A stretch of 63,864 nt of DNA, counting the filler, from Klebsormidium nitens (Eukaryota; Plantae; Klebsormidiophyceae), in the NCBI GenBank assembly GCA_000708835.1. It is 6 parts of 6 records of this genome, joined end to end, with 100 filler letters (N's around TTAATTAATTAA, not from the genome) between each part and the next. Parts side by side here need not be neighbours in the genome. Positions count along the whole stretch, not along the records: positions 1 to 24,561 come from DF237850.1; 5 more parts are not named here. One strand, written 5' to 3'. The notes beneath the pieces were generated by a model, which saw nothing but the letters and a program-made list of their open reading frames with translations, was not told the DNA's origin and ran no database searches. Shown here one piece after another: positions 1-63,864 of this stretch (positions within the stretch are counted from its first letter, which is position 1; every line of letters begins with the position of its first letter). The position numbers were made by a program, and so were the translations under genes.

Positions 1-119
1 ATATATCTCATACGGAGAACTTGCCAAACACCCGAGCAGAGTATCGAGCGAAGGCAGAGTACATGGGACACGCGCTGTCAACGGCCATAAACCATTACGA
101 GCGTCGGTTTTCACGTTGA
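1..119 (+). CDS. C-terminal end of a tyrosine recombinase (truncated by window start)
   Basis: Frame from nt 3 reads ISHTENLPNTRAEYRAKAEYMGHALSTAINHYERRFSR*, stop TGA at 117-119. A..MGH..ST...HY matches the second His and catalytic Tyr motif of tyrosine recombinases. Too short for the ORF track. Confidence 0.6.
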   Translation, partial: ISHTENLPNTRAEYRAKAEYMGHALSTAINHYERRFSR

Positions 120-1338
120 TCCGCAATTTTCAATCGGTGCGCGTTTTGTACTCAGGAGAAATTTTCTGCACTCGGAAGTAAGTAACAGCAGTTGCCGCAT
201 ATACAACATGTCTGGGGGTCCGGAGCCCCAGCCTCCAGATGCAAGTTCCAGCCAGCCCGGTAGTGCCACGTCAAAACGGTAGCCATTTACAAGAGAGTGA
301 CCCGGTCCTGGTCACTAGGCCTTAAATACCGTATACTCCGGACAGTACTTAAGGCTAAAAATCGAATAGCTGTCCCTCAGCCCTAAGTACTATACTGGTT
401 TTTCGACGTAAGTCAAACCGGGATCCGAACATTCCGGCGTACGTAATTCTAGCTTCGGACGTCCGCCCTACGGACTCAAATTTCCACGTGTCCCTTGACT
501 GGAACCCATGCCTAAACACGTGCCCTCATGTTCTCTCACTCTATAGCCTATAGCCTGAACTCGACTGAGGTCCTGACTCCAGACGCAGCACTTCACAACT
601 CACTTGTGCAAGGTAAGGGCGCCAGCAGGATTTGCGCATGTTTTCTACAAGAAGGCTGCCATTTGACGCGCTCATGTTATGTAGAATGCTGAGAGCACTG
701 CATTCTTACAAGTAGGCAGCTGACACTCATGAAGCCACCGTGAACTTGGGGTTGGACACCCTTGATTGACTTTGGCGCTGAGGAGCAAGCATGGCAGAGG
801 TGAATGCTGAAGCTCTTCCTCTTTTGCATGTTTGCAAGTCAGCAATTATTGGATGTTCAAAACATACCCAATGTGGGTCGAAATGTGTTCTGCACAATAT
901 TGGCTGCAAGGCAGGGGCGAATGCTCTCCCCTTTTGCTCATTTTGTGCCGGAAGTTAATGCTGGTGGCTAGGTGTGGTGCTTTGCTGCTAAATGAATGGG
1001 TAAGGTTCTGAAGTGGGTTGTGATGGTAGTGGTTATATACTTCACATTTCACAATATAAACTCAGTGTTCTTAGCAGACAAAGTATCCCTAAACTGGCAT
1101 GGCTTCCAAGAATGATGATGCCGTACAGGAATAGCAAAGACAGATGGCTCAAATGTAGGTGCAATGTTCAATGGTGTATTTTGTCTCCCTTTCTAGGTTG
1201 GGGGTACTCTCTAGGGGCCCCTTTTTGGAGCAGTCTCAACCGCGCCTGCCTCTTCTGTCTTTTAGCGCGAGTCTTACATATTTCAAGTGCTCAATCCGCA
1301 AATGTCCTTAATCTCTACGGGGCTACCAGCATACTATC

Positions 1339-2544
1339 TTAATCGGCTCCAAAGTCACCTTCCGAATGTCGACAGAGGAATGGTAGATTAAAGTTGCCAA
1401 GGTAATCTACCATTGGCTTTGGTTCTGCTGGCTGGGGATAGAGCACAACACGTTCGGTCTGATTGTTTGCCGGCACCGTTGGAGGTGTGCTCTGGTTAAT
1501 CCGTTTGAGTTGTTCCATCCTGTACTCATGGTCATATGCTGCCTGCTGCAGCTTTAGCTTCTCTTGCTCCAGACCCAGTTTTAACTGTTTCGTCTTGTAA
1601 CCCAGCTCCATCTGCTTCGTCTTTTCCCGTTCGATCTCTAGGCTATTGTCTTGAGCATCTGACATTGCTATATCCCTAGAAGTAGCTTGGCGGCACGCCT
1701 TTCGCATGAGGTTAAATAGCCTCTCCTCGGTCAGAGTCCCCGGCATGCAGGATGTCTCCCGTTGAACACTACTCCCAATCTTCAGAGGCTGTATGTTGTC
1801 CTTGATTTCTAGAATTTTGCGGAAAATATCCTCTGCTTTCTTCGGGTCATCTGCTTTCACCACATGGAGCAGCTCAAAAAAGTATGGCGGAGTGAAAGTT
1901 CGCTTGTGTGCATTGTATCGTGCCTTCAGATCTGTTGTCTGTCCGAATTTGCACAGTCGCTAAGGTTGTTGCTGGATAACTCCGATGTACAGGCACTTCT
2001 TCATATCATACGTCAGGAGACGTGCCTGCTCTCTGTCAATGCCCAACTGCTTCTTCTGCGTCAGCTCGATGCAGGCGTCTCGAATTGCGCGAAAGAACTC
2101 CCGCACCTTGTCGCCAATCTTGGTTGCCGCTAGCAGGGCAAAATGCTCGAAGGCTTGGGTAGTCATGTATTACTTGTCTACTGGGCGACCACCTTGGTGA
2201 AGGTTTTCATCCAGCACGGAGGCATTTTCAGACACCTGTCTAGAAAGCAAACTCCTCTCTCTTGTTACATTGTAGTCGACTCCTTCTTTAAAACGTCCAT
2301 TCTTCAGCTTTTTGCCTGCATTCGCTTTGCTACCGTATCCCAGAAACTTCCACGCACTGTCGAAGTCGATTAGAAACGTGTTCCTGTTGTCATTGAACGC
2401 TTTGATGAACATGGTTGCAAAGTTCTGATCTCCTTCAAACCTCACATCATGCATCGAAGGACGTGAGAGGTTCTGCCCTTGGCTGGTCTCTCTCGAGTAC
2501 ATGGCTTCCTTATACCACCTTCCCTCTAGGCTGACGGGTCCCAA
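1339..2544 (-). pseudogene. Virus-type AntA/MSV199-like DNA-binding domain + T5orf172 (GIY-YIG-like) domain + coiled-coil gene, interrupted by two in-frame stops
   Basis: ORFs 2170-2544, 1960-2166 and 1339-1863 share one frame. Read-through gives FLIDFDSAWKFLGYGSKANAGKKL...GGRPVDK*YMTTQAFEHFALLAATKIGDKVREFF...CLYIGVIQQQP*RLCKFGQTTDLKARYNAHKRTF...EIEREKTKQMEL. These motifs are typical of large-DNA-virus antirepressor-like/T5orf172 proteins. Confidence 0.7.
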
Positions 2545-2890
2545 ACCTCCGTTCTATGCAGAAACAGAACAAGAAAGAGGAGCCAGTAGAAGATGACAGT
2601 GCGACCATCGACGATGAGGTTGGTAATCAAGACTGTGTACTTCTGAGATCTACTTCCGCAGTGCTTGGTTTTTTCTGAGGCTTCTCCTCGAGAAGCTTGC
2701 ATCTCTGCCGAAGTCAGTTGCCTAGGCTTCAAAAGGCCTTGCTTGTATCATTCGATTTGGGTGCGCAAAGAACGGGCTCGATTCCGAAATCGGACCCCCC
2801 CGTGCAGGTCGTGCTGATCGATTCTACGCTCGATGACGACGCTGTTTCAGAGCCCAATGTTTGCCAGTCTCGGGTATGTTTTGCACTCAT

Positions 2891-3083
2891 ACTTTGTGAC
2901 CGTTGGAGCAACCGCTTGCTGAGGGCTTTTGATCTGTTTTCGTACTCTTTGACCGTTGGAGCAACCGCTTGCTGAGGGCTTTTGATCTGTTTTCATACTC
3001 TTTGACCGTTGGAGCCACCGCTTGCTGAGGGCTTTTATTCTGTTCTCATACTCTTTGACCGTTTGGAGCAACCGCTTGCTGAG
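2891..3083. repeat. 53-bp tandem repeat, about 3.6 copies
   Basis: Units start at 2891, 2944, 2997 and 3050. Consensus ACTCTTTGACCGTTGGAGCAACCGCTTGCTGAGGGCTTTTGATCTGTTTTCAT; no spacers. Confidence 0.95.
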
Positions 3084-4737
3084 CAACCAACGCAAGAAGA
3101 TGGATTGCGTTGAAATTCACGCAATGAATGGATGTAGTTTCTCGAACGTTCACCATCTGCGTCAAACATAGGTGGTGGGAATAGAAAAAGAGGAGCCTTC
3201 GACACGAGTACTATAACATAGCTTACACGATCTTCGAATTCGGGATCAGACAAACAATTGATTCATGTATGCCACTGGGAGCCTATGGCCCATGTGGGTT
3301 TGGCGTTCGAAAAGAAAACATCATGCACTCATTAAGTCAAGAAGCTTGAGCTCAAGTGCATGGCAAGCTAAGCCTTCATTTGGTGAGTGTCATATCATCA
3401 AAGCCGCACATGTAGCGCAGCTATATATGTTGGGCAGCCTGCATGGATCCATGACGAGCTACACTTGAATAAATTAAACATTGCTGTGTCACACAACATA
3501 TCTCCCGCAGACGTTGGATCCAATGTTCTGTCACGCACGCACGGTAAATTATGGCTTGCACGCCTTTGGCTGCACATATCCATTCATGCGCTCGCGACCG
3601 CGTCTTGGATCTGCATCCGCCGACGGTCATGCACAATGGATTCGTACCGCGGATGTTGCTGCAACACAAGCTAGACAACTCGGCCTTTGTCAATTGCCGC
3701 ATACCAAGGAAGGCATGCGTCCAGTATGTGTACACTAGGCTAGATGCCGAGATGATTTTCATCGATGCGGGCACCTCTGACTGGCAATGCGTCAAACATG
3801 GCACGATCTTACTAATGATCTGGTGTCTTGCGTGATGATTAACTGTCTCACGCGTGCCCGTGCATCGAAAGAGGATTGAGAGTCATGGTCTATTACGTCA
3901 TCAAAGCTTTGGAGAACAGACTTCGTGTGGGCAGAAATGATCTTCTAAACACAAGCAAAAGAAGAGGACTTCTATTCAAACTTCGTATCATGTTCTCTCT
4001 AAAAAGATATCCAGGCGTTCTCAAGAGCAATCTCATCAAGATACCTCAAACCTGGCGCTGGGTACACGGCCCGTGTCAAAACAAGTGTTGCAAACAAGGT
4101 GGTCTGGTGTGCATGATGTTAAATCTCTACTAGCTAGGATAAGGTACTTGACAAATCGTGCCGTAAGGTCATCTGGGCTCCAATAAGTGATCAATGCATG
4201 CGGTCAACACTAGTGGCTAACGAGAACAGGAGTACTCGACTAAGTAGTGCAATCAGAGCGCGATCAGGCGAGCCGTCTGGTTTTTGGGAGCTGACCTAGC
4301 CCTGAACTCGACCCCCTTCGACAAGAATCACCTGGTGCTGCCTGCGAGCGGTTGAAGAAGTGTGACTACAAGCAAAAAGTTGTTTTCAATCCTCAAGTAC
4401 CCGGATCCCTGACAATTAAACCTCTTCTTTGGAGATAGAGACCAAATAGATGAAGATCCGTTTGCGAGTAAGCAATTAAAACTTGTACAGAGACAACAAG
4501 TAATCATCTTTTTGATACACCTTGCTCAGTTTCATGAATCAAGTGTGCGAATCAAGCATCCCCGACCTGATTCCAACATACTAGATCAACAATGCTGGAC
4601 TTGAAGAGCCATATATTGCAAGAGGCCTCATAGCCAGCTTGAACGCTCTCCTTGAATAAAGTGGGTAGGTTGCAAGGGCGCTGAGGTCCACGATTGCTGG
4701 ATTTCTTGGCTGAAAGGTCGCCACTCTCCATCTCACC

Positions 4738-7700
4738 TTACAGCTTCAGTGCAACACGCGCGCCGACAAAAGCCCCAAGAACGAGTGCCGCGCCAAGTAA
4801 AACTTTCCGCACATGCCTCGGCTCCTGCAAAGAAGAGGACACAGCTTGAGAATACATCGCACCTCCAAATGATTGGTTCTGTGAACTGACGATATGTAAC
4901 AGAATCCAAGCGCAAACCCTTCGTTCTGAAACACTCACAGAAGTGGATTGGCATGCAGATTCACCCTACCATGCTCCTCATCCAATCATGCGGACGGCAG
5001 ACTTCGAAAGTGAATGACCTGAGGCACTCAAGAAGCTGGAATGCTTCTAAAGACATTTTGATCTGAACAAAGACGCCAGTACTCGATACACAATGCTTCC
5101 AGCTCTAGAAAGACTCAGCCACAAGCCTAGGCCTGGTTTCCTCCCTAACCTCTGGTGGCTGGTGCTCGAGTGCCTTGTCCTCTTTGCGCAGTATGGTGGA
5201 CGGCTCAGCTTCAGAAGCGTTTCCTGAAGTGAGGTGTGTAGGTTGTTGACCTAAGGTGTCGTCTGTAATATTGTCACCGTCAGCCACTCGCAAGCGACTC
5301 TCCTGTGCAACCTCGATTCCGCTCCGATCTTTGGTTTCCTCGAAAGATAACCTTCGATGGGGCGTTTGCTCTAGCGCTGTGGAGGACAGGGTCTGGTTTA
5401 ATTCTGTGCTAATCCGCTCCCCGCTCGACCGCCCCGCTTGACGCTCTGCATCTGTCTCCGCTGGTTTTCCGCAACCCAACGCCCCCACACTCGCCGCTGC
5501 TTTCCCCTCATCTTGATAACGGCTCCCTTCGATGGCTCCAAACGGAGTGCCGGGATCGAGCGGTGAGAGGGGTGACACTTGACCAATGGTTGAGGGAGTC
5601 TGCTGGCACGGCGCTTCAGCTAAGCCTTTCGGAGAACTGGGCCCCGAGCCAAATTGGAGTTCGTGCGAAAAGGTGGACTGAGTAGAGGTGGTGTTGATAG
5701 AAGAGGTTGAGTGGGGATCGGTGGCCTCCGACACTGAAGAGCTGCTCCCTTCAACCCCGAGCGTAGTAGGACTGAAGCCCGTCTCATATTTGCCGCCCTG
5801 AAAAGGATTTTTAGTCTTCATAGCATTCTTTGCAGGGAAGTGGTCTTCAAACGAAAGGCGGAGCAGACTGCCGTTCAAGGGTCATTAAGAACGCTGCTCC
5901 TGTCCTGCTCTGAATCATGAGCACAAAGTGCAGCACAGCTGCTCAGAATAGAAGTGAGGTAAACAGCAACATAGTCTCTTTTTAATAATCTCTTTTTGAC
6001 GGAAAACACTAAGGTCAGGGAGGACCACAGTAAGTCCAGGCACTACTACTCCGCTAAAGGAGCAGCAACAGGATTCTTCTTGGAAGGTCGGTGAAGCCAA
6101 CGGCACGTCCAGTCAAAGGCTGCTTTGCAGCACAAACTGACATATAATCCTCACCTCGGAACTGCCAAGAGATGGGGGAAAAGCCTTCAGTCTCTTCGAA
6201 GAAGAGGAATGCAGAAAAGCCTGCAAGTATAGCGAGATAGATCATGGAAAGGTAGAAAATCCACGAGTGTTTACAAACGTCTTTGTTGGACTGTCTGCTT
6301 GACACCTTAAGGTTTTCCAATAGCCTCAAACCCTTCTGCTGCAAAGCATGGATAGAGCTGGAGAGGAAAGCTCTGTAAAGTCCTACATAATGAAACAAGG
6401 ATGACAAAGCTTCATTTACGGGCCTTGCTCTGCACCCGGCAAGATCGATTCTGCTTGTTGAAGTCAATTGATTGCATTCCGTCAGTCTGGAAATCCCACC
6501 TTTGCTCGCAGGGGGGTGAATGCCTTCACAATCTCGTCTAGACTGGGGCGCTCTGTCGGTTCCCGCTGAAGGCAGCGCTCGATGAGCTGGAGCACAGTGT
6601 CACGATCCCCCTCCTCTGTCTCCGTGTATATGTCCTGAGGCACCTCAGGAAGCTCCCCCCTCCGGCCCACCCTGTACTTAACCTGGCGCTGTTGGAAGCC
6701 GTGGAAAGGAGGCCAGCCTGTAGCCATTTCAATGAGGATGCACCCAAACCCGTAGATGTCGGAGCGAAGATCCTTCACGCCCTGCAAAACATGCCATGCA
6801 GGTAAGCCGCAAGACAGCACTTTCCCCATCAAGCATAGTTAGACATTCAATCACCTTGAGCAGGCAGTTCCAAACTCCAACCGCTGCCGGCAACTTCACA
6901 ATCAAGGATGCAAGGATTGCCGATATGCACACAGGCAATAAGCAATACCTGCTTATCATGAGCACCATACCTCAAAAGGTAAAAGTCTTTCAACAACAAA
7001 GCTAAAGACGTCATTATAAGCTTCCTTTGAGAGCGAGCCGAGCTGAGCCATTCCTTGATTACCTTCCATGCCTCAGGAGCCATGTAGAAATGCGTCCCCG
7101 CCACAGAGACTCTGCTTGTGTCCTGCGCTTGTAAGCGACTTGAAAGCCCTAGGTCTATGATGAAGGGTTCGCTGGCGCCCAGCTTGAACATGATGTTCTG
7201 CAGACAGGAATTGTCCTCCAGCTCCGCTTGATGCAAGATCAGGCAAAGGGTTCAACAAAGTCGTTTCGAAGCAGAAAGACCACGAATGCTCCAACTTTCA
7301 TTGCATAAGAGCTTCAGAGAAGCCTTGCCGGAGCACACTCGTATAGTCAGCTGCTTCCAACCCCGTGCATGAGAGGGCCACAAGGATTCACTCCCTATTA
7401 TTAATTACCTGTTGAAAGATGGGCACAGACATATCAATCTCAAATGTGGACGTAGTGAGCCTTCTGTTTACCTCAGGCTTGATGTCTCTCATGAGGATCT
7501 TTTCATGATGCAGGCCGTTGAGAGCGTCTGCTACTGCCAACCCAACAGAGCAGAAGTCCAACCAGGGCAAGGGTTGGCCGCCAATCTTGTCCTTCAAAGT
7601 TCCTCCATCGTAGTAGTCCATGACGATCCCCACATCCTTTTTATCACTGGAACAAGCACAAGCTTCGCCTTTTGTAGCGTCTGTCACTACCACCAACGAG

Positions 7701-8379
7701 ATTGATCTTTTTGATCTTTTTCCAAGCACACAGCAGCCCCAGCATCTCCAGTGCACAACCTTCTGTTGCAGGGATACAGAAAGAATGCGGAAGCAGCCGG
7801 AGAAGCTCAGAAACATAGCATGCTACAAGCAGAAACAACACCCACCGGTAGATGCCATGGAGCATGCAGATTCGATGGCACTGGCTTCTTGCATGCTTCA
7901 GATTGAGAACTTCTGACAGGAAGGCTTTGACTTCTTGGCCTGTTCTGTTCAAACCATCCTTGAACAGCTTGAGCCCCACGGTGGTGCCACTGGGCAACCC
8001 CACTCCTTTCCTGGAGGAATCAAAGAAATAATAGGTGCTTTCAAGTGTCCACAGGATCTTGTCAAAACCAAACAGCATAAGGCTCTTCAGAAGGGTTGAT
8101 CACATGAAGATTGACACATTGCCCATTAGCAGCGGACTGATGCCATGGATACTGATTATATCTGAACAGCTCCACAATGGAGGTCAAGTTTCTTACAAAC
8201 ATGCTGACAATATGCCAATTCGGCTTGACTTACTTGACCAGTGTTACTGCTTTGTAGACCACCGTCTCAAAGCCTGGCCTCACGGAAACCTCCTCCTCCA
8301 ATCTCAGGTCAATCTCACCAAATAATGGCAGATCTTCGGTGACCTTATTGAACTCTTCAAGCCACAGTGGTTGGTCCAT
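4738..8379 (-). CDS. Multi-exon Ser/Thr (TKL-like) protein kinase with long S/T/E/P-rich tail and C-terminal transmembrane helix
   Basis: ATG at 8379 (MDQPLWLEEF...). Exons encode VGLKLFK, AFLSEV, VMDYYDGG, MRDIKPE|NIMF, IDLG, YMAPEAW, SDIYGFGCILIEM and RPSLDEI, joined by GT-AG introns. Low-complexity exon 5105-5878; terminal VLLGAALVLGAFVGARVALKL. The tail exon structure is approximate. Confidence 0.85.
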
Positions 8380-8586
8380 GTGACTTGAAGCAGCTCTCTG
8401 CCCCGACTTTGCACAAACAATCAGAACTTTTGGAAGACCGAAGAGTAGAAGGCCTGCATAATTGCAATCAGATACTTCTGCAGGTGCAATGGGCAGCCTT
8501 GCTCTTGAGAGTAGTACTCAACTCAGACACCTCTTTCGTCGATGAGCGAAGATGATGATGATGATGCCTCCGAAGTCAACTTCAAG

Positions 8587-8613
8587 ATCAATCAATCAAT
8601 CAATCAATCAATC
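8587..8613. repeat. (ATCA)n microsatellite in the intergenic region of the divergent kinase pair
   Basis: About 6.75 perfect ATCA units. Confidence 0.95.
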
Positions 8614-9196
8614 CTTTAAAGTCCCGTAGGAGCCATGGGTGGCTCATGAGACAAAATCTGAATACGGTATGTTCTCAATCCTAAATGCGTCTCGAATAAG
8701 CAACCCTAGCAACCTTTCGCTGATTACTTTGCCCTATGAAGATGCGTAGACTGCGCGGAGGATGCTCTCCGATGTATGCATGCATGCATGTTTGGGCTGC
8801 TGACAATGACCTAGGGGTCATCCAGTGTTCCACTTTGCCTTTGGGTGAAGTCGCATGCAAGAAAAGGCTCGAAGTTGGAACTGGAGGTCGGAGCCCTACC
8901 TGCTAGATGCAATATTATTCTGGTAACTCTAGCGAGGATTTAGGGCAGCGTGGGATAAAATAAGACGCCCGGGAGACGGGTAGGGTTGGCCCGGTGGTTA
9001 GGGGGGTACGGGGTGCCGAGCAAGTGTTTATTCTAGGTTAGGGTTATGATCCTTGTCACCCGGGCGATTCATATCCTGTTCCACGCTGCCCTTATTCCAT
9101 GCTAGAGTATAAATACTGAACACTGTCGTGATTTCCCTTCTCAACACGGTTCTACGGTATACCAACACAAAAAGATTCAAGGCGACGGAGATTAGA

Positions 9197-12100
9197 ATGC
9201 ATTCTATCGACGCCATGGCGTCGATTCTGGGAGTCGTCACGGGTGTCATTGGGATTGTCGACTTTGCCATCAAGCAGGTGACAAAGATCTCCGAGCTGGT
9301 CAAGGAGCCCAAGAAAACAATTCGCAAATGCAAGGAGTTCGCGGATGAGCTGGTCCTTACAGAACCTCTGCTGCAATACATCAAGGAGTATTTCAGAGGA
9401 GTCCCGGCCGATAGCGCAACCATGGGCATCCTGGTGATTCTTTCTCAAGCGATCTGGGATGCCAGAGTCACAATCGAGGAGGTCCATCATCTTTCGACCT
9501 GGAAAAGATATCGCCGGGCAAAGGCCATTGGGGCGAACCTTGAGCGCTGCATAATCCGTGAGAATCCCTATCACATGGATCCTTCCATCCAAGAAACACT
9601 GCACAGATTGCAGCCTGGTCTGTTTTTTGAAGTTCACCATAATCTGCTGATCAGGCAAGGCTGTTAACGTCTGGATCCGAAGTCTGCCCAGATGAGAGCA
9701 CCAAGAAGCGCTGGATGGAGCTTATTCTTGTATACAGGATTACACCTTCAGTCACAGAGCTGTAATCTGGTCTGAGCCCTCTCTAATTCCGCTGTCGCCT
9801 GCTTCCAGCACATCATGAAGGTGCTTGAAGCTGCATTGATCTGCCCCCCGTGGTGATTTTATGTGCAGAGTATCGCGCCGCTCTGGATCGCCTGGTGCTC
9901 CTGCAGACCTTCAGGACGATGATCTCTGTTGATGCGCTGCGTCAGCTCAACGGCAGCAAGGAGAAGTTGAAAGCTCTCGAGAAGGAAGTGAAGAGCATTC
10001 ATTCTGAGCTGGCGGAAGTCAGCAGCTCTTTCTCAGCAATGCCTGATGTGTTGGCTGATTCAGCACCTCGGTCAGGTCAGATTAAGGAGAGGCTACAACA
10101 AACCCAAACTGTTGCGGAGCTGCAAGCCAAAGTCAAGGAAATACAGCAGAACCCCAGACTTGTGAAGGCGCTACGAGTGCTGGGCTTGACTGACGAGAAT
10201 TCATCTGCCGAGTTGGAAAAGCTCCAGCAGTTGCTGCGGGACGAGAAGCTCCGTGAGTTTGATGATGAGTATTTGGAGCCTGTAGAGGATGCAAACAAGC
10301 TGGTGTTCAGGAGCAAAGACACGGAATTTCAACGGTTCAGATTGAAGAAAAGGTAAGGTGCTTACTTGCACTCCTTCCACACAGTCGGTTTCAAGCCATC
10401 GCTCTTTGGGATGGTGGAGGTGCCAGCCAAAGTCTTCCCACACCATCTGTTGTCTTGGTATTGGCATCTTTAAATGCCACTGAAACCAGAGGTAGTGAAG
10501 GTCAACCCTTGACAACCTTCAAATCCATGCTGGTTGGAGAAAGGATAGGCAAGTCAAGCAACAGTGAGCTAAATGCAAGCCATCTGCAAGCCAAGCCAAG
10601 TGCAAGCTATTGGGCCCCTTTCTGCTGTCCATAGCCCACAGCTTTGGCCTGACTTGTAGCGTTTCTCAACCTCAATGATGTGAAGATGTGCTACATGTCT
10701 GCTGACAGACTGCATGCTTCTCTCTAGAGGTTGTGATGCGAATCCCTTGGCTTACCTGGCCATGTTGTTGCTTGATGGAAACTAATCGACACCGGATTGT
10801 GTGTGCAGTGTGGATCTCTTGACCGAGGGCACTCTGGTCATGGTGAAGTTCTTCCTGGGGGCTGCTACAAATGCAAGGGGCGACGAACTGCGGAACTTTC
10901 GGATCCAAGTGCAATATCTACAATGGGTCGCATCTCAAGGCAACACCTGCAAAATTCTTGGTTTTTACAGGTGGGTGCCTTCTTGAAAGCAATATTCCCA
11001 GTTCAGGAGTTCACAAGTGTGGGGCAACCTTTATTTCTGCCCAAGCTATCTTCGGATGAGGTCTTCAACATGTGTTTGCTTGCTGACAATACAGTAATGC
11101 ACACTACCCTTGATGAGGTTTCCGTACTTGTAGATTCATCCGGTACCTGAAAACAGTTCTCACCATTTCAAGACAGGCCGTTGCACTTATTCTTTTGGGG
11201 CCTATTGCATGTGCCTGTTATAGAAAGGATGAACGCTAGACTGGACTTGATCTCTGGCACTGAATTGGCTGTTGACAGGAGGAGGCACGACTTCGGCATT
11301 GTGATGAAGAACTACGAGGGCTTTACCCTGGAGAGTCGCATCCGCGAGGGAAAGCTCCAGAGATCCGAGTACCTACATGTGGCCTACCTCTTGGCTCAGA
11401 CAGTGGACGTGCTGCACAATGCAGGCTTGATCATCGGCGACCTTTCTCCGCGGGTGAGACTCGGTCTCTAAGCCAAAGACTGTCCTTTTAGACCATTTTG
11501 CATGCATCCCCTGGTTGATGCTTTTCCCAAGCCAAAGACTTCAAGGTCTTGCAAGCGTTGACCCTGACAATCTGCATTTTTGGGCGTTTAGTGCAGCTTC
11601 AAATCAGTCTCAAGCAAGTATTGAGTTGCTGGGCTGAGGCGATGGCCCTCCCCTTTGCAGGGCATCTTTCTGGAATTCAACATGCGGCCTGTGATTGCCG
11701 ACTTTGGCCTGTCCAGAGTAGCCGCCATGTCGTTCATCAGCTTCAGTGTTGCGACTGCTGAGGAGAAGGACGTGGAGCCCTACCTAGCACCTGAAGTATG
11801 GATGGTGAGTGGGCTTGAAGAAAGGCATTATTTTTTTCTTGGACGTGTATGCGGGATGCCACCTTCTATTGCTCGCAAGACCTTGCAGAAAATCTCCCTG
11901 CCATGATGGTCGCCTTCTTGAGGAGGATTGTCAATCTCGAATTCAAGGATCTGGATAATTTGCTTTGTTTCTGGTGCTTGACAAGTTCTCTTTCTCCTTT
12001 GTATCATGTTCTCTTTCAGCGCCCTGATCCGTGTCGTGAGTGCTTTTGCTTGTTCAAGTCCCTATGATGATTGATATTCAAGGAGGCAATGACTCTAATC

Positions 12101-12410
12101 ATGCTGATCCCAGGACCATCCAACACCGGCAAGCGACGTGTGGAGCCTAGCTTGCATTCTGGTGGAGATGATCACCGGCGTGCGGCCCCACAACCTGGTC
12201 CCCGATCTTGAGGAGTGGGTTGGCGAGGCGAAGCACTCTCCAAAGCTGCCCGCCCCTTCCGAGATAGGGCCACCTACTGGGATTGGGCCTGCTCTTCATG
12301 AGACACTGCAGGCTTGCTTCAAGCCTGATGCTGAGCAGCGTTTACGGCTCGGTGGCTCTGATGGGTTGTTGCGACGTCTTGAGATCTACCATGCAGCGGT
12401 GAGTAGTTGA
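9197..12410 (+). CDS. MLKL-like protein: N-terminal four-helix-bundle (MLKL/RPW8/HeLo-like) domain, helical linker and C-terminal pseudokinase
   Basis: Exon 1: MASILGVVTGVIGIVDFAIKQVTKISEL...ELVLTEPLLQYIKEY...LVILSQAIWDARVTIEEV...WKRYRRAKAIGANLERC. Exon 2 (9867-10352) is helical/coiled-coil. Kinase exons: LVMVKFF, GIVMKNYEG, IIGDLSPR|GIFL, IADFGLSR, YLAPEVW, DVWSLACILVEM. Small 3' exons may follow (e.g. 12620-12643). Confidence 0.75.
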
Positions 12411-14059
12411 CGCTCAATTCAACCCCTACAAGACTGGTTGACTGGAAGGTTTCTTTGGTGCATTACTGGGAAAAGCATGAGCCAATGCTGCCTTGAGTGT
12501 TTGCGCTATGTAGCAATCTGAGTTACGTAGTGTTCCAAGCGAAGCCTGATCCAAAAATCAGCATGCTGCGTACCAACACTCCAACTATCATTGATGTTCA
12601 AAGTTATTGTGCTTGACAGGAGGTGAGCGGAAGGCCTGAGCAGGTGAGTATTGTTGCGGACACGTAGACTTGACGTTCTGTGTGTATAAAGGACAAATCA
12701 GGTTGTAGTCTGTGTTTGTCGAGTATCAAATTCTTTTGCCCTTGGAGCTTCATATTGCCTTGATGATTCATGGATAGGTGCATAAAGAGGTCTACACATG
12801 AATCAGCCTGTTCTTGGCAAGTAGCAGTTTCTCACAGGTGTTGAAGGTGTCTTGTTGCGCTAAGGCTTCAAGGTTTGGTTTGGGACAAGAGGTTGCCTTT
12901 CCCTCCGCCCGGGGCTTGCATTGAAAGGTGGCTCGCTTGCTTCACTCTTGCAGCTGTGAACCTGAAGAAGAGCTTGACACAGTTGTCTAACCATATTCAA
13001 TCACGTCTGAGCATTTGCAATAAGGTGTACGCCAGGAAATTTTTTATTCTTTTTTTTTCTTTTTTCCGTCGAGTCTTTTTAATGTGGAGATCATGCTTTT
13101 TTGGAACTCCCAGGCCTATGGAAACTTCAGGCTAGGCATCTAAGAAGTGATTTATATGTTATCTCAAGGAATGTTGGTTTGAAGTTGTTCAAAAAGTCTC
13201 TAAGATATTGTAGTGGCTCAACTGACCGCTCAAGTCTAGCTGTTTGCTCTAATCTGTTCATATACGTGTGCATGTTTGAGATATTAGACAGATTTTCACA
13301 TGGCAAGCAGCCATAGCAGGCTACAATGTCGACCTTTTAACATGACGGCAGCTATAGCAAGCTGCATCATGTATCAACCATTGTCACACCCCCGAGCAGG
13401 GCTCTTCGGTGCGCTGTCCGAAATATACTTGTGTGTAGATCTCGTCGCTTTGACACGATGACCAGCGCCGAGTTGGTGATTGCACTCCTCATCCTCTCCG
13501 ACGTAACTTTAGCACTTGCATGTGATAAGGAACCGGAGTGGAGTGAAAATTGGTTGACGTTGTCATGATAGGGTTCGCCGCTAGCTCCTTGATACTCAAT
13601 AGTACACGGTACTCGCATGCATGTACGAACCGTTGGACTCAGGGCTTCAAGCCATAAGCATTGATCTTCAAATGAATCGTCATGTCGATTGCTTGCCGCA
13701 AATTAAAGCTTCATTTGACGAGCGCGCATCTGATACCACTCCCAAGGGCTTGCCAACCATAGCCACGTCATGCATTAGTCTAGCGGCGACAGATTGATGA
13801 TCAGCTTGCACTTTACACGCATACTGTTCAACAACCAGCAGCAGCCAAGCAACTCGATCTGATATGATCAATAGCCCTTTAAAGCTGGGCCGGGCCATGC
13901 TCCTACACCTTCGAAGGCTGCCCATAAGATACCCCAGTCTCGAGCAGCTTGGATAGCACGGGGGACAGCTGCCTGAGGTCCGCAAACTGCCCGTCCGAGA
14001 GTGTCACCGGCTCAAAGAGACGCCGCGCCAGCAAGAGCCACAGGATCACGCTCTGGAGG

Positions 14060-14848
14060 TCCCGCGGGATGAGGATGTTGTCCGACTCCGAGCACCCTAG
14101 GTGGTAGAAGAAGCCCCTTCAAGGGCCCTCCGGACACCACCGCCTCCTCTCCTTGGCGTCCGCCCCACGTCCGACGACGTGTTGAACCAGTTGCTTGACG
14201 CAAAACGGCAGCAGCCCCATCGTCGTCTGCCAGAGAAGGCCGTCAGAGGAGAGTCAAGCAGGGGGGCTCATCTTGCGATCTACGCTCGTAATTCCCGGAC
14301 CGCAACCCGAGCGCTACTTTCCCATGCTAAGGGGCAACCATCTTCAACACCTCGAGCCTCTTCTTGATCTCCAATAGCTGCCTGTCACGAAACACATTAA
14401 GGATCGGTTCCATTATCGGCTCATCGTTGCTGATGGGAACCACCCGGGTTCGCTCGCCACCTCAACAGACAGACGCGTCTTGTGGAACTTGGAAGATATT
14501 GAACTGAGTGGTTTCGCCAAAGGACTCTTTACAAGACTAAGACAGTACCAGTGGCCTTCCCTGCGTCTAATCATCATAAAATTTTTCATAAACAGTAGAC
14601 ACAAAGGAGAGAACATGAATCTAAACAGTGAGCGACAATTAAAGTTGACTCTTTGCACATTGGTGATACAACATATGCACCAGAAAGCAACAGCATGTAA
14701 CATTGATGACATCACGATCAAGTGTTCCAAGTTAATGGATTGGCATGCATCATTATCACCAGCTCTCGCAAAAAGTATTGTAGCAGATGAAAGCACATTG
14801 AGGGCTTGTCTTGAGTACAACAATTTTTTCAAAGAAATTTGTGCGTAA
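14060..14848 (+). pseudogene. Decayed ORF, possibly containing a ParB/Srx-like motif
   Basis: Pieces joined across TAG stops (14098-14100, 14375-14377) and a probable frameshift read ...LDLQ*LPVTKHIKDRFHYRLIVADGNHPGSLA...WNLEDIELSGF.... The IVADGNH segment resembles the ParB-like DGNHR motif. Confidence 0.3.
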
Positions 14849-14863
14849 GGTTTTTATCAAGGT

Positions 14864-15289
14864 CTAGCGAGTAGACCATATTTTTTGGACAATCACGACA
14901 TCTTCGGCCTTAACACTATGGTAATTGAAGACGTCTGTGACTTGGCTGTCACTTGGGATCTGGCACTCGAGAACCAACTTCCATTTAGTGCCTTCGGCAT
15001 CTATATACCAAGAAGCGTGTGATTTTGCCACTTCAAAGCGAGTGCTAAACCAATATAGTTGTCGATCCTGTAAGAAGGCCGGGTCATCCTCATTGTGGAA
15101 GAAAGTCATTGCTTCAGCTTCGTCTGCAGCTTCTTTTGTTGTCTCGATTTTTGGTGCATGATAGACTTGAATAGACACCGCACGTGCCTCAGCTAAGCTC
15201 ACGTGTTGGGTGTCTTGCAATCTCTGCATGCAGATGAAAGTAGATAAGAACGTGGACAGAACCATTCTGGTGTGCGCAGGACAGTCCAC
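14864..15289 (-). CDS. Intronless hypothetical protein, possible ADP-ribosyltransferase fold
   Basis: 141-aa ORF with QVYHAP...LYWFSTRFEVAKSHA...LVLECQIP...EDVVIV, convergent with the 14480-14848 ORF (15-bp gap). Confidence 0.4.
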   Translation of the reverse strand: MDCPAHTRMVLSTFLSTFICMQRLQDTQHVSLAEARAVSIQVYHAPKIETTKEAADEAEAMTFFHNEDDPAFLQDRQLYWFSTRFEVAKSHASWYIDAEGTKWKLVLECQIPSDSQVTDVFNYHSVKAEDVVIVQKIWSTR

Positions 15290-16222
15290 TATGGAAATCC
15301 GTCAAGATGCAGACATGGGCACACGAGATTAGGGTTCCCTGGACTTTACCTGCTTATAACTTGTTGCACCCTTCTCCATCTCGTCTGCTCTGTTGCGCTG
15401 CTGGTATTGCGCTCCTCTCTTGGCATACCCTAAGCTGGCCTGCGATTGAGCATCCTGCAAGTTAGAACACTCAATTCAGGCGACGAAGAAGCGCATATAT
15501 GCGCGCAAGTTGAAGGAATCTTGTTAGAAGAACAGCAGAAAACGAAGGACAGGACCAGGGAGGGCTCACCGAACAGCCAGCCTGGTCACGTGCCGCTGCA
15601 ACTTCCTGGCTCCTTCTCTCCTTGTGCTCCGACCATGCAGGGCTCTCTGTTTGCCCCCCTTAGCCGGGGTAATACCCGCTGGCAGCTTTGAGCGTGAGTT
15701 GTCCAGTTGAGTAATCAGTAATCAAAATCGTGACAGGACGTGAGTCAAGTAGGTACAGGCAACAATTACCGCTTTACAGCTTACCATTAACGCTTTGCCA
15801 CGTAGCATTTGTGGAACGAGTAAATTTGGATTCACACAAGTGCGCGCATGCGCGGGCCACATTGTGTCGAACGTTGCAAAATCCAGTGGCACGTGTCTAT
15901 GAGGGTAGCGCGCGCGCACGCTTGCGGATAGCCGGAGGCAATGACCCCAAGGCTTAAAGGTTCTCTTGTCTTTAAGTACAGTTCCTAGACCCCTCGGTGA
16001 ACTACCGGGCACTTTTAGGGGAGCCAATAGAATTGCAGCATTCTTCTAGATGGGAGGCTGTGGGTGTATTTTGCTTAGAGTCAGCTTCCTTGTCTTTAAG
16101 TCCCAAGGCATTTCCAGACCACTTAAGGCTCTAGTCTTTAAATACTGTTCCTAGACCCTACCGGGGTAAATTCATCATCCAATAGGAGGAGAGTATTTCT
16201 CTAGATGAGAGGCTGAGGGTGT

Positions 16223-18805
16223 GATTTCATATTGGCTGGAATGCCTTTTTGGAAGAGCCTTATTGACAAACATGGCGAGCCTGACACTTTGAAAGCGACG
16301 ACTCCTAGTGGCGGTTTTCACTACTACTTTTCGTTTTCGGGCACCCTCAAAGATGGACTGAGGTCGGGAAAGAACTTCGTTGGTGTGGACGTCGATGGTC
16401 AAGTCTAAGGGATTGATGGCCGCGGCGAAGGAGGAATCGCATTCGCTCCACGAAGTTCGCTTGGTGAGGGTATAAAATACGAATGGAATGTCTCGCCGGA
16501 GAGGATCAATATTTCGACCGCTCCGACATGGGTGATCGAATTGATAAACGAGTGTGCCAGACGAGCTGGTCGTAACGGACAGATAAACACTCAAGGTGCA
16601 TTTCAAGCAATGCAAAGCTCAGAACTCGAAAAGCATGACGAGTTGCTTCTGCATTCTTCCTTTGCAGACGAAGCAGATTTGAACAAAGATTCAATAAACA
16701 CCCGAGACGCACGGGCATATGAGAAAACAATAGCAGATGCAATGATGAAGTTGCTGAGGGATGCTGGGTTGGACGAGAATGTTCAGTTCTCCGGAAAGGT
16801 CTCTTCTCGTGGCCCGTTTGGTTCACTATATTCCTTCGTCTGCAAAGGCCCTCGAATGTGCATTCATGGCCATTGCCACAACGGATCCAACAACTTAACA
16901 TTGATAAAAAGAGGCTGGGTCGTGCTCTATCGATGCTTTGGATCTGAGTGTTCGGAGAAGCCGCTTGTAGAAGTTGGAACTCTCAACCTCGCAGACTCAT
17001 TGCTAGATGCGAATCCTACAAAGTTGCATCCGACATTTGACCACTCGGTGTTTCCTAACAATTGCAAGGTGTTATCCGAGATAGAACGCCAATATTATGT
17101 GGATCTCATCAAACGCAACGTGATGCAACGCTATCGAGGGATGGCTGCCATTTTCAGTGTGATCTATGCCGTTGATGGACGCATACTTGCCGAAGGCAAA
17201 AACTTCCGGTATTGGAACTCACGACGCTGGCTGTCAGATGGTTCCTATCATGTGCAATCAGTTTTCTCGAGCCACATTTCGAGAATATTGAAATGGTATG
17301 AGAATCTCCGATTGACGGCATTCAAGCACGAAGTCTGGAAGCTTACGAAGGAATCTGGAAAATGGGGTTGCATAGCAGAAGCTTCGGAATACGCACTTCC
17401 AGAATGGGCAACCCGACCACAGAGCGAAGAAGAGAAGAAAGCATGCCGGCGAGCGTGGGAGCTCGTCTCAACCACATTACCTTTCCCTTCGAAAGGTGAC
17501 TCTACATGTCAGCTCATAGATCTGACACGTGGCTCTGAAGTGCGTATCTGTCTTGAACACGTTCTCAATTCGTTACAGATCCGGGAGGAACTGGATGCTC
17601 TGATGGACCAAGTCAACCCGTACCTATTTGCATGTGCAAACGGTACGCTGGAAACTACGACTGGACAATTGCTTGCACCACATCCTGCACAGCTGTGCTC
17701 GCGAGCTTCAAAGGTAGCCTTTCGTGGAATGCCTCAAGGCGAATCCCGCTTCGCTTCTTTTCTGTTGGATTGCTTCAACAACGACTGACAGGTTCTTGAT
17801 TGGTATAAGATGTATCTCGAATACTGCATGACGGCCGACACCAGCGAACAGATCTTTCTAGTAAAGCAAGGTGAGGGGAGCAACGGAAAAACACTCACGA
17901 AGATAGCATCCTTTGAGATCTTTGGTTCGTATGCTGTTGTGATGAGCAAGGATGTCATCATCGAAGCAGGTGGCAAGCGGTCCGCTGGTTCAGCTTCGTC
18001 CCACCTCATTGCGTTAAAGGGAGCAAGGCTGGCCGAATCGGATGAGTCAAACGAAAAGTCCGTTCTGAACGAAGCAACAGTCAAAGAGTACTCCGGAGGC
18101 GGCTCCGTTACAGCAAGAGAACTTCAAGGTAAGCAAGAGACCTTCATGGTGACGCATAAAGCAATTTTGAACACCAATTACAAGCCCGTTATGGAGAACG
18201 TATCTTTTAGTCTCATACGGCGTATGGCGCTTCTTCCAATGACTGTGGCTTTCAAGTCGGCTGAAAAAGTCAATCCGAGAAAATCCAGAGAGAAGCCCAA
18301 AGATCCTACCTTGGAAGCTTACTTGAAGTCTGATGAAGGTCGAGAGGATGGACTTTCGTGGATCGCAGCGGGGGCAAAGCGCTACTTCGACTTGAAACGG
18401 GCGAATCCTGGCGTTCTGGTCCTTGAAAAGCGCCCGAAGGCTATGGAAGACGCCCTGAAAGCGTATGTCAACGACAGCGATATTGGCAAACGATTCATCG
18501 AAGAATGCTGCGAGTTCGAAGAGTTGCAACAAGGAGCACGTGCGAAGTGGCACTTGGCACTAGGCGAAAGGCTGGGTGACGCGTTCCGGACTTGGATCAG
18601 AGAAGAAGAGTTATCGAGTTCACTCACCGCTCAAGCACTGAAGAAACGAGTCGTACTATATGCTGATGGCACCAATCATACAGTTGAAGATGGCCGTTTT
18701 ACAGACAAGACAGTGCAAGACAAAGGCCAATTCAAAGGCCTTAGCGGGGTGCGTCTAAAGGCTGCCCTTTGCAATCAAGGCAGTGGATGTGGGTGGGGAG
18801 CTTGA
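16223..18805 (+). pseudogene. Primase-polymerase (PrimPol/Prim-Pol) + Zn finger + D5-like SF3 helicase of viral/MGE type, two in-frame stops
   Basis: One frame: TTPSGGFHYYF...GQV*GIDGRGEGGIAFAP...APTWVIEL (Prim-Pol domain, TAA at 16406-16408); CIHGHCHNGSNN...YRCFGSEC (Zn finger); YLFACANGTL (D5_N); NND*QVLDW (TGA at 17786-17788); Walker A GEGSNGKT; LKGARLAESDE; ILNTNYKP; RRM. Intronless. Confidence 0.88.
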
Positions 18806-18922
18806 TGCAGACAAGTATCGGTGGTGTTCGAGATTCGCATCCATGCTCCTCTTTTTGCTGTGTCTGTCATCGCAGACCATAAGTCTAAAAGACCTAAAAT
18901 TTAAGTCTTTTGTTTTTATATA

Positions 18923-19318
18923 TTATTTGCTTTTTATTATATGAAATAAGAAAGACTTAGAATCTGGGTCTTTTGGGCTGTTGGTCTGTGGCTTGATGAC
19001 GTCAGCAATTTGCCCACAGAGATACTTTGATCTAGAACTTTGACAGTTTGGACAATTGCATGTAACACTCCGATTCTCGATCATTTGTGCGTCTAATAGC
19101 TTCATCATGGTACTTGCCCGGACGTTTTTACCTTGCTCAAATCGATGGAGAGCCTTTCTCAAACACACGGCATCTTTGTTCAAATTGTAATATCGTTTCG
19201 ACCACTTACAAAAAAGCTCTGGATGATCAGTTCGATACTCATGCTCGTACTGGCGCCTGCGTTCAATGGCAGATTCAGATGGCACTCTGCAGAGAGCCAT
19301 TATATTACAAATTGGCAC
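18923..19318 (-). CDS. Small basic hypothetical protein, virus-like, with a CxCxxC motif
   Basis: 131-aa intronless ORF convergent with the helicase: KRYYNLNKDAVCLRKALHRFEQGKNVRASTMMKL...CNCPNC. Confidence 0.45.
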   Translation of the reverse strand: MPICNIMALCRVPSESAIERRRQYEHEYRTDHPELFCKWSKRYYNLNKDAVCLRKALHRFEQGKNVRASTMMKLLDAQMIENRSVTCNCPNCQSSRSKYLCGQIADVIKPQTNSPKDPDSKSFLFHIIKSK

Positions 19319-19630
19319 TACATAAGTTTTTTTGCAATCTGGACGAACAAAAACATACCACCTGTACCACCTCGAACCCCCAGATTCTATCGTTCCGTTT
19401 TTCAGGTGACTGCGTTTTTGTATTACGAATTGGCACTACATAAAGTATATATGTACCATCGAACCACCTGTACCACCTCGAACGATGAAGTTCTACCGTT
19501 TCCTTTTTTAGGGTTTGGTTTTTGAGAGCACTTGGAATTCGATGGTACGGTGGTACGGTGGTACGTAAAAACTTTATGCAGTGAGCTTTGCTAATATATA
19601 TATATATATTAGATGGTACATGGTGGTACA
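19303..19630. repeat. Iteron-like array of direct and inverted GTACCAC/GTGGTAC motifs (putative replication origin)
   Basis: TATTAC(A/G)AATTGGCACTACATAA occurs at ~19303 and ~19421, and ACCACCTGTACCACCTCGAAC at ~19357 and ~19463. Inverted TGGTACGGTGGTACGGTGGTACG lies at ~19543 and TGGTACATGGTGGTACA at ~19614, flanking an (AT)n run. Confidence 0.7.
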
Positions 19631-19783
19631 AAGAAAGGGTTCTTCCCTTCCACGTAAAACATCACACAAAAACATGATTATACCCCGAAAGCATCAGAAA
19701 AAGCAAAGAGCGCGTTGGGATCGATTTTTTTAACTCATTTGACGGCTGTATTTTACCTAAACTTGCTAAGCTCAGTCGATAAC

Positions 19784-22700
19784 TTACACATTGATTACAA
19801 GGAAACGGACCGCCTCCGTCCACAAATTCGCTCTACCGGCTATCAGGATCTTTGCGTTGTCGACCCGTGTGAGTTCCGAGTTTCGTCCGCTGATAAGATT
19901 AGCTAATATTACCATGAAGGCTTCTAGTCCGGAGTACCAGCCGAGCGTGGGCCTAAACTAACCAGGAAAGAATTGCAGCTTTCGACCGCAGAAGTATTGA
20001 CCCAGCGCACCGCGTCGTAGTAATCTGATACAGAAGACGGAAATAGATTAGCCTGGTAAATGCTCATAGCGATTGCGGTTGGCATGCAGAGTCAGCGATA
20101 ATAAGCGTTTGCGGGACAATGCAAAGTTGGTGTGCACGCTTGGGTGTCAGTCAAACGTGTTGCTGTGGTGTTGGAAGGCTGAGGCTTACCGGGGTTGAAC
20201 GAGGGTCCACACTTGTGGGCCTCAGCTCCCATGCGCTGGAAGTGAAACCTGCAGATAACACGTTGACGGTTAGATTTCGACCAAGCGCCTTTATTACCCA
20301 ACGCCCTTTTCTCGGAGCCAAGTATGCATCTTCCAAAACCAGGTTGGAGGGCCAGTGGGGGGCACCCTATGCAGCATGTCAAGGGACGGCGGGTATGTCA
20401 AAAGCACATGAGATCCAGTGCGGCTCAATGGCAAAAGTTGCAGGGCCGAGTCGAAGCTCTGAAGTCATCAAATCCAAAGAGGTTGAAAGAACGTACCTGT
20501 CGACCAGGAACCGGACGTCGGCGAAGAAAGCCGGTTCTCGCCTCATGCAATACGATTGAAGCTTGCACGCGTTGTCATAGAACATGTACCGGGGGAGGTT
20601 CCGTCGATCCAGTCGAGTGTAGAGCACGGTGAACGGATCGCGAGGTGACTCGCCACGGAGCATCGCGTGAAAACCGTAGATCACACGGTGCGGGCAACAA
20701 AAGACGAACCCGCCCTTGGTATGATTTTGCAGTCGCTTCGCGGACTTCGATCCCCCCTTGGAGGCCACCTCCGCGTCAAACCTGCCCACCGTGAGCCCGC
20801 TCTTGCACCGGTGCTCTTCGCTGCCCTCGATCGAGCGGCCTAGCTCGTCCTCGAAGGGCTTATATTGGGGAAGGGGGCGCTTCTGTTCCCACCCTGGCAG
20901 AGGGTAGCAACCGAGCACGCGCTGCTCCTTGCAGAAGGAGTGCTCTAGGGGAAGGGCTCCGCATGGTTCACCGTCCGGATTCAAGCCCAGCCGCTCGTTC
21001 AAGAGCTCCGTCTCAGGTACGTTGAGCGGGTACAACGCCGTAGAGGGCGCTGTCAAGCTCTCGACACCGGGGAGCAGGGCATTTGCTCGCGTCTCCCAGA
21101 ACTCGACGGCCTGCAGACAATCTGCGGTTCGGGTCCACGGGCGCTCCACGAAGTTGCGTGCTGCCCAGACGCAGTAGTCGAGACCCTCGATAGCGGACAA
21201 CGGCCAGCCAGCTCGTCCCACCCCGAGCCCGACAGCACCTCGGCCAAAGAGGGTCAGCCGATAGAGATGGTGCAACGCTGGGGTGAAATACCAGGGGAAA
21301 ACGAATCCGAAGTGGTCTAGCAACCGCCCCAGAATGGGGCGTGCTCAGCGAGGATCGCCTTATCATCTAGGTTGGCAACTCCCCCTAGGAGTAGCTTCCT
21401 GACCACGGCCAGAGCCTGCTTATGCTGAATCAGATTGCTGTCATCGGAGACCGACTGTGGCGTGCCGAACCCGTAGAGTAGCTCCGCCCATTTTGCGGGG
21501 CATCGCGGTGGTCGTAAAGGGGAAGCTCGCAGGGCCTCCGTCTTGATCCCCTCTAGGAGCGCCATCATTGCACGGTTCTTCGAACGGATCTGCCCAAACT
21601 GGTCAAGGAGAAGGCGCCGCCGCTCGAAGAAAAGCACTGGGTCAGCCTCTTCGTCGACGGGGTTCGGCACGAATTCTGAGGCCACCTGCACGTCCTCGCG
21701 GTCGAGTGCGGCCTGCAACTTGGAGATGAGGCGGCTAGAGACAGGAGCGTTGTCCATGAAGGTAGTTGGCCTACTACCTAATTGTACATTCAAGGCGAGC
21801 AATTGTACGGTTCCCAAGAGACAGCCTAGATCGGACGGTTGTGAATCCGGGAACAAATCGTTTTCCAGATATCAAAAATGCTTAAGTATTGGAATCAATT
21901 TTTGTTCCCGATTCGGAGGGGTCTACGAAATCCAGTCACGCCGTGCACGCGATCCTACCAGCCTCGTTGGACTAGCTTCAAGTCAGCTCACCAGCAATTC
22001 GTCGAACTCCACGTTGCTCAGCTTGGCTCCTAGATCAGGGTCGTCAGGATGATGCTGGCTGAAGCGCGCGATCAATGCACGCAGCTCCGGTTGGTGCACC
22101 AAGCGCCGCTTTAAACCTCCTCCACCCAGGGCGGCAGCACAGAAGTTCACCCCCGGCTCCATGAGCTTCACGACATTCACCCCCTCGGCGTCTTGACTCG
22201 GTGCCGTAAACGGTCGCAATTGCGCCGCGCTGGACCCAGCGAGCCCCCCCTTTTGTCGCCCGCCGTCGGCACAAGCCAGCCCGGCGATGCCGTCGCAGAG
22301 AAGTACCTCCGGGTGGGGCCCGCAGATGCTACAACATTCGAGAATGGAGCGTCCACATAGCTTGAAGAAGCCGAGACTCGCCCTCCGCCAGGTCCGTTGG
22401 ACACAGGCTTGGCGCTAGGTGAGTAGAACTGGCGGACGGCGTTCTTGGCCTCGATAAGGGCGTTACAAGCAGAACCGGTGCCTTGCACGCATCGCAGCAA
22501 GAGTTGGCAAGCCGCTTGTGTGACGATGATGCTTCTAGTCCAGGCGTACAAACCCAATGCCTCTCCGTTGAAGTGCACCGTGTGCTTCTCCGGACAAGTG
22601 CAGCAGTAGATGCGAACTTTCACCTGCACGCAAAAGTTCACATATTGACTAAGCAAGATCTACCTCAAGCGTGGGCCATCGGACAAGAAGCAAAACAAGA

Positions 22701-24500
22701 GCACAGAGAGGTTAATACTGTGATGGACACGGGGTCCGACTTCTAACAAACAGCAGATCTACTAGAAGATGAGACCCTGAAGCCATAGAAACGTTTTGGA
22801 CTCTGAAATATCGAAGATCTGCATAACCAAGACAAGCTGGCACCCACCTCTTGCGACCAGTCCAGCGAGTAGATGTGAGACGTCTGCATCAAGCTCAACC
22901 AGCCCGTTCCACAGGGGGGCGGCACTTTGGGGCAAGGAGCGCACAATCCCGCCATTCTGCTCAGTTCCTCAAAATCCCGCGCCACCAGCTGGCTCACTCT
23001 CACCGGCTGCTTCAGCAGAGTGACCGGGGGGTCATGAACGGCCAACCCGTCTGTAGGGCGCACTAGCTTTGGAGTCTCGACCTGGATGCCCTCGGCGCCC
23101 ATGGGCATGACAACAGCAACACGTGCGGGTTCAACGTGTAGGCACGCCGTCGAAGGGCAAATGCAACTGCCGCATATGCGGATGACACGTGGCCCTTGCC
23201 CCCCGGCCGAGCATGTTGACGGCCCACCCTCCCCAAGGTCCGCCACATCTCCATGCACATCGCACGTTGCTTCTACCAGTGCCTGAGCTGCAAAGAAGGT
23301 TTTAGACCTCCGTTTCACCCCCCGTTGTGCAGACCCTGTGACCAGGGCCCCATTCTCCATCTCGGCTCGCGGACGCTTCCCAGTTGCGCTGCTATTCGCA
23401 GGACTACAGCACCGGCCTTCGCAGGGCTGCCTGTCAAGACCCACCCCACCGAACAGCGAGAGATGCTGCTTGCAAAAGCAGGCGACACCCTTGCATACTG
23501 CGTCGTGCCGCTCCCCCGCGACAAGACCGAGGAGATAACGCTCCTCATCCGTGAGGGCCTCCAGCTCTTCCTGGCTTCGCCGACTGCACAACTCCCTTCA
23601 CCAGCTTGCGGGGGAGTGGAAGCGGCGTGCTCCTTGCCAGCCCGCACCTCACCGTCCTTCTGGTGCAGCCATACTTTGGCCCGCTCCAACTGCAAATCTG
23701 AGAAGAGACAGCCCTCCAGTCTCCTCCACCCCTCTCTCCTCTGCAGCGCTCGTTTGACCTCCTGAAGGTGACTGCAATCGGTCGTCTTGCTGCAGCCTGC
23801 ACGCCTCCCCTCGCAGTACCACTCGAACTCTGCCCCCGCGCTGAAGTGCACCATCGTCCTCTTAGGCGAGGTGGAACCCGCATTCCAGTACACCCCGAAC
23901 ACTCTCTGCCCCACGCTACTGCACGGCACCTCCACCACCCGTTGCCCCTTCTGAAATGACCGGTGGCTTGATTGCCGACGTTCCTGGAGCGCTTGTAATG
24001 CCAGTTTGTGAACGCAAGCTGCGCCAAAGCTCAAACGGCCACGATCGCACGTGCAACTCGGGTTCCCCATCGTGTCCCAGTACACCGTCTCGAGCAAGGC
24101 GTTGCTCTTGGTGGGTCGCCCCAGAGGCTTGGGCCTCGCAGCGTTGTGGTTCCACGCGGTCATCAGAAACACAGAGCTGCTGGAACCCTCCTCGTCGATG
24201 CTATAGATTGCGCAATCGCCACTCATAAGGATGGTCACGAACCGTCCAGCTTGAGCCACAAGCGTGAGCTGCCCGTCTACATCTCGTTCTTCTTCTCTCC
24301 TATAGCGAAGCTGCGAGGAGGAGCTCGGAGTTCATGGACCAGTCAAAGGTGAAGTGGTGCCTGGTGGCAAAAACTTTGATCCGCGTGATATCGAGTGCAC
24401 GAGTCAATCTACAGTCTAGATGTGACGTCTGCCCTAAAGCCTCAGCTATAAAGCGGCAATACGACCAGAGAACGAAGCGGAAACTCTGTCGCCTATGCAG
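19784..24500 (-). mobile_element. Kyakuja-Dileera-Zisupton (KDZ) transposase gene with SWIM zinc fingers and Cys clusters, frameshifted
   Basis: SWIM CTCDRGRLSFGAACVH; Cys-rich segments; IYCCTCPEKHTVHFNGEALGLYAWT. Catalytic core HTKGGFVFCCPHRVIYGFHAMLRGESPRD...YDNACKL...DR|FHFQRMGAEAHKCGPSFNP|DYYDAVRWVNTSAVESCNSFL (spliced). Frameshifts near 21320 and 19965, among others. The 5' end runs toward the gap at 24562; termini not located. Confidence 0.85.
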
Positions 24501-25500
24501 CAGCCATGGAAACCCTGGAAGCGCCCTCTTGCAGAAACCAGAGTTCTGTGTTATATGCTGANNNNNNNNNNNNNNNNNNNNNNNNNNNNNNNNNNNNNNN
24601 NNNNNTTAATTAATTAANNNNNNNNNNNNNNNNNNNNNNNNNNNNNNNNNNNNNNNNNNNNGTCTTTGCAGGGTCCTTTGTGTCAAACAGCAAACTACGT
24701 CCGAGAGGCGTTCGAGAATTTAGCAAGAATATGTAACCATGAGATTTTCTGGTGAGTCGAGGCCGGGCTTTGTCTCTCAGTTTTGACTCTTCCGAGTCTT
24801 CGTCCCAGCCTGCCTTGGTTTGGAGTTGCACCAAGTATTAGGTCCTATTAGGAAGAGTTAAAAAGTGTGTGAGTAAGGAGGAGAGGACTCTGAGGAGCGT
24901 ACCGACGTTTGGGAGCAGTGTAAATTGTAATAGGTAAGTCTGTTGAGTGTTCTCCAAGCCCGCCTTTGTTTGCACATATTGCTTAACAACTCATGTCAAG
25001 GAGCAGGAACAATCAGACGGAAAGGCGGTCGCACCACCAAGCAAGGTTTGCTCATTGGTAAGGTCATTCGGTCCCCTTTTGCTGGTACTTCTGGTATCTA
25101 TCTTCAAGCTTTTGAAGAACAAACTGGATTCTGGCGTCCAAATGGATGGTAACGTGCTGGTAAGTCTGCAAGGCAATCTGAAAACGTGCGTGCAGAATAG
25201 CGCTTCAACACTAGCACCACTTCCTCGAACAGATGGTGGTGCATTCAGGTTGCTTCCGACGATCTCAATCCGAATCCAAGTATTAATGCTACTGAGTAGC
25301 ATTGAACTGATTGAGCACTTTTTCCGAGCAGCCTCCAATGCACACTTGTGTTGCTTGAGGTGTAATGTTAAATTGAATCAACGTGCACCGCGGTTTTGGA
25401 CTCAAAAGTTAGACACCAACCTCTTTCAATGTGGTAAACTCTCTGAAAAGTTGATGCAAAGACGTAGCTTCATTTCCTGCTGGCAGATCCTTCTGTGACC

Positions 25501-28500
25501 ATGGAGGAGGGCGAGCTGCTGGAAGAAGGAGAATTGAGTGACGTTGAGGCGGCTGCTCCCATCCACATCGAAGAGCCTCGTCAAGCCTCCAATCGGCATG
25601 ACGCAGACAGGAGCGTCGAGCCGCCTTTCAAACGGCGCCGAAGATTTGAGGACGAACCCGGCGCTTCTCCATCCGCTTCCATTGACATCGTCTCTCCAGC
25701 GCGCTCGTCGGGTCGAAATGGCGTGGAAGTGGTGCAGGCCCCCACCGCAAAGGATGACATCATCAGGGCGTCCCCTGCTGACCAGCAGGAGGCGCAGCGG
25801 CGCCGCGAGGTCCACTCTGAGCTGGTCGCCCTGTACAAGGCTTACAGCAAGGTGAAACAGGGGGCGGCCCGGTGCCACGCGCAGAAAGGGGGGCAACTCG
25901 TCAAGGAAGCCGAGACGGCGCTCATGGCGGTTGCGGATGCAACCAAAGGTGCGCCTTTTTGTGGAGCACATTGCGCGGTTGGCGCCAGCAGAGGCTATGT
26001 GTTCGTAACGAAGTTGGAGCAAGTATTGCAGGAGACAGACAATTAGTTGGTAGCAGCCTGTGCATGCTTGGTATGAGGAATCTTTTATAAAAGCTGCACT
26101 AAATGCGGCACAAAGTATCGGGGGCAGAAAGAAATGAGTACAGGTCTTGATATTCCAAATACTCTCCAACCAAGATCCAGGGCCACTTGCGCGCAATGAC
26201 TGAGAACCTGCTCAAATCGCAGTCATATGAATCCCAGCCGTGATCTTCTCTTGCAGGCCCTCCAGAGGTGGCCCACATTGCAGCCAGCCTCCTGCCCCGG
26301 TATGCGGTCCTCTGCCCCCAACTCCTGCAAGCCACATTCGAGGCACTGCGCGAGTTGTACCTCTCGATCCAAGAAAGCGCCAGTGACGACGGCAGAAGCC
26401 AAGCAGCGGCCGCTAAAGTCGCGCAATCAACACTGGGGGGCATGGTGGAATTGCTGGCCGCAGTAACGGCGGGGGTAAGGTCGGGGAGCCTAGAACCACA
26501 GGAAGCGGCGGACGTGCCAGACAGAGTGGCATCGTTTCTCTTGGAGGAACTGGGGTCTGAGATGCTGCCGCGACCTAGAGCTGAATACTCCCGGGACGAG
26601 GTTCTTCATGGTAGCTCATCAGCGCCTTTCTTCGGACCGTCGGACCCGTATGGTTATCTCCGGAGAGCTGTCACGAGTCCTTCCGCAGTCGCCATGACAG
26701 CGCGGCTCACGGCTGCGGCGGCTGCTTCGGGGTTCGTTGCATCGCCGTGCGCTTTCCTCAAGGCCGCGTTCAGCGGACTTGCGGGGTCGGAAAAGGAGCA
26801 AGGAGCCTCTGCGCACTTCCTAGAGAGTATTCTCACCACAGAGTTTGCTGAGGAACCAAAGCACGACGAGGGGGCAGAGAATGGGGAACCGGAGGAGGGG
26901 GAGGTTGGTGTAAACGAGCCCGAAGCCAATGGCTTCGAGCCTTCGAATATGAGCTGGGTTGCGGCCGTGCTGCATCCCAGGCCCGAAGTCGAGCGGTGGG
27001 TTGTCCGGGCGGTGAGGCAGAGCAAGGCGGGGGCGGGGACCCAATGGCCGCTTTTGGAGAAACTGGTAGAGGCGCTGAAAACCGCGGATGCTTCCAGCCT
27101 GGGGGGGATAACGGAGGACGAGGCGCAGGCGGGCGCCCCTGAGTACCACTCGGTAGAGGCGGATAAGAGTGCGGACGAGGAAAAGGCGGCGGAAGGGGCC
27201 TCCGCCGATGCAAAACTAGAAACTCAAGCGGGGGACGGGAGGACAGACGCTTCAAGTGCCAAGCTGGCAGTTGAGGCAAACAATGAGCCACAAAAGGGGC
27301 CAGCCGAGACCTCCTACGGGAATGGCGCTACTGGGGGGGAAATAAGGGCAGGGGAAGCGCCCCCCCCCGAGCGTCGGGCGCGGTCGCCCAGCCAGGACAG
27401 TCAGGACAGCTGGGCCAACGGGCGGCGGGGGGGCAGAGCCGAAAAGGGCGAGAGGCCGCCCAAGAGGCGAAGGTACAGCAGCAGCGACAGCGAGGGGGGG
27501 CGGCAGCAGGTGCGATCACCCCCCCGAAAAGGGGAGGTGTTGCGGGGGGTGGGCCAGCCGAGCTGGTACGCTGAGGGGGATCCGAAGGCGTTTGACGTGT
27601 TCCCCGCATCGCGGCACCTGTGGGTCGGGTCGCTCGTGAAGGGCGTGAACGACGATATGTTGCGGCAGCAGTTTGAGCGGTACGGGCCGGTGGAAAAGGC
27701 GACGGCGATCTGGAGCCGGCAGCACGGGTTCATCGACTTCGTCAAGATGCACGATGCCGTCAGGGCGAGGGAAGCGATGCAGGGAGAGCTGGTTTGGGGC
27801 CACCAGAGATTAGCCATCCGCTTCTCGGATGGGGGGCGGAAGAAGTCACCGGAACGGGGGGGCGGGGGCAGCCTTGCGATCTGGGTGGGGGGATTGATAG
27901 CCAGCGCGCAAAGGAGGATCTGTTGCGAGATTTAAAGGCGGGAGGGGTGGTGGATGCGCGGAACGTGACTGTGCTGCTGACCGCCAGCGCTCTGCTGCTG
28001 GAGTATGAGGCGCCGGAGGATGCGGCGGCGGCGATCGTGCACATACGAGCACAGCGGGCCAAAGGATCAGGTGCGTAGCGATTCTCATTTGTTGATGGAC
28101 TCCTCCTGTTGCATCCATTTGGAAAGTCGTCCCCGAAAGCAACTTTTGCTGGGAGCAAGCGGCGGGGGATGTCTACAGTTTGACGACTCCGAGAACCGTC
28201 GAATGGTTCGCATTTATGTTGGGCACATTTGTGACATCATCCTCTTTTTTTTGTTGGATTCCTCTTTGCCCTTAACGCTCTCTTGTTCTCTCTTCGAAAA
28301 CCTCAAGTCGACCCATGTTTCTTTGCTGCTCTCGTAGCGTTGCATACATCCCGTCTCCTCCTCAGCTTCCAAATGTCTGTCAGGCCAGGTATTACAACCA
28401 GACCATCTCTGAAAGTCTCTGAAAACGGAAAGAGACCCCTTTTACGTCCTTCCTTTTCCGCAGGCGTTAAGACTGAGCCACCTCCACCGCGCCCACGGAG

Positions 28501-31500
28501 CCGAAGCCGCGAGAGGCTGCGATCACGCTCCCGGGAGCGCGCACGGTCTTCTTCCCGCTCTCGTTCCCGGTCTCGGTCAAGGTCTCGGCGGGTCCGGGCC
28601 GCCAGCCGCGACAGGGGGGCCGACTCGGAAGACGATGACGTGTTTACCAACCCGCCAAGGTGAGAAGTCCTTATGCCGATCAGACCTGGATTTTAAAGAG
28701 CTGGAAGGATCAGGCAAATGCAAAGACAGAAGGCCTGAAAGGAGCAAGCTCCAGGATTACGAATCAAAGGGTCGAATTTACTTACTATTATACTATTTGG
28801 GTTTTCAAACTACGTGTACAGGCCGTGGGTGAGCCGACCATTTCAGCTCCATACCTATTGCAAAATGTTCCAGGAGAAAGCCAACCGAAAAGGGTAGACT
28901 GTTTCCGTGAACCACTTGTGGTGCTTCTAACCAGCCTGTGAGTGGACTGTTTTACAGGCCGGGCGTGCTTCCTACCTCCCCCTTTCTTCCTTGTCTGCGA
29001 TTCGCCAGAAGCCATCGTCTTTTGAGGAGCCAGTAATAGTCCCTTTTTTCCTGAACACATGTCACGGACCATCGAACACAAACCACGTTTGCGATCATCA
29101 TATGTATATCAGCAAAGGGGCACTACCACAGCCGGGCGGACCCCCAGAAATGGACTCAAGCGTCCACGGGACCCAAACAACGCAAAGCACAGACGTGCAA
29201 AATTCTATTTGGGTAGGGTAGAAGCATACCGTCTGTCTCCCGCTAATCGGGTCACCGTAAACGCAGATCATCACTGAAAGTATTTCGCATCTTATTTCAG
29301 CTTGTGGGTGGGCCGCGTGGATGCGCACGTGTCGGAGGACGAGCTGCTGGGCGCATTCCGGCAGTACGGCCCCGTCATCGACTGGCGCTTCCTGCGCCAC
29401 TCGCAGTGCGCGTTCATCAACTACGAGCACCCGCGCGAGGCCGCCGCCGCAAAAGACAGCCTCAGCGGGGCCCAGTTCGGCGGAATGCAGATCAACATCG
29501 AATTCAAGCGGCCTCGTACGCGCGGACGAAGCCCCGACCGCTTCGCTCTCCGCGCGCGGGGGTTCGTTTCCGGGGGGGAAGGCCGGGCCACGAACACGCT
29601 GTGGGTGGGGTACCCCCCGAAGAGCAATCCGGATCTGCCGACGGAAAGAGAGCTGGAGCGGATGTGCGACAATGCTGCGGGGACGAAGGGGAGCGTGACG
29701 AACATGAGGAATAGCCGGACGGTGAAGGGCCCGTGCTGGTTCGTGGAGTTTAGTAGCGTGGACGCGGCAAGCGCGGCGCTGGAGGTGCTGCGGAGGAAAC
29801 TGGACGCGAGCATGCAGGTCAAGTACAGGTGAGCCTGCCGGGCTGCGAAAACGGTGGAGATACTGACAAGGGACTCAACGTTTGTTCTCTACCTCTCCTT
29901 GCCGTTCATCACCAATGGGGTAGTAGCCCCAAACTTTTCTGCAATCACATGCGATCACCTCAAATGAAGTCCATCTTAATTGACACGTCAAAATTAACGT
30001 CCTTCAGAAAGAAGTATGGCGTACGGTAGGCGTCCTCAATGTTTGTGACCTGGGCTTGCCAGGCACTTTCCAGTTATGAAGGGCGACACATAAGAATGAT
30101 ACTACAAGAGCTTCTGCAGTCTTCTCATCCTAAGATATGACCGGGCCTGACATTGAAAGAAATAATTTTTCGGCTGTCATTGCACAACTCCCAGAGTGCT
30201 CAGGAGAACCTATTTCTGAGTCGAATCGCTCGATCCATGTGCAGCAACTCAGCGCAGTCGCTCGAGAAGACTGAGATCCAGCAGGCGCAGCTCGCGCGCT
30301 CGGAGAGCGGCCGCGACCGTCGCGACCGTTCCCGCGAGCACGACCGCCGGCGCGGCGGCCCCGACGAGCCACTGCGCCGCGACGCGTCGCACCGGCGCGA
30401 GTTCTCCTACTCTCCGCTGCACGAAAGGGGCCGAAGCCGCGGGGAGGAAGGGGCGAAGCGGGGAAAAGAGGCGACCACAGAAGCGGAGCTCGACGCGAAT
30501 CTGGTCGCCGAACTAGAGTCGGTGGCGGTGTCCCCCGGGGAGAAGAAGAAGCGGGCGGGCGACGGGGACCTTGCGGCGCGCGTCAAGGAGCGGCTGCGGC
30601 AGAGCCTCGAGAAGAAGCGCGAGGAGGCGCGCCACGTGGGCGCTGACGTCAGCACGGGGGTTGCCGCACCGGCGGAGAACCCTGCGGCCCCCGAGGCCTT
30701 GCAGAGGCCGCCTTTCAGGGCGCCAGGCCCAGAAGCCGTGACGCCCGCCGGTCCGCCCCCCGGTTTACAGGGCCCTTTTAGCCCCGCAGTGGTTCCCCCG
30801 AACCTGCAAACTCCCTCAGCTGCAATCGGGGCGGCAGGTTTCGGCGGGGGTTTTCAAGCAGGGTTACGGGCAGACAATGGTGGGGCCAGCGGGAGGGGGA
30901 GCGTTCTGTGGGAAGGCCCGCTGTGCAAAAGTGGCGCGCCGTACTGTCGGGTGGCTATGGTCGCGGAGAACGTTCCGGGGTGCTGGTACGAAGGGGCCAT
31001 TCACGAGCCTGCCGGGTAAGCGTTCGTTTGGCAAGCCTTGACTACGGCTTCCTTGTCTGGGTGGCAAGACCTCGTTGTAACTCGTTGTATCAGCCAGTGG
31101 CGTGGGGTTCTGGCTGAGTTAGATTTTATGTCCTGCAAAAGTAGATGAATAACTCCGTGTTGGGTCGTTGCCCTGGCTTCCGGCCTGGTCCTGGATCTTG
31201 ACAGACGGAGGGTCTATTGCCCAACTTCTTACCTCATCTGCAACGGACCTCGTTCGATGAGTTAAGTCCAAGAAGATTTCCCCGTTTTCCTTCCGGATTA
31301 GTGACCCGTCTAACCTTGTTCAGGTGGCCGGACCGGCTCGACATAACCAAGCGCTCTGACCTGCGGGGTCTTTTGGAGGTGACGCTGCGCGGTGCAGCCA
31401 GCACGCAGAAAGAGGTCTGCCGCCTTATTGTGACTGACGAGAACAGCGGACAGGGGGTAAGCAGACGAGCCTGGCGTGAGCCTCGTAAATAAACTTGCCC

Positions 31501-32070
31501 ACATTTCACCCCGTCACCTCATCCTTTGCTGCATGGATCGTAACGTGTCTGCTTACCACTTGTGCCTCTCTGCAACATGCGTCTTTCCACAAATCCTATA
31601 ATCGCACCACTTTGAAGATATCCGCTTGACTCGTATCGTTAGACCTTTCTTGCGTAGTTCTTTATGTAGTAAGAGTCTGGCATGTCGGTCACGGCTGCTT
31701 GGTCCGGGAAGGCCATATGTCTCTCAAAACGGTTAGCCTGGGATGGGTCAAAACATGGTCACAAGTCGTAGATACTCGTTCCCCCTGTTCTCGTTCCCCC
31801 TGTTCTCTAACAGCCGAATGTCTTCTCGTGCAGTTCGGTGCTCTAGTGGAGTATCTGACTTCCCGGGAAAGAGCAGGGGTGGTCTCGCTCCCCCCATACG
31901 CGCCCGGCCGTTGGCCTCGTCATCTCCACGTCATCCCCTGGTCCGCTCAGGCGTGCGCCCTGCTCAAGGTGCCAGAAGAACCCCGCAAGTGCCTGCTCGG
32001 CCTGGCCCTGCCGGCTAGCGCGCTCGTGCCGTCATCTAACCCCAAGCAGGAGCAGGTAAAGAAAGGCTAA
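25501..32070 (+). CDS. Multi-RRM, RS-rich, SPOC-domain RNA-binding protein (Spen/FPA-related; plant AT1G27750-like N-terminus)
   Basis: RRMs ASRHLWVGSL...HGFIDF and PPS|LWVGRV...CAFINY, plus two degenerate RRMs; RS-repeat exon 28360-28660; SPOC WEGPLCKSG...WPDRLDITKRSD...FGALVEYLTSRERAGVV. Confidence 0.85.
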
Positions 32071-32321
32071 AAATATGGCGCATGTGGTTTCCAGGTTAAC
32101 GGTCAGAGCCGGGGTTGTGCTTTGTGCCAGATTTTGAAGCCTGCTGGATATTAGGAGCTGCGCATTCACGATCTCGCAAGAGCGTGTGAAGCAGTAGCCT
32201 GAACACTGGCACTTGCAGCTTCAGATTGATACCAGATGATGGGGATACAACTCAATGAATCGCAAGAGTGTGGCCCTCATTCATGTGTTTTGTCTATACG
32301 TGATCGAAGTTCTCAAAGCCT

Positions 32322-32700
32322 CGCCTTCTACGCTGTTCCCGAGGTGGAAAGCGCGCACGCTGACGCATGATGGCATCCGAGATGCGCTGTACTCCATCCT
32401 GCGAGACTCAGGTGTTCAGCATCCGCCCGAAGGCGAGGGGCATCTTTTTGCTGAGAGACTGAGAGACGGAGGGGAGAGTGATGGATGCTGATGTTCTAGC
32501 ATCGCCGGACTACGCTTGCACATTATATTCAAATGGACTGTGGTGGACATAGACGGCCATGATGCAGGAGTGTTGCCCAGGCTTCGCGCGTGCGTTCCAA
32601 GGGAACGTGTCCAAAGCCTACCCTTCATAGCCGAGAAGGAGATATGTTGAACCAGCCACTCGTGCATGCAGGCCGGCAGCAGATTGCATGGTCATTATCA
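32322..32700 (+). mobile_element. Degraded C-terminal CCHC/restriction-like endonuclease region of a CRE/R2-type non-LTR retrotransposon
   Basis: Across frameshifts: RLLRCSRGGK/RTLTHDGIRDALYSILRDSG...GGRV(M)D..., matching the C-x-x-G-G-x-R-x-x-x-H-D/N motif followed by the R.D segment of the RLE domain. Confidence 0.6.
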
Positions 32701-33168
32701 TGGACCTTTGACTTAACTTAATTACACATCGTTGTCCTAAGCAAACGATAGCAGCATCAACTACAGGTCCGCATACACTATGAGGTCGATTGGCTTCTCG
32801 CGCTCATAATATTCAAGCAATGTCATACATTACAATCGCACTTTATTGGAACGAATTTGAGACCCCACTCAAAAGCGGAAAATCTTCATGGGAAAGCACA
32901 CGACTGTATGCTGCGAATTCCAGGCTTCACTCGGGCACTCGGGCATTATGTACCACCAAGACATGCATACACCAGAGACTTGGTTCTCTGTAATTCAGCA
33001 TGGCCGATGTCTAGAGACGTTAATGTTGTTGAAAGAGCAACAGAGGAAGAAAATTGAGCTACAGAAGCTTGAGCTCTTGCTGAGGAGTTGGTCCTCCACA
33101 TCCGACTAACATTCTGCCACGTCTCTTGCACGATTTACTTCTATCTGGACACGTTGCACGATCTACTT

Positions 33169-36100
33169 CTATCTGGACACGTCGTCAGACAAGTCATCAT
33201 CGGACAGCTCTTTGTCAGGCAACACTAACATTTTTTTGGGGATGCGCGGAACCTTGTTCCCCGCATCAGGCAGCTTCAGGCGAACCACCCATTGCTTGAT
33301 GCTCTTCAGCTCGGTAGGGACCTCGTCCCCTGGGAGAGCGCCTTTTGTCATGACCATCTCCCCATCCACACCTTTCTTTTTGGGACCGGTCCACGGCTGC
33401 CAACCATAGTTATCAAACTTCTCTCCTGGAACCGCAAGGACTACTCGAAGCTGCTTTCTACCGATGCGTTTCAGAAGGTCCAGAATTCCTTGCGCGCTGA
33501 TCCCATGCCCGGGGTTGCGCGTGAACTGGACAGCATATATCCAATNNNNNNNNNNNNNNNNNNNNCCTGATCTCTTGCGGTTGGCCGGACGTACGTGTGC
33601 TTCAGATCCGCCGGATTGATCCCCTCCTCCTTGCTGTCGGACACAAAATCCTTGCAGCTCCGGAACGCCTCCTTGATCTCTTCAACCGCTTCCTCCCGCT
33701 CTCCCGACTGACCCGGGTCATTCTCGGACACCTCCCCGCCCTCCCTCGCTCCCTCTTTCGCTCCCTCCTGCTTCCGAGGCCGACCCACCCGCTTTCGGAA
33801 CACCTCCTTGATGTCGTCGTCGTCCAGGTCTACGCCCAGGACGCACCTCACATGCCCGTACGCCTCCAACGAGGACCCTGAAATCTCGCCGACCCTAGGG
33901 TTGCTGGCAGCCGCGTGCAGCAGGTCCACTAGATCCTGCCATCGGCCCTCCTTGGCTTTTTGAAAGACGAGGTCCCCGATGCGCGGCGAACCGAGGCGGA
34001 ACCCATCAAATTCCAGATCTTTCGTCGCCTACATGGACAGATTGGAAAGGAGGTCAAGCGCTAATTGTCCCTCTGCAAGTGAGTGGATGCCGTCGTATAC
34101 ATGCTGGAGACCTATGAGAGCCAGGCACAACGCCACCTGCCTTTGCACTGCAAACATGCAAGCCATCTAAGGTAAAGACACGAGCACAACGAAGACCGAG
34201 CCAAATTCTGAATGGTCGGCTATCAGTCGACCCTCCTTTGCCTCAAGCTGACTCACTTCAATGTGCGCAAATGCGTGCCGTATGGCGCTCTCCGAAGGTG
34301 CTGCGCCAAGGCCATACAGGTCCACCGCCTCCAAAGCAGAGAGTGACCTCGCAAGATGCTCAAACGATCGGCCGGGGTCCGCCAAGACGCTCCTGACGAC
34401 CCCGCCAAACTGCTCGAAGCGATCCTCCGTCCGCTTTTGTGACATGTCAGGGTAGAAGCGCTGCCGGCACTCCAGCAACTCCTCTAGCGTCCACACGGGG
34501 AGCCACCAGACTTCAGCGTGCCTGCGACGTCAATTCATATTGTGAGCAGGTCACAGAAGCAAAGTGCCTGCTGTGGCAAGAGCGAGGGGTCAGACGGGGT
34601 GGAAGTCTGTCTATACCCGATGACTTAATGAGGAAGACGCAGGTGTAGGACAGCGAAAGGCCAGGTAATCAGAAACCTGAGAGGATTCAGAGACACCCTG
34701 CCAGGACTGCAACGTCGAAGATATACAGCCAGAATTCAATTGACCGTCATAACAGAACAGCATAAGATGAAGGAACGAGCAGCGAGCAAACTAAGATTTG
34801 CGCAATTCGAGCTCAGGCAAGAACCAAGGACCTTGGCCACCTTGAGGTCCAGGATCACTCCAACCATGAAGAAGTTAACTTTGGAGGTCTGTTGACGATG
34901 GTCCGAATACTTACTTCCCCTTGACGAACTCCATGTAATTGTCAGAATTGGGCGAGCACAGTACCACCCAGCGACCGTAGCCCGGGAACTGCGTTTCACG
35001 GGGAGCCCGTCCATCTTGTACTAGCCAGACAGAAGGGCGCTCGCAGAGGTCTGCAACACAAGAGAGGATGATCATTGCTGGTGAGCATGAGTAGAGCCCT
35101 GTCACTTCCCGCTTTATTGTAGCCCAAACCGAGAGGGAGTGCGCTTTCTTTAGAGGTGAATATACCGTCGCCTGACTTCCTGGGGGAACATGTTCACACT
35201 GAGCATCCACCAACATATAACCTTTGCAATTGTTTGAAGCCGGAACCCAACTATACCCCTTCGCTGCCAAACGATGGTTTCACAGTGCAACATGTCAAAC
35301 TGTTCGCTTACCTAGAATGGATTGCCAGTAAGCAGTGCCTTCAGACGCCTTTTTGACATTGATCGCCGACGGATTGGAGAAATCGAAGAAAAGTATGGTG
35401 TCCTTTCTGATCCTATCCATGTACCTGCGAGGCAGACTGATAGGGTTGGCACAGAAGAAGGAAGCACGTTGTCCCTCGTTGTGGAAGGCCTTGTTAGAAG
35501 GAAGGTGCTCAGCAACACATGCTAAAGCAGGCGACTACAAGGCGACTTCAGAGTCAGCCAGGACTGGTGTATGCACACCTGTATGCCACTTGTGCCCCCT
35601 GCTTTGCGAACCAGTGCAGGAGGAGGACAGCAAAGGCAGACTTTCCAATGCCCGGGGTGCCACTCAGGATGACCGCAAAGTTGTTCCCAAGAACCTCGAG
35701 CTTCTTCAGCACCGTGCGATAGCACTCCCGAATGACAATGCTATCCCTCAGGCCTGGCGGCAGTCCCTCCCGAAGCTCGGGCGGAATCTGGATGACTCCA
35801 CTGGCAGTGTCCGCTTGCGCAATGAACTCAGCGTACTTCTGAAGCCTCTCTGGAACAACAAGCAATTCAATAGTGTGGTGGGGGCTGACCACTGGCAGAT
35901 CAGACACTCTCGTGCGGATGCAAGAAACTCCACACCAGCCTCCCACACAGCGAATTGTTTGTGGTGGGCACTGCCCAGTGGCAGAACCTGAATTGTGCCA
36001 ATGCAGAAACTCTACACCAGTCAAACAGCACCTGAAACAGCGATCAAATAGAAGACAATGCTGACAGGTGCGACAAGCACTTCAGCACACCACGCCAAGA

Positions 36101-37101
36101 GGTGGAGACAGGTACGAAGACTTACCCAAGACTGCAGGGTCTGGAACCCCCGCCGCTGCACACGACCGAAGCTATCTGTCAGCACTCCACACGCAGTCAC
36201 TGGATAAGCCAACAGCAAATGCTAAGCAGGCTATGGGATTGGAAGTAGTTTCTCTGCACCGCAAAACCTTTCCGCCTGCATGTTGCCATGACCCACAGAG
36301 CAACACACCAATCTCAGGCAAACCCAGATACAAAAACCCTTCTTAAGCAGCAACAATCGAGACAGATTGCCATGGCTCATTGAGCAGACACCTGAACTGC
36401 AGGCAAAGACAGATAGAAAACCCTCTGTGCGGTGTGCCCTACCACTCTCTTTGAGAAACATCGACAAGCAGCAGGGGAACTGCCTGCAGCACAACATTGG
36501 CAGCAGAACGCCGCTCATGGTCTTTTCCCATCTGTGCGCTGGATTGCTGGGCTGCTCCAAGGAGACCGCTCTCCATGCGTAAGACGACGGGAGACGTACC
36601 TGGTGTCTGCTGCGGCTTCAAGTTTTCCACCTCCGCCTGCGCGAGCGCGATCAGTCGTTGCTCCAGCGCAGCCTCCTTCTGCCGCAGCGCGGCCTTCTCC
36701 TGCTGCAAGAACTCTGTGCTCTTGCCTGCAGCCGCAGCAGTCTTAATCTTGTTCTCCACATCGTCAATCTCCTTCTCCACACGCTTGATGCTCGACTTGA
36801 GAGCCTGTGCCTCATCCTTGACCTGTTCAGCCTGAGGCACACTGTCAACCAAGTTGGAACTTCCAATAGACTCTACTCCCTCCCAAGGAATCTCTGCCCT
36901 CGGCGAGAAGCGCCTCAATCCTGACCCCACCCTGTAGTCGGAATGGAAGCGGCCCAGCCTCAATACCTCAAACAGAGAGGGAGGAAGTGTCCTGAAAGCG
37001 AATCGCTGGGGCGTTGCAGGGGCAATGTCTGCCTGCCCGCGCGAACATGAAGTTTTTGCCCCAGCCACTTCGAAATTGAAGAGCACTGCGGCAGACGCCA
37101 T
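33169..37101 (-). CDS. Crinkler/RHS-like effector: coiled-coil + P-loop NTPase + PD-(D/E)xK-like endonuclease (multi-exon, small gap inside)
   Basis: KSSIKRVEKEIDDVENKIK coiled-coil; IVIRECY...VILSGTPGIGKS (Walker A); VWLVQDG...VVLCSP..DNY; VWTLEELLECR...RFEQFGGVVRSVL; GSSLEAYGH; YVRPTARDQ..; IYAVQFTRNPGHGI...VVLAVP..KFDNY..Q...IKQWVVRL. Confidence 0.8.
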
Positions 37102-37196
37102 TCACCTCACCAGTGACGCAAAACTCAGTGACGTCAGTGACGTCCCGCAGAGACGGTGAATGCGGAGCCATTCCACACTGCCACTCGCCCTCGCAC

Positions 37197-37769
37197 GGTA
37201 GACCCTACGGGTGCACGACCTTCAAAATTGACCCGGACGCGGTCCCCGCGGTCGCGCGAAATTTCACTCTATGAAATTTTGTCGCACCGTAGACTGCCGA
37301 CTTGCGGCCGACACTTAGCAGAATTGGGTCAGGTTCTTGCGAAGTCCAGTCTGCATTTCAGTCCTGTAAGAAGTACCCTATCCCCCGGGCAGGTCAACCA
37401 GACCGTAGCAGGACTGCTTTGGGCGACAGCATTCTGCCCGGCTGGCTTTGCAGGCGCGGCATTCAACCGAGCACTGTTGTCCCCTTGCGGGTCCTCGGTT
37501 GACTGCCGTGCCTGCACAGCCAACCGGGCAGAATGCTGTCGCCCAAAGCAGTCCTGCTACGGTCTGGTTGACCTGCCCGGGGGATAGGGTACTTCTTACA
37601 GGACTGAAATGCAGACTGGACTTCGCAAGAACCTGACCCAATTCTGCTAAGTGTCGGCCGCAAGTCGGCAGTCTACGGTGCGACAAAATTTCATAGAGTG
37701 AAATTTCGCGCGACCGCGGGGACCGCGTCCGGGTCCAATTTTGAAGGTCGTGCACCCGTAGGGTCTACC
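37197..37769. mobile_element. 573-bp foldback MITE (almost entirely palindromic) with 8-bp target-site duplication
   Basis: Arms 37197-37471 and 37494-37769 are near-perfect reverse complements (termini GGTAGACCC...GGGTCTACC) around a 22-nt loop. CCTCGCAC is duplicated at 37189-37196 and 37770-37777. Confidence 0.95.
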
Positions 37770-38358
37770 CCCTCGCACTCGAATTCGATCATGATGTTGG
37801 TTGCAAAAGCCAGAAGGTTTCTTCGTCCGGAACGGAACTGAAAAAGCTCTGCAATGCAGTCACTGCGGTTCACGTATGAGTGGTTCACCACAGCGTTGCT
37901 GGGCGTTCCTCACCTGCGGATTCGGCGGTGTGAGTATGTATACCTATATGTGCCTATAATTTGATTGTGCATGTACAGTGATTGATCGAACATGTCAGTA
38001 CGTGTGCAGTGCAGCCTAGCCTGCTTAGTATGATTCTTGTGCAGATATACCTCAGTAACCGTATAATGTGTGCATAAGCTTTTTAAATTGATTTATGCAC
38101 TGACAGCATGCCAGCGCATGTGCTAACATACACGTGACGGCTGGGGCAGCCGGGCATCACCAGGAGCATGGGCTGGCACATGGTCCGGGCCTTTGACTAG
38201 CAGATTGCAATGTTGTCACAAAGACGTGGTAACAAAAGATTCTGAGCTCATCAGGCTGCAGCCGCCTGAGGTGGATCAATGTGAAAATCACGAAAGCAAG
38301 CCAAAAATCGGACTTGAATGATTGATAAGCTTCCGGTGTGTGTTCAAGCAGACTACGT

Positions 38359-41300
38359 TTAATGGACTGCTTCTTGGACGCCGTTGGGAATGACTTGTCC
38401 CGACGCCCTTGCTCGGTGCAGCACAGCCGACACATGCTCAAGGTTTTGCTGCCAGCTTGCTAGTCGCGTCTGCAGCTCCTTCCATTGCGGAGGCCCAAAG
38501 ACGCGCTGTGTTGTTCTATTGATCACCACCACCTGTCGCAGTTGATCCAATTTCGCCTCCAGGACCTTTGCAGCGATCGCCCGCACAATCCAAAGCTCCA
38601 CATCGTCTTCCTCGATCTGCAAGAAGCGGAGAGGTTTACTCTTCAGTCCGATGGATACCAAAGCTGTGGAAAAGATGCTGTGAGAGATGTGCGGCTGCAA
38701 AGACCTCAAGAACCATCTCGCGGAGAGGAACGAGCATCCCTCTGCTTCTTCAAACTTGACCATAACCCACGAGCGAGGGTCCTCCATATTGCACTATCCA
38801 AAACAAAGTTCATGCGGATGTGTCCTACTTCAGTTCGAATCAAGATGATGGATGACATTTGACACGAAATTTCGCAACCTCGGCACTTCAGAAGAACCAA
38901 AGCAACAAACAGAATGGGCGGCGAGCACCAACTTCAACCAGATCTGAACAAGAAGCTTGCAAGTAACGCCCAAGGCCCTTAAATGCATCCATCAGCCCTA
39001 CGAATGGGCCTAAGGAGACGCCAGCTAGGTCTCTCACCAGCAGCGTTTCTTCTACTTGCTTGTACGAGATCTCCCCAGACGACGTTTGAGCGCCCAGCGC
39101 AGACAGAGACAGCAGCCGACTCTTTGTCAGGTTGTCCTCGTGCGACAGACCTGAGGTGGAAAACAAACGAACGGTCAGTGATTGCTGATTGACACGCAAA
39201 CGGTGAGCTTGCTGATAGAGCAGAACCGACCCGAGCCGCACTTGCGCACATGCAACATGATAGAAACTCGTCAAATGCTGCCTTCGCGCAAAATCAACTT
39301 TAGTTCCATTCCGTTATTACTTTGTCCATTAAAGCCCACCTCTCTTCCAAAAGCTCGTTCTTATTACCGAGCCGTCTGAACATCTAGTTCTTCTTGCAAG
39401 ACAACGGACTGAACGGCCATGCGGCGAACAGTCTCCTTTGCGAGCAGGCTGGCAGCACGCGCTTCTCCAAGGATGCGGCCCTTACCGAGCTTTTGCAGGA
39501 GCGCCCCGTGCTTCTTCTCCCACCCGATGTATGCCTCCACCGTCTTGAGCAGAAAGATGGTCAGCAGCTCGTACACGGGCGCGTGCTCCGTGTCGGTCTC
39601 CAGGGCTTGGACGGGAGCCAGGTCCAACAGGTCAGACTGCAAGAACAAAAGCTAGATGTTCTGACAAGCGAATCGAAGTCGAGTTGTGCACAAATAAAGC
39701 GAGTTGGTCACAGGCCCTCGCTAACCTCAAACACAGGCCCTCGCTCGAAAAGTATCTCCGAACAACCTCTTGCTGGGGATTGCACACGTGAAAGGGTGAA
39801 GTGCAAAACCCGAGCTGCACAACCAGAAAGTGCACGTTCTGGCCCTGTTGATCGACAAAGCAGCCCAGCCATGTGACTGCCAGCCGATACGGAAACGGGT
39901 GAGTACTCGGTGCGCTTGCTTGAGACATTGCCACAAGCCCTCCGACTCGGGTGCTTCAATATGAATTACTCCCCTGGCATCAATCTGCCTCTGGTTGAAA
40001 CCTCAAATTACACTCTTCAGATTGTCGGAGGTAAGAACAATCTCCAAAGAGCCAAATTGCTTGATTCGACAAACCTTCCTGCCTCCCTTACCTGGAAAGC
40101 GTCAGGCGTTTTGATGTAGTCGACGGCTGCCCTGATCGCCCCTTCCTTTGCCTCCGGCGCACTTGCCTCGTCCTTGCTGAATGTGGCCAGGTACTTGACG
40201 AGGAAGGCAAAGGCGTCCTTTTTTGAGTCCTTGCTGCAAGAAAGCACGCATCAGATCGGAAAGACGGAATGCCTCCAACCAAAGAATCAGCTTCAGTCTC
40301 TGCAAGCAGATGCGAGATTGGTCCGCTTACTTTGGCATGCCCTTCGCCAATCAAGAGCAGCGGCCATGACGAGGAGTGGTGGTGTGATCCTTAACGCAGA
40401 CATTTTGCTGTCAGCACTGTTTGGAAAGCAGAAACCCTCTCTAATGCTTGGCTCATTGAAACACACCCAGTCGTCCCAATAATTGCACGATAGCATCATT
40501 ACTTCACGCCATTTGAAACAGATGCCCTCCAACAAAGGCGAACCTGCTGACTACTCACAGGCTACAGAAGAAAACCAACTCTTAGACACAAAAACATTGT
40601 TTTCTTACGTCTTGCCCTCCCGCAGGATTTGGGTAGCCAGCAGGAAGAGGCCGCGCTGCTCCTTGCCCCCGATGGCCCACTCCTTGATCAGCGCGTCGAG
40701 CTTCCGCAGCGTGGGGATCACCTGCTCCGGCGCCTTGCCATCCCGCGCCACCTCGAGGGCCTTGACGTAGACCGCATACCGCCCGTACGGGTGCTTCAGC
40801 TGGTTGTACACAAAGAACAGGCTGCACAAGCACAGAAATGTGCACATCAGCCCAGCCACAACAAACGGCAGTGTCTGGAAGGGAACAACACATGCGGCCA
40901 GGACCCGTCCACGAGGTGGGGACGGTTGACGGGCTAGGACAGCTGCTCAATGTGGTGAAAAGCGTGACACATCTTGGCCCCAGTAGATTGGCCCAATAGC
41001 CCCTTGTTTCATTGACTGTAGAAAAGTTGATGCCAGATTGGGCGCATTTGTTGCGTTTGAAAGCACCCAGCAATCGACCCATTGGCCATCAGGACCGCTC
41101 CGGATAACCTCGCCAAGCTATGGCTTTGGATACCAGCCATAGCATCCCCGCAGAATGTTGAGTGACAAACACTCACAGTCTGAGGCGGAGGGCAGGGCGG
41201 TCGGTGGGTTTCGCTGAGAGTTTGGCGGCGATGGCCTCTGCAGAGGAGAGCTGGTCTTGCCGGCTGGAGGACTTGGAGACCAGATTGGCGATGATGGTGA

Positions 41301-42437
41301 AGGCGCCCTCGACATCTGCGAAAAACCAACGGGCTGACCACATTGGTGCTCATCCAACGAGGCCACACGCCGGTGGCAGTAAGACTAGAATCTGGCATAA
41401 CGGCAGCACAGCATACTCCTATTGGAGGTGAGGCGTGCCGCTAGTCGTGGCTGACAGTCAAGTTCCCTAGCTTTGTTTGTAATGTGGGCTCTACTTGTGA
41501 GCTTGGCGTTGACCCACAGAGATAGTTGTGTGAGGAGATGCCATGTCAAACGACCTCCTGAAGGGCAAGATTCTCCGCAGTCGTGCACTTGTTTCCTCTG
41601 AATGTGTCGGGGAGAGCCGTAGAAGCAGATGCGAAAGACGCATTGATGCTCACCCTTGTCGCTCAACTCCTTCTCAAACAGAGCATCGGTGGCGCCCAGC
41701 AGATGGGCCACAAGCTCCACCCAGTTCTCTTCTGAGAATAGCGACTCAGTCCGCCCAATGAACCTGGTAGCCTCTGGATTGTCAACCTGCACGATAGGAA
41801 GACATTCCTCGCCGACCCATTAAGTGGACTGCTCAATTCTTCTCGGCTCAAAGATCAGAGTGAGAGTAGAGTGAGGGGCCTACGACTTGGCAACTTAACT
41901 TTTGAGCATTAAGTGGCCGGGCAGCGATTCAGCACCCAAGATGTTACAATATGTATTCTTGCATACTTCACAGCAATCGAGTGCCTCCTCATTTCGAGAC
42001 TGATAAACATCCCAGCCAAGCTCGTTGAATGTTAGGTAACTGGGTTTAATTGTTTGCGACAAAAGTATCTGCTTTGTTCCAGCGTCTTCTACAAATCCCA
42101 CATCTCTACATAACCACCATTACCATGCAACTGCAAGGCCCTTATGCTCTTGAGCAACAATCGATTGTGAAGCAACCGAGGTTATGGGCCGCTGTATCAA
42201 CTCCTAGAGGCGCCAATTGCTTAAAAATCAAGGCAACCAACGATGCTGAGGCCGTTGACCTTGATACCATGCAGATCACCGACCACGTGACAGTTTTCCT
42301 CAACAAGCATTGATTGATAGATAACAAAGTGCACCCACCAAAGCGCTCTGCTCCTCTGGCTTCCGAGAGAGATCTGCGAGGTGGTGTGCAAGAGCCAAAG
42401 TGGGCTCCTCCGTAACGGTCTCTACAAGAGTACTCAT
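38359..42437 (-). CDS. EIF3M: Eukaryotic translation initiation factor 3 subunit M (PCI domain)
   Basis: Exons MSTLVETVTEEPTLAL..., DVEGAFTIIANLV, RYAVYVKAL...LDALIKEW, AIRAAVDYIKTPDAFQ|SDLLDLAPVQAL, KSRLLSLSAL, DVELWIVRAIAAKVLEAKLDQ...QRVFGPPQWKELQTRLASW. Confidence 0.92.
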
Positions 42438-43163
42438 TGCAAACCCCCTCTCCGAACACAAGCCTTTGCACGTTCCACTTCTTCCCCAACAAATCCACCC
42501 CGGTGGTGCAGAGAAGGAAGGCGCTATTCCAATTTGTGCTCCCCGTTGCCCCAGGTGGCCCGCCCTGTGCTCCTTACTGAGCAGCTCCTTTAATACTTTC
42601 AAGTTTCAGCCTTCAGGCCTGCGACTCTGAGATTTTCCGTTTTGNNNNNNNNNNNNNNNNNNNNNNNNNNNNNNNNNNNNNNNNNNNNTTAATTAATTAA
42701 NNNNNNNNNNNNNNNNNNNNNNNNNNNNNNNNNNNNNNNNNNNNCGCAACCTAAAGCCTCTTTTCAGAAAGACTGTGTGCAAGGACTTTTGGTACTTTGT
42801 TGAGATCAGAAGGGATGACTCTCGCAAAGCCAGCACTTGCTCCCGAACTGCTTGCATGGAAAGATTGATTGCTCGGATTGATTCTGTGTATGAGAGCTTA
42901 TGCTTGCAGGTAATGCCGTAAGCATATTTTGGCTCCGAAAATCTTTGTACAAGGCGCACCAGCTTCCTTTTCACTTCTTTGTCATCACCTTCGCATTGAC
43001 ATCTTTGTCAAGCCCCAGCCGAGACTACTTTGTGTTGCTCTGAACTTCCCTTTCAAGTACCAATTCACGCAGCCTTTGCATGGTCAAGGCAATCAGTTGG
43101 GGGCCTCCTTGGACCGTGTCCTGAGATTCGTCATCAAGCTCAGAATCTACCTTCCTTTCCCAG

Positions 43164-46100
43164 AGTGACCCTTGGAGACCAGTCAGTCTATGAAGCCCAG
43201 GTCGTGGGGTACGACGAGGACAAGGACGTGGCCGTTCTGCACATTGACGTGGAGAACGAGGACCTCCGGCCGCTCTCCGTTGGGAGCTCGGGCGACCTCC
43301 TAGTCGGACAAAAGGTGTACGCCATTGGGAATCCGGTCAGTAGCAAGCATCCACACCTTTCTTATCTAGATTTGCAGTGGTTTCTTTTGTGTGAGCTTGC
43401 GGTGCAGGTGGCGTAGGTTTTTCTTTGATGACGCTTCTAAGAATTCTTGCGGTTACTTTTATGGCAACTCGACACGACGGTCACACTGATTGTGGCATAC
43501 GTTCAGTCAAGACGCTTCTCGTTGACCACATACCGGCATCTGCAGTCCTCCGTACGGGATTATAAAGCGTCTTAAATCAGTGCAGATAGATTGCTCTCAG
43601 GGAGGGTCGTACTTTCGTTATCGTTTCTTTGTTCTTAGGCACGATTTTGGCCCCTCTTTGCCAAAGTAGACTCCAGTCATCCGGCTCGCAGCATGCTCAG
43701 ATTTGGGCAGATGCTAGCTAGGTCTGTGCGTGGAAGTTCTGTCAGCTCAAGTCCTATCGTCCATGGTCCAATTTCATTGCCTTGTCTGTACTCTGACATC
43801 TGCGGAAGCGATTCAAAACAATTGCAGAGCGTTTTGTAGCTGCCAGTCTTTGTTTCCGCTAGGCTCATAGGCCCTCTCAGGCATCGGGTGCACTTAGACG
43901 AACCCCGCTCAATTGCATGTCATTATATGCGCTTCTTGCCAGCCCCTGTTTCTACAGGTAAAGTCTCTGGTGACGCATTCCTGATTGGGGCTGATGTTCC
44001 GCATCCCCATTTTGCAGTTCGGTCTGGACCATACGCTGACCACTGGGGTAATCAGGTGAGGCCTCAGCATTGCTTGAGGCAGATTCGGGTCATTCTGTTT
44101 TCTCCCTCTAAGTTCGGTCTCATGGTCACAAATTCGTCAAACGATTCTTCCTGAGGTCCACTTTGAATTTGTCTCAGGTTGTTGCCTTCCTTCCTCCGAG
44201 TCCGGTTTCATTGTCAAACATCCAGTTTTTAGCTGCCTCAGGTTGTTTCGTTTGCTTTCTCTGATTTCGGTCCATCAGTCAAAGGATTCTTCCTGACGCC
44301 CAGTCTTCATCTGTAATGCTTCGTACTACTCTTGGATGGGGGCTCAAACTAGCGAGCTCTCGGAACGACCCGGAAGATGAGCGGCTCAATCGTACCGGCA
44401 GCCGCCTTTAAATGGGCAAGGACGTTCATTCATTTGGAAATACTTGGGACCTGATAATCCTCATAGATGCGGCTGGTAGCAAGCTTCTCTTATATAGGCC
44501 AACAAAGCGTCTTGCCATCGCCACACAACTTCTGTCCGCGCATCGCCATCTCTACATCCTTCCAGAAAGCGAAAGTCGCATTCGTGGACGCGAGGCTCAT
44601 CTCTTCGTTTGATGTGCTCGCGACGCACATAGTCTTTCGTCTTCATTTCGTCCGCATACTCATACCTTTTTATTTGTCTGACACAGCGGCCTGCGGAGAG
44701 AGATCAGCTCTGCTGCCACGGGGCGACCCATTCAGGACGTCATTCAAACGGACGCCGCCATTAATCCGGGCAACAGCGGGGGCCCCTTACTAGACAGCAG
44801 TGGCAACCTGATTGGAATCAACACCGCCATTTATTCCCCATCCGGGGCGTCGTCCGGTGTCGGGTTTGCGATTCCGGCTGACACGGTGAGAAGCGCCGTC
44901 TTTGTTGAGCTCTAGTGTCCTCTTCGTTTCCCTGCGTTTCTACGCCGTTCAAAAGTCTTCCATATCCAGATTCTGCAAAATCTGCACAGATGTGTAGGAT
45001 AGACGGAAACTGACGAACCGCGGTCCGCACTTGTGGAAGCCCGTTCGCTCGGCTTTTCCCCAACGACTAAACCCCTTTCATATTCGACGTTCGGAGAGAC
45101 GTTACAGAAAAGGCCGGAGCGCCCTGGATTACTCATATTCAAAGCGTTCCGAAAGGCGACCTTTCGCTCGGAAATTGTAGATGGTATCCAGAATCTACCG
45201 GAATGTCTTGCGACGCTCATGTTGAAACGCACCGCCAACTCAGGCAACGCACCTCGTTAGGGATCCAGTTCCATAAAGCCTGTCCCCAGCAAACAATCAT
45301 CGAAGTTTCGCTTCCGAGACGTTCATTCGGCGGCGCCCGCAGGTGAGCGGCATCGTGGACCAGATCGTGCGGTTCGGCAAGGTGACGCGGCCGGTGCTGG
45401 GCATCTCGTTTGCGCCGGAGCAGGCCGTCGAGCAGCTCGGGGTGCAGGGAGTGCTCGTGCTGGACGCGCCGCGGGGAGGGCCCGCGGGAAAAGCGGTGAG
45501 TGTATTGGGGGGGCGGTGGGCATGAGCTGGAGTCTTGTGGCGCCTGGAGACGGCTCACTGTTGTGCTTGGGACTCTGTTTGATACGCAAGAAGGCAGCCG
45601 CTGTATCACGTGAGCTTCGTTCTTTGAGATGAGGGAAAGACGTTCTGTGCATTATGGAAGAGTTTCTATTCAACCTGAACGGGACAGCTGTTTGCATCAA
45701 ACCTGCCATCGAGTTCATAAGTTCTCCGAGCATGGTTCCTGAACTCGAGCCGTTCGGTCGCTTCTTTGTCATCGATTCGACGGTTCAAGTACCATCCTCG
45801 AAGCAAAATGGAACCCGATAGCAACTTTGACGCATAGAGCCGTATGTTGGTGCTGAAACCGCCGCTCACATGCCTTTTGACGAGCACCTGTTGCCGACGA
45901 GAGGTTCGTCTTTGGTGCGCGCAGGGACTGCGGCCAACGACTCGGGATGACTACGGTCGCCTCGTGCTAGGAGACGTGATCACGTCAATCAACGGACAGA
46001 GAGTGAAGAACGGAAGCGACTTGTATAAGATACTGGACCGGTGTAAAGTGGGCGATGAGGTGAGGCACCCAGGAGAGTGTCTGTCGAATGTCGAATGGTT

Positions 46101-46358
46101 TCATGTGCGGCCGTGATCTGCTGTTTGGTGCTGGCTTGGCCTCGCGATCTTCTTCCCCCCTTGTTGCTGCAATGTGTTCCCTAAGAAATGAGATTGATCG
46201 AGAAGGCTTTTTTGCTCCGACAGCCAGGCACCTCTCTTGCACAAGGACTTCTGATGACGGCTCATCCAATTCTGTCCTTTGTGCCGTAGGTGACTGTCGA
46301 GGTACTGCGGGGCAATTCCTCAGTCAAGGTGCCCATTATTCTGGAGGCCAAGGACTAA
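43164..46358 (+). CDS. DEG1: HtrA/Deg serine protease with PDZ domain, chloroplast Deg1-like (5' exons not visible, probably in the gap)
   Basis: [35 protein letters not shown]|[54 protein letters not shown], ends ILEAKD*. Confidence 0.9.
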
Positions 46359-47863
46359 ATTTCCGACTCACCTATTTCTTGCGCCCCGCACCAGCGGCAA
46401 GGAGGCTTGCCTCGCCCCCTTCATACATGTTGCAGATTATAGAAGTCCGCAGGTCTACCCACGGTATTTCGAGAATGAACATAGGCTGAGGTGCTGATGT
46501 CGCCCCACTGAAAGAGTTTCCGCTGCATCCGTAAAGGCCAATCCATGACTTGGCCCTTTGGGTTTAGAATCGAGTTGCTCAAGTTTTAATACAGAGACGT
46601 GGGCTAAATCAGCTGCAGACCAGAATCTGATCACCCTTCACCCTCGAGCCTACATTGAAAATAGCTTATTGTGGGTTTCACTGTCCAGCGATCATACATG
46701 CAAGCATCTGACCTCAATGGAGGAGCTACCGTCTTGCTTTGTCGGCTGAAGGATTGTTTTTGTTTGCTGCATCTGGATTGAAACGAAGGCAACGGGATGA
46801 AACCGTCCGGCGTTGTCCGCAAACAAATTACATGATGCATACCTCCAAGCTAGGATTGCTGCCGCCACCTCCATGATGTATCCCTAGTCAACGCGTGTCA
46901 AAATGAGATTATGACCAGCTTCAACATTAGTTCGTTCGAATGCGCACCTGTTGAATATTTGCACATTGCGTGACACACACAAGCGGACACGCATATATGC
47001 GGCTAGAACTCAGTATTTACTGGGCAGTACGGACGTATATGCGCTGGCCGTGGCCCGCCGCAGCCGCATTTACCAGGCTACATACATATGGCATGCATAT
47101 GTAGACTCAATATCGATCTTGAGCTCGAGGCTAGGTGCAATGATCATATGTTTACAAAATACCTATAAGGTCATGCTTCAATGGATCGGATGATTCGTGC
47201 ACAGGTTTCGAAAAGTATAACTTATACAGTCCAGGTACATACTTTTTGCAGCTACCTATGCGGGCGCGCATGCATGTGCACTTTACTTAATCCCAGATCA
47301 TATATCGGTTGCCTTGCACTCGAGACGTACAGAAGGATTATAAAGGGCAGTGATAATTTGACCTTTCGCGGCCACCAAAGAGGTCCTTCTTGTAGGTCAC
47401 CATGCATGCAATACAAACTTATTGCCAGAAATGCCCTTGGTGTGTTCAAACAACCGGAGCATTATGCATGGATACTTGATCAGAGTGCTATTACAGTTAA
47501 GAGCATAATCTGAAGGAGCCACTGCCCCCGTGGAGTAGTCAGCAACGCCTACTCTTGTTTGGCCTACTGCTAGCAGTCCATTACATGGTGAAACCCATCT
47601 TAACCATGCGGAAACTTGCTCTGACTATGTATGACAAGCTATGTATGCACGGTTCAGCTGTTCCGGCACTTTGCGGATCATGTGTCAATGGACCATCATG
47701 ATTTTTTGTCTGCTTGCTTAACACAATAATCCTGCAGGAACTACCTAAGATCTTGCAGACCCTCTATTTTACAACGATTTCTTCTCCTACAGGTTTGACC
47801 TAGTGCGGAGGGATTACAGAAGGACCAAACCACCGAACGACCTGACGACCTGCTCACAGGCAC

Positions 47864-48922
47864 TTAGAAGAACAGCAAGCAGAGGAGGACAAACGACCCG
47901 AGCATAACGAGCAATCGCGACAAAAACGCTTGCTGCTGTTGTTCGGGCGTCAGCGCTGCCCTTGGGACCGGGGCGACCCCAGTCCCATCATCTGGAGCGG
48001 CAAACCCTGCTGGCATGGGGTCTCCCGTATACGCCTGCCATTGCAGCCCCAGGAGTGAGGGGAAGAGACCGAACCCTGCTGAAAGTGTAAAGTTCCCAAA
48101 CTGAGCGGAAGGGCCTGCCATAAACCCAAACGGCCCCATCTGCGGTGCCCTTTGGGACTCTGGTCGCTGGCCTGCGGGACGTCGAGGAATCTCAGGCCCT
48201 GACACGGGCTTAGTCCGTGGATCTTCACCTGAGGTCCCACGGCCGTACAAAGGGATCACATTCTTCTCGCTGACACCTGCCTTGCACACCGGACACTCCT
48301 TGCATTGAGAGTGCAATCGCAACCACCTGCCAATGAGACAAGCACCCGGGTATCTGCAAATGCTGGTCTTGCAGGCTATCATTCCTGTGAGTTTCGAGCC
48401 CGATTGCCAAGGCCCCCTTCTTAGATTTGCAAACATCGGCTGGGTGCAGTCACGATGGAAAACTTGAGCCAAACCTTCTTTTTGAGCCTTTAGAGTTTCT
48501 TCAAGGAGGATAAAGAGCCAGGATACCAGCTTGTAATTCTTATAAGCTACACATGCAACTGAGTGGTGATTCGCGCAAATGGCATCAAATACCTACGTGC
48601 CAGATGCAGACTCGACAGAAGCGACAGCTTACCTATACAAGCAGGGCCAGCAGAACAAGTGGCCACACAACGTGACGACCGGATCCTGCGCAAGCTCCAG
48701 ACAGATGTTGCACTCAAAACTCCCTCCCTCCCCATTTGCACTGGCTGTCCTTTCGCTCCACTCCCCTTGCTCAAAACCCGCCCCTCCTGAGGTAGAAGGC
48801 TGCGCAGCAGTTTCCCGCTCCATGCTTGCCTGCTCCCCTGTCTTCGCGTCAGTCTGCCTTCTGCCGCTCTGGTCTCCTTCTGAGCTTACGCCTTGGTTCC
48901 TACTCCGCAGCCCCTCGGACAT
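47864..48922 (-). CDS. RMA1: RING-HC E3 ubiquitin ligase, RMA1/RNF5/RNF185 family, tail-anchored
   Basis: [29 protein letters not shown]|[16 protein letters not shown]...VIPLYGRG...[10 protein letters not shown]...[19 protein letters not shown]. Confidence 0.92.
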
Positions 48923-50231
48923 CGTGTGGGACTAACCAAAGAAGACGGGCAATCAAAAGCACACCAAAGGGCAGTTTGACTTGGGGTCTGTGAGTCTTAC
49001 ATCTAACAGGGTCAATGGCGCCTGCATGGGCCAAACCACCTAGCCGATCTAGACAACAAAGCTCTCTTCTCTAGCATGCGAATGGAGCTTGGGAGATGAA
49101 GCTAGGTAGTGCCAGTGGGGCAAGAGGCACAAAACTTGTGAACTCCTTTCGAAATTTCGGACGCGGACGGTTCCTGTCGCCGGTCATGTCGACAAGGCTT
49201 CCGAGCAGTGCTTTTTCCGGCCCGACAACCGGGTAGCCCTAACCACACTAAAAACCTAAGAATAAGTGCTCAACCGTTAGTGGGAACCCTAATCTGAGAG
49301 CAGTCACAGGAAAGGGACGCGACCCTAACAAACCGTCACAGTAAGTGGCGTGACCCTAACACACCATCAGTGCGTTGTGACTTACCCCTACAGTCACAAA
49401 GACTGCCCGGTTGCTCTGCCGGGTACCGTACGAGTTCCAAATGGTTCNNNNNNNNNNNNNNNNNNNNNNNNNNNNNNNNNNNNNNNNNNNNTTAATTAAT
49501 TAANNNNNNNNNNNNNNNNNNNNNNNNNNNNNNNNNNNNNNNNNNNNTGGTGAGCTCGCTCCCGTTTTCTCCGCCTGTTACGCACGACATGCTTGGTGAA
49601 AAGATTGGTCCGTAGTTACATCATTTCAACTCTCGTCAACATTGTCATCAACTCTGTGCACTTGGAACCATCTACTAGCCCCATCTGCCGATCCTGAAGC
49701 TCGACATGGTCTCAACCTCGCCCAGATCCGCGGAAACAAATCGCATATCAGAATTCAAAATGCTTAAGTATTGGGACCGATATTTTTTCCCGGTCCACGT
49801 GGCAGAAGCGTTGGAGACCGTTGCGACTGGCTTTTGTTCGTAGTCTGAGACACACCATCCCGCTTCGATTGCTTGTTCGCAGACTAACTCCCTACAGCAC
49901 CTACACCTGTGATGGGCCATCGTTTGATGCAATCAGTCTGATCTCGCTCGACCTGTGACAGTAGAGTCTGTGCGCCTTCTCCTCCTAAACCTTGCAAAAT
50001 TCAGATACACGGCCCGGTTAGAGAAAGACATTCGACCTGTTGATGCAGATCCTGCGGTGCTGGAGCCTGTACTGGGGCCTCGTCCTTCCATGGTTGGTTG
50101 CAGTTCTGCAAATAATCATATAGGTTATACAACTTCCAGCACTTCCAAGTCCTACTCAATCAGAAGGTGCGTAGCAAAGAAGCACTGGTTTAGTTTGGGT
50201 AGAGATTGACCTCTTATTGTCTTCCCTGCAG

Positions 50232-50424
50232 CGCCTGAAGCTGCGTTGGGGCCTCACCCCTTCTCGACTTCTCTGAGGACATGGAGATGAACCTGCGGCT
50301 GACCCTTGCACTCCTCCTGAAGCCGGGCATGATGAAGTCAGGCGAAGTGGTCATTGTTGTATCAGACATTAGCCAGGTCACGGAGGTGGACCTGATGCAA
50401 TTCATCCAGATCAGGAAGCTCCCC
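50232..50424 (+). pseudogene. Isolated, frameshifted last exon of a plastid pyruvate kinase (alpha-type)
   Basis: After a CAG acceptor: RLKLRWGLTP(F)/LDFSEDMEMNLRLTLALLLKPGMMKSGEVVIVVSD...IQIRKLP, resembling the C-terminus of plant plastid PK alpha. There is a frameshift near 50262. Confidence 0.6.
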
Positions 50425-51240
50425 AGTCTTGATTTGCTTTTATTGTTAGAAATTTCTGACGAGTTTTTGCGCGGCTCCGTGAAAGTCTTGCATACTCTAC
50501 ACAGCCCTGATCTCGCGCTGCTTCTGATGACCTTAGCTTTTGAAAGGTTACATAGAGGCTGAGCCGTGCAGAGAGGTGTGATAGATCCGGAAGCTTGCGA
50601 TGACTGCTCGTGTGTACACAGCGATGGTAAAAGGCTTGTAAGGCGGAGATATAAAAGGCAAAGCATAGTAAATCAGACGTTTATAAGGGGAATGAATTCA
50701 TTTTCGAGTATTTGCTGGCCGCTTCTTGCATGGCAGATATAATATGTTTCGCAATTCCACAGGTTCTTGATTACACACAAGTGTTCAGAACATTGCGAAT
50801 TGTGGTCAGGGTTTTCTTTCTTGCATGCTATGCCTCAAACATCCTGCGGTTCTGCAGATCCTTATGTATATACATTCACGACCAATGCAATTGTGAAGTA
50901 TTTGCCAGCTTAATACACATGTACCGAATTGCACAACATACTTCATTATTGTACTAACATTGGCACTTATCAGATTGATGACCATATTCATGTGACATGG
51001 TGCAAGAGGGCTGGACCTAGCCTTGGATGCAGCTAGCCGGCCGCTTGACAATCCACCACTATTAAGTTTACACTCTAGATCTCTTCTAAATGAAGCTTCA
51101 CCATGACATGATTAATTGCCACCTGAATCAGGTACTACCAACTCCTGGCAGGCCCTTCAGAACATTGCGACATTGTGCAGGGATGGGATCCATGCTAATC
51201 ATAGGTATAGTTCCCCCTTTGAACCACTTCCCAACAAAAA

Positions 51241-53634
51241 TCAGACTCCGAGCCACATGCACTGCCGCTCAGAATTTGGGCAAAGCTGAGCCAAATTAAG
51301 CAAGAGGCGATCGAATTCGTGGCATCTGCTGAGTTGACAGTAAAAAGAAGACCAGTCCTGGTGAGGCTCTCCAGAATGGGGGACTCGATCTAGGATGCGG
51401 TGAAAGGCCTGGTCGTTAATTATCCGGAACTGTTGATAACCAGGCGTTTGATGCTTAAGAGCAAGTCTGTACAAGAGACACATTTTATGCAAAGTGTACA
51501 AAGTTCTTCTTTCTCACGCCTGCCTGCAAGAGGATGCCCCGAACCTCCTCCGATCTAACGTCAAAGTGCAGGTGCCGGCCATAGATTTCCGCAAGCTGAA
51601 TCGCAGTCTCGAGGTCTACACCCTGCCGGAACCCTAGCTGGAGGTTTCGCTTCTGTACCGCGCTAAGAATGATGCTCACACCTTCTGTGGGGGGTGGGTA
51701 GTAAGACAATGGACACAGCTCTGTTTCTTCGGCCATCGGCTCACGAAGAGTCTTGATCTTTGAAAGGAGGAGCTCGAGTCCATCCGCAGGTACAAGAAGG
51801 TCAGAGGTGAGCTTCCAGAACTGCACTGCCTGTGTAAGACTAAGTTCGGATGTAAGGACCGTCTCAAATGCAGAAGTCAATATGTATTCCGTCGGGTTCT
51901 CTCATGCCAACAGTGCCTGCAGCGCGAGAAAGAAAGTAGTAAGCACGTTGTACTGTCCAAGTCATCTACAAAAGCCGCTCAGGAAAAGGAAAAGACGACT
52001 TTGCTTCAACCTGATGACAACCACAGCAATCCAAAAACTTGACTCGTCACCCCTTTATCTCTCTTACATATGCAGAACATTTCACTTCCCTGGTTCCCTT
52101 TTCCAGCTACCCCTTTACCTGTCTCGGCATATGCAGAAGAACTCATTTCCCTTATTCAGTCATCCCTTCATTCCTATCAGCATATGCAGAACAACTCATC
52201 CCCCTCTATCCAAACCGCCTGAAAAAGGCAGTAATTCTATTTGAGTAAAGATTACACTCCCTTCTTTATCACCAAGATCAATGGTTAGGTCAACTGATGT
52301 TCCAAGACCTAAACAAAAACAAACACAAATGGGACAGGTATACCACTCACCTCAACCGCTAGAGTATCAAGATACAAAATTTTCAGGACACTTCCGCCGC
52401 TTCTTCTGAATGCTGCTTGATGAGCGCGGCACAGCTTGTCGTTCTCTTCAAAGATCTTCTTCCAGCTTTTGCTTTCTGCTTCTGTCCCTGCAGAAGAAAA
52501 ATCTATCTTTGGAAAGCTTGTGCCGACGTTCCCAAACTGATGAGCTCACAATTACCCAGTGCTTTTCTGTTAGCTGAGGCAAACAAAGCAGCGGAGCAGG
52601 AGACGGATCAACGAGTCGCGGATTCAGAGAGGGCCTCGTACAAGATTGATGCTTTTGGCCACAATGTCACATAAAATGGTGATGACATGCGCAGAGGACA
52701 GAGGATGGGAAAGGCCACGTAAGCCAACCTGCATCATCGTTTTCAGGTCCTGTTGCGTCTGCTCTGGCAGCCGCTCCACTTTCAACCGGCAACGTTCCAG
52801 AAATTCTTCCTGCGACTTGACTTTGGCTCTGTAGATGTTCTCCTCCAGCTCGTCGTTCTGCACAACGGTTAGACAGGTGAGGGCCCTTGCCAAGGGCTGA
52901 GCAATTTGTATACAGCATGAAACCACTGGCCACTGGCAGTCTTACGCCAACACAAAGCTTACTCAAGCAGATCAGCAGAGAAGCGAGCTCGATCCCTGAT
53001 CAAGATGGGGCTCAGTAAGATATGGATAGGGTTGTTCAAAAGTCCTCACCTGAGATTTGACCGAGGCCTGAGCACGGAACACTCGAACCTTCCCGGGCTG
53101 CAGAATGAAACAACAAAGTTCAATCATGACCTGCTGCCTTCAAAAAGTGAAGAATGAGTGACGTAAACAATAGTAGTAGAAAAGGCCCAGTAACCTGTGC
53201 AATCAGCTCTGCAAAGACCAATCGACCCATCCTCAATATGAAGCGATCGCTTTGTAGATCTCTGAAAAGCAAAGGTGTGGATGGCAAACAAAGGTTCCCC
53301 TTAACAACCCTCCCCTACATACCCGGCTGAAGAACAGGCACCCTAGGTGCTCCTCTTGAAGCCTGTTCAGGACAACAAGCTTGATCAAAAGACGTTTCGT
53401 TTGTCTGTTAGGGGAAATGCATCTGAACAAAAGCTGCACCACACCGTTTACTGGATTAAACATTGAGCGGGTAGCCAGGGAGAGACAAGCAAGGCAGAGA
53501 AGCCAGGGAGAAGCCAGCAGGCACAGGTGTTTTGATGGACATATTGTGAACCTTACATCTGGCTTCGCCTCCATCTTCACCGGATGAAAGGGCTTGAAGC
53601 TAGCCCCCAACCTCGACACCTGTGAGAGAGCCAT
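51241..53634 (-). pseudogene. Multi-exon hypothetical gene with transit-peptide-like N-terminus and an in-frame stop
   Basis: Splice-bounded exons MALSQVSRLGASFKPFHPVK..., PGKVRVFRAQASVKSQ, NDELEENIYRAKV..., TEAESKSWKKIFEEN..., YNVLTTFFLALQALLA*ENPTEYILTSAFE... (TGA at 51902-51904). No family recognised. Confidence 0.45.
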
Positions 53635-54326
53635 GTCCTTGAAGTAACCGTCAGCTGATCACAGTTGCCTCTCTCAAACATGCGAAATCGGAAATGGCAA
53701 ATCGCTTCCTAAAGCTAGGAACACTTGGCATGCAAGACTCAAACTTCAAAGACTCAGGTAGAGTCTATTATCCTGTCTGGCTTGAACAACCCGTCCCCTG
53801 GCTGTGTCAGCTAATTTTGATTCATCGTACGGTCTTCAGGACTTCCTTGGCCGCAAGTTGCGGAGAAGTGGCTTTTCGGCCGTCACGATGTGAGAGAATT
53901 AGATGACAAAGCCAGCGGACGGGAATTCAAGCCAGACAGGATTATCTAGACACCCAAGTTCGAACACAACTAACTAAGGGGTGCTTCCCATGCGACCGTT
54001 TCCGCTAAGAACTGACGGAGCCTTCCCGGAAGCATGTGGTACCCATTTGTAGCGGAATTGCCATCACATGCGGTTCCGTGTACTGTTCCGCTAAACCGTG
54101 AACGGCGCCGGCCGGCATCGCGGCAGCCGGCCGAGGCTGTACAGTGCGCGGCACCCCTGCCGACCGGACAGAGTATCGCTCCAGCCAGGCGCAGCTGCAA
54201 GATCTGGAGACTGGTGGATGCTTTCGCAAAGAGGGTCGCAGCAAGATCAGAACCAGCTGAGGGCGGCGGAAATCATGGAGCAGTCAGCTATCACAACTCT
54301 GGCGGTGACTACTGCAGGCGTGCTGC

Positions 54327-56277
54327 TTGCACAGTGCAGCTATCCATGGCACTGTCATGTGCTCTGTTCCAGACATTCTTGCGGGTCGTGTGGCTCACAC
54401 ACTAGATGACCCCCTCTACTATCCAGATGATGAAGATGACAATCTCAATGTCCTTCTAGCCCTCAACGCACAGATGGAGGATGCTGCAGCAGCAGCTGCT
54501 GCTCTTTGCGCAGAGGGGCTCCTAACAAATGTTCAACTCTTTGGCATGAACGTTGGGCAATGGTACATAAAGCCACGCTCGATGACGTGGTTTGAAAACT
54601 TTGTACAGAACGTTTATGACGACGAGCGATGGAAGAGGCTTTTTCGGACCAATAGACAGACTTTCCTGTACCTAGAACAATCATTAGGTGAACGTCTCCA
54701 ACAAGCACCTCCAGCAAGTTTGGCAAGAAGTATCCCCACCAGACTCTTGTCTGTGACAAAGCAACTTGCGGTGGCCCTCTACAAGCTTGGCCATGGGGTG
54801 TCTAATTTTGGGGTTGGCGAACTGTTTGGCATCGGTGAGAGTACTGTGAGCAAAGTACTCTGGAGAGTCTCTCAGGCAATAGTTGCAATTGAAGCTCCTC
54901 TGCGGATCAGGTGGCCTCAAGCAGGAGAAGAACGCGCAGCTGCTATTGCTCAGATGCAGGCTGTTCATGGCCTTCCAAACTGCGTGGGAGCGATTGACTG
55001 CACCCACATCAATCACGACGCGCCGGCAGGGTACCTGACAACAGATTACTTCGATCGCGATCACAACTACAGTACTGTGGTGCAGTTGGTCGGAGATGTA
55101 AGTATCTCAGCAAACCTCAGACTGTTCTGGTTTAGCTTTACGGGTGCTGAAAGTTACTTTGCAAGCTGCCAACCATGCTGACAAGGGTGTTACCTAGCGA
55201 GGACCTTTCCTGGGGTACATACATGGTTGGTTGAGGCTGTGCAGCTTCGAGCCTCTGGTAAAAAAGTGCTGCTGTTGGTCGAGAGGTGCTCGCACTCTAC
55301 AGCCACAATCTATCTGGTGCTTTTGAATACGCAAGAGAATGTGAAGAGTGCTTTGACAGGAACTTCTGTTTCAGTGCATGACTGGCTAGGCCTCAAACAC
55401 CCAAGCAACTTCGCCTTTCCAAATATGCATATCCCTATGAAGCTGACTATTTCTGAAGAGCCATTTAGAGCGTCTCCATTGGTAGGGAGTGTCTGGTCTG
55501 TGTTGAAGGATTTGGAAACTGACTTGTCTCGTGGATGGGCTCAAAATTTGAAGATACTCATATCCTTGCTGCTTGACAGTGCCGATTCCAACCCATTTTC
55601 AAGGCTTAGAAAGGAAAGAGACAGGATTGCTTTGTGCTGCGTTTCTTGTCGGTCGAATTTTATGAAAGAACATTGCTGATCTGAAGGGTCTTCTGCAACC
55701 TCCTGCTCTCTTATGCTCGCAGCAACAACATCGCATCCTCAATGTGAACGTGGGCTATCCTGGGTCTGTCCACGACTCACGTGTCCTCTTCAACTCGAAG
55801 CTCACCACAAACACGGAGGCTTTTCTTGGGGGTCCTTCCGTCAATGTCAATGGGATTGAGGTACCTCCAATGCTCGTGGCGGATGCTGGCTACTCACTGC
55901 AGCCGTGGCTCTTGACTCCGTTCCCGGGTCAGAATCTGAATCCGACTCAAGCTGGTTTCAACTTCAAGCACTCCAGTACACGCATGTGCATCGAACAGAT
56001 CAACGGAGAGTTGAAAGGGGTTCAGCGATATCTCCTCTCACGGATTCAGAAGCCCAACGTGGCACGGCTGCCTATTTATGTAGTAGCTTGTTGCACGCTG
56101 CACAATCTGAGGATAGACATGGGCGACGGTATGGAACGTGCTGCTAGAGCACCAGATCCGGACGCAGGGCAAGAGGTGCTAGGTGGTTCCGTAAGAGTTG
56201 CGACGGGCGCTGGCAACATCGAACGGGCACTCGACATCAAAGGTGCCATTGCCGAGTATTTAAGTGAGAGAGTCTGA
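54327..56277 (+). CDS. Harbinger (DDE_Tnp_4) transposase, two exons
   Basis: WKRLFRTNRQTF, KQLAVALYKLGHG, FGIGESTV, GAIDCTHI, intron ~55098-55723, NVGYPGSVHDSRV, ADAGYSLQPWLLTPF, STRMCIEQ, ACCTLHNL. All three catalytic acidic residues are present. Confidence 0.9.
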
Positions 56278-57761
56278 CTTTGTAATCTCATACTTCTCTG
56301 AAATCAGACGCTGAAGAAGTCACAAGTCACAAGCCAATATCCAACAAAATTGTCTACCTGGAATGTTGTTTAGCGGTCATGCATCTAAATCGTAGTATGC
56401 AGGCAACCTACCAATAATCTGACCATGAGCATGTACAGTATATCTCATTTAATTGCTACGGATCTATGGATCATGTTCTGTATAACAATCTTCGTTCAGT
56501 GAGCATCAAAAGAGTTGAGTCGTCAATCCGAGCACGAGTGTTTACGTCAAAGCTTATTACCAAGAGCCAGCATGCTATTCATGTCTTTCCGGGGGCGCGT
56601 TAAGAAGAAACACATGCATGCAGCACGCGCGAATGGTTTGCTATAAATCGTATACATGGAATCAATAACTTCAGCAGTATGTGTACATTCTCTTCGCATA
56701 CGAACATGCTGACTCGTCACCAGTTGGAACTTGAGGCGCATAGTACTTGTCATGAAGTTTTTGTCACGTGTAGCTCCAACTTGGCTAGCGGCCACTGGCA
56801 ACATCGTTATAGAGTTCACGCACTGGAGCCTATTGCAAGAGCCTGAGAACATCGGATGCAACCGCAAGGAACCCGCAAGCTGGAGCCTGCACAGAACGAC
56901 AATTGATGATATTCTTTTTCTTTTTAAAAACGAGATTGAACATGGCGAATTCGGGTTGGTGGAAATCACACATATGGGCGCGACGCCAAATTTGAAGGCA
57001 TGTCAAGAAGGAGCGACAGAGGCGGCTGCAGGACAGGCAAGTAGATATTGGATGCATGTGCACAGGACTCACTAGAACGGGTTCTGAGCGATCATACATA
57101 CATGTATAAGGAACTTAGCAATGCATGCTTTCTTGTTTAGAACTCACTGAGTCAAATAAGTGACCACGATTCTTTTCGAACTTGTGACCGAGAAGAACAA
57201 CATCTTCTGTAAACGGCCCTAAGCATAAAGAGAGTGGCGTGTGTAGAGAACCCTTTCTATCTCCCCCTATTTCCCACAATAGTGACCGCCCGACCATCCA
57301 TTTATTCATATGCCTGACCGGCTAGCTTATCATGTTGACGAACTTAAAATTAAAGCCATATGTCTAAGTTGGCATCGACAAAACGAATAGTAGACCCACT
57401 GCCACCTAGCCCAATCTTTTAACCCTCGAGCCCATTAAGCAAGCCTCCAACCCCGGGGTTGCAGGAATCGAACCATCTTCCTTTTTGCACAAGCCAAGAG
57501 ACGCCGCCAATCACAAGCAGAGCACTTAGTATATCTAGGTAATGTACTGTTCAACAGGGGGATGGAATACAAAGCACCATGGAAAGTCACATTGCCTTAG
57601 ACTGGTGTTTTTCCTTATTCGATCACCACTTTGATCGTGCAAATGACATTGAGTGCTCATGCATCTGTACCCAAAAGTTGGCAGTAAGCCTGCAAAGGAT
57701 GATTCAATAAATAATAACAAAGTACATCATTATTATTACTCAACCACCACTTCTGCAATGC

Positions 57762-58226
57762 CTACTTATTGGCCAACACGATGACGGCCTTGGCCAAGTC
57801 CCCCAAAGCTGCTATCAACCCTTGGCCCGTATGGGCCGCCGTCTCCGCGCCCTTCTCAACCACCTTCAACTTTTCCTCCTCCAGCTTGAGCTCCCTCTCT
57901 TTCAGAGCTTTCATCTCCTGATGACGAGCATCTTTCAGCTGCTCACAATCTCTAAGCATACTGTTCGTGTCTGCGTTGTTTGCTCTCAGAGTGTCGCTCA
58001 AACCAGCTGCAGACCTGTCCCGCTTCAAGCCCTTCGGGCCTCGAGTTTCACCTGCGCTTTGCGCGCGAGCGCCCCTCCTTATGATTCCCGAGCTGTCTGA
58101 AGGCGTGATGGGGGTCTCTTTGTCGCTATCGTCTTCATCAGCCTCTGAAATTGGAGATTGCTGAGGCTGGCCACTATCGTACACGAAAGGTGGCTCGACA
58201 CTTGCTCTCTGCTTCAACCACAGCAT
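57762..58226 (-). CDS. Last exon of the Harbinger accessory (Myb/SANT-associated) gene
   Basis: MLWLKQRASVEPPFVYDS...acidic/basic linker...coiled-coil ELKLEEEKLK...LIAALGDLAKAV. Convergent with the transposase, the usual two-gene Harbinger layout; the Myb-like exon was not seen. Confidence 0.55.
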   Translation of the reverse strand: MLWLKQRASVEPPFVYDSGQPQQSPISEADEDDSDKETPITPSDSSGIIRRGARAQSAGETRGPKGLKRDRSAAGLSDTLRANNADTNSMLRDCEQLKDARHQEMKALKERELKLEEEKLKVVEKGAETAAHTGQGLIAALGDLAKAVIVLANK

Positions 58227-58903
58227 GCTGGAAAAGGCACACAGGTGCTCAGCGATTTTGAAACTTCTGCCTGGGCCAACTTTGAAATTTCTCTTCGTTC
58301 AGCCTGGAACTTTAGCCTAAGGGTAAGCAATCGGCCCTCAAAGCTTGAACTCTTTAGACAGCTAGAGGTGTCTACAGAGATTCGTGGTCAGATTTACACG
58401 CAACTTTTGAAAAAGCCTGCCAACATAGTACACCTTGGCTGGCAAGCGAATTGCAGCTGCTCACAGGGTATTAGAGTGTGTAAATCATTTAGAGCACCAC
58501 AAAGACACGTATTCTAGTGGCCCATTACAGACAATTCCCCCACAATTCCAAACAAGACGGGTCTGACGCTCGGGATGAAAAGATACGGTACAATCTTTCA
58601 AGAATGCTTTTTGCACGATGCAACAACTTCTTGGACATCCAACTCAAGTTGTTGAAGCACAGCCCAATTGCAAGCCAAAAAGCTCCGCTGGCCATGGACC
58701 GCCTTAAAAGAGTAACCCAGACCAGTGCCACCAGATGGAAGGAGTCTGGACATAAGAGAGAATCATGAACCAGAAAATTCCCGCAGAAAAGTCCCGCAGT
58801 GTTNNNNNNNNNNNNNNNNNNNNNNNNNNNNNNNNNNNNNNNNNNNNTTAATTAATTAANNNNNNNNNNNNNNNNNNNNNNNNNNNNNNNNNNNNNNNNN
58901 NNN

Positions 58904-61854
58904 TTGCAGCGGCTGGGCTGGGATCGTGGTGCTGCCGGGCGTCTGTCCCATCATGATCTGACGGCAGCGGATTGCGGGAGAGACCGTCCGCGTCGAGGTT
59001 CTTGAGCCCGCTGCGGTGCGCGATCTCGAAGTCGTACTCTTGGAGGATGATAGCCCAACGGGCGTGCATCCCCGTGAGCCGCATGTTGGTCATCAACCAC
59101 TTGAGTGGCTCGTGATCCGTGATCAGCGTGAAGTGGCGTCCATAGAGGTAGACGCGGAAGATCTGCACTGCCCATACAGCGGCCAGGCACTCGCCTTGGT
59201 AACTCGAGTAGTGTTGAATTTTCAGCTCAAAGGCAGCCATGCTTCTCATATGCCAACTGATGACATGCCGCGCGCATACGGACATACTCTCTAAGCACCA
59301 TCTCACGGTATCACTTTCACCATCTTGATCTTTCACATGTGCCTCTCTCATAGGCTTCACCACTCACAAGCGCCTTCTCTCATAGAAGCACTCCCTACAA
59401 TTATTCTCTTCTTCTATATCTCCTTCCTCTATTACCACATTTCTACTCTAGAAGCTTCCTTTCAATCTCGTCCGTCCAAATCTGATTTACTCAAGTCCGA
59501 ATTCTGACCGTCGATATAATTCGGCTGATCTACGACTCTCAAAATCCAACACTCCCACACAGCCGAATTATCTTATCCATTATTTACTCTACGACTTGCT
59601 CTCTTCTTGGTCTTAGGCGTTATCCATACGGCCTCTCCTCTCAAGTCTATTTCTCCGACTGCTCCCACACTTTCTTTAGCTTCCACGCTTCCGCTCGCTT
59701 GAACCCGCGCTCTCGTCTTCACTCCCTCCGTTGGCCTCGTCGCTTGTGTCTCTTTGATGGATGGCTCATCTCTGATACCCCTATCGTTTGCTCGTAATTC
59801 TGGTTGCTCCGGCTCCGTGCTCTCCGATAGCTTCTCTTCGTCTTCGTCATCGAGGTCGATCTCGACCACCCTTGTCTTTTCAATCCTCGGCGCTTCTCTT
59901 GGCTTCTTCGCCACTCCGTTTTTCACCGGCACCTCCTTGGGGTTGAAGCTCTTCTCCGTGGTCACCGTTAAGACATGCCACAGTCCGTCAACCTGGAGAG
60001 CTTCTATGCACACATCCCCATTGAAAGCGAACTCGGCTCGCTTTCCCCGAATTCTGATTTCTGCCCCCGCGTCCGTTGCACGTCCCAACGCCATCAAGTT
60101 GGCCTTTGCTTCCGGAACGTGTCTCACGTCTCTCAATGTTATCAGCCGCACCCCCTCTTTGGTTTGGCATCTCAGCTTCACCTCATCAATCCCAACAACT
60201 TCTAGACGTTCACCGCCAATTCCCTCAATCCTTTCCGGTTTTGCTAGCCTCCGGTAGCTTGACAACTGCGTCCTATCCGCTGTCACATGCATCGTACTTC
60301 CGGAGTCTACAATCCAGCCTTTTGGCCACTCTCGAGCAGCCCCGTGCCACATCGTAAAGGCGACTCCATTTCTCACCTCTCGAACGAAGGCCGCCTGCTC
60401 TCTCGGGCCTGATTTGCACACCGCTTTTGTGTGCCCTCTCTTGCCACAGTTGTGACACTCCGCGTTCTGAAATCTGCAATTCACTTTGATGTGGCCAACT
60501 TCTCCACACGCAAAGCAAGCTCTTCTCTCCGTATTTCTGCCCATCACGTTCAAGCTTCTCTGAAAACCTCCCGACTTTGCACTAAAAGCAGAAACTCTCC
60601 CTTCTTCTACGCTAATTTCCTGATCCCCTCTCTCTTCTTCACGCAGTTTCAGCGCTTGCTCTCTTTGCATGAGCTTGGGTTGGATGCTATCTAAGCTCAA
60701 CTCACTCTCTCCCGCTTCTATGATTTCCCGAAGGGTTGCATACTCTTTAGGCAGTCCCTGGAGAGCATGCACAGCAAGCTACAAATCTGACACAGGCTGT
60801 CCTGCCGCTTCCAAATCTGCCTTGATCTCGCGGAAGTCTCCAAGATACTCCGCGATGCTCTCTTTCTCTTCCAGCTTTAGATTTGTCAACCTCCCCGTAA
60901 GTTGCACAACCCTAGCATTACTTATCTTCTCAAAGTTCTCCTTCAACTTTTTCCATGCTTTCGCTGCTGTAGCTTCTCCCACAATCAATTTCACATATGC
61001 ATCTTGCGTGTGCAAGATCATCAAGGCTTTTGCTTGCCCAGACAGTTTTCTGCCCTCCGCCGAGTCCGGCTGCTCAATTGCCACCAACCATCAGACCTTT
61101 ATACTCCAACAAGGCCTGAAACTTGGCCTTCCATATGGACCAATTGTCCTTTCCGAGCTGAGGAATTGAGATCTTCTCTATCCCCGCCATCACCACTCTT
61201 TTCACAAGCTCTTCAAATCAGTATTCCAACATTCTGAATTCTGAAATCTGAAATTTCCCAGTTTTGCACCAAAGAAACCTCACGTTTCTTAGCTCTACCC
61301 TCTGTTCAGCACTGTCACCCTCGCTCTTTCAGCAAAAGGCTGCCCCTTGTGGGCCCATAACCTGTTGAATTTTCGGCTCAAAGGCAGCCATGCTTCTCAT
61401 ATGCCAACTGATGACATGCCGCGCGCATACGGACATACTCTCTAAGCACCATCTCACGGTATCACTTTCACCATCTTGATCTTTCACATGTGCCTCTCTC
61501 ATAGGCTTCACCACTCACAAGCGCCTTCTCTCATAGAAGCACTCCCTACAATTATTCTCTTCTTCTATATCTCCTTCCTCTATTACCACATTTCTACTCT
61601 AGAAGCTTCCTTTCAATCTCGTCCGTCCAAATCTGATTTACTCAAGTCCGATTTCTGACCGTCGATATAATTCGGCTGATCTACGACTCTCAAAATCCAA
61701 CAAGTAGTTCCGCTCGGTCCGGTTGTTACTCCGGGACGCGTAAGCGATCACATAGTCCCTTCCGTCAGCGTCCCGTTGGGCCAGAACCGCTCCCAAACCA
61801 TTGTAACTCCAGTCGGTGTGGAGCTCGAAGGCCAGTTTGAAGTTCGGTCGGCGT
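58904..61854 (-). mobile_element. Ty3/Gypsy pol RNase H fragment, split by the Copia insertion
   Basis: 61854-61703 reads FELHTDWSYNGLGAVLAQ...VIAYASRSNNRTERNY; 59211-58904 continues in register SSYQGECLAAVWAVQIFRVYLYGRHFTLITDHEPLKWL...RWAIILQEYDF...NLDADGLSR. Confidence 0.9.
59212..61702 (-). mobile_element. Non-autonomous Ty1/Copia LTR element (gag + protease only), 2491 bp
   Basis: 340-bp LTRs at 59212-59551 and 61363-61702 with TGTTG...CAACA ends; 5-bp TSD AGTAG; PBS GGTTATGGGCCC next to the 5' LTR; purine-rich GTGGGAG before the 3' LTR. Gag has UBN2-like and two CCHC knuckles; protease WIVDSGSTMHVT. No integrase or RT. Confidence 0.93.
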
Positions 61855-61954
61855 NNNNNNNNNNNNNNNNNNNNNNNNNNNNNNNNNNNNNNNNNNNNTT
61901 AATTAATTAANNNNNNNNNNNNNNNNNNNNNNNNNNNNNNNNNNNNNNNNNNNN

Positions 61955-63864
61955 CCTTTTGCCCGCACCTTTTGCGCACCCCTTTTTTGCGCACCCTTTT
62001 TTGCGCACCTCTTTTGCGCGCCCCTTTCCGGCGCATCCTTTTTGCTCACCCCTTTTTGGCGCACCCCTTTTGCGCGCCCCTTCCAAAGAAAGTTTCTGGC
62101 GCACTGATACGATACAGGCCTATAAGGCAACGCTGGCCATATATCGGATCAGAGAAACACTTGCGGAAGCCCTTGTCTTGCTCACCAGCTGCGCGCTCTT
62201 AAAAACTGCTTACTTCAGACCAGCACCAAAAGTGTGATACTGTTCATTGACCTTCTCCCTCAAGGCCATCCTCTCCGGTTCAGTACGTACGAAACGTACT
62301 ACATGCCCAGGTTGGTATTCCTATCAGGAACTCAGTCGAACACAGTAATCAGTACACGAGACTTGGCCGCGTGGATAAGTCTTGACAAAGCTAAGCCGAG
62401 TCATCGGGTTGTACATTCTTGTCCAGTAAGATGCATTCGTGTCATGTCGTCGTGTCCAATACGCGCGCCGACTGCCATGCATACATCAGATATGACACGT
62501 GACCGGTAGTGCACATATATAGTACTCATGTGCAGGTGACAACTAGCCTGAAGCGAGAAATGAATGTAGCTCAGAATATTCAACACAGAGCTTCAGAACA
62601 GATATTCGACTACCCTAATGGATAAGTCTTGCCGAACAGAATTGATACGAGGCCCCCTTAAATCGCGCACCCCNNNNNNNNNNNNNNNNNNNNNNNNNNN
62701 NNNNNNNNNNNNNNNNNNNNNNNNNNNNNNNNNNNNNNNNNNNNNNNNNNNNNNNNNNNNNNNNNNNNNNNNNNNNNNNNNNNNNNNNNNNNNNNNNNNN
62801 NNNNNNNNNNNNNNNNNNNNNNNNNNNNNNNNNNNNNNNNNNNNNNNNNNNNNNNNNNNNNNNNNNNNNNNNNNNNNNNNNNNNNNNNNNNNNNNNNNNN
62901 NNNNNNNNNNNNNNNNNNNNNNNNNNNNNNNNNNNNNNNNNNNNNNNNNNNNNNNNNNNNNNNNNNNNNNNNNNNNNNNNNNNNNNNNNNNNNNNNNNNN
63001 NNNNNNNNNNNNNNNNNNNNNNNNNNNNNNNNNNNNNNNNNNNNNNNNNNNNNNNNNNNNNNNNNNNNNNNNNNNNNNNNNNNNNNNNNNNNNNNNNNNN
63101 NNNNNNNNNNNNNNNNNNNNNNNNNNNNNNNNNNNNNNNNNNNNNNNNNNNNNNNNNNNNNNNNNNNNNNNNNNNNNNNNNNNNNNNNNNNNNNNNNNNN
63201 NNNNNNNNNNNNNNNNNNNNNNNNNNNNNNNNNNNNNNNNNNNNNNNNNNNNNNNNNNNNNNNNNNNNNNNNNNNNNNNNNNNNNNNNNNNNNNNNNNNN
63301 NNNNNNNNNNNNNNNNNNNNNNNNNNNNNNNNNNNNNNNNNNNNNNNNTTCTGGTGCTGGTCTGAAGTAAGCAGTTTTTAAGAGCGCGCAGCTGGTGAGC
63401 AAAACAAGGGCTTCCGCAAGTGTTTCTCTGATCCGATATATGGCCAGCGTTGCCTTATAGGCCTGTATCGTATCAGTGCGCCAGAAACTTTAGATTTGAA
63501 AGGGGCGCGCAAAAAGGGTGCGCCAAAAAGGGGTGAGCAAAAAGGATGCGCCGGAAAGGGGCGCGCAAAAGGGGTGCGCGAAAAAGGGTGCGCAAAAAAG
63601 GGGTGCGAAGAAAGGATGCGCCAAAAATGGGCGCGCAAAAGGGGCGCGCAAGAAAAGGGGCGCGCAAAAGGGGCGCGCAGCGTGAAAAGTAGTGCGCAAA
63701 AGAGGGGTGCGCAAAAGGTGCGGGCAAAAGGAGTGCGCAGAAATATTGCGCCAGAAAAGGGGTGCGCAAATAGAAGTGCGTAGAAAAGGGGTGCGCAAAA
63801 GGGGTGCGCAGAAAGCCTCGGATGCGCCAAAAAAGGGGCGCGCGGATGGGGTACAAAGGGATGG
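61955..63864. repeat. Large inverted repeat built of a ~150-bp unique block plus tandem AAAAGGGGTGCGCA-like subrepeats (Foldback/MULE-like termini)
   Basis: 61955-62228 is the reverse complement, with substitutions and an indel, of sequence from 63352 onward. The subrepeats continue to the window end, and an N gap lies between the two copies. Confidence 0.8.

Follow-up and report, generated by a model that had tools for sequence, protein, structure and literature searches.

On DF237850.1, a small scaffold of the streptophyte alga Klebsormidium nitens, two kinase-fold genes lie head to head. The window is a 63,864-nucleotide stretch of joined records, of which positions 1-24,561 are DF237850.1 in its entirety, and all positions count along this stretch. 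Both genes contain introns, are transcribed divergently and proved real when the gene models were checked (Table 1). The divergent arrangement stands as originally predicted, with the minus-strand ATG at 8379 and the plus-strand ATG at either 9197 (first reading, an in-frame ATG further upstream) or 9215 (annotation), leaving a spacer of 817-835 bp. The annotated genes slightly overrun the range first proposed, their outer ends being at 4296 and 12959. The minus-strand gene is annotated as a coding sequence running from 8379 to 4296 (526 aa). The exon model of the plus-strand gene corresponds to the deposited 540-aa protein GAQ91999.1 (P0001), exactly so across 531 residues. A 40-nt imperfect inverted repeat occupies 8926-8965 and 9069-9108 of the spacer.

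Table 1. Exons, spacer and terminal segments of the divergent kinase-fold gene pair.
Feature	Position	Strand	Content
Minus kinase exon 1	8234..8379	-	ATG 8379; short N-terminus; degenerate Gly-loop RPGFETVVYKA; donor GTAAGT
Minus kinase exon 2	7846..8010	-	beta3 Lys (VGLK); alphaC Glu (FLSEV)
Minus kinase exon 3	7472..7646	-	175 nt; hinge and catalytic loop MRDIKPE (M156 = 7492-7490)
Minus kinase exon 4	7063..7197	-	Catalytic Asn (7197-7195), DLG, activation loop, APE
Minus kinase exon 5	6500..6781	-	C-lobe; Pfam Pkinase E 3.3e-10
Minus kinase C-terminal tail	4296..5881	-	~225 aa; short terminal exon, stop 4298-4296
Divergent intergenic spacer	8380..9214	.	817 bp to first in-frame ATG (9197); GC 0.48
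Plus exon 1	9215..9557	+	Residues 1-114: hydrophobic, Gly/Val/Ile-rich helix 1 MASILGVVTGVIGIVDFAI, helices 2-3, start of helix 4
Plus exon 2	9869..10352	+	Remainder of helix 4, coiled-coil 'brace' (~136-270), first kinase strands without glycine
Plus exon 3	10809..10970	+	beta3 Lys (VMVK, K289); alphaC Glu replaced by Gln (RIQVQYL)
Plus exon 4	11279..11453	+	175 nt; hinge, degenerate catalytic loop IGDLSPR (I382 at 11433; D384 = 11439-11441)
Plus exon 5	11661..11804	+	Catalytic Asn replaced by Gly; DFG, Ser-rich activation loop, APE
Plus exon 6	12114..12398	+	C-lobe; Pfam Pkinase just E 0.0032 (exon alone)
Plus annotated 3' end	12620..12959	+	Micro-exon EVSGRPEQ from 12620 and terminal piece to 12959; annotation only

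The minus-strand gene keeps the catalytic residues that had been attributed to it, as the VGLK lysine, the alphaC Glu (FLSEV), MRDIKPEN, DLG and APE are all present. It deviates from the canonical motifs in three places: a single glycine is left in the Gly-loop (RPGFETV), HRD reads MRD, and DFG reads DLG. The minus copy is probably a Ser/Thr kinase with retained activity. Its N-terminal extension is almost nil, and the domain is followed by a long S/T/P-rich tail, which is disordered. Most of this tail corresponds to a 258-codon open frame (5881-5108) rich in Ser, Thr, Pro, Glu and Gly, with hydrophobic residues scarce; two splice models are compatible with the annotated 526 aa, and the exact splice sites are provisional.

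GAQ91999.1 comprises a helical N-terminus (~1-135), a coiled coil (~136-270) and a degenerate kinase domain, and ends ~10-20 residues past the latter. For its 3' end, the alternative to the annotated pieces is read-through from 12398 to a stop at 12408-12410, as the first reading assumed. The catalytic loop is indeed broken (HRDLKPxN has become IGDLSPRG), the alphaC Glu is a Gln and the glycine-rich loop is absent. Without a Gly-loop or an alphaC Glu, and with His, Arg, Lys and Asn gone from the catalytic loop, the domain is probably catalytically dead or very weak. However, it retains K289 (beta3), the catalytic D384 and D402 of DFG. The classical definition of a pseudokinase demands that the VAIK Lys, HRD Asp or DFG Asp be lost; by this K/D/D rule, GAQ91999.1 is formally not one. 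The protein keeps its beta3 Lys but has lost the alphaC Glu that normally partners it, a combination known from MLKL-type switches.

The kinase domains of the two genes resemble each other in both sequence and exon structure. In BLASTP, the 301-aa minus kinase matches P0001 with 34% identity over 194 aa (91.7 bits, E 5e-25), and a like-for-like phmmer comparison of plus with minus gives 79.3 bits, against 55.2 for the next best match of P0001 among 5.8 billion proteins. The neighbour is the closest relative from the side of the plus gene only, since a bacterial Hanks-type kinase (P0046) matches the minus kinase at 94 bits, about equal to its similarity with the plus gene. Three introns coincide in both aligned position and phase (after FY-R, KPE/SPR and APExW-K/M), a fourth agrees in phase but lies two codons apart, and the homologous exons are both 175 nt long. 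Taken together, the identity, the common introns and the 175-nt exon show that the kinase domains are paralogues and argue that the pair is an old local inverted duplication. Given the P0046 match, the case for paralogy is carried mainly by the introns. A DNA-level search found no traces of an inverted duplication, and with tblastn neither the sequence upstream of the minus gene nor the rest of the scaffold yielded a vestigial N-terminus or brace. Such a duplication explains the head-to-head layout more simply, with no need to invoke selection for a co-regulated module.

Among solved-structure sequences, P0001 is best matched by MAPK (49 bits), RAF and PknB, which argues against MLKL orthology, and its C-lobe alone is best matched by TTK (18.7 bits). 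In contrast, the top matches of minus exon 5 are vertebrate MLKL pseudokinase domains, at 38 bits. A specifically MLKL-related kinase family was considered and rejected, as the signal comes solely from this C-lobe of 94 aa in the active copy (38 bits versus 31 for ASK1) and vanishes with a profile built from the two genes, for which the solved-structure matches are ASK1, CTR1, TTK, MLK1 and IRAK4. Full-length and profile searches for family members of P0001 returned weak matches, mostly bacterial-type Ser/Thr kinases (≤63 bits), and never the 526-aa neighbour, which was therefore analysed one exon at a time. PADLOC and NCBIfam searches gave generic kinase and SMC-like coiled-coil matches only.

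The N-terminus of GAQ91999.1 is predicted to be all-helical in both single-sequence AlphaFold models (pLDDT 48 for the model of just exon 1 and 60 for that of residues 1-145). The models were built without an alignment, as homologues are absent, and their low confidence makes any fold search indicative only. With the model of residues 1-145, the Foldseek matches are four-helix bundles of generic type (FAT domain, ligand-binding domains of chemoreceptors; TM 0.43-0.65); none reached E≤0.001, and the top 50 include neither MLKL nor HeLo structures. The four-helix bundle of the original prediction thus holds as far as helical content goes, while its fold finds generic counterparts only. We infer a bundle fold and membrane activity. 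Residues 1-19 have the highest Kyte-Doolittle hydropathy of the protein (2.14) and G/A/S-xxx-G spacing, and as a sequence property this first helix resembles the hydrophobic helix at the extreme N-terminus that HeLo-like/SesA proteins need for membrane targeting; an Asp, D16, lies within the stretch. The sole family hints for the N-terminus are sub-threshold matches, aligned N-terminus to N-terminus, to SesA (PF17107; E 0.013-0.06, 14-16 bits against a Pfam cut-off of 26.3; residues 9-76 on profile positions 2-66) and to Helo_like_N (PF17111; E 0.035-0.12, 12-14 bits against 27.2; residues 4-58 on positions 3-57), and coiled-coil noise matches in the same protein reach similar E-values. These two families, the second since renamed PigL_N, have been aligned with the MLKL executioner domain and are fungal relatives of the MLKL four-helix bundle (PMC9815663). 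Residues 109-260 gave coiled-coil-type noise matches only.

All other searches left the N-terminus isolated. Exhaustive phmmer with exon 1 against 1.84 billion representatives returned itself and a spurious 13-fold repeat protein (P0002), a word-indexed search with residues 1-135 at E≤10 returned itself only, and a search of all PDB sequences with residues 1-270 (E≤10) retrieved only three short peptides, designed or coiled-coil, with no animal or plant MLKL among them. The N-terminus is thus an orphan: the 1.84 billion representative proteins include no significant homologue of it, and the databases contain no orthologue in which the pairing might recur. A single-copy protein without homologue, with degenerate kinase motifs and doubtful 3' micro-exons, might be a decaying or neutrally drifting duplicate, or a mis-joined 5' gene model, in which case its architecture would be biologically meaningless. 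This is very improbable, however, as the six main exons are all open with GT-AG at every intron between them, the frames around exons 1 and 2 are open for 184 and 175 codons, and the predicted helix 95-143 crosses the exon 1/2 junction smoothly. Moreover, the junction of coiled coil and kinase lies within one continuous exon, so this fusion is not an artefact of the gene model.

A second alternative concerns function. The plus protein may have no part in cell death and be a scaffold or membrane-anchored pseudokinase. As in KSR/RAF, its dead kinase domain would allosterically regulate the active paralogue or a different kinase, or serve as a decoy for it; the N-terminal helix would then be a membrane anchor or dimer interface, and the helical and coiled-coil region would oligomerise. 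The hydropathy of residues 1-19 exceeds the usual transmembrane threshold of 1.6, the coiled coil is long, the fold matches are generic scaffolding four-helix bundles such as FAT domains, and no death-domain family matches significantly. However, D16 interrupts the hydrophobic stretch, the two best N-terminal hints are both to HeLo-type families, and the full domain order is that of MLKL-type proteins. A scaffold role is thus a minority possibility, though one to be taken seriously.

The explanation we favour, at somewhat better than even confidence, is that a lineage-specific and highly divergent kinase gene underwent local inverted duplication long ago, and that its plus copy has an MLKL-type layout. 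An ancestral kinase gene would have been duplicated locally and inverted; the minus copy would have stayed probably active, and the plus copy would have lost its glycine-rich loop and several catalytic-site residues and come to bear the orphan helical bundle (~135 aa) and the coiled coil (~135 aa). The layout would most likely stem from independent fusion and not from descent from an animal or plant MLKL. Such a fusion is plausible because fusions of four-helix bundles (4HB) to kinases arose repeatedly and independently in monocots (bioRxiv 10.64898/2026.08.07.743466) and because fungi possess HELL-kinase and HELL-pseudokinase proteins (PMC12881547). In GAQ91999.1, the pseudokinase and coiled coil may form a switch and oligomerisation module that holds the N-terminal bundle in an inactive state. 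The hydrophobic first helix would then be freed for membrane engagement by a signal acting on the kinase-like domain: the Ser-rich activation loop might be phosphorylated, or a partner, which may or may not be the neighbouring paralogue, might bind. While the MLKL-type layout is plausible, linking GAQ91999.1 to the neighbouring kinase or to cell death is speculation.

A stronger claim was made originally, namely that the pair is a dedicated activator and executioner analogous to RIPK3 and MLKL, in which the minus kinase would phosphorylate the activation loop of the plus protein and so trigger oligomerisation, membrane permeabilisation and cell death. The MLKL-type domain order, the presence, at a distance of 0.8 kb, of an opposite-strand kinase that appears active, the Ser/Thr-rich activation loop, and the hydrophobic first helix with its sub-threshold SesA and Helo_like_N matches are all in keeping with this. 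Heterodimers are common between paralogous kinase domains, which also counts in its favour, and wheat has genomically paired MLKL receptors, though these are paired with NLRs. Against it, the adjacency is already accounted for by duplication, the N-terminus has no detectable relation to MLKL, HeLo or plant MLKL in sequence or fold searches, and a scan of both proteins, including the minus tail, for a RHIM-like motif (core [IV]Q[IVLFC]G) found none. A dedicated module of this kind is therefore improbable. Its fuller version, an independently evolved K. nitens necroptosis-like module in which a HeLo-type membrane-disrupting bundle is restrained by coiled coil and pseudokinase and switched by the head-to-head active paralogue, is quite improbable.

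Comparison with known systems separates layout from ancestry. Vertebrate MLKL has the same order of helical bundle, brace and degenerate kinase as GAQ91999.1 (in which the bundle is a low-confidence prediction, at pLDDT 60), and by analogy with RIPK3 the apparently active minus kinase is a candidate partner. However, the N-terminus lacks sequence similarity to MLKL, which is not among its top fold matches, and it is the C-lobe of the minus neighbour, not the plus domain, that matches MLKL best. The MLKL-like and RIPK3-like reading therefore survives as a likeness of layout and not as membership of the animal or plant MLKL family. The minus kinase resembles RIPK3 in its intact catalytic residues but not in the RHIM, and RIPK3 and MLKL, unlike the K. 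nitens pair, are not mutual paralogues.

Within the green lineage, the overall layout is also that of plant MLKLs and of the monocot fusions R3AK and Pm13. Seed-plant MLKLs form a DUF1221/HeLo-brace-pseudokinase family, in which the pseudokinase domain is followed by a Ser-rich extension (Mahdi et al., bioRxiv 10.1101/681015). GAQ91999.1 differs in having no match to DUF1221 (nor to MCAfunc or RPW8) in Pfam at E≤10, and the Ser-rich extension is missing; an S/T/P-rich tail is instead carried by the minus neighbour. One of the original premises needs qualification, as genomically paired NLR/MLKL receptors as well as repeated, independent 4HB-kinase fusions are reported from monocots, a precedent for MLKL-type genes working in pairs; wheat R3AK is an MLKL paired with an NLR (bioRxiv 10.64898/2026.08.07.743466) and not, as in K. 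nitens, with a paralogous kinase. Fungal HeLo-like and SesA domains (HELLP, HET-S relatives) share with GAQ91999.1 a hydrophobic N-terminal helix followed by amphipathic helices, and the fungal HELL-kinase and HELL-pseudokinase proteins (PMC12881547, PMC9815663) share the MLKL-reminiscent kinase-like fusion. However, GAQ91999.1 scores 12-16 bits against cut-offs of 26-27, and phmmer against 1.84 billion representatives found no relative, fungal or otherwise. A literature search on the accessions and on MLKL in Klebsormidium found nothing specific.

In RAF/KSR and the cereal tandem-kinase proteins, duplication has produced an active kinase with a degenerate paralogue, a pseudokinase that may serve as regulator or decoy. 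The K. nitens pair likewise combines an apparently active kinase with a degenerate paralogue, but as separate divergent genes, and its pseudokinase has an additional helical-bundle and coiled-coil N-terminus. Kinase-like domains fused to four-helix-bundle or HeLo-type executioners are known from animals (MLKL), seed plants and fungi, with many apparent origins. The streptophyte-alga case, if true, would be the same design emerging again outside land plants. Were the module itself true, streptophyte algae would join the lineages with kinase-gated 4HB executioners, and kinase/pseudokinase duplication would offer a route by which an activator-executioner pair can be seeded. With a single orphan locus from one genome and homology signals that are weak, the pair is no evidence of algal necroptosis.

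The open reading frames scanned on the scaffold yielded neither an amyloid motif nor an NLR partner. The placement of the pair between virus-like remnants was rejected, as family searches of the left flank gave no matches; the right flank does contain a D5-type primase-helicase (16409-18802).

The complete scaffold DF237850.1 (24,561 bp) of the filamentous streptophyte alga Klebsormidium nitens (GCA_000708835.1) carries four genes in its deposited annotation, two of them divergently transcribed kinase genes. The best-supported picture of this pair is an old inverted duplication in which one copy has turned MLKL-type in layout. The exons of both genes were derived manually from three-frame translations and GT-AG sites. 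The resulting plus-strand model matches the annotated protein (P0001) exactly across 531 residues; for the last nine, the annotation draws on tiny 3' exons (12620 to 12959) that look doubtful. In this annotated 3' end (12399-12959, plus strand), one micro-exon encodes EVSGRPEQ, starting at 12620, and a last piece runs to 12959; a simpler alternative is read-through past 12398 to a stop at 12408-12410. The five minus-strand kinase exons encode 301 aa with canonical splice sites, and the other ~225 aa of the annotated 526 are assigned to a 258-codon S/T/P/E/G-rich frame (5881-5108) and a short terminal exon to 4296, two splice solutions being compatible with the annotated length. The start codons lie 817-835 bp apart. 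Just 5' of the plus-gene start codon, the spacer contains a 40-nt imperfect inverted repeat (arms 78% complementary, 103 nt apart), which may be regulatory or may mark the footprint of a small mobile element.

Gene models and other features of scaffold DF237850.1
Feature	Position	Strand	Phase	Source or occurrence
77-aa gene model	791-2975	+		deposited annotation
526-aa kinase	4296-8379	-		deposited annotation
540-aa 'protein kinase-like domain containing protein' (GAQ91999.1 / A0A1Y1IR90)	9215-12959	+		deposited annotation
998-aa model without Pfam domain	14119 to beyond 22959	-		deposited annotation
Plus-gene exons	9215-9557, 9869-10352, 10809-10970, 11279-11453, 11661-11804, 12114-12398	+		manual model
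Minus-gene kinase exons	8379-8234, 8010-7846, 7646-7472, 7197-7063, 6781-6500	-		manual model
Common intron 1	in Arg after G(I/F)Y		2	both genes
Common intron 2	after KPE/SPR		0	both genes
Common intron 3	after APE(A/V)W(K/M)		0	both genes
Spacer inverted repeat	8926-8965 / 9069-9108			
Long intronless frame	16409-18802	+		

The two kinase genes are paralogues. BLASTP aligns their products at 34% identity over 194 aa (91.7 bits), and phmmer at equal database size gives 79.3 bits for the minus-strand kinase against P0001, versus 55.2 for the best match of P0001 among 5.8 billion proteins. The minus-strand kinase is as close to P0046 (94 bits), a bacterial Hanks-type kinase whose contig carries two-component genes, as to its plus-strand neighbour, so the case for common descent rests mainly on introns and adjacency. 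Three introns interrupt both genes at the same aligned residue and in the same phase, a fourth has an identical phase and a position two codons off, and the exon bounded by common introns 1 and 2 measures 175 nt in each. No DNA-level inverted repeat from the duplication survives, nor did a vestige of the N-terminus or coiled-coil brace turn up anywhere on the scaffold, the region upstream of the minus gene included. The duplication is old. The helical bundle and coiled coil may either have been gained in the plus copy or lost from the minus copy.

The best solved relatives of P0001 are MAPK, RAF and PknB, and a profile of the two paralogues matches ASK1, CTR1, TTK, MLK1 and IRAK4; in these comparisons the two-gene family is a divergent STE/TKL-like kinase. 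In the apparently active kinase, the C-lobe exon (6500-6781, minus strand) finds its top match among all PDB sequences in the pseudokinase domains of vertebrate MLKL (38 bits, E 1.4e-8). A reading of this as MLKL ancestry was rejected given the small margin over ASK1 (31 bits) and the absence of this signal from both the plus gene and the two-paralogue profile.

The minus-strand kinase, with its Pfam Pkinase match in exons 3-5, has kept its catalytic residues as originally predicted: the beta3 Lys (VGLK), the alphaC Glu (FLSEV), the catalytic loop MRDIKPEN, DLG and APE. Of the Gly-rich loop, the middle glycine alone remains (RPGFETV). Since the catalytic motifs are retained, this kinase is plausibly active, with mild deviations from canonical motifs. 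Its tail is 62% S/T/P/G/E/Q/A, and a search of it for a RHIM-like core found none. The kinase fold of P0001 covers residues 284-514 (Pfam, E 2e-18). In alignments with solved kinases, IGDLSPRG stands opposite HRDMKPSN, so that the catalytic Asp is retained and the His, Arg, Lys and Asn are gone; the alphaC Glu is replaced by Gln, the Gly-rich-loop position has zero glycines, and VMVK (K289), DFG (D402) and APE persist. Because of the losses in the catalytic loop, alphaC and the Gly-rich loop, the domain is likely catalytically dead. The broken catalytic loop predicted for this gene is therefore present, but the pseudokinase label does not hold under the classical K/D/D definition, by which P0001 would not score as one.

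Residues ~136-270 of P0001 yield only sub-threshold matches of coiled-coil type (BBS7 hairpin, NPV P10, SMC-like LmuB/JetC). The coiled coil and the first kinase strands share one exon; the fusion is thus genuine rather than a mis-joined gene model. Residues 1-135 are predicted to be all-helical (helices 4-30, 32-47, 50-60, 67-91 and 95-143), and residues 1-19 (MASILGVVTGVIGIVDFAI) have the highest hydrophobicity in the protein (Kyte-Doolittle 2.14). In homology searches this N-terminal domain is an orphan. An exhaustive HMMER search with exon 1 as query, covering 1.84 billion representative proteins, returned P0001 itself and one spurious repeat protein, nothing else; a second search with residues 1-135 at E<=10 returned P0001 alone, and solved structures gave no sequence match at E<=10. 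The repeat protein (P0002, 889 aa, a ~68-aa unit repeated in tandem ~13 times) is a repeat artefact and no homologue, since its score derives from one 20-residue match that recurs in every unit. No orthologue of P0001 was detectable.

Family hints for the N-terminus are limited to SesA (PF17107; E 0.013-0.06, residues 9-76 versus profile 2-66) and PF17111 (Helo_like_N, now PigL_N; E 0.035-0.12, residues 4-58 versus profile 3-57), both running N-terminus to N-terminus. Relative to the HeLo-like/SesA superfamily these matches are sub-threshold (12-16 bits, where the cut-offs lie at 26-27), and plain noise matches in P0001 reach similar E-values. Wojciechowski et al. (PMC9815663) found that SesA and PF17111 are the two Pfam families aligning with the executioner domain of human MLKL. 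The matches are a lead, true HeLo-type homology being perhaps somewhat less likely than not. With a single-sequence AlphaFold model (pLDDT 60, pTM 0.48), Foldseek retrieved generic four-helix bundles (FAK FAT domain, chemoreceptor ligand-binding domains, designed bundles; TM 0.43-0.65), none at E<=0.001 and with MLKL and HeLo absent among the top 50. The model is compatible with a four-helix bundle, without specificity. The N-terminal four-helix bundle of the original prediction accordingly agrees with the helical prediction and these generic matches, at low model confidence.

In layout, P0001 resembles MLKL, with a predicted hydrophobic helical bundle followed by a coiled coil and then a degenerate kinase. 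Analogy with MLKL, with the MLKLs of plants and with the HELL proteins of fungi suggests that its N-terminal bundle would be gated by the kinase-like domain together with the coiled coil, and that release would allow helix 1 to engage a membrane. By the tests applied, P0001 falls outside both the vertebrate MLKL family and the plant MLKL (DUF1221) family. The observation behind the original prediction was largely real; its functional reading stays conjectural, and a neighbour kinase acting as activator of an MLKL-type executioner seems improbable. As to a trigger role for the neighbour, duplication already accounts for its adjacency, and no RHIM was found in it. Recent work shows that 4HB-kinase fusions have originated repeatedly in monocots and that an MLKL can be genomically paired with a sensor, there an NLR (10.64898/2026.08.07.743466); fungal HELL-kinase fusions also exist (PMC12881547). 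An independent algal fusion, if true, would be a fresh variant on a known theme and not a separate category.

The pair had also been placed between virus-like remnants, which is supported on the right side and not on the left. The left flank (1-4300) contains several 80-175-aa ORFs besides the annotated 77-aa gene, and the ORFs tested against Pfam gave zero matches at E<=0.01. To the right, the long intronless frame has a single in-frame stop (17786-17788), preceded by a D5_N match (E 4.9e-10); its second part matches the PHROG 'DNA primase' (E 1e-33) and has a GxxGxGKT P-loop. By these matches it encodes a virus-type D5-like primase-helicase, and it looks like what is left of a viral or virophage/polinton-like insertion. 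Across this frame the annotation instead places its 998-aa minus-strand model. Composition shifts sharply across 19000-24561, where GC climbs from 0.43 (19-20 kb) to 0.57-0.62 over the rest of the scaffold, beginning at 20 kb. Several long overlapping ORFs occupy both strands of the latter segment, together with a weak KDZ-transposase match (20379-21323, minus strand, E 0.0086), and the segment may be transposon-rich or foreign.

Follow-up and report, generated by a model that had tools for sequence, protein, structure and literature searches.

The 540-residue protein P0001 is encoded by an eight-exon gene on the plus strand at positions 9215–12959 of the window, the whole 63,864-nucleotide stretch of DNA (filler included) analysed here from Klebsormidium nitens, a freshwater streptophyte alga. 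The gene lies on contig DF237850.1 of assembly GCA_000708835.1, and its product is already in public databases as 'Protein kinase-like domain containing protein [Klebsormidium nitens]'; the spliced product analysed below is this database protein. Six exons up to position 12398, bounded by canonical AG/GT sites in consistent phases and separated by introns of ~200–460 nt, carry ~1.6 kb of coding sequence without stops or frameshifts and reproduce residues 1–531 of P0001 letter for letter. Two annotated micro-exons on the same strand (12620–12643 and 12954–12959) supply the last nine residues; alternatively, read-through of the donor at 12399 leads to a stop at 12408–12410. An initial sequence-only reading had delimited the gene as 9197–12410. 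Its exons are sound, but the annotated start is at 9215 (both ATGs are in frame) and the annotation splices at 12398. A 16-nt exon at 12020–12035 was rejected because it breaks the frame, and the direct junction from 11804 to 12114 was kept, which restores the normal APE-to-DVWS spacing and agrees with P0001.

Head-to-head with this gene lies a second kinase gene, on the minus strand at 4296..8379, whose 526-residue product is a paralogue of the kinase half of P0001. From the gene positions, the divergent start codons are separated by 835 bp (8380..9214), a putative shared bidirectional promoter region. The host contig, 24.5 kb long and unplaced, also contains virus-like and transposon-like ORFs; a D5-like primase-helicase ORF lies 4 kb downstream of the P0001 gene, and KDZ-like ORFs are found on the same contig. 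A viral origin, considered in view of the primase-helicase, was set aside, as there is no link to the kinase genes.

The kinase-like domain and its neighbouring paralogue

P0001 belongs to the protein kinase superfamily (ePK fold). In a Pfam search with the spliced product, both lobes are matched by PF07714 (E 2e-18, residues 284–514) and PF00069 (E 2.6e-18), a score that places the likeness beyond chance. Kinase sequences in the PDB matching P0001 at E ≤ 1e-3 number 954; among the best 60 of these 954, the top matches are MAPK, RAF and PknB (E 1e-12 to 1e-8), and P0001 therefore has no specific kinase-family affinity.

Motif states were read from alignments with MAPK and RAF in the PDB and with 14 kinases. 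The Gly-rich loop is lost: residues 259–278, where relatives carry GxGxxG, contain no Gly at all. Exon 3 (10809..10970, plus strand, residues 276–329), placed by kinase alignment, retains the β3 Lys289 in the sequence VMVK and spans αC, whose Glu is replaced by Gln309. Exon 4 (11279..11453, plus strand, residues 330–388) runs from β5 into the catalytic loop, ending in I382-G383-D384-L-S386-P-R388, and exon 5 (11661..11804, plus strand, residues 389–436) supplies Gly389, D402-F-G, a Ser/Thr-rich activation loop (406–430) and A431-P-E. The catalytic loop as a whole thus reads L-I-I-G-D-L-S-P-R-G (380–389). Its HRD His and Arg are replaced by I382 and G383, its Lys by S386 and the Mg-binding Asn by G389; the catalytic Asp384 is kept, and Arg388 occupies the +4 position, as in HRDLAARN kinases. 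Structural kinase motifs are also kept in exon 6 (12114..12398, plus strand, residues 437–531), which encodes the C-lobe with its DVWSLA motif and the subdomain XI Arg512. The sequence-only reading had listed the loss of the Gly-rich loop and of the catalytic-loop His, Arg, Lys and Asn, together with retention of the VAIK Lys, DFG and APE, and each of these features is present; the αC Glu is a further loss beyond that list. Its description of the catalytic loop as degenerate is right as to the losses, but the loop is not fully dead.

How this active site is to be classed depends on the definition. A strict, Manning-type pseudokinase has lost at least one of the β3 Lys, the catalytic-loop Asp and the DFG Asp; the extended class, that of the degraded site, is defined by loss of the Gly-rich loop, the αC Glu, the catalytic-loop Lys or the Mg-binding Asn. 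By its aligned residues, P0001 has a degraded active site in the extended sense (Gly-less 259–278, Q309, S386, G389), yet is no pseudokinase under the strict rule, since Lys289, Asp384 and Asp402 all remain. The ATP-binding pseudokinase first proposed for this locus thus keeps its degraded site and has an insecure strict label. Catalysis would be expected to be lost in P0001; it may still be possible, because these three residues remain in place and the missing Lys might be replaced in function by Arg388.

The neighbouring kinase keeps the Gly-rich loop, the αC Glu, the catalytic-loop Asp, Lys and Asn (LMRDIKPEN), DLG and APE; it has a Ser/Thr-rich tail after the kinase domain and no helical N-domain. 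It is 30% identical to the kinase half of P0001, and the two have intron positions and phases in common, with exon sizes (neighbour/P0001) of 165/162, 175/175, 135/144 and 282/285 nt. Pkinase scores are stronger for the neighbour in both the C-lobe exon (E 2.4e-10, vs. 1.7e-5 for exon 6 of P0001 alone) and the catalytic exon (E 1.6e-5 vs. 0.25). Because the neighbour retains the residues concerned and scores better, the losses are specific to the P0001 copy. The kinase half of P0001, as judged from these shared features, is a degraded paralogue of its head-to-head neighbour.

The N-terminal helical region and its family leads

Exon 1 (9215..9557, plus strand, residues 1–114, assigned by translation and identity with P0001) encodes a putative HeLo-like four-helix bundle. 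Residues 1–19 (MASILGVVTGVIGIVDFAI) have a mean Kyte–Doolittle value of 2.14, the maximum of the protein, and carry Gly at positions 6, 10 and 13, bearing out the hydrophobic N-terminal helix noted at the outset. P0001 accordingly possesses the hydrophobic helix at the extreme N-terminus that serves as a criterion for the HeLo/HeLo-like/SesA/MLKL_N superfamily. AF2 predicts, with low confidence throughout, an all-helical region of about four helices followed by about four brace helices. The first of these, α1 (~4–29), is hydrophobic and Gly-zipper-like; α2 (35–59, kinked) and α3 (67–90) likewise fall within exon 1, as does a basic patch, WKRYRRAK, at 96–103. Helix α4 starts in exon 1 and finishes in exon 2 (9869..10352, plus strand, residues 115–275), and is predicted to be uninterrupted over the junction. 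Exon 2 further encodes the predicted brace or coiled-coil helices at 145–167, 183–218, 227–238 and 247–261, and its stretch at 259–275 corresponds to the Gly-less β1–β2 of the kinase N-lobe; its Pfam matches are weak coiled-coil-type noise only. Made without an alignment, the AF2 models are poor, with a pLDDT of 40.3 for the whole protein and 47.5 for exon 1 alone.

Searched against 24,736 Pfam models, the N-domain finds its two best matches in SesA (PF17107; E 0.032) and PigL_N, formerly Helo_like_N (PF17111; E 0.059), both sub-threshold at 14.8 bits against a cut-off of 26.3 and 13.2 bits against 27.2, respectively. Both alignments run N-terminus to N-terminus, placing residue 4–9 on profile position 2–3, and both profiles have been treated as MLKL-related (bioRxiv 10.1101/2022.03.16.484565). 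The MLKL_N (PF22215), HeLo (PF14479), RPW8 and MCAfunc (PF19584) profiles give no match to P0001 at E ≤ 1. By ESM Atlas features, residues 1–138 find a first match at 0.94 (188/256 shared); clusters bearing PigL_N, SesA and MLKL_N come next at 0.88–0.90, where scores near 0.9 arise in 4–10% of shuffled proteins in a calibration on whole proteins rather than parts; nine of the ten top family-bearing feature matches have a family or clan in common with the best. With residues 1–275, the families among the Atlas matches listed are all MLKL_N, HeLo, PigL_N or SesA. The second and third structure neighbours of this longer query are Streptophyta MCAfunc-kinases (TM 0.44) and chordate MLKL (TM 0.43), TM values that lie below 0.5 and derive from an Atlas model with a pLDDT of 0.59. 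The exon 1 AF2 model retrieves only generic or designed four-helix bundles, including FAT domains and ClyA, in Foldseek against the PDB and a wide VIA-align search, with Foldseek E > 0.4 and VIA Z ≤ 10.5, compared with the ~13 needed for helical bundles. Three partly independent lines, weak and each below significance, lead to the HeLo/SesA/MLKL_N superfamily and in no other direction; we infer a HeLo-like/SesA-like fold for the N-domain.

Sequence relatives of the N-domain were not detected among 1.8–5.8 billion proteins, P0001 itself and a repetitive false match (P0002) aside. None was found by phmmer with exon 1 against 1.84 billion representatives, by word-index searches with residues 1–280 or with exon 1 alone at E ≤ 10, in a scan of metagenome contigs, or among PDB sequences at E ≤ 10. 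For the kinase half, an insensitive word-based search returned a best outside match at E 1e-10, and none of 55 matches carries an MLKL-type N-domain. Likewise, no close paralogues of the two genes were detected in the public protein collections searched.

A plausible MLKL-like layout and its probable origin

Vertebrate MLKL, the executioner of necroptosis, combines a four-helix bundle (4HB), a two-helix brace and a pseudokinase. P0001 follows the same order, from N-terminal helical bundle through brace helices to a kinase-like domain whose active site is degraded, and likewise keeps the β3 Lys; the chordate MLKL cluster falls in the top three structure neighbours of residues 1–275, and an MLKL_N-bearing cluster scores 0.89 by Atlas features. 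Unlike vertebrate MLKL, it has no significant MLKL_N match, about four predicted brace helices rather than two, and a far more hydrophobic α1, and it retains the catalytic and DFG Asp residues that MLKL has lost (human MLKL has HGK and GFE at the catalytic-loop and DFG positions). Nor does P0001 have a known RIPK3/RHIM partner, the neighbouring kinase being the sole candidate.

The fungal HELL/SesA proteins provide the best Pfam leads described above, and the nearest language-model neighbours of the N-domain are Ascomycota proteins of ~135–145 aa from these families. Their functional element is a hydrophobic helix at the extreme N-terminus, and HELL fusions to kinase or pseudokinase domains have been noted (PMC12881547). 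In contrast, the host of P0001 is an alga, its gene has long introns, and the window contains no amyloid signalling motif or NLR partner. Introns of 200–460 nt are long for a fungal gene; on these grounds and given its algal host, the P0001 gene is probably not fungal. That the HeLo-like domain came from a fungus, through contamination or horizontal transfer, is unlikely, considering the long introns, a GC content of ~50% and the same gene structure in the neighbour. Like the putative bundle of P0001, that of the plant CC/RPW8-type proteins (ZAR1, NRG1, ADR1) has four helices, and entry into membranes is proposed for the N-terminal one. NLR-like proteins bearing CC/RPW8-like bundles have been reported from K. 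nitens (PMC10952240). However, P0001 has no RPW8 Pfam match, the NRG1 CC-R appears only at rank 35 (TM 0.30) in the exon 1 model search, and the fusion partner of the P0001 domain is kinase-like and not an NB-ARC. For the bundle-plus-kinase architecture itself there are published examples from vertebrates, seed plants and fungi (10.1101/681015; PMC12881547).

The best explanation, to which we give about an even chance, is that P0001 has an MLKL-like layout probably assembled in its own lineage rather than inherited with the seed-plant MLKLs. The MLKL architecture originally proposed is plausible: domain order and the three HeLo/SesA/MLKL_N leads agree with it, although none of the leads is significant and the AF2 models are poor. 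Residues 1 to ~138 would form a HeLo-like/SesA-like four-helix bundle whose hydrophobic, small-residue-rich first helix could span a membrane, residues ~139–262 a multi-helix brace, and residues ~263–531 a kinase fold lacking several residues for efficient Mg-ATP phosphotransfer. At rest, the kinase-like domain and brace would keep the bundle inactive. Release would most likely follow when the Ser/Thr-rich activation loop is phosphorylated or undergoes a nucleotide-dependent switch, with the catalytically intact head-to-head paralogue as the candidate activating kinase. The released protein would then oligomerise via the brace, and α1 would insert into and disturb the membrane, as in MLKL, HET-S/HELLP and the CC/RPW8 resistosomes; both membrane activity and regulation are suggested by analogy with these systems. 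A more elaborate version, which we consider unlikely, casts the two genes as a necroptosis-like module analogous to RIPK3–MLKL, made up of an intact kinase and a degraded paralogue with a HeLo-like bundle, sharing the 835-bp promoter region. In such a module the intact kinase would phosphorylate the activation loop of its degraded paralogue and thereby unleash the bundle, the whole having been produced within this streptophyte alga by local duplication and the capture of a domain, separately from the animal, fungal and seed-plant systems.

Rival readings of the locus

P0001 might instead be a membrane-anchored or coiled-coil-scaffolded atypical kinase and no death executioner, to our minds the strongest of the alternatives although its probability is low. 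The N-terminal helix would then be a signal-anchor, transmembrane or packing helix, the later helices a generic dimerisation domain, and the kinase domain would work non-canonically or scaffold ordinary signalling. The transmembrane-like hydropathy of residues 1–19 fits this well, but the first helices of the HeLo/SesA/MLKL_N group are likewise transmembrane-like. The generic bundles retrieved in structure searches and the coiled-coil noise in exon 2 also suit a scaffold; against this, every family-level lead for the N-domain falls within the HeLo/SesA/MLKL_N group. Similarly, Lys289, Asp384, DFG and the Arg at +4 are what a working enzyme could use, whereas joint loss of the Gly-rich loop, αC Glu and Mg-binding Asn would be unusual in an active kinase, and the adjacent paralogue has kept all three.

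It is improbable, too, that the architecture is no real protein, the kinase half being a relaxed, pseudogenising copy of the neighbour in a repeat-rich contig, and exon 1 and early exon 2 being chance ORFs or a small gene in its own right that the gene predictor joined on. Decay or chimerism would account for the orphan status across proteins and metagenome contigs, the strong divergence of the kinase half from outside sequences and its paralogue alike, and the dubious terminal micro-exons, and the 24.5-kb contig is shared with the D5-like and KDZ-like ORFs. Against decay, the six exons contain neither stops nor frameshifts, their splice sites are canonical and their phases agree, and the structural motifs (β3 Lys, DFG, APE, DVWS, Arg512) have been kept while catalytic ones are selectively lost. 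As to a chimera, the predicted α4 is unbroken over the exon 1/2 junction, and the exon 2 frame is reachable from the exon 1 ORF by exactly this splice alone.

To our knowledge, reports of plant MLKLs span the seed plants and do not yet extend beyond them. AtMLKL1–3 comprise a HeLo domain, a five-helix brace, a pseudokinase and a serine-rich tail (10.1101/681015). P0001 shares their streptophyte host lineage and resembles them in its putative HeLo-type bundle, in the long brace of several predicted helices and in a kinase-like domain without canonical phosphotransfer residues (10.1101/681015), and the Streptophyta MCAfunc-kinase cluster is a structure neighbour of residues 1–275. The MCAfunc profile, carried by this Atlas cluster, was taken as proxy for the plant MLKL HeLo domain, and finds no match in P0001. 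Nor is there a serine-rich C-terminal extension, P0001 stopping ~9–25 residues past the kinase domain, or any detectable sequence relation to seed-plant MLKLs in either half. That P0001 is a true orthologue or early branch of the seed-plant MLKL family, in spite of the shared three-part layout, is highly improbable: its nearest N-domain leads are fungal and oomycete types, the only two MCAfunc proteins that a published survey reports for K. nitens both belong to its domain-combination type I and not to a kinase-bearing one (PMC8049495), the kinase-half search returned nothing better than E 1e-10 and no MLKL-type N-domain, and the introns of the kinase half are common to the adjacent, non-MLKL kinase. 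The sequence-only reading had offered two outcomes, plant MLKL-type executioners older than land plants or convergent assembly. The former finds no support, given the missing MCAfunc match and serine-rich tail, the lack of MLKL-type N-domains among the matches of the kinase-half search, and the local paralogy of the kinase half. Convergent assembly is the better reading of these sequences, since descent of the kinase half from the same stock as its Klebsormidium neighbour favours local, independent assembly; the MLKL-like layout was probably put together in the Klebsormidium lineage.

This locus bears on whether bundle-plus-(pseudo)kinase executioners are ancient or repeatedly reinvented. If the favoured reading is true, a streptophyte-algal case would be one more sign that regulated membrane-disrupting effectors of death or immunity have been reinvented repeatedly from modules, because the N-domain looks nearer to fungal and oomycete HeLo-like/SesA domains than to the plant type, and because the kinase half shows plain derivation from its neighbour. 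Were the N-domain unrelated, the locus would amount to no more than a kinase pair that is divergent, specific to its lineage and of modest interest. As two genes in a culturable alga, the MLKL-like layout and its intact paralogue would offer a compact system for the conversion of a kinase fold into a regulatory switch.

An N-terminal helical domain ahead of the kinase

The studied gene sits on contig DF237850.1 (24,561 bp) of assembly GCA_000708835.1, where its product is recorded as 'Protein kinase-like domain containing protein [Klebsormidium nitens]'. This species is a member of the Streptophyta (class Klebsormidiophyceae), so the sequence-only reading was correct in calling the gene algal. 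Six coding exons were read from the DNA on the plus strand, at 9215–9557, 9869–10352, 10809–10970, 11279–11453, 11661–11804 and 12114–12398; their borders are canonical (AG/GT) and their phases agree. Searching with exon 1 as a phmmer query recovered the database protein P0001 (540 aa), which is exactly the six-exon spliced product plus nine last residues encoded by two annotated micro-exons (12620–12643 and 12954–12959, plus strand). Whole-protein analyses were run on P0001, and the remaining analyses exon by exon. A 16-nt exon candidate at 12020–12035 was rejected because the reading frame would break. Translation could also begin at an ATG in the same frame, 18 nt before the annotated start (9197–9214), which would place MHSIDA ahead of the hydrophobic helix; the choice of start, 9197 or as annotated, matters since the extreme N-terminus is the functional element of such a domain.

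The most hydrophobic 19-mer of P0001 is its very beginning, residues 1–19 (KD 2.14), with glycines at 6, 10 and 13, and a basic patch, WKRYRRAK, lies at 96–103. AlphaFold2 without an alignment, at poor confidence (pLDDT 40.3 for whole P0001, 47.5 for exon 1), placed helices at 4–29, 35–59 (kinked), 67–90 and 95–136, and again at 145–167, 183–218, 227–238 and 247–261, a predicted bundle of about four helices and then a brace of about four more. This half of the protein is a sequence orphan: it retrieved only itself among 1.84 billion representatives and in a 5.8-billion word index (residues 1–280, or exon 1 alone), and no relatives in metagenome contigs or among PDB sequences.

Three weak lines agree on a HeLo/SesA/MLKL_N-type bundle. 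The first comes from Pfam, where the best two of 24,736 models were SesA (E 0.032) and PigL_N (PF17111, formerly named Helo_like_N; E 0.059), both below threshold, and in both alignments the start of P0001 maps to the start of the profile. Wojciechowski et al. (bioRxiv 10.1101/2022.03.16.484565) class Helo_like_N and SesA as MLKL-related profiles, alignable with the MLKL executioner domain. The MLKL_N, HeLo, RPW8 and MCAfunc Pfam profiles gave no match to P0001. The second line is ESM Atlas features: residues 1–138 first matched Ascomycota proteins of ~136 aa at 0.94 (188/256 shared), then PigL_N, SesA and oomycete MLKL_N clusters at 0.88–0.90, where ~0.9 is reached by 4–10% of shuffled proteins. 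Nine of the 10 best family-bearing matches belong to the family or clan of the top-ranked one among them, and for residues 1–275 all families named among the matches listed were MLKL_N, HeLo, PigL_N or SesA. The third line is the ESM Atlas structure search with residues 1–275, whose top three matches were kinases with helical N-regions, among them a Streptophyta cluster with MCAfunc (TM 0.44) and a chordate MLKL (TM 0.43), matches that stay at TM < 0.5. Queried with the exon 1 model (pLDDT 47.5), Foldseek and VIA returned generic or designed four-helix bundles only, at E > 0.4 and at Z <= 10.5, respectively, with ~13 needed for helical bundles.

On this evidence the N-domain is somewhat more probably a HeLo-like/MLKL-type bundle than something else, and a full functional analogy with MLKL is less likely than the identity of the bundle. 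P0001 might instead be a membrane-anchored or coiled-coil atypical kinase devoid of any death function, a possibility we regard as doubtful.

A degraded kinase domain and its head-to-head neighbour

The Pfam kinase domain occupies P0001 residues 284–514 (E 2e-18), and its motif states were taken from alignments to PDB kinases and 14 retrieved kinases. The Gly-rich loop (GxGxxG) is lost, residues 259–278 being without any glycine. Ser386 replaces the catalytic-loop Lys, Gly389 replaces the Mg-binding Asn, and the HRD motif reads I382-G383-D384, its His and Arg lost. The beta3 Lys (Lys289, VMVK), DFG (D402-F-G), APE (431–433) and subdomain XI Arg (Arg512) are kept. Since these aligned states match, the losses listed in the sequence-only reading are correct, and its observation of a hydrophobic N-terminus, a degraded catalytic loop and retained Lys, DFG and APE is confirmed. 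Beyond that list, the alphaC Glu is lost too (Gln309), and the catalytic Asp, D384, is retained. An Arg stands at +4 of the catalytic loop, which is what tyrosine kinases use instead of Lys. Whether the term pseudokinase applies depends on the definition: under the strict Lys, Asp, Asp rule P0001 does not qualify, having kept all three, whereas on a broader view its predicted Mg-ATP site is badly degraded.

The domain is also very divergent. Its best outside relatives, mostly bacterial Ser/Thr kinases, reach E 1e-10 at ~30% identity; its best PDB matches (best 60 of 954) are MAPK, RAF and PknB; and the matches listed show no particular leaning towards MLKL or any plant family. The metagenomic kinase P0006 (654 aa, with an FGE-sulfatase domain) contains a 14-residue stretch, SLACILVEMITGVR, identical to P0001 447–460; overall identity is only ~33%, and the common 14-mer is probably a chance effect of a shared-word search over 5.8 billion sequences.

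Head-to-head with the studied gene, and transcribed divergently from it across 835 bp, lies a paralogous kinase gene (526 aa; 4296–8379, minus strand). Four or five introns agree in position and phase between the kinase exons of the two, and these exons are nearly the same size (neighbour/studied gene: 165/162, 175/175, 135/144 and 282/285 nt), at an identity of only 30% (73/244). The neighbour, whose Gly-rich loop is degenerate, keeps the alphaC Glu, LMRDIKPEN, DLG and APE, and when corresponding exons are compared it scores far better against Pkinase (E 2.4e-10 vs 1.7e-5; 1.6e-5 vs 0.25). The common gene structure, together with the neighbour's intact motifs and better scores, marks the kinase half of P0001 as a degraded paralogue of this gene. 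The neighbour is without a helical N-domain and carries a Ser/Thr/Pro-rich acidic tail after its kinase domain (ORF 5105–5878). Short tandem repeats, in minus-strand reading (GATT)n and then (CAT)n, occur at ~8545–8615, upstream of its start codon and within the putative bidirectional promoter region. That the studied gene is just a duplicate in decay, or a chimera created by the annotation, is unlikely, because ~1.6 kb of coding sequence is intact and correctly phased and because catalytic residues, not structural ones, were selectively lost.

Ancestry and a possible mechanism

The sequence-only reading offered two histories: plant MLKLs pushed back before land plants, or convergent assembly. 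P0001 differs from the seed-plant MLKL family in lacking an MCAfunc match and a serine-rich tail and in a kinase half that derives from a local gene; membership in that family is not supported, and a shared origin with seed-plant MLKLs is very improbable. Only two MCAfunc proteins have been reported in K. nitens, and the survey in question assigns both to its domain-combination type I, which is not a kinase-bearing type (PMC8049495). Independent assembly is the better reading, the kinase half being paralogous to the neighbour. What survives of the earlier interpretation is thus the MLKL-like layout with HeLo-type leads below significance, not the plant-MLKL ancestry. In the literature, no report of a bundle-plus-kinase architecture was found for algae.

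The mechanism proposed as most likely is one modelled on MLKL, plant MLKLs and fungal HELL proteins. The kinase-like domain and brace would sequester the bundle, and a trigger acting on the Ser/Thr-rich activation loop (406–430) or the nucleotide pocket would release it; the brace would then drive oligomerisation, and the hydrophobic first helix would enter a membrane. Speculatively, the intact neighbouring paralogue is the obvious candidate for an upstream kinase.

Other features of the contig

Two adjacent plus-strand ORFs (418 and 331 aa) at 16532–18805 have the appearance of a D5-type primase-helicase. The first matches D5_N (E 4.9e-10); the second matches a PHROG DNA primase (E 1.3e-33) and, among PDB entries, the primase ASFV C962R (E 1.2e-12). 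By these matches the pair represents a putative gene of viral or mobile-element origin in an algal contig; across this region the annotation instead has a gene of 998 aa running in the reverse direction. A minus-strand ORF at 20379–21323 gave a weak match, below cut-off, to the Kyakuja-Dileera-Zisupton (KDZ) transposase family (E 0.0086), and GC jumps there from ~0.43–0.48 to 0.57–0.62 from 20 kb onward, which together suggest that this stretch is a transposon or is foreign in composition.
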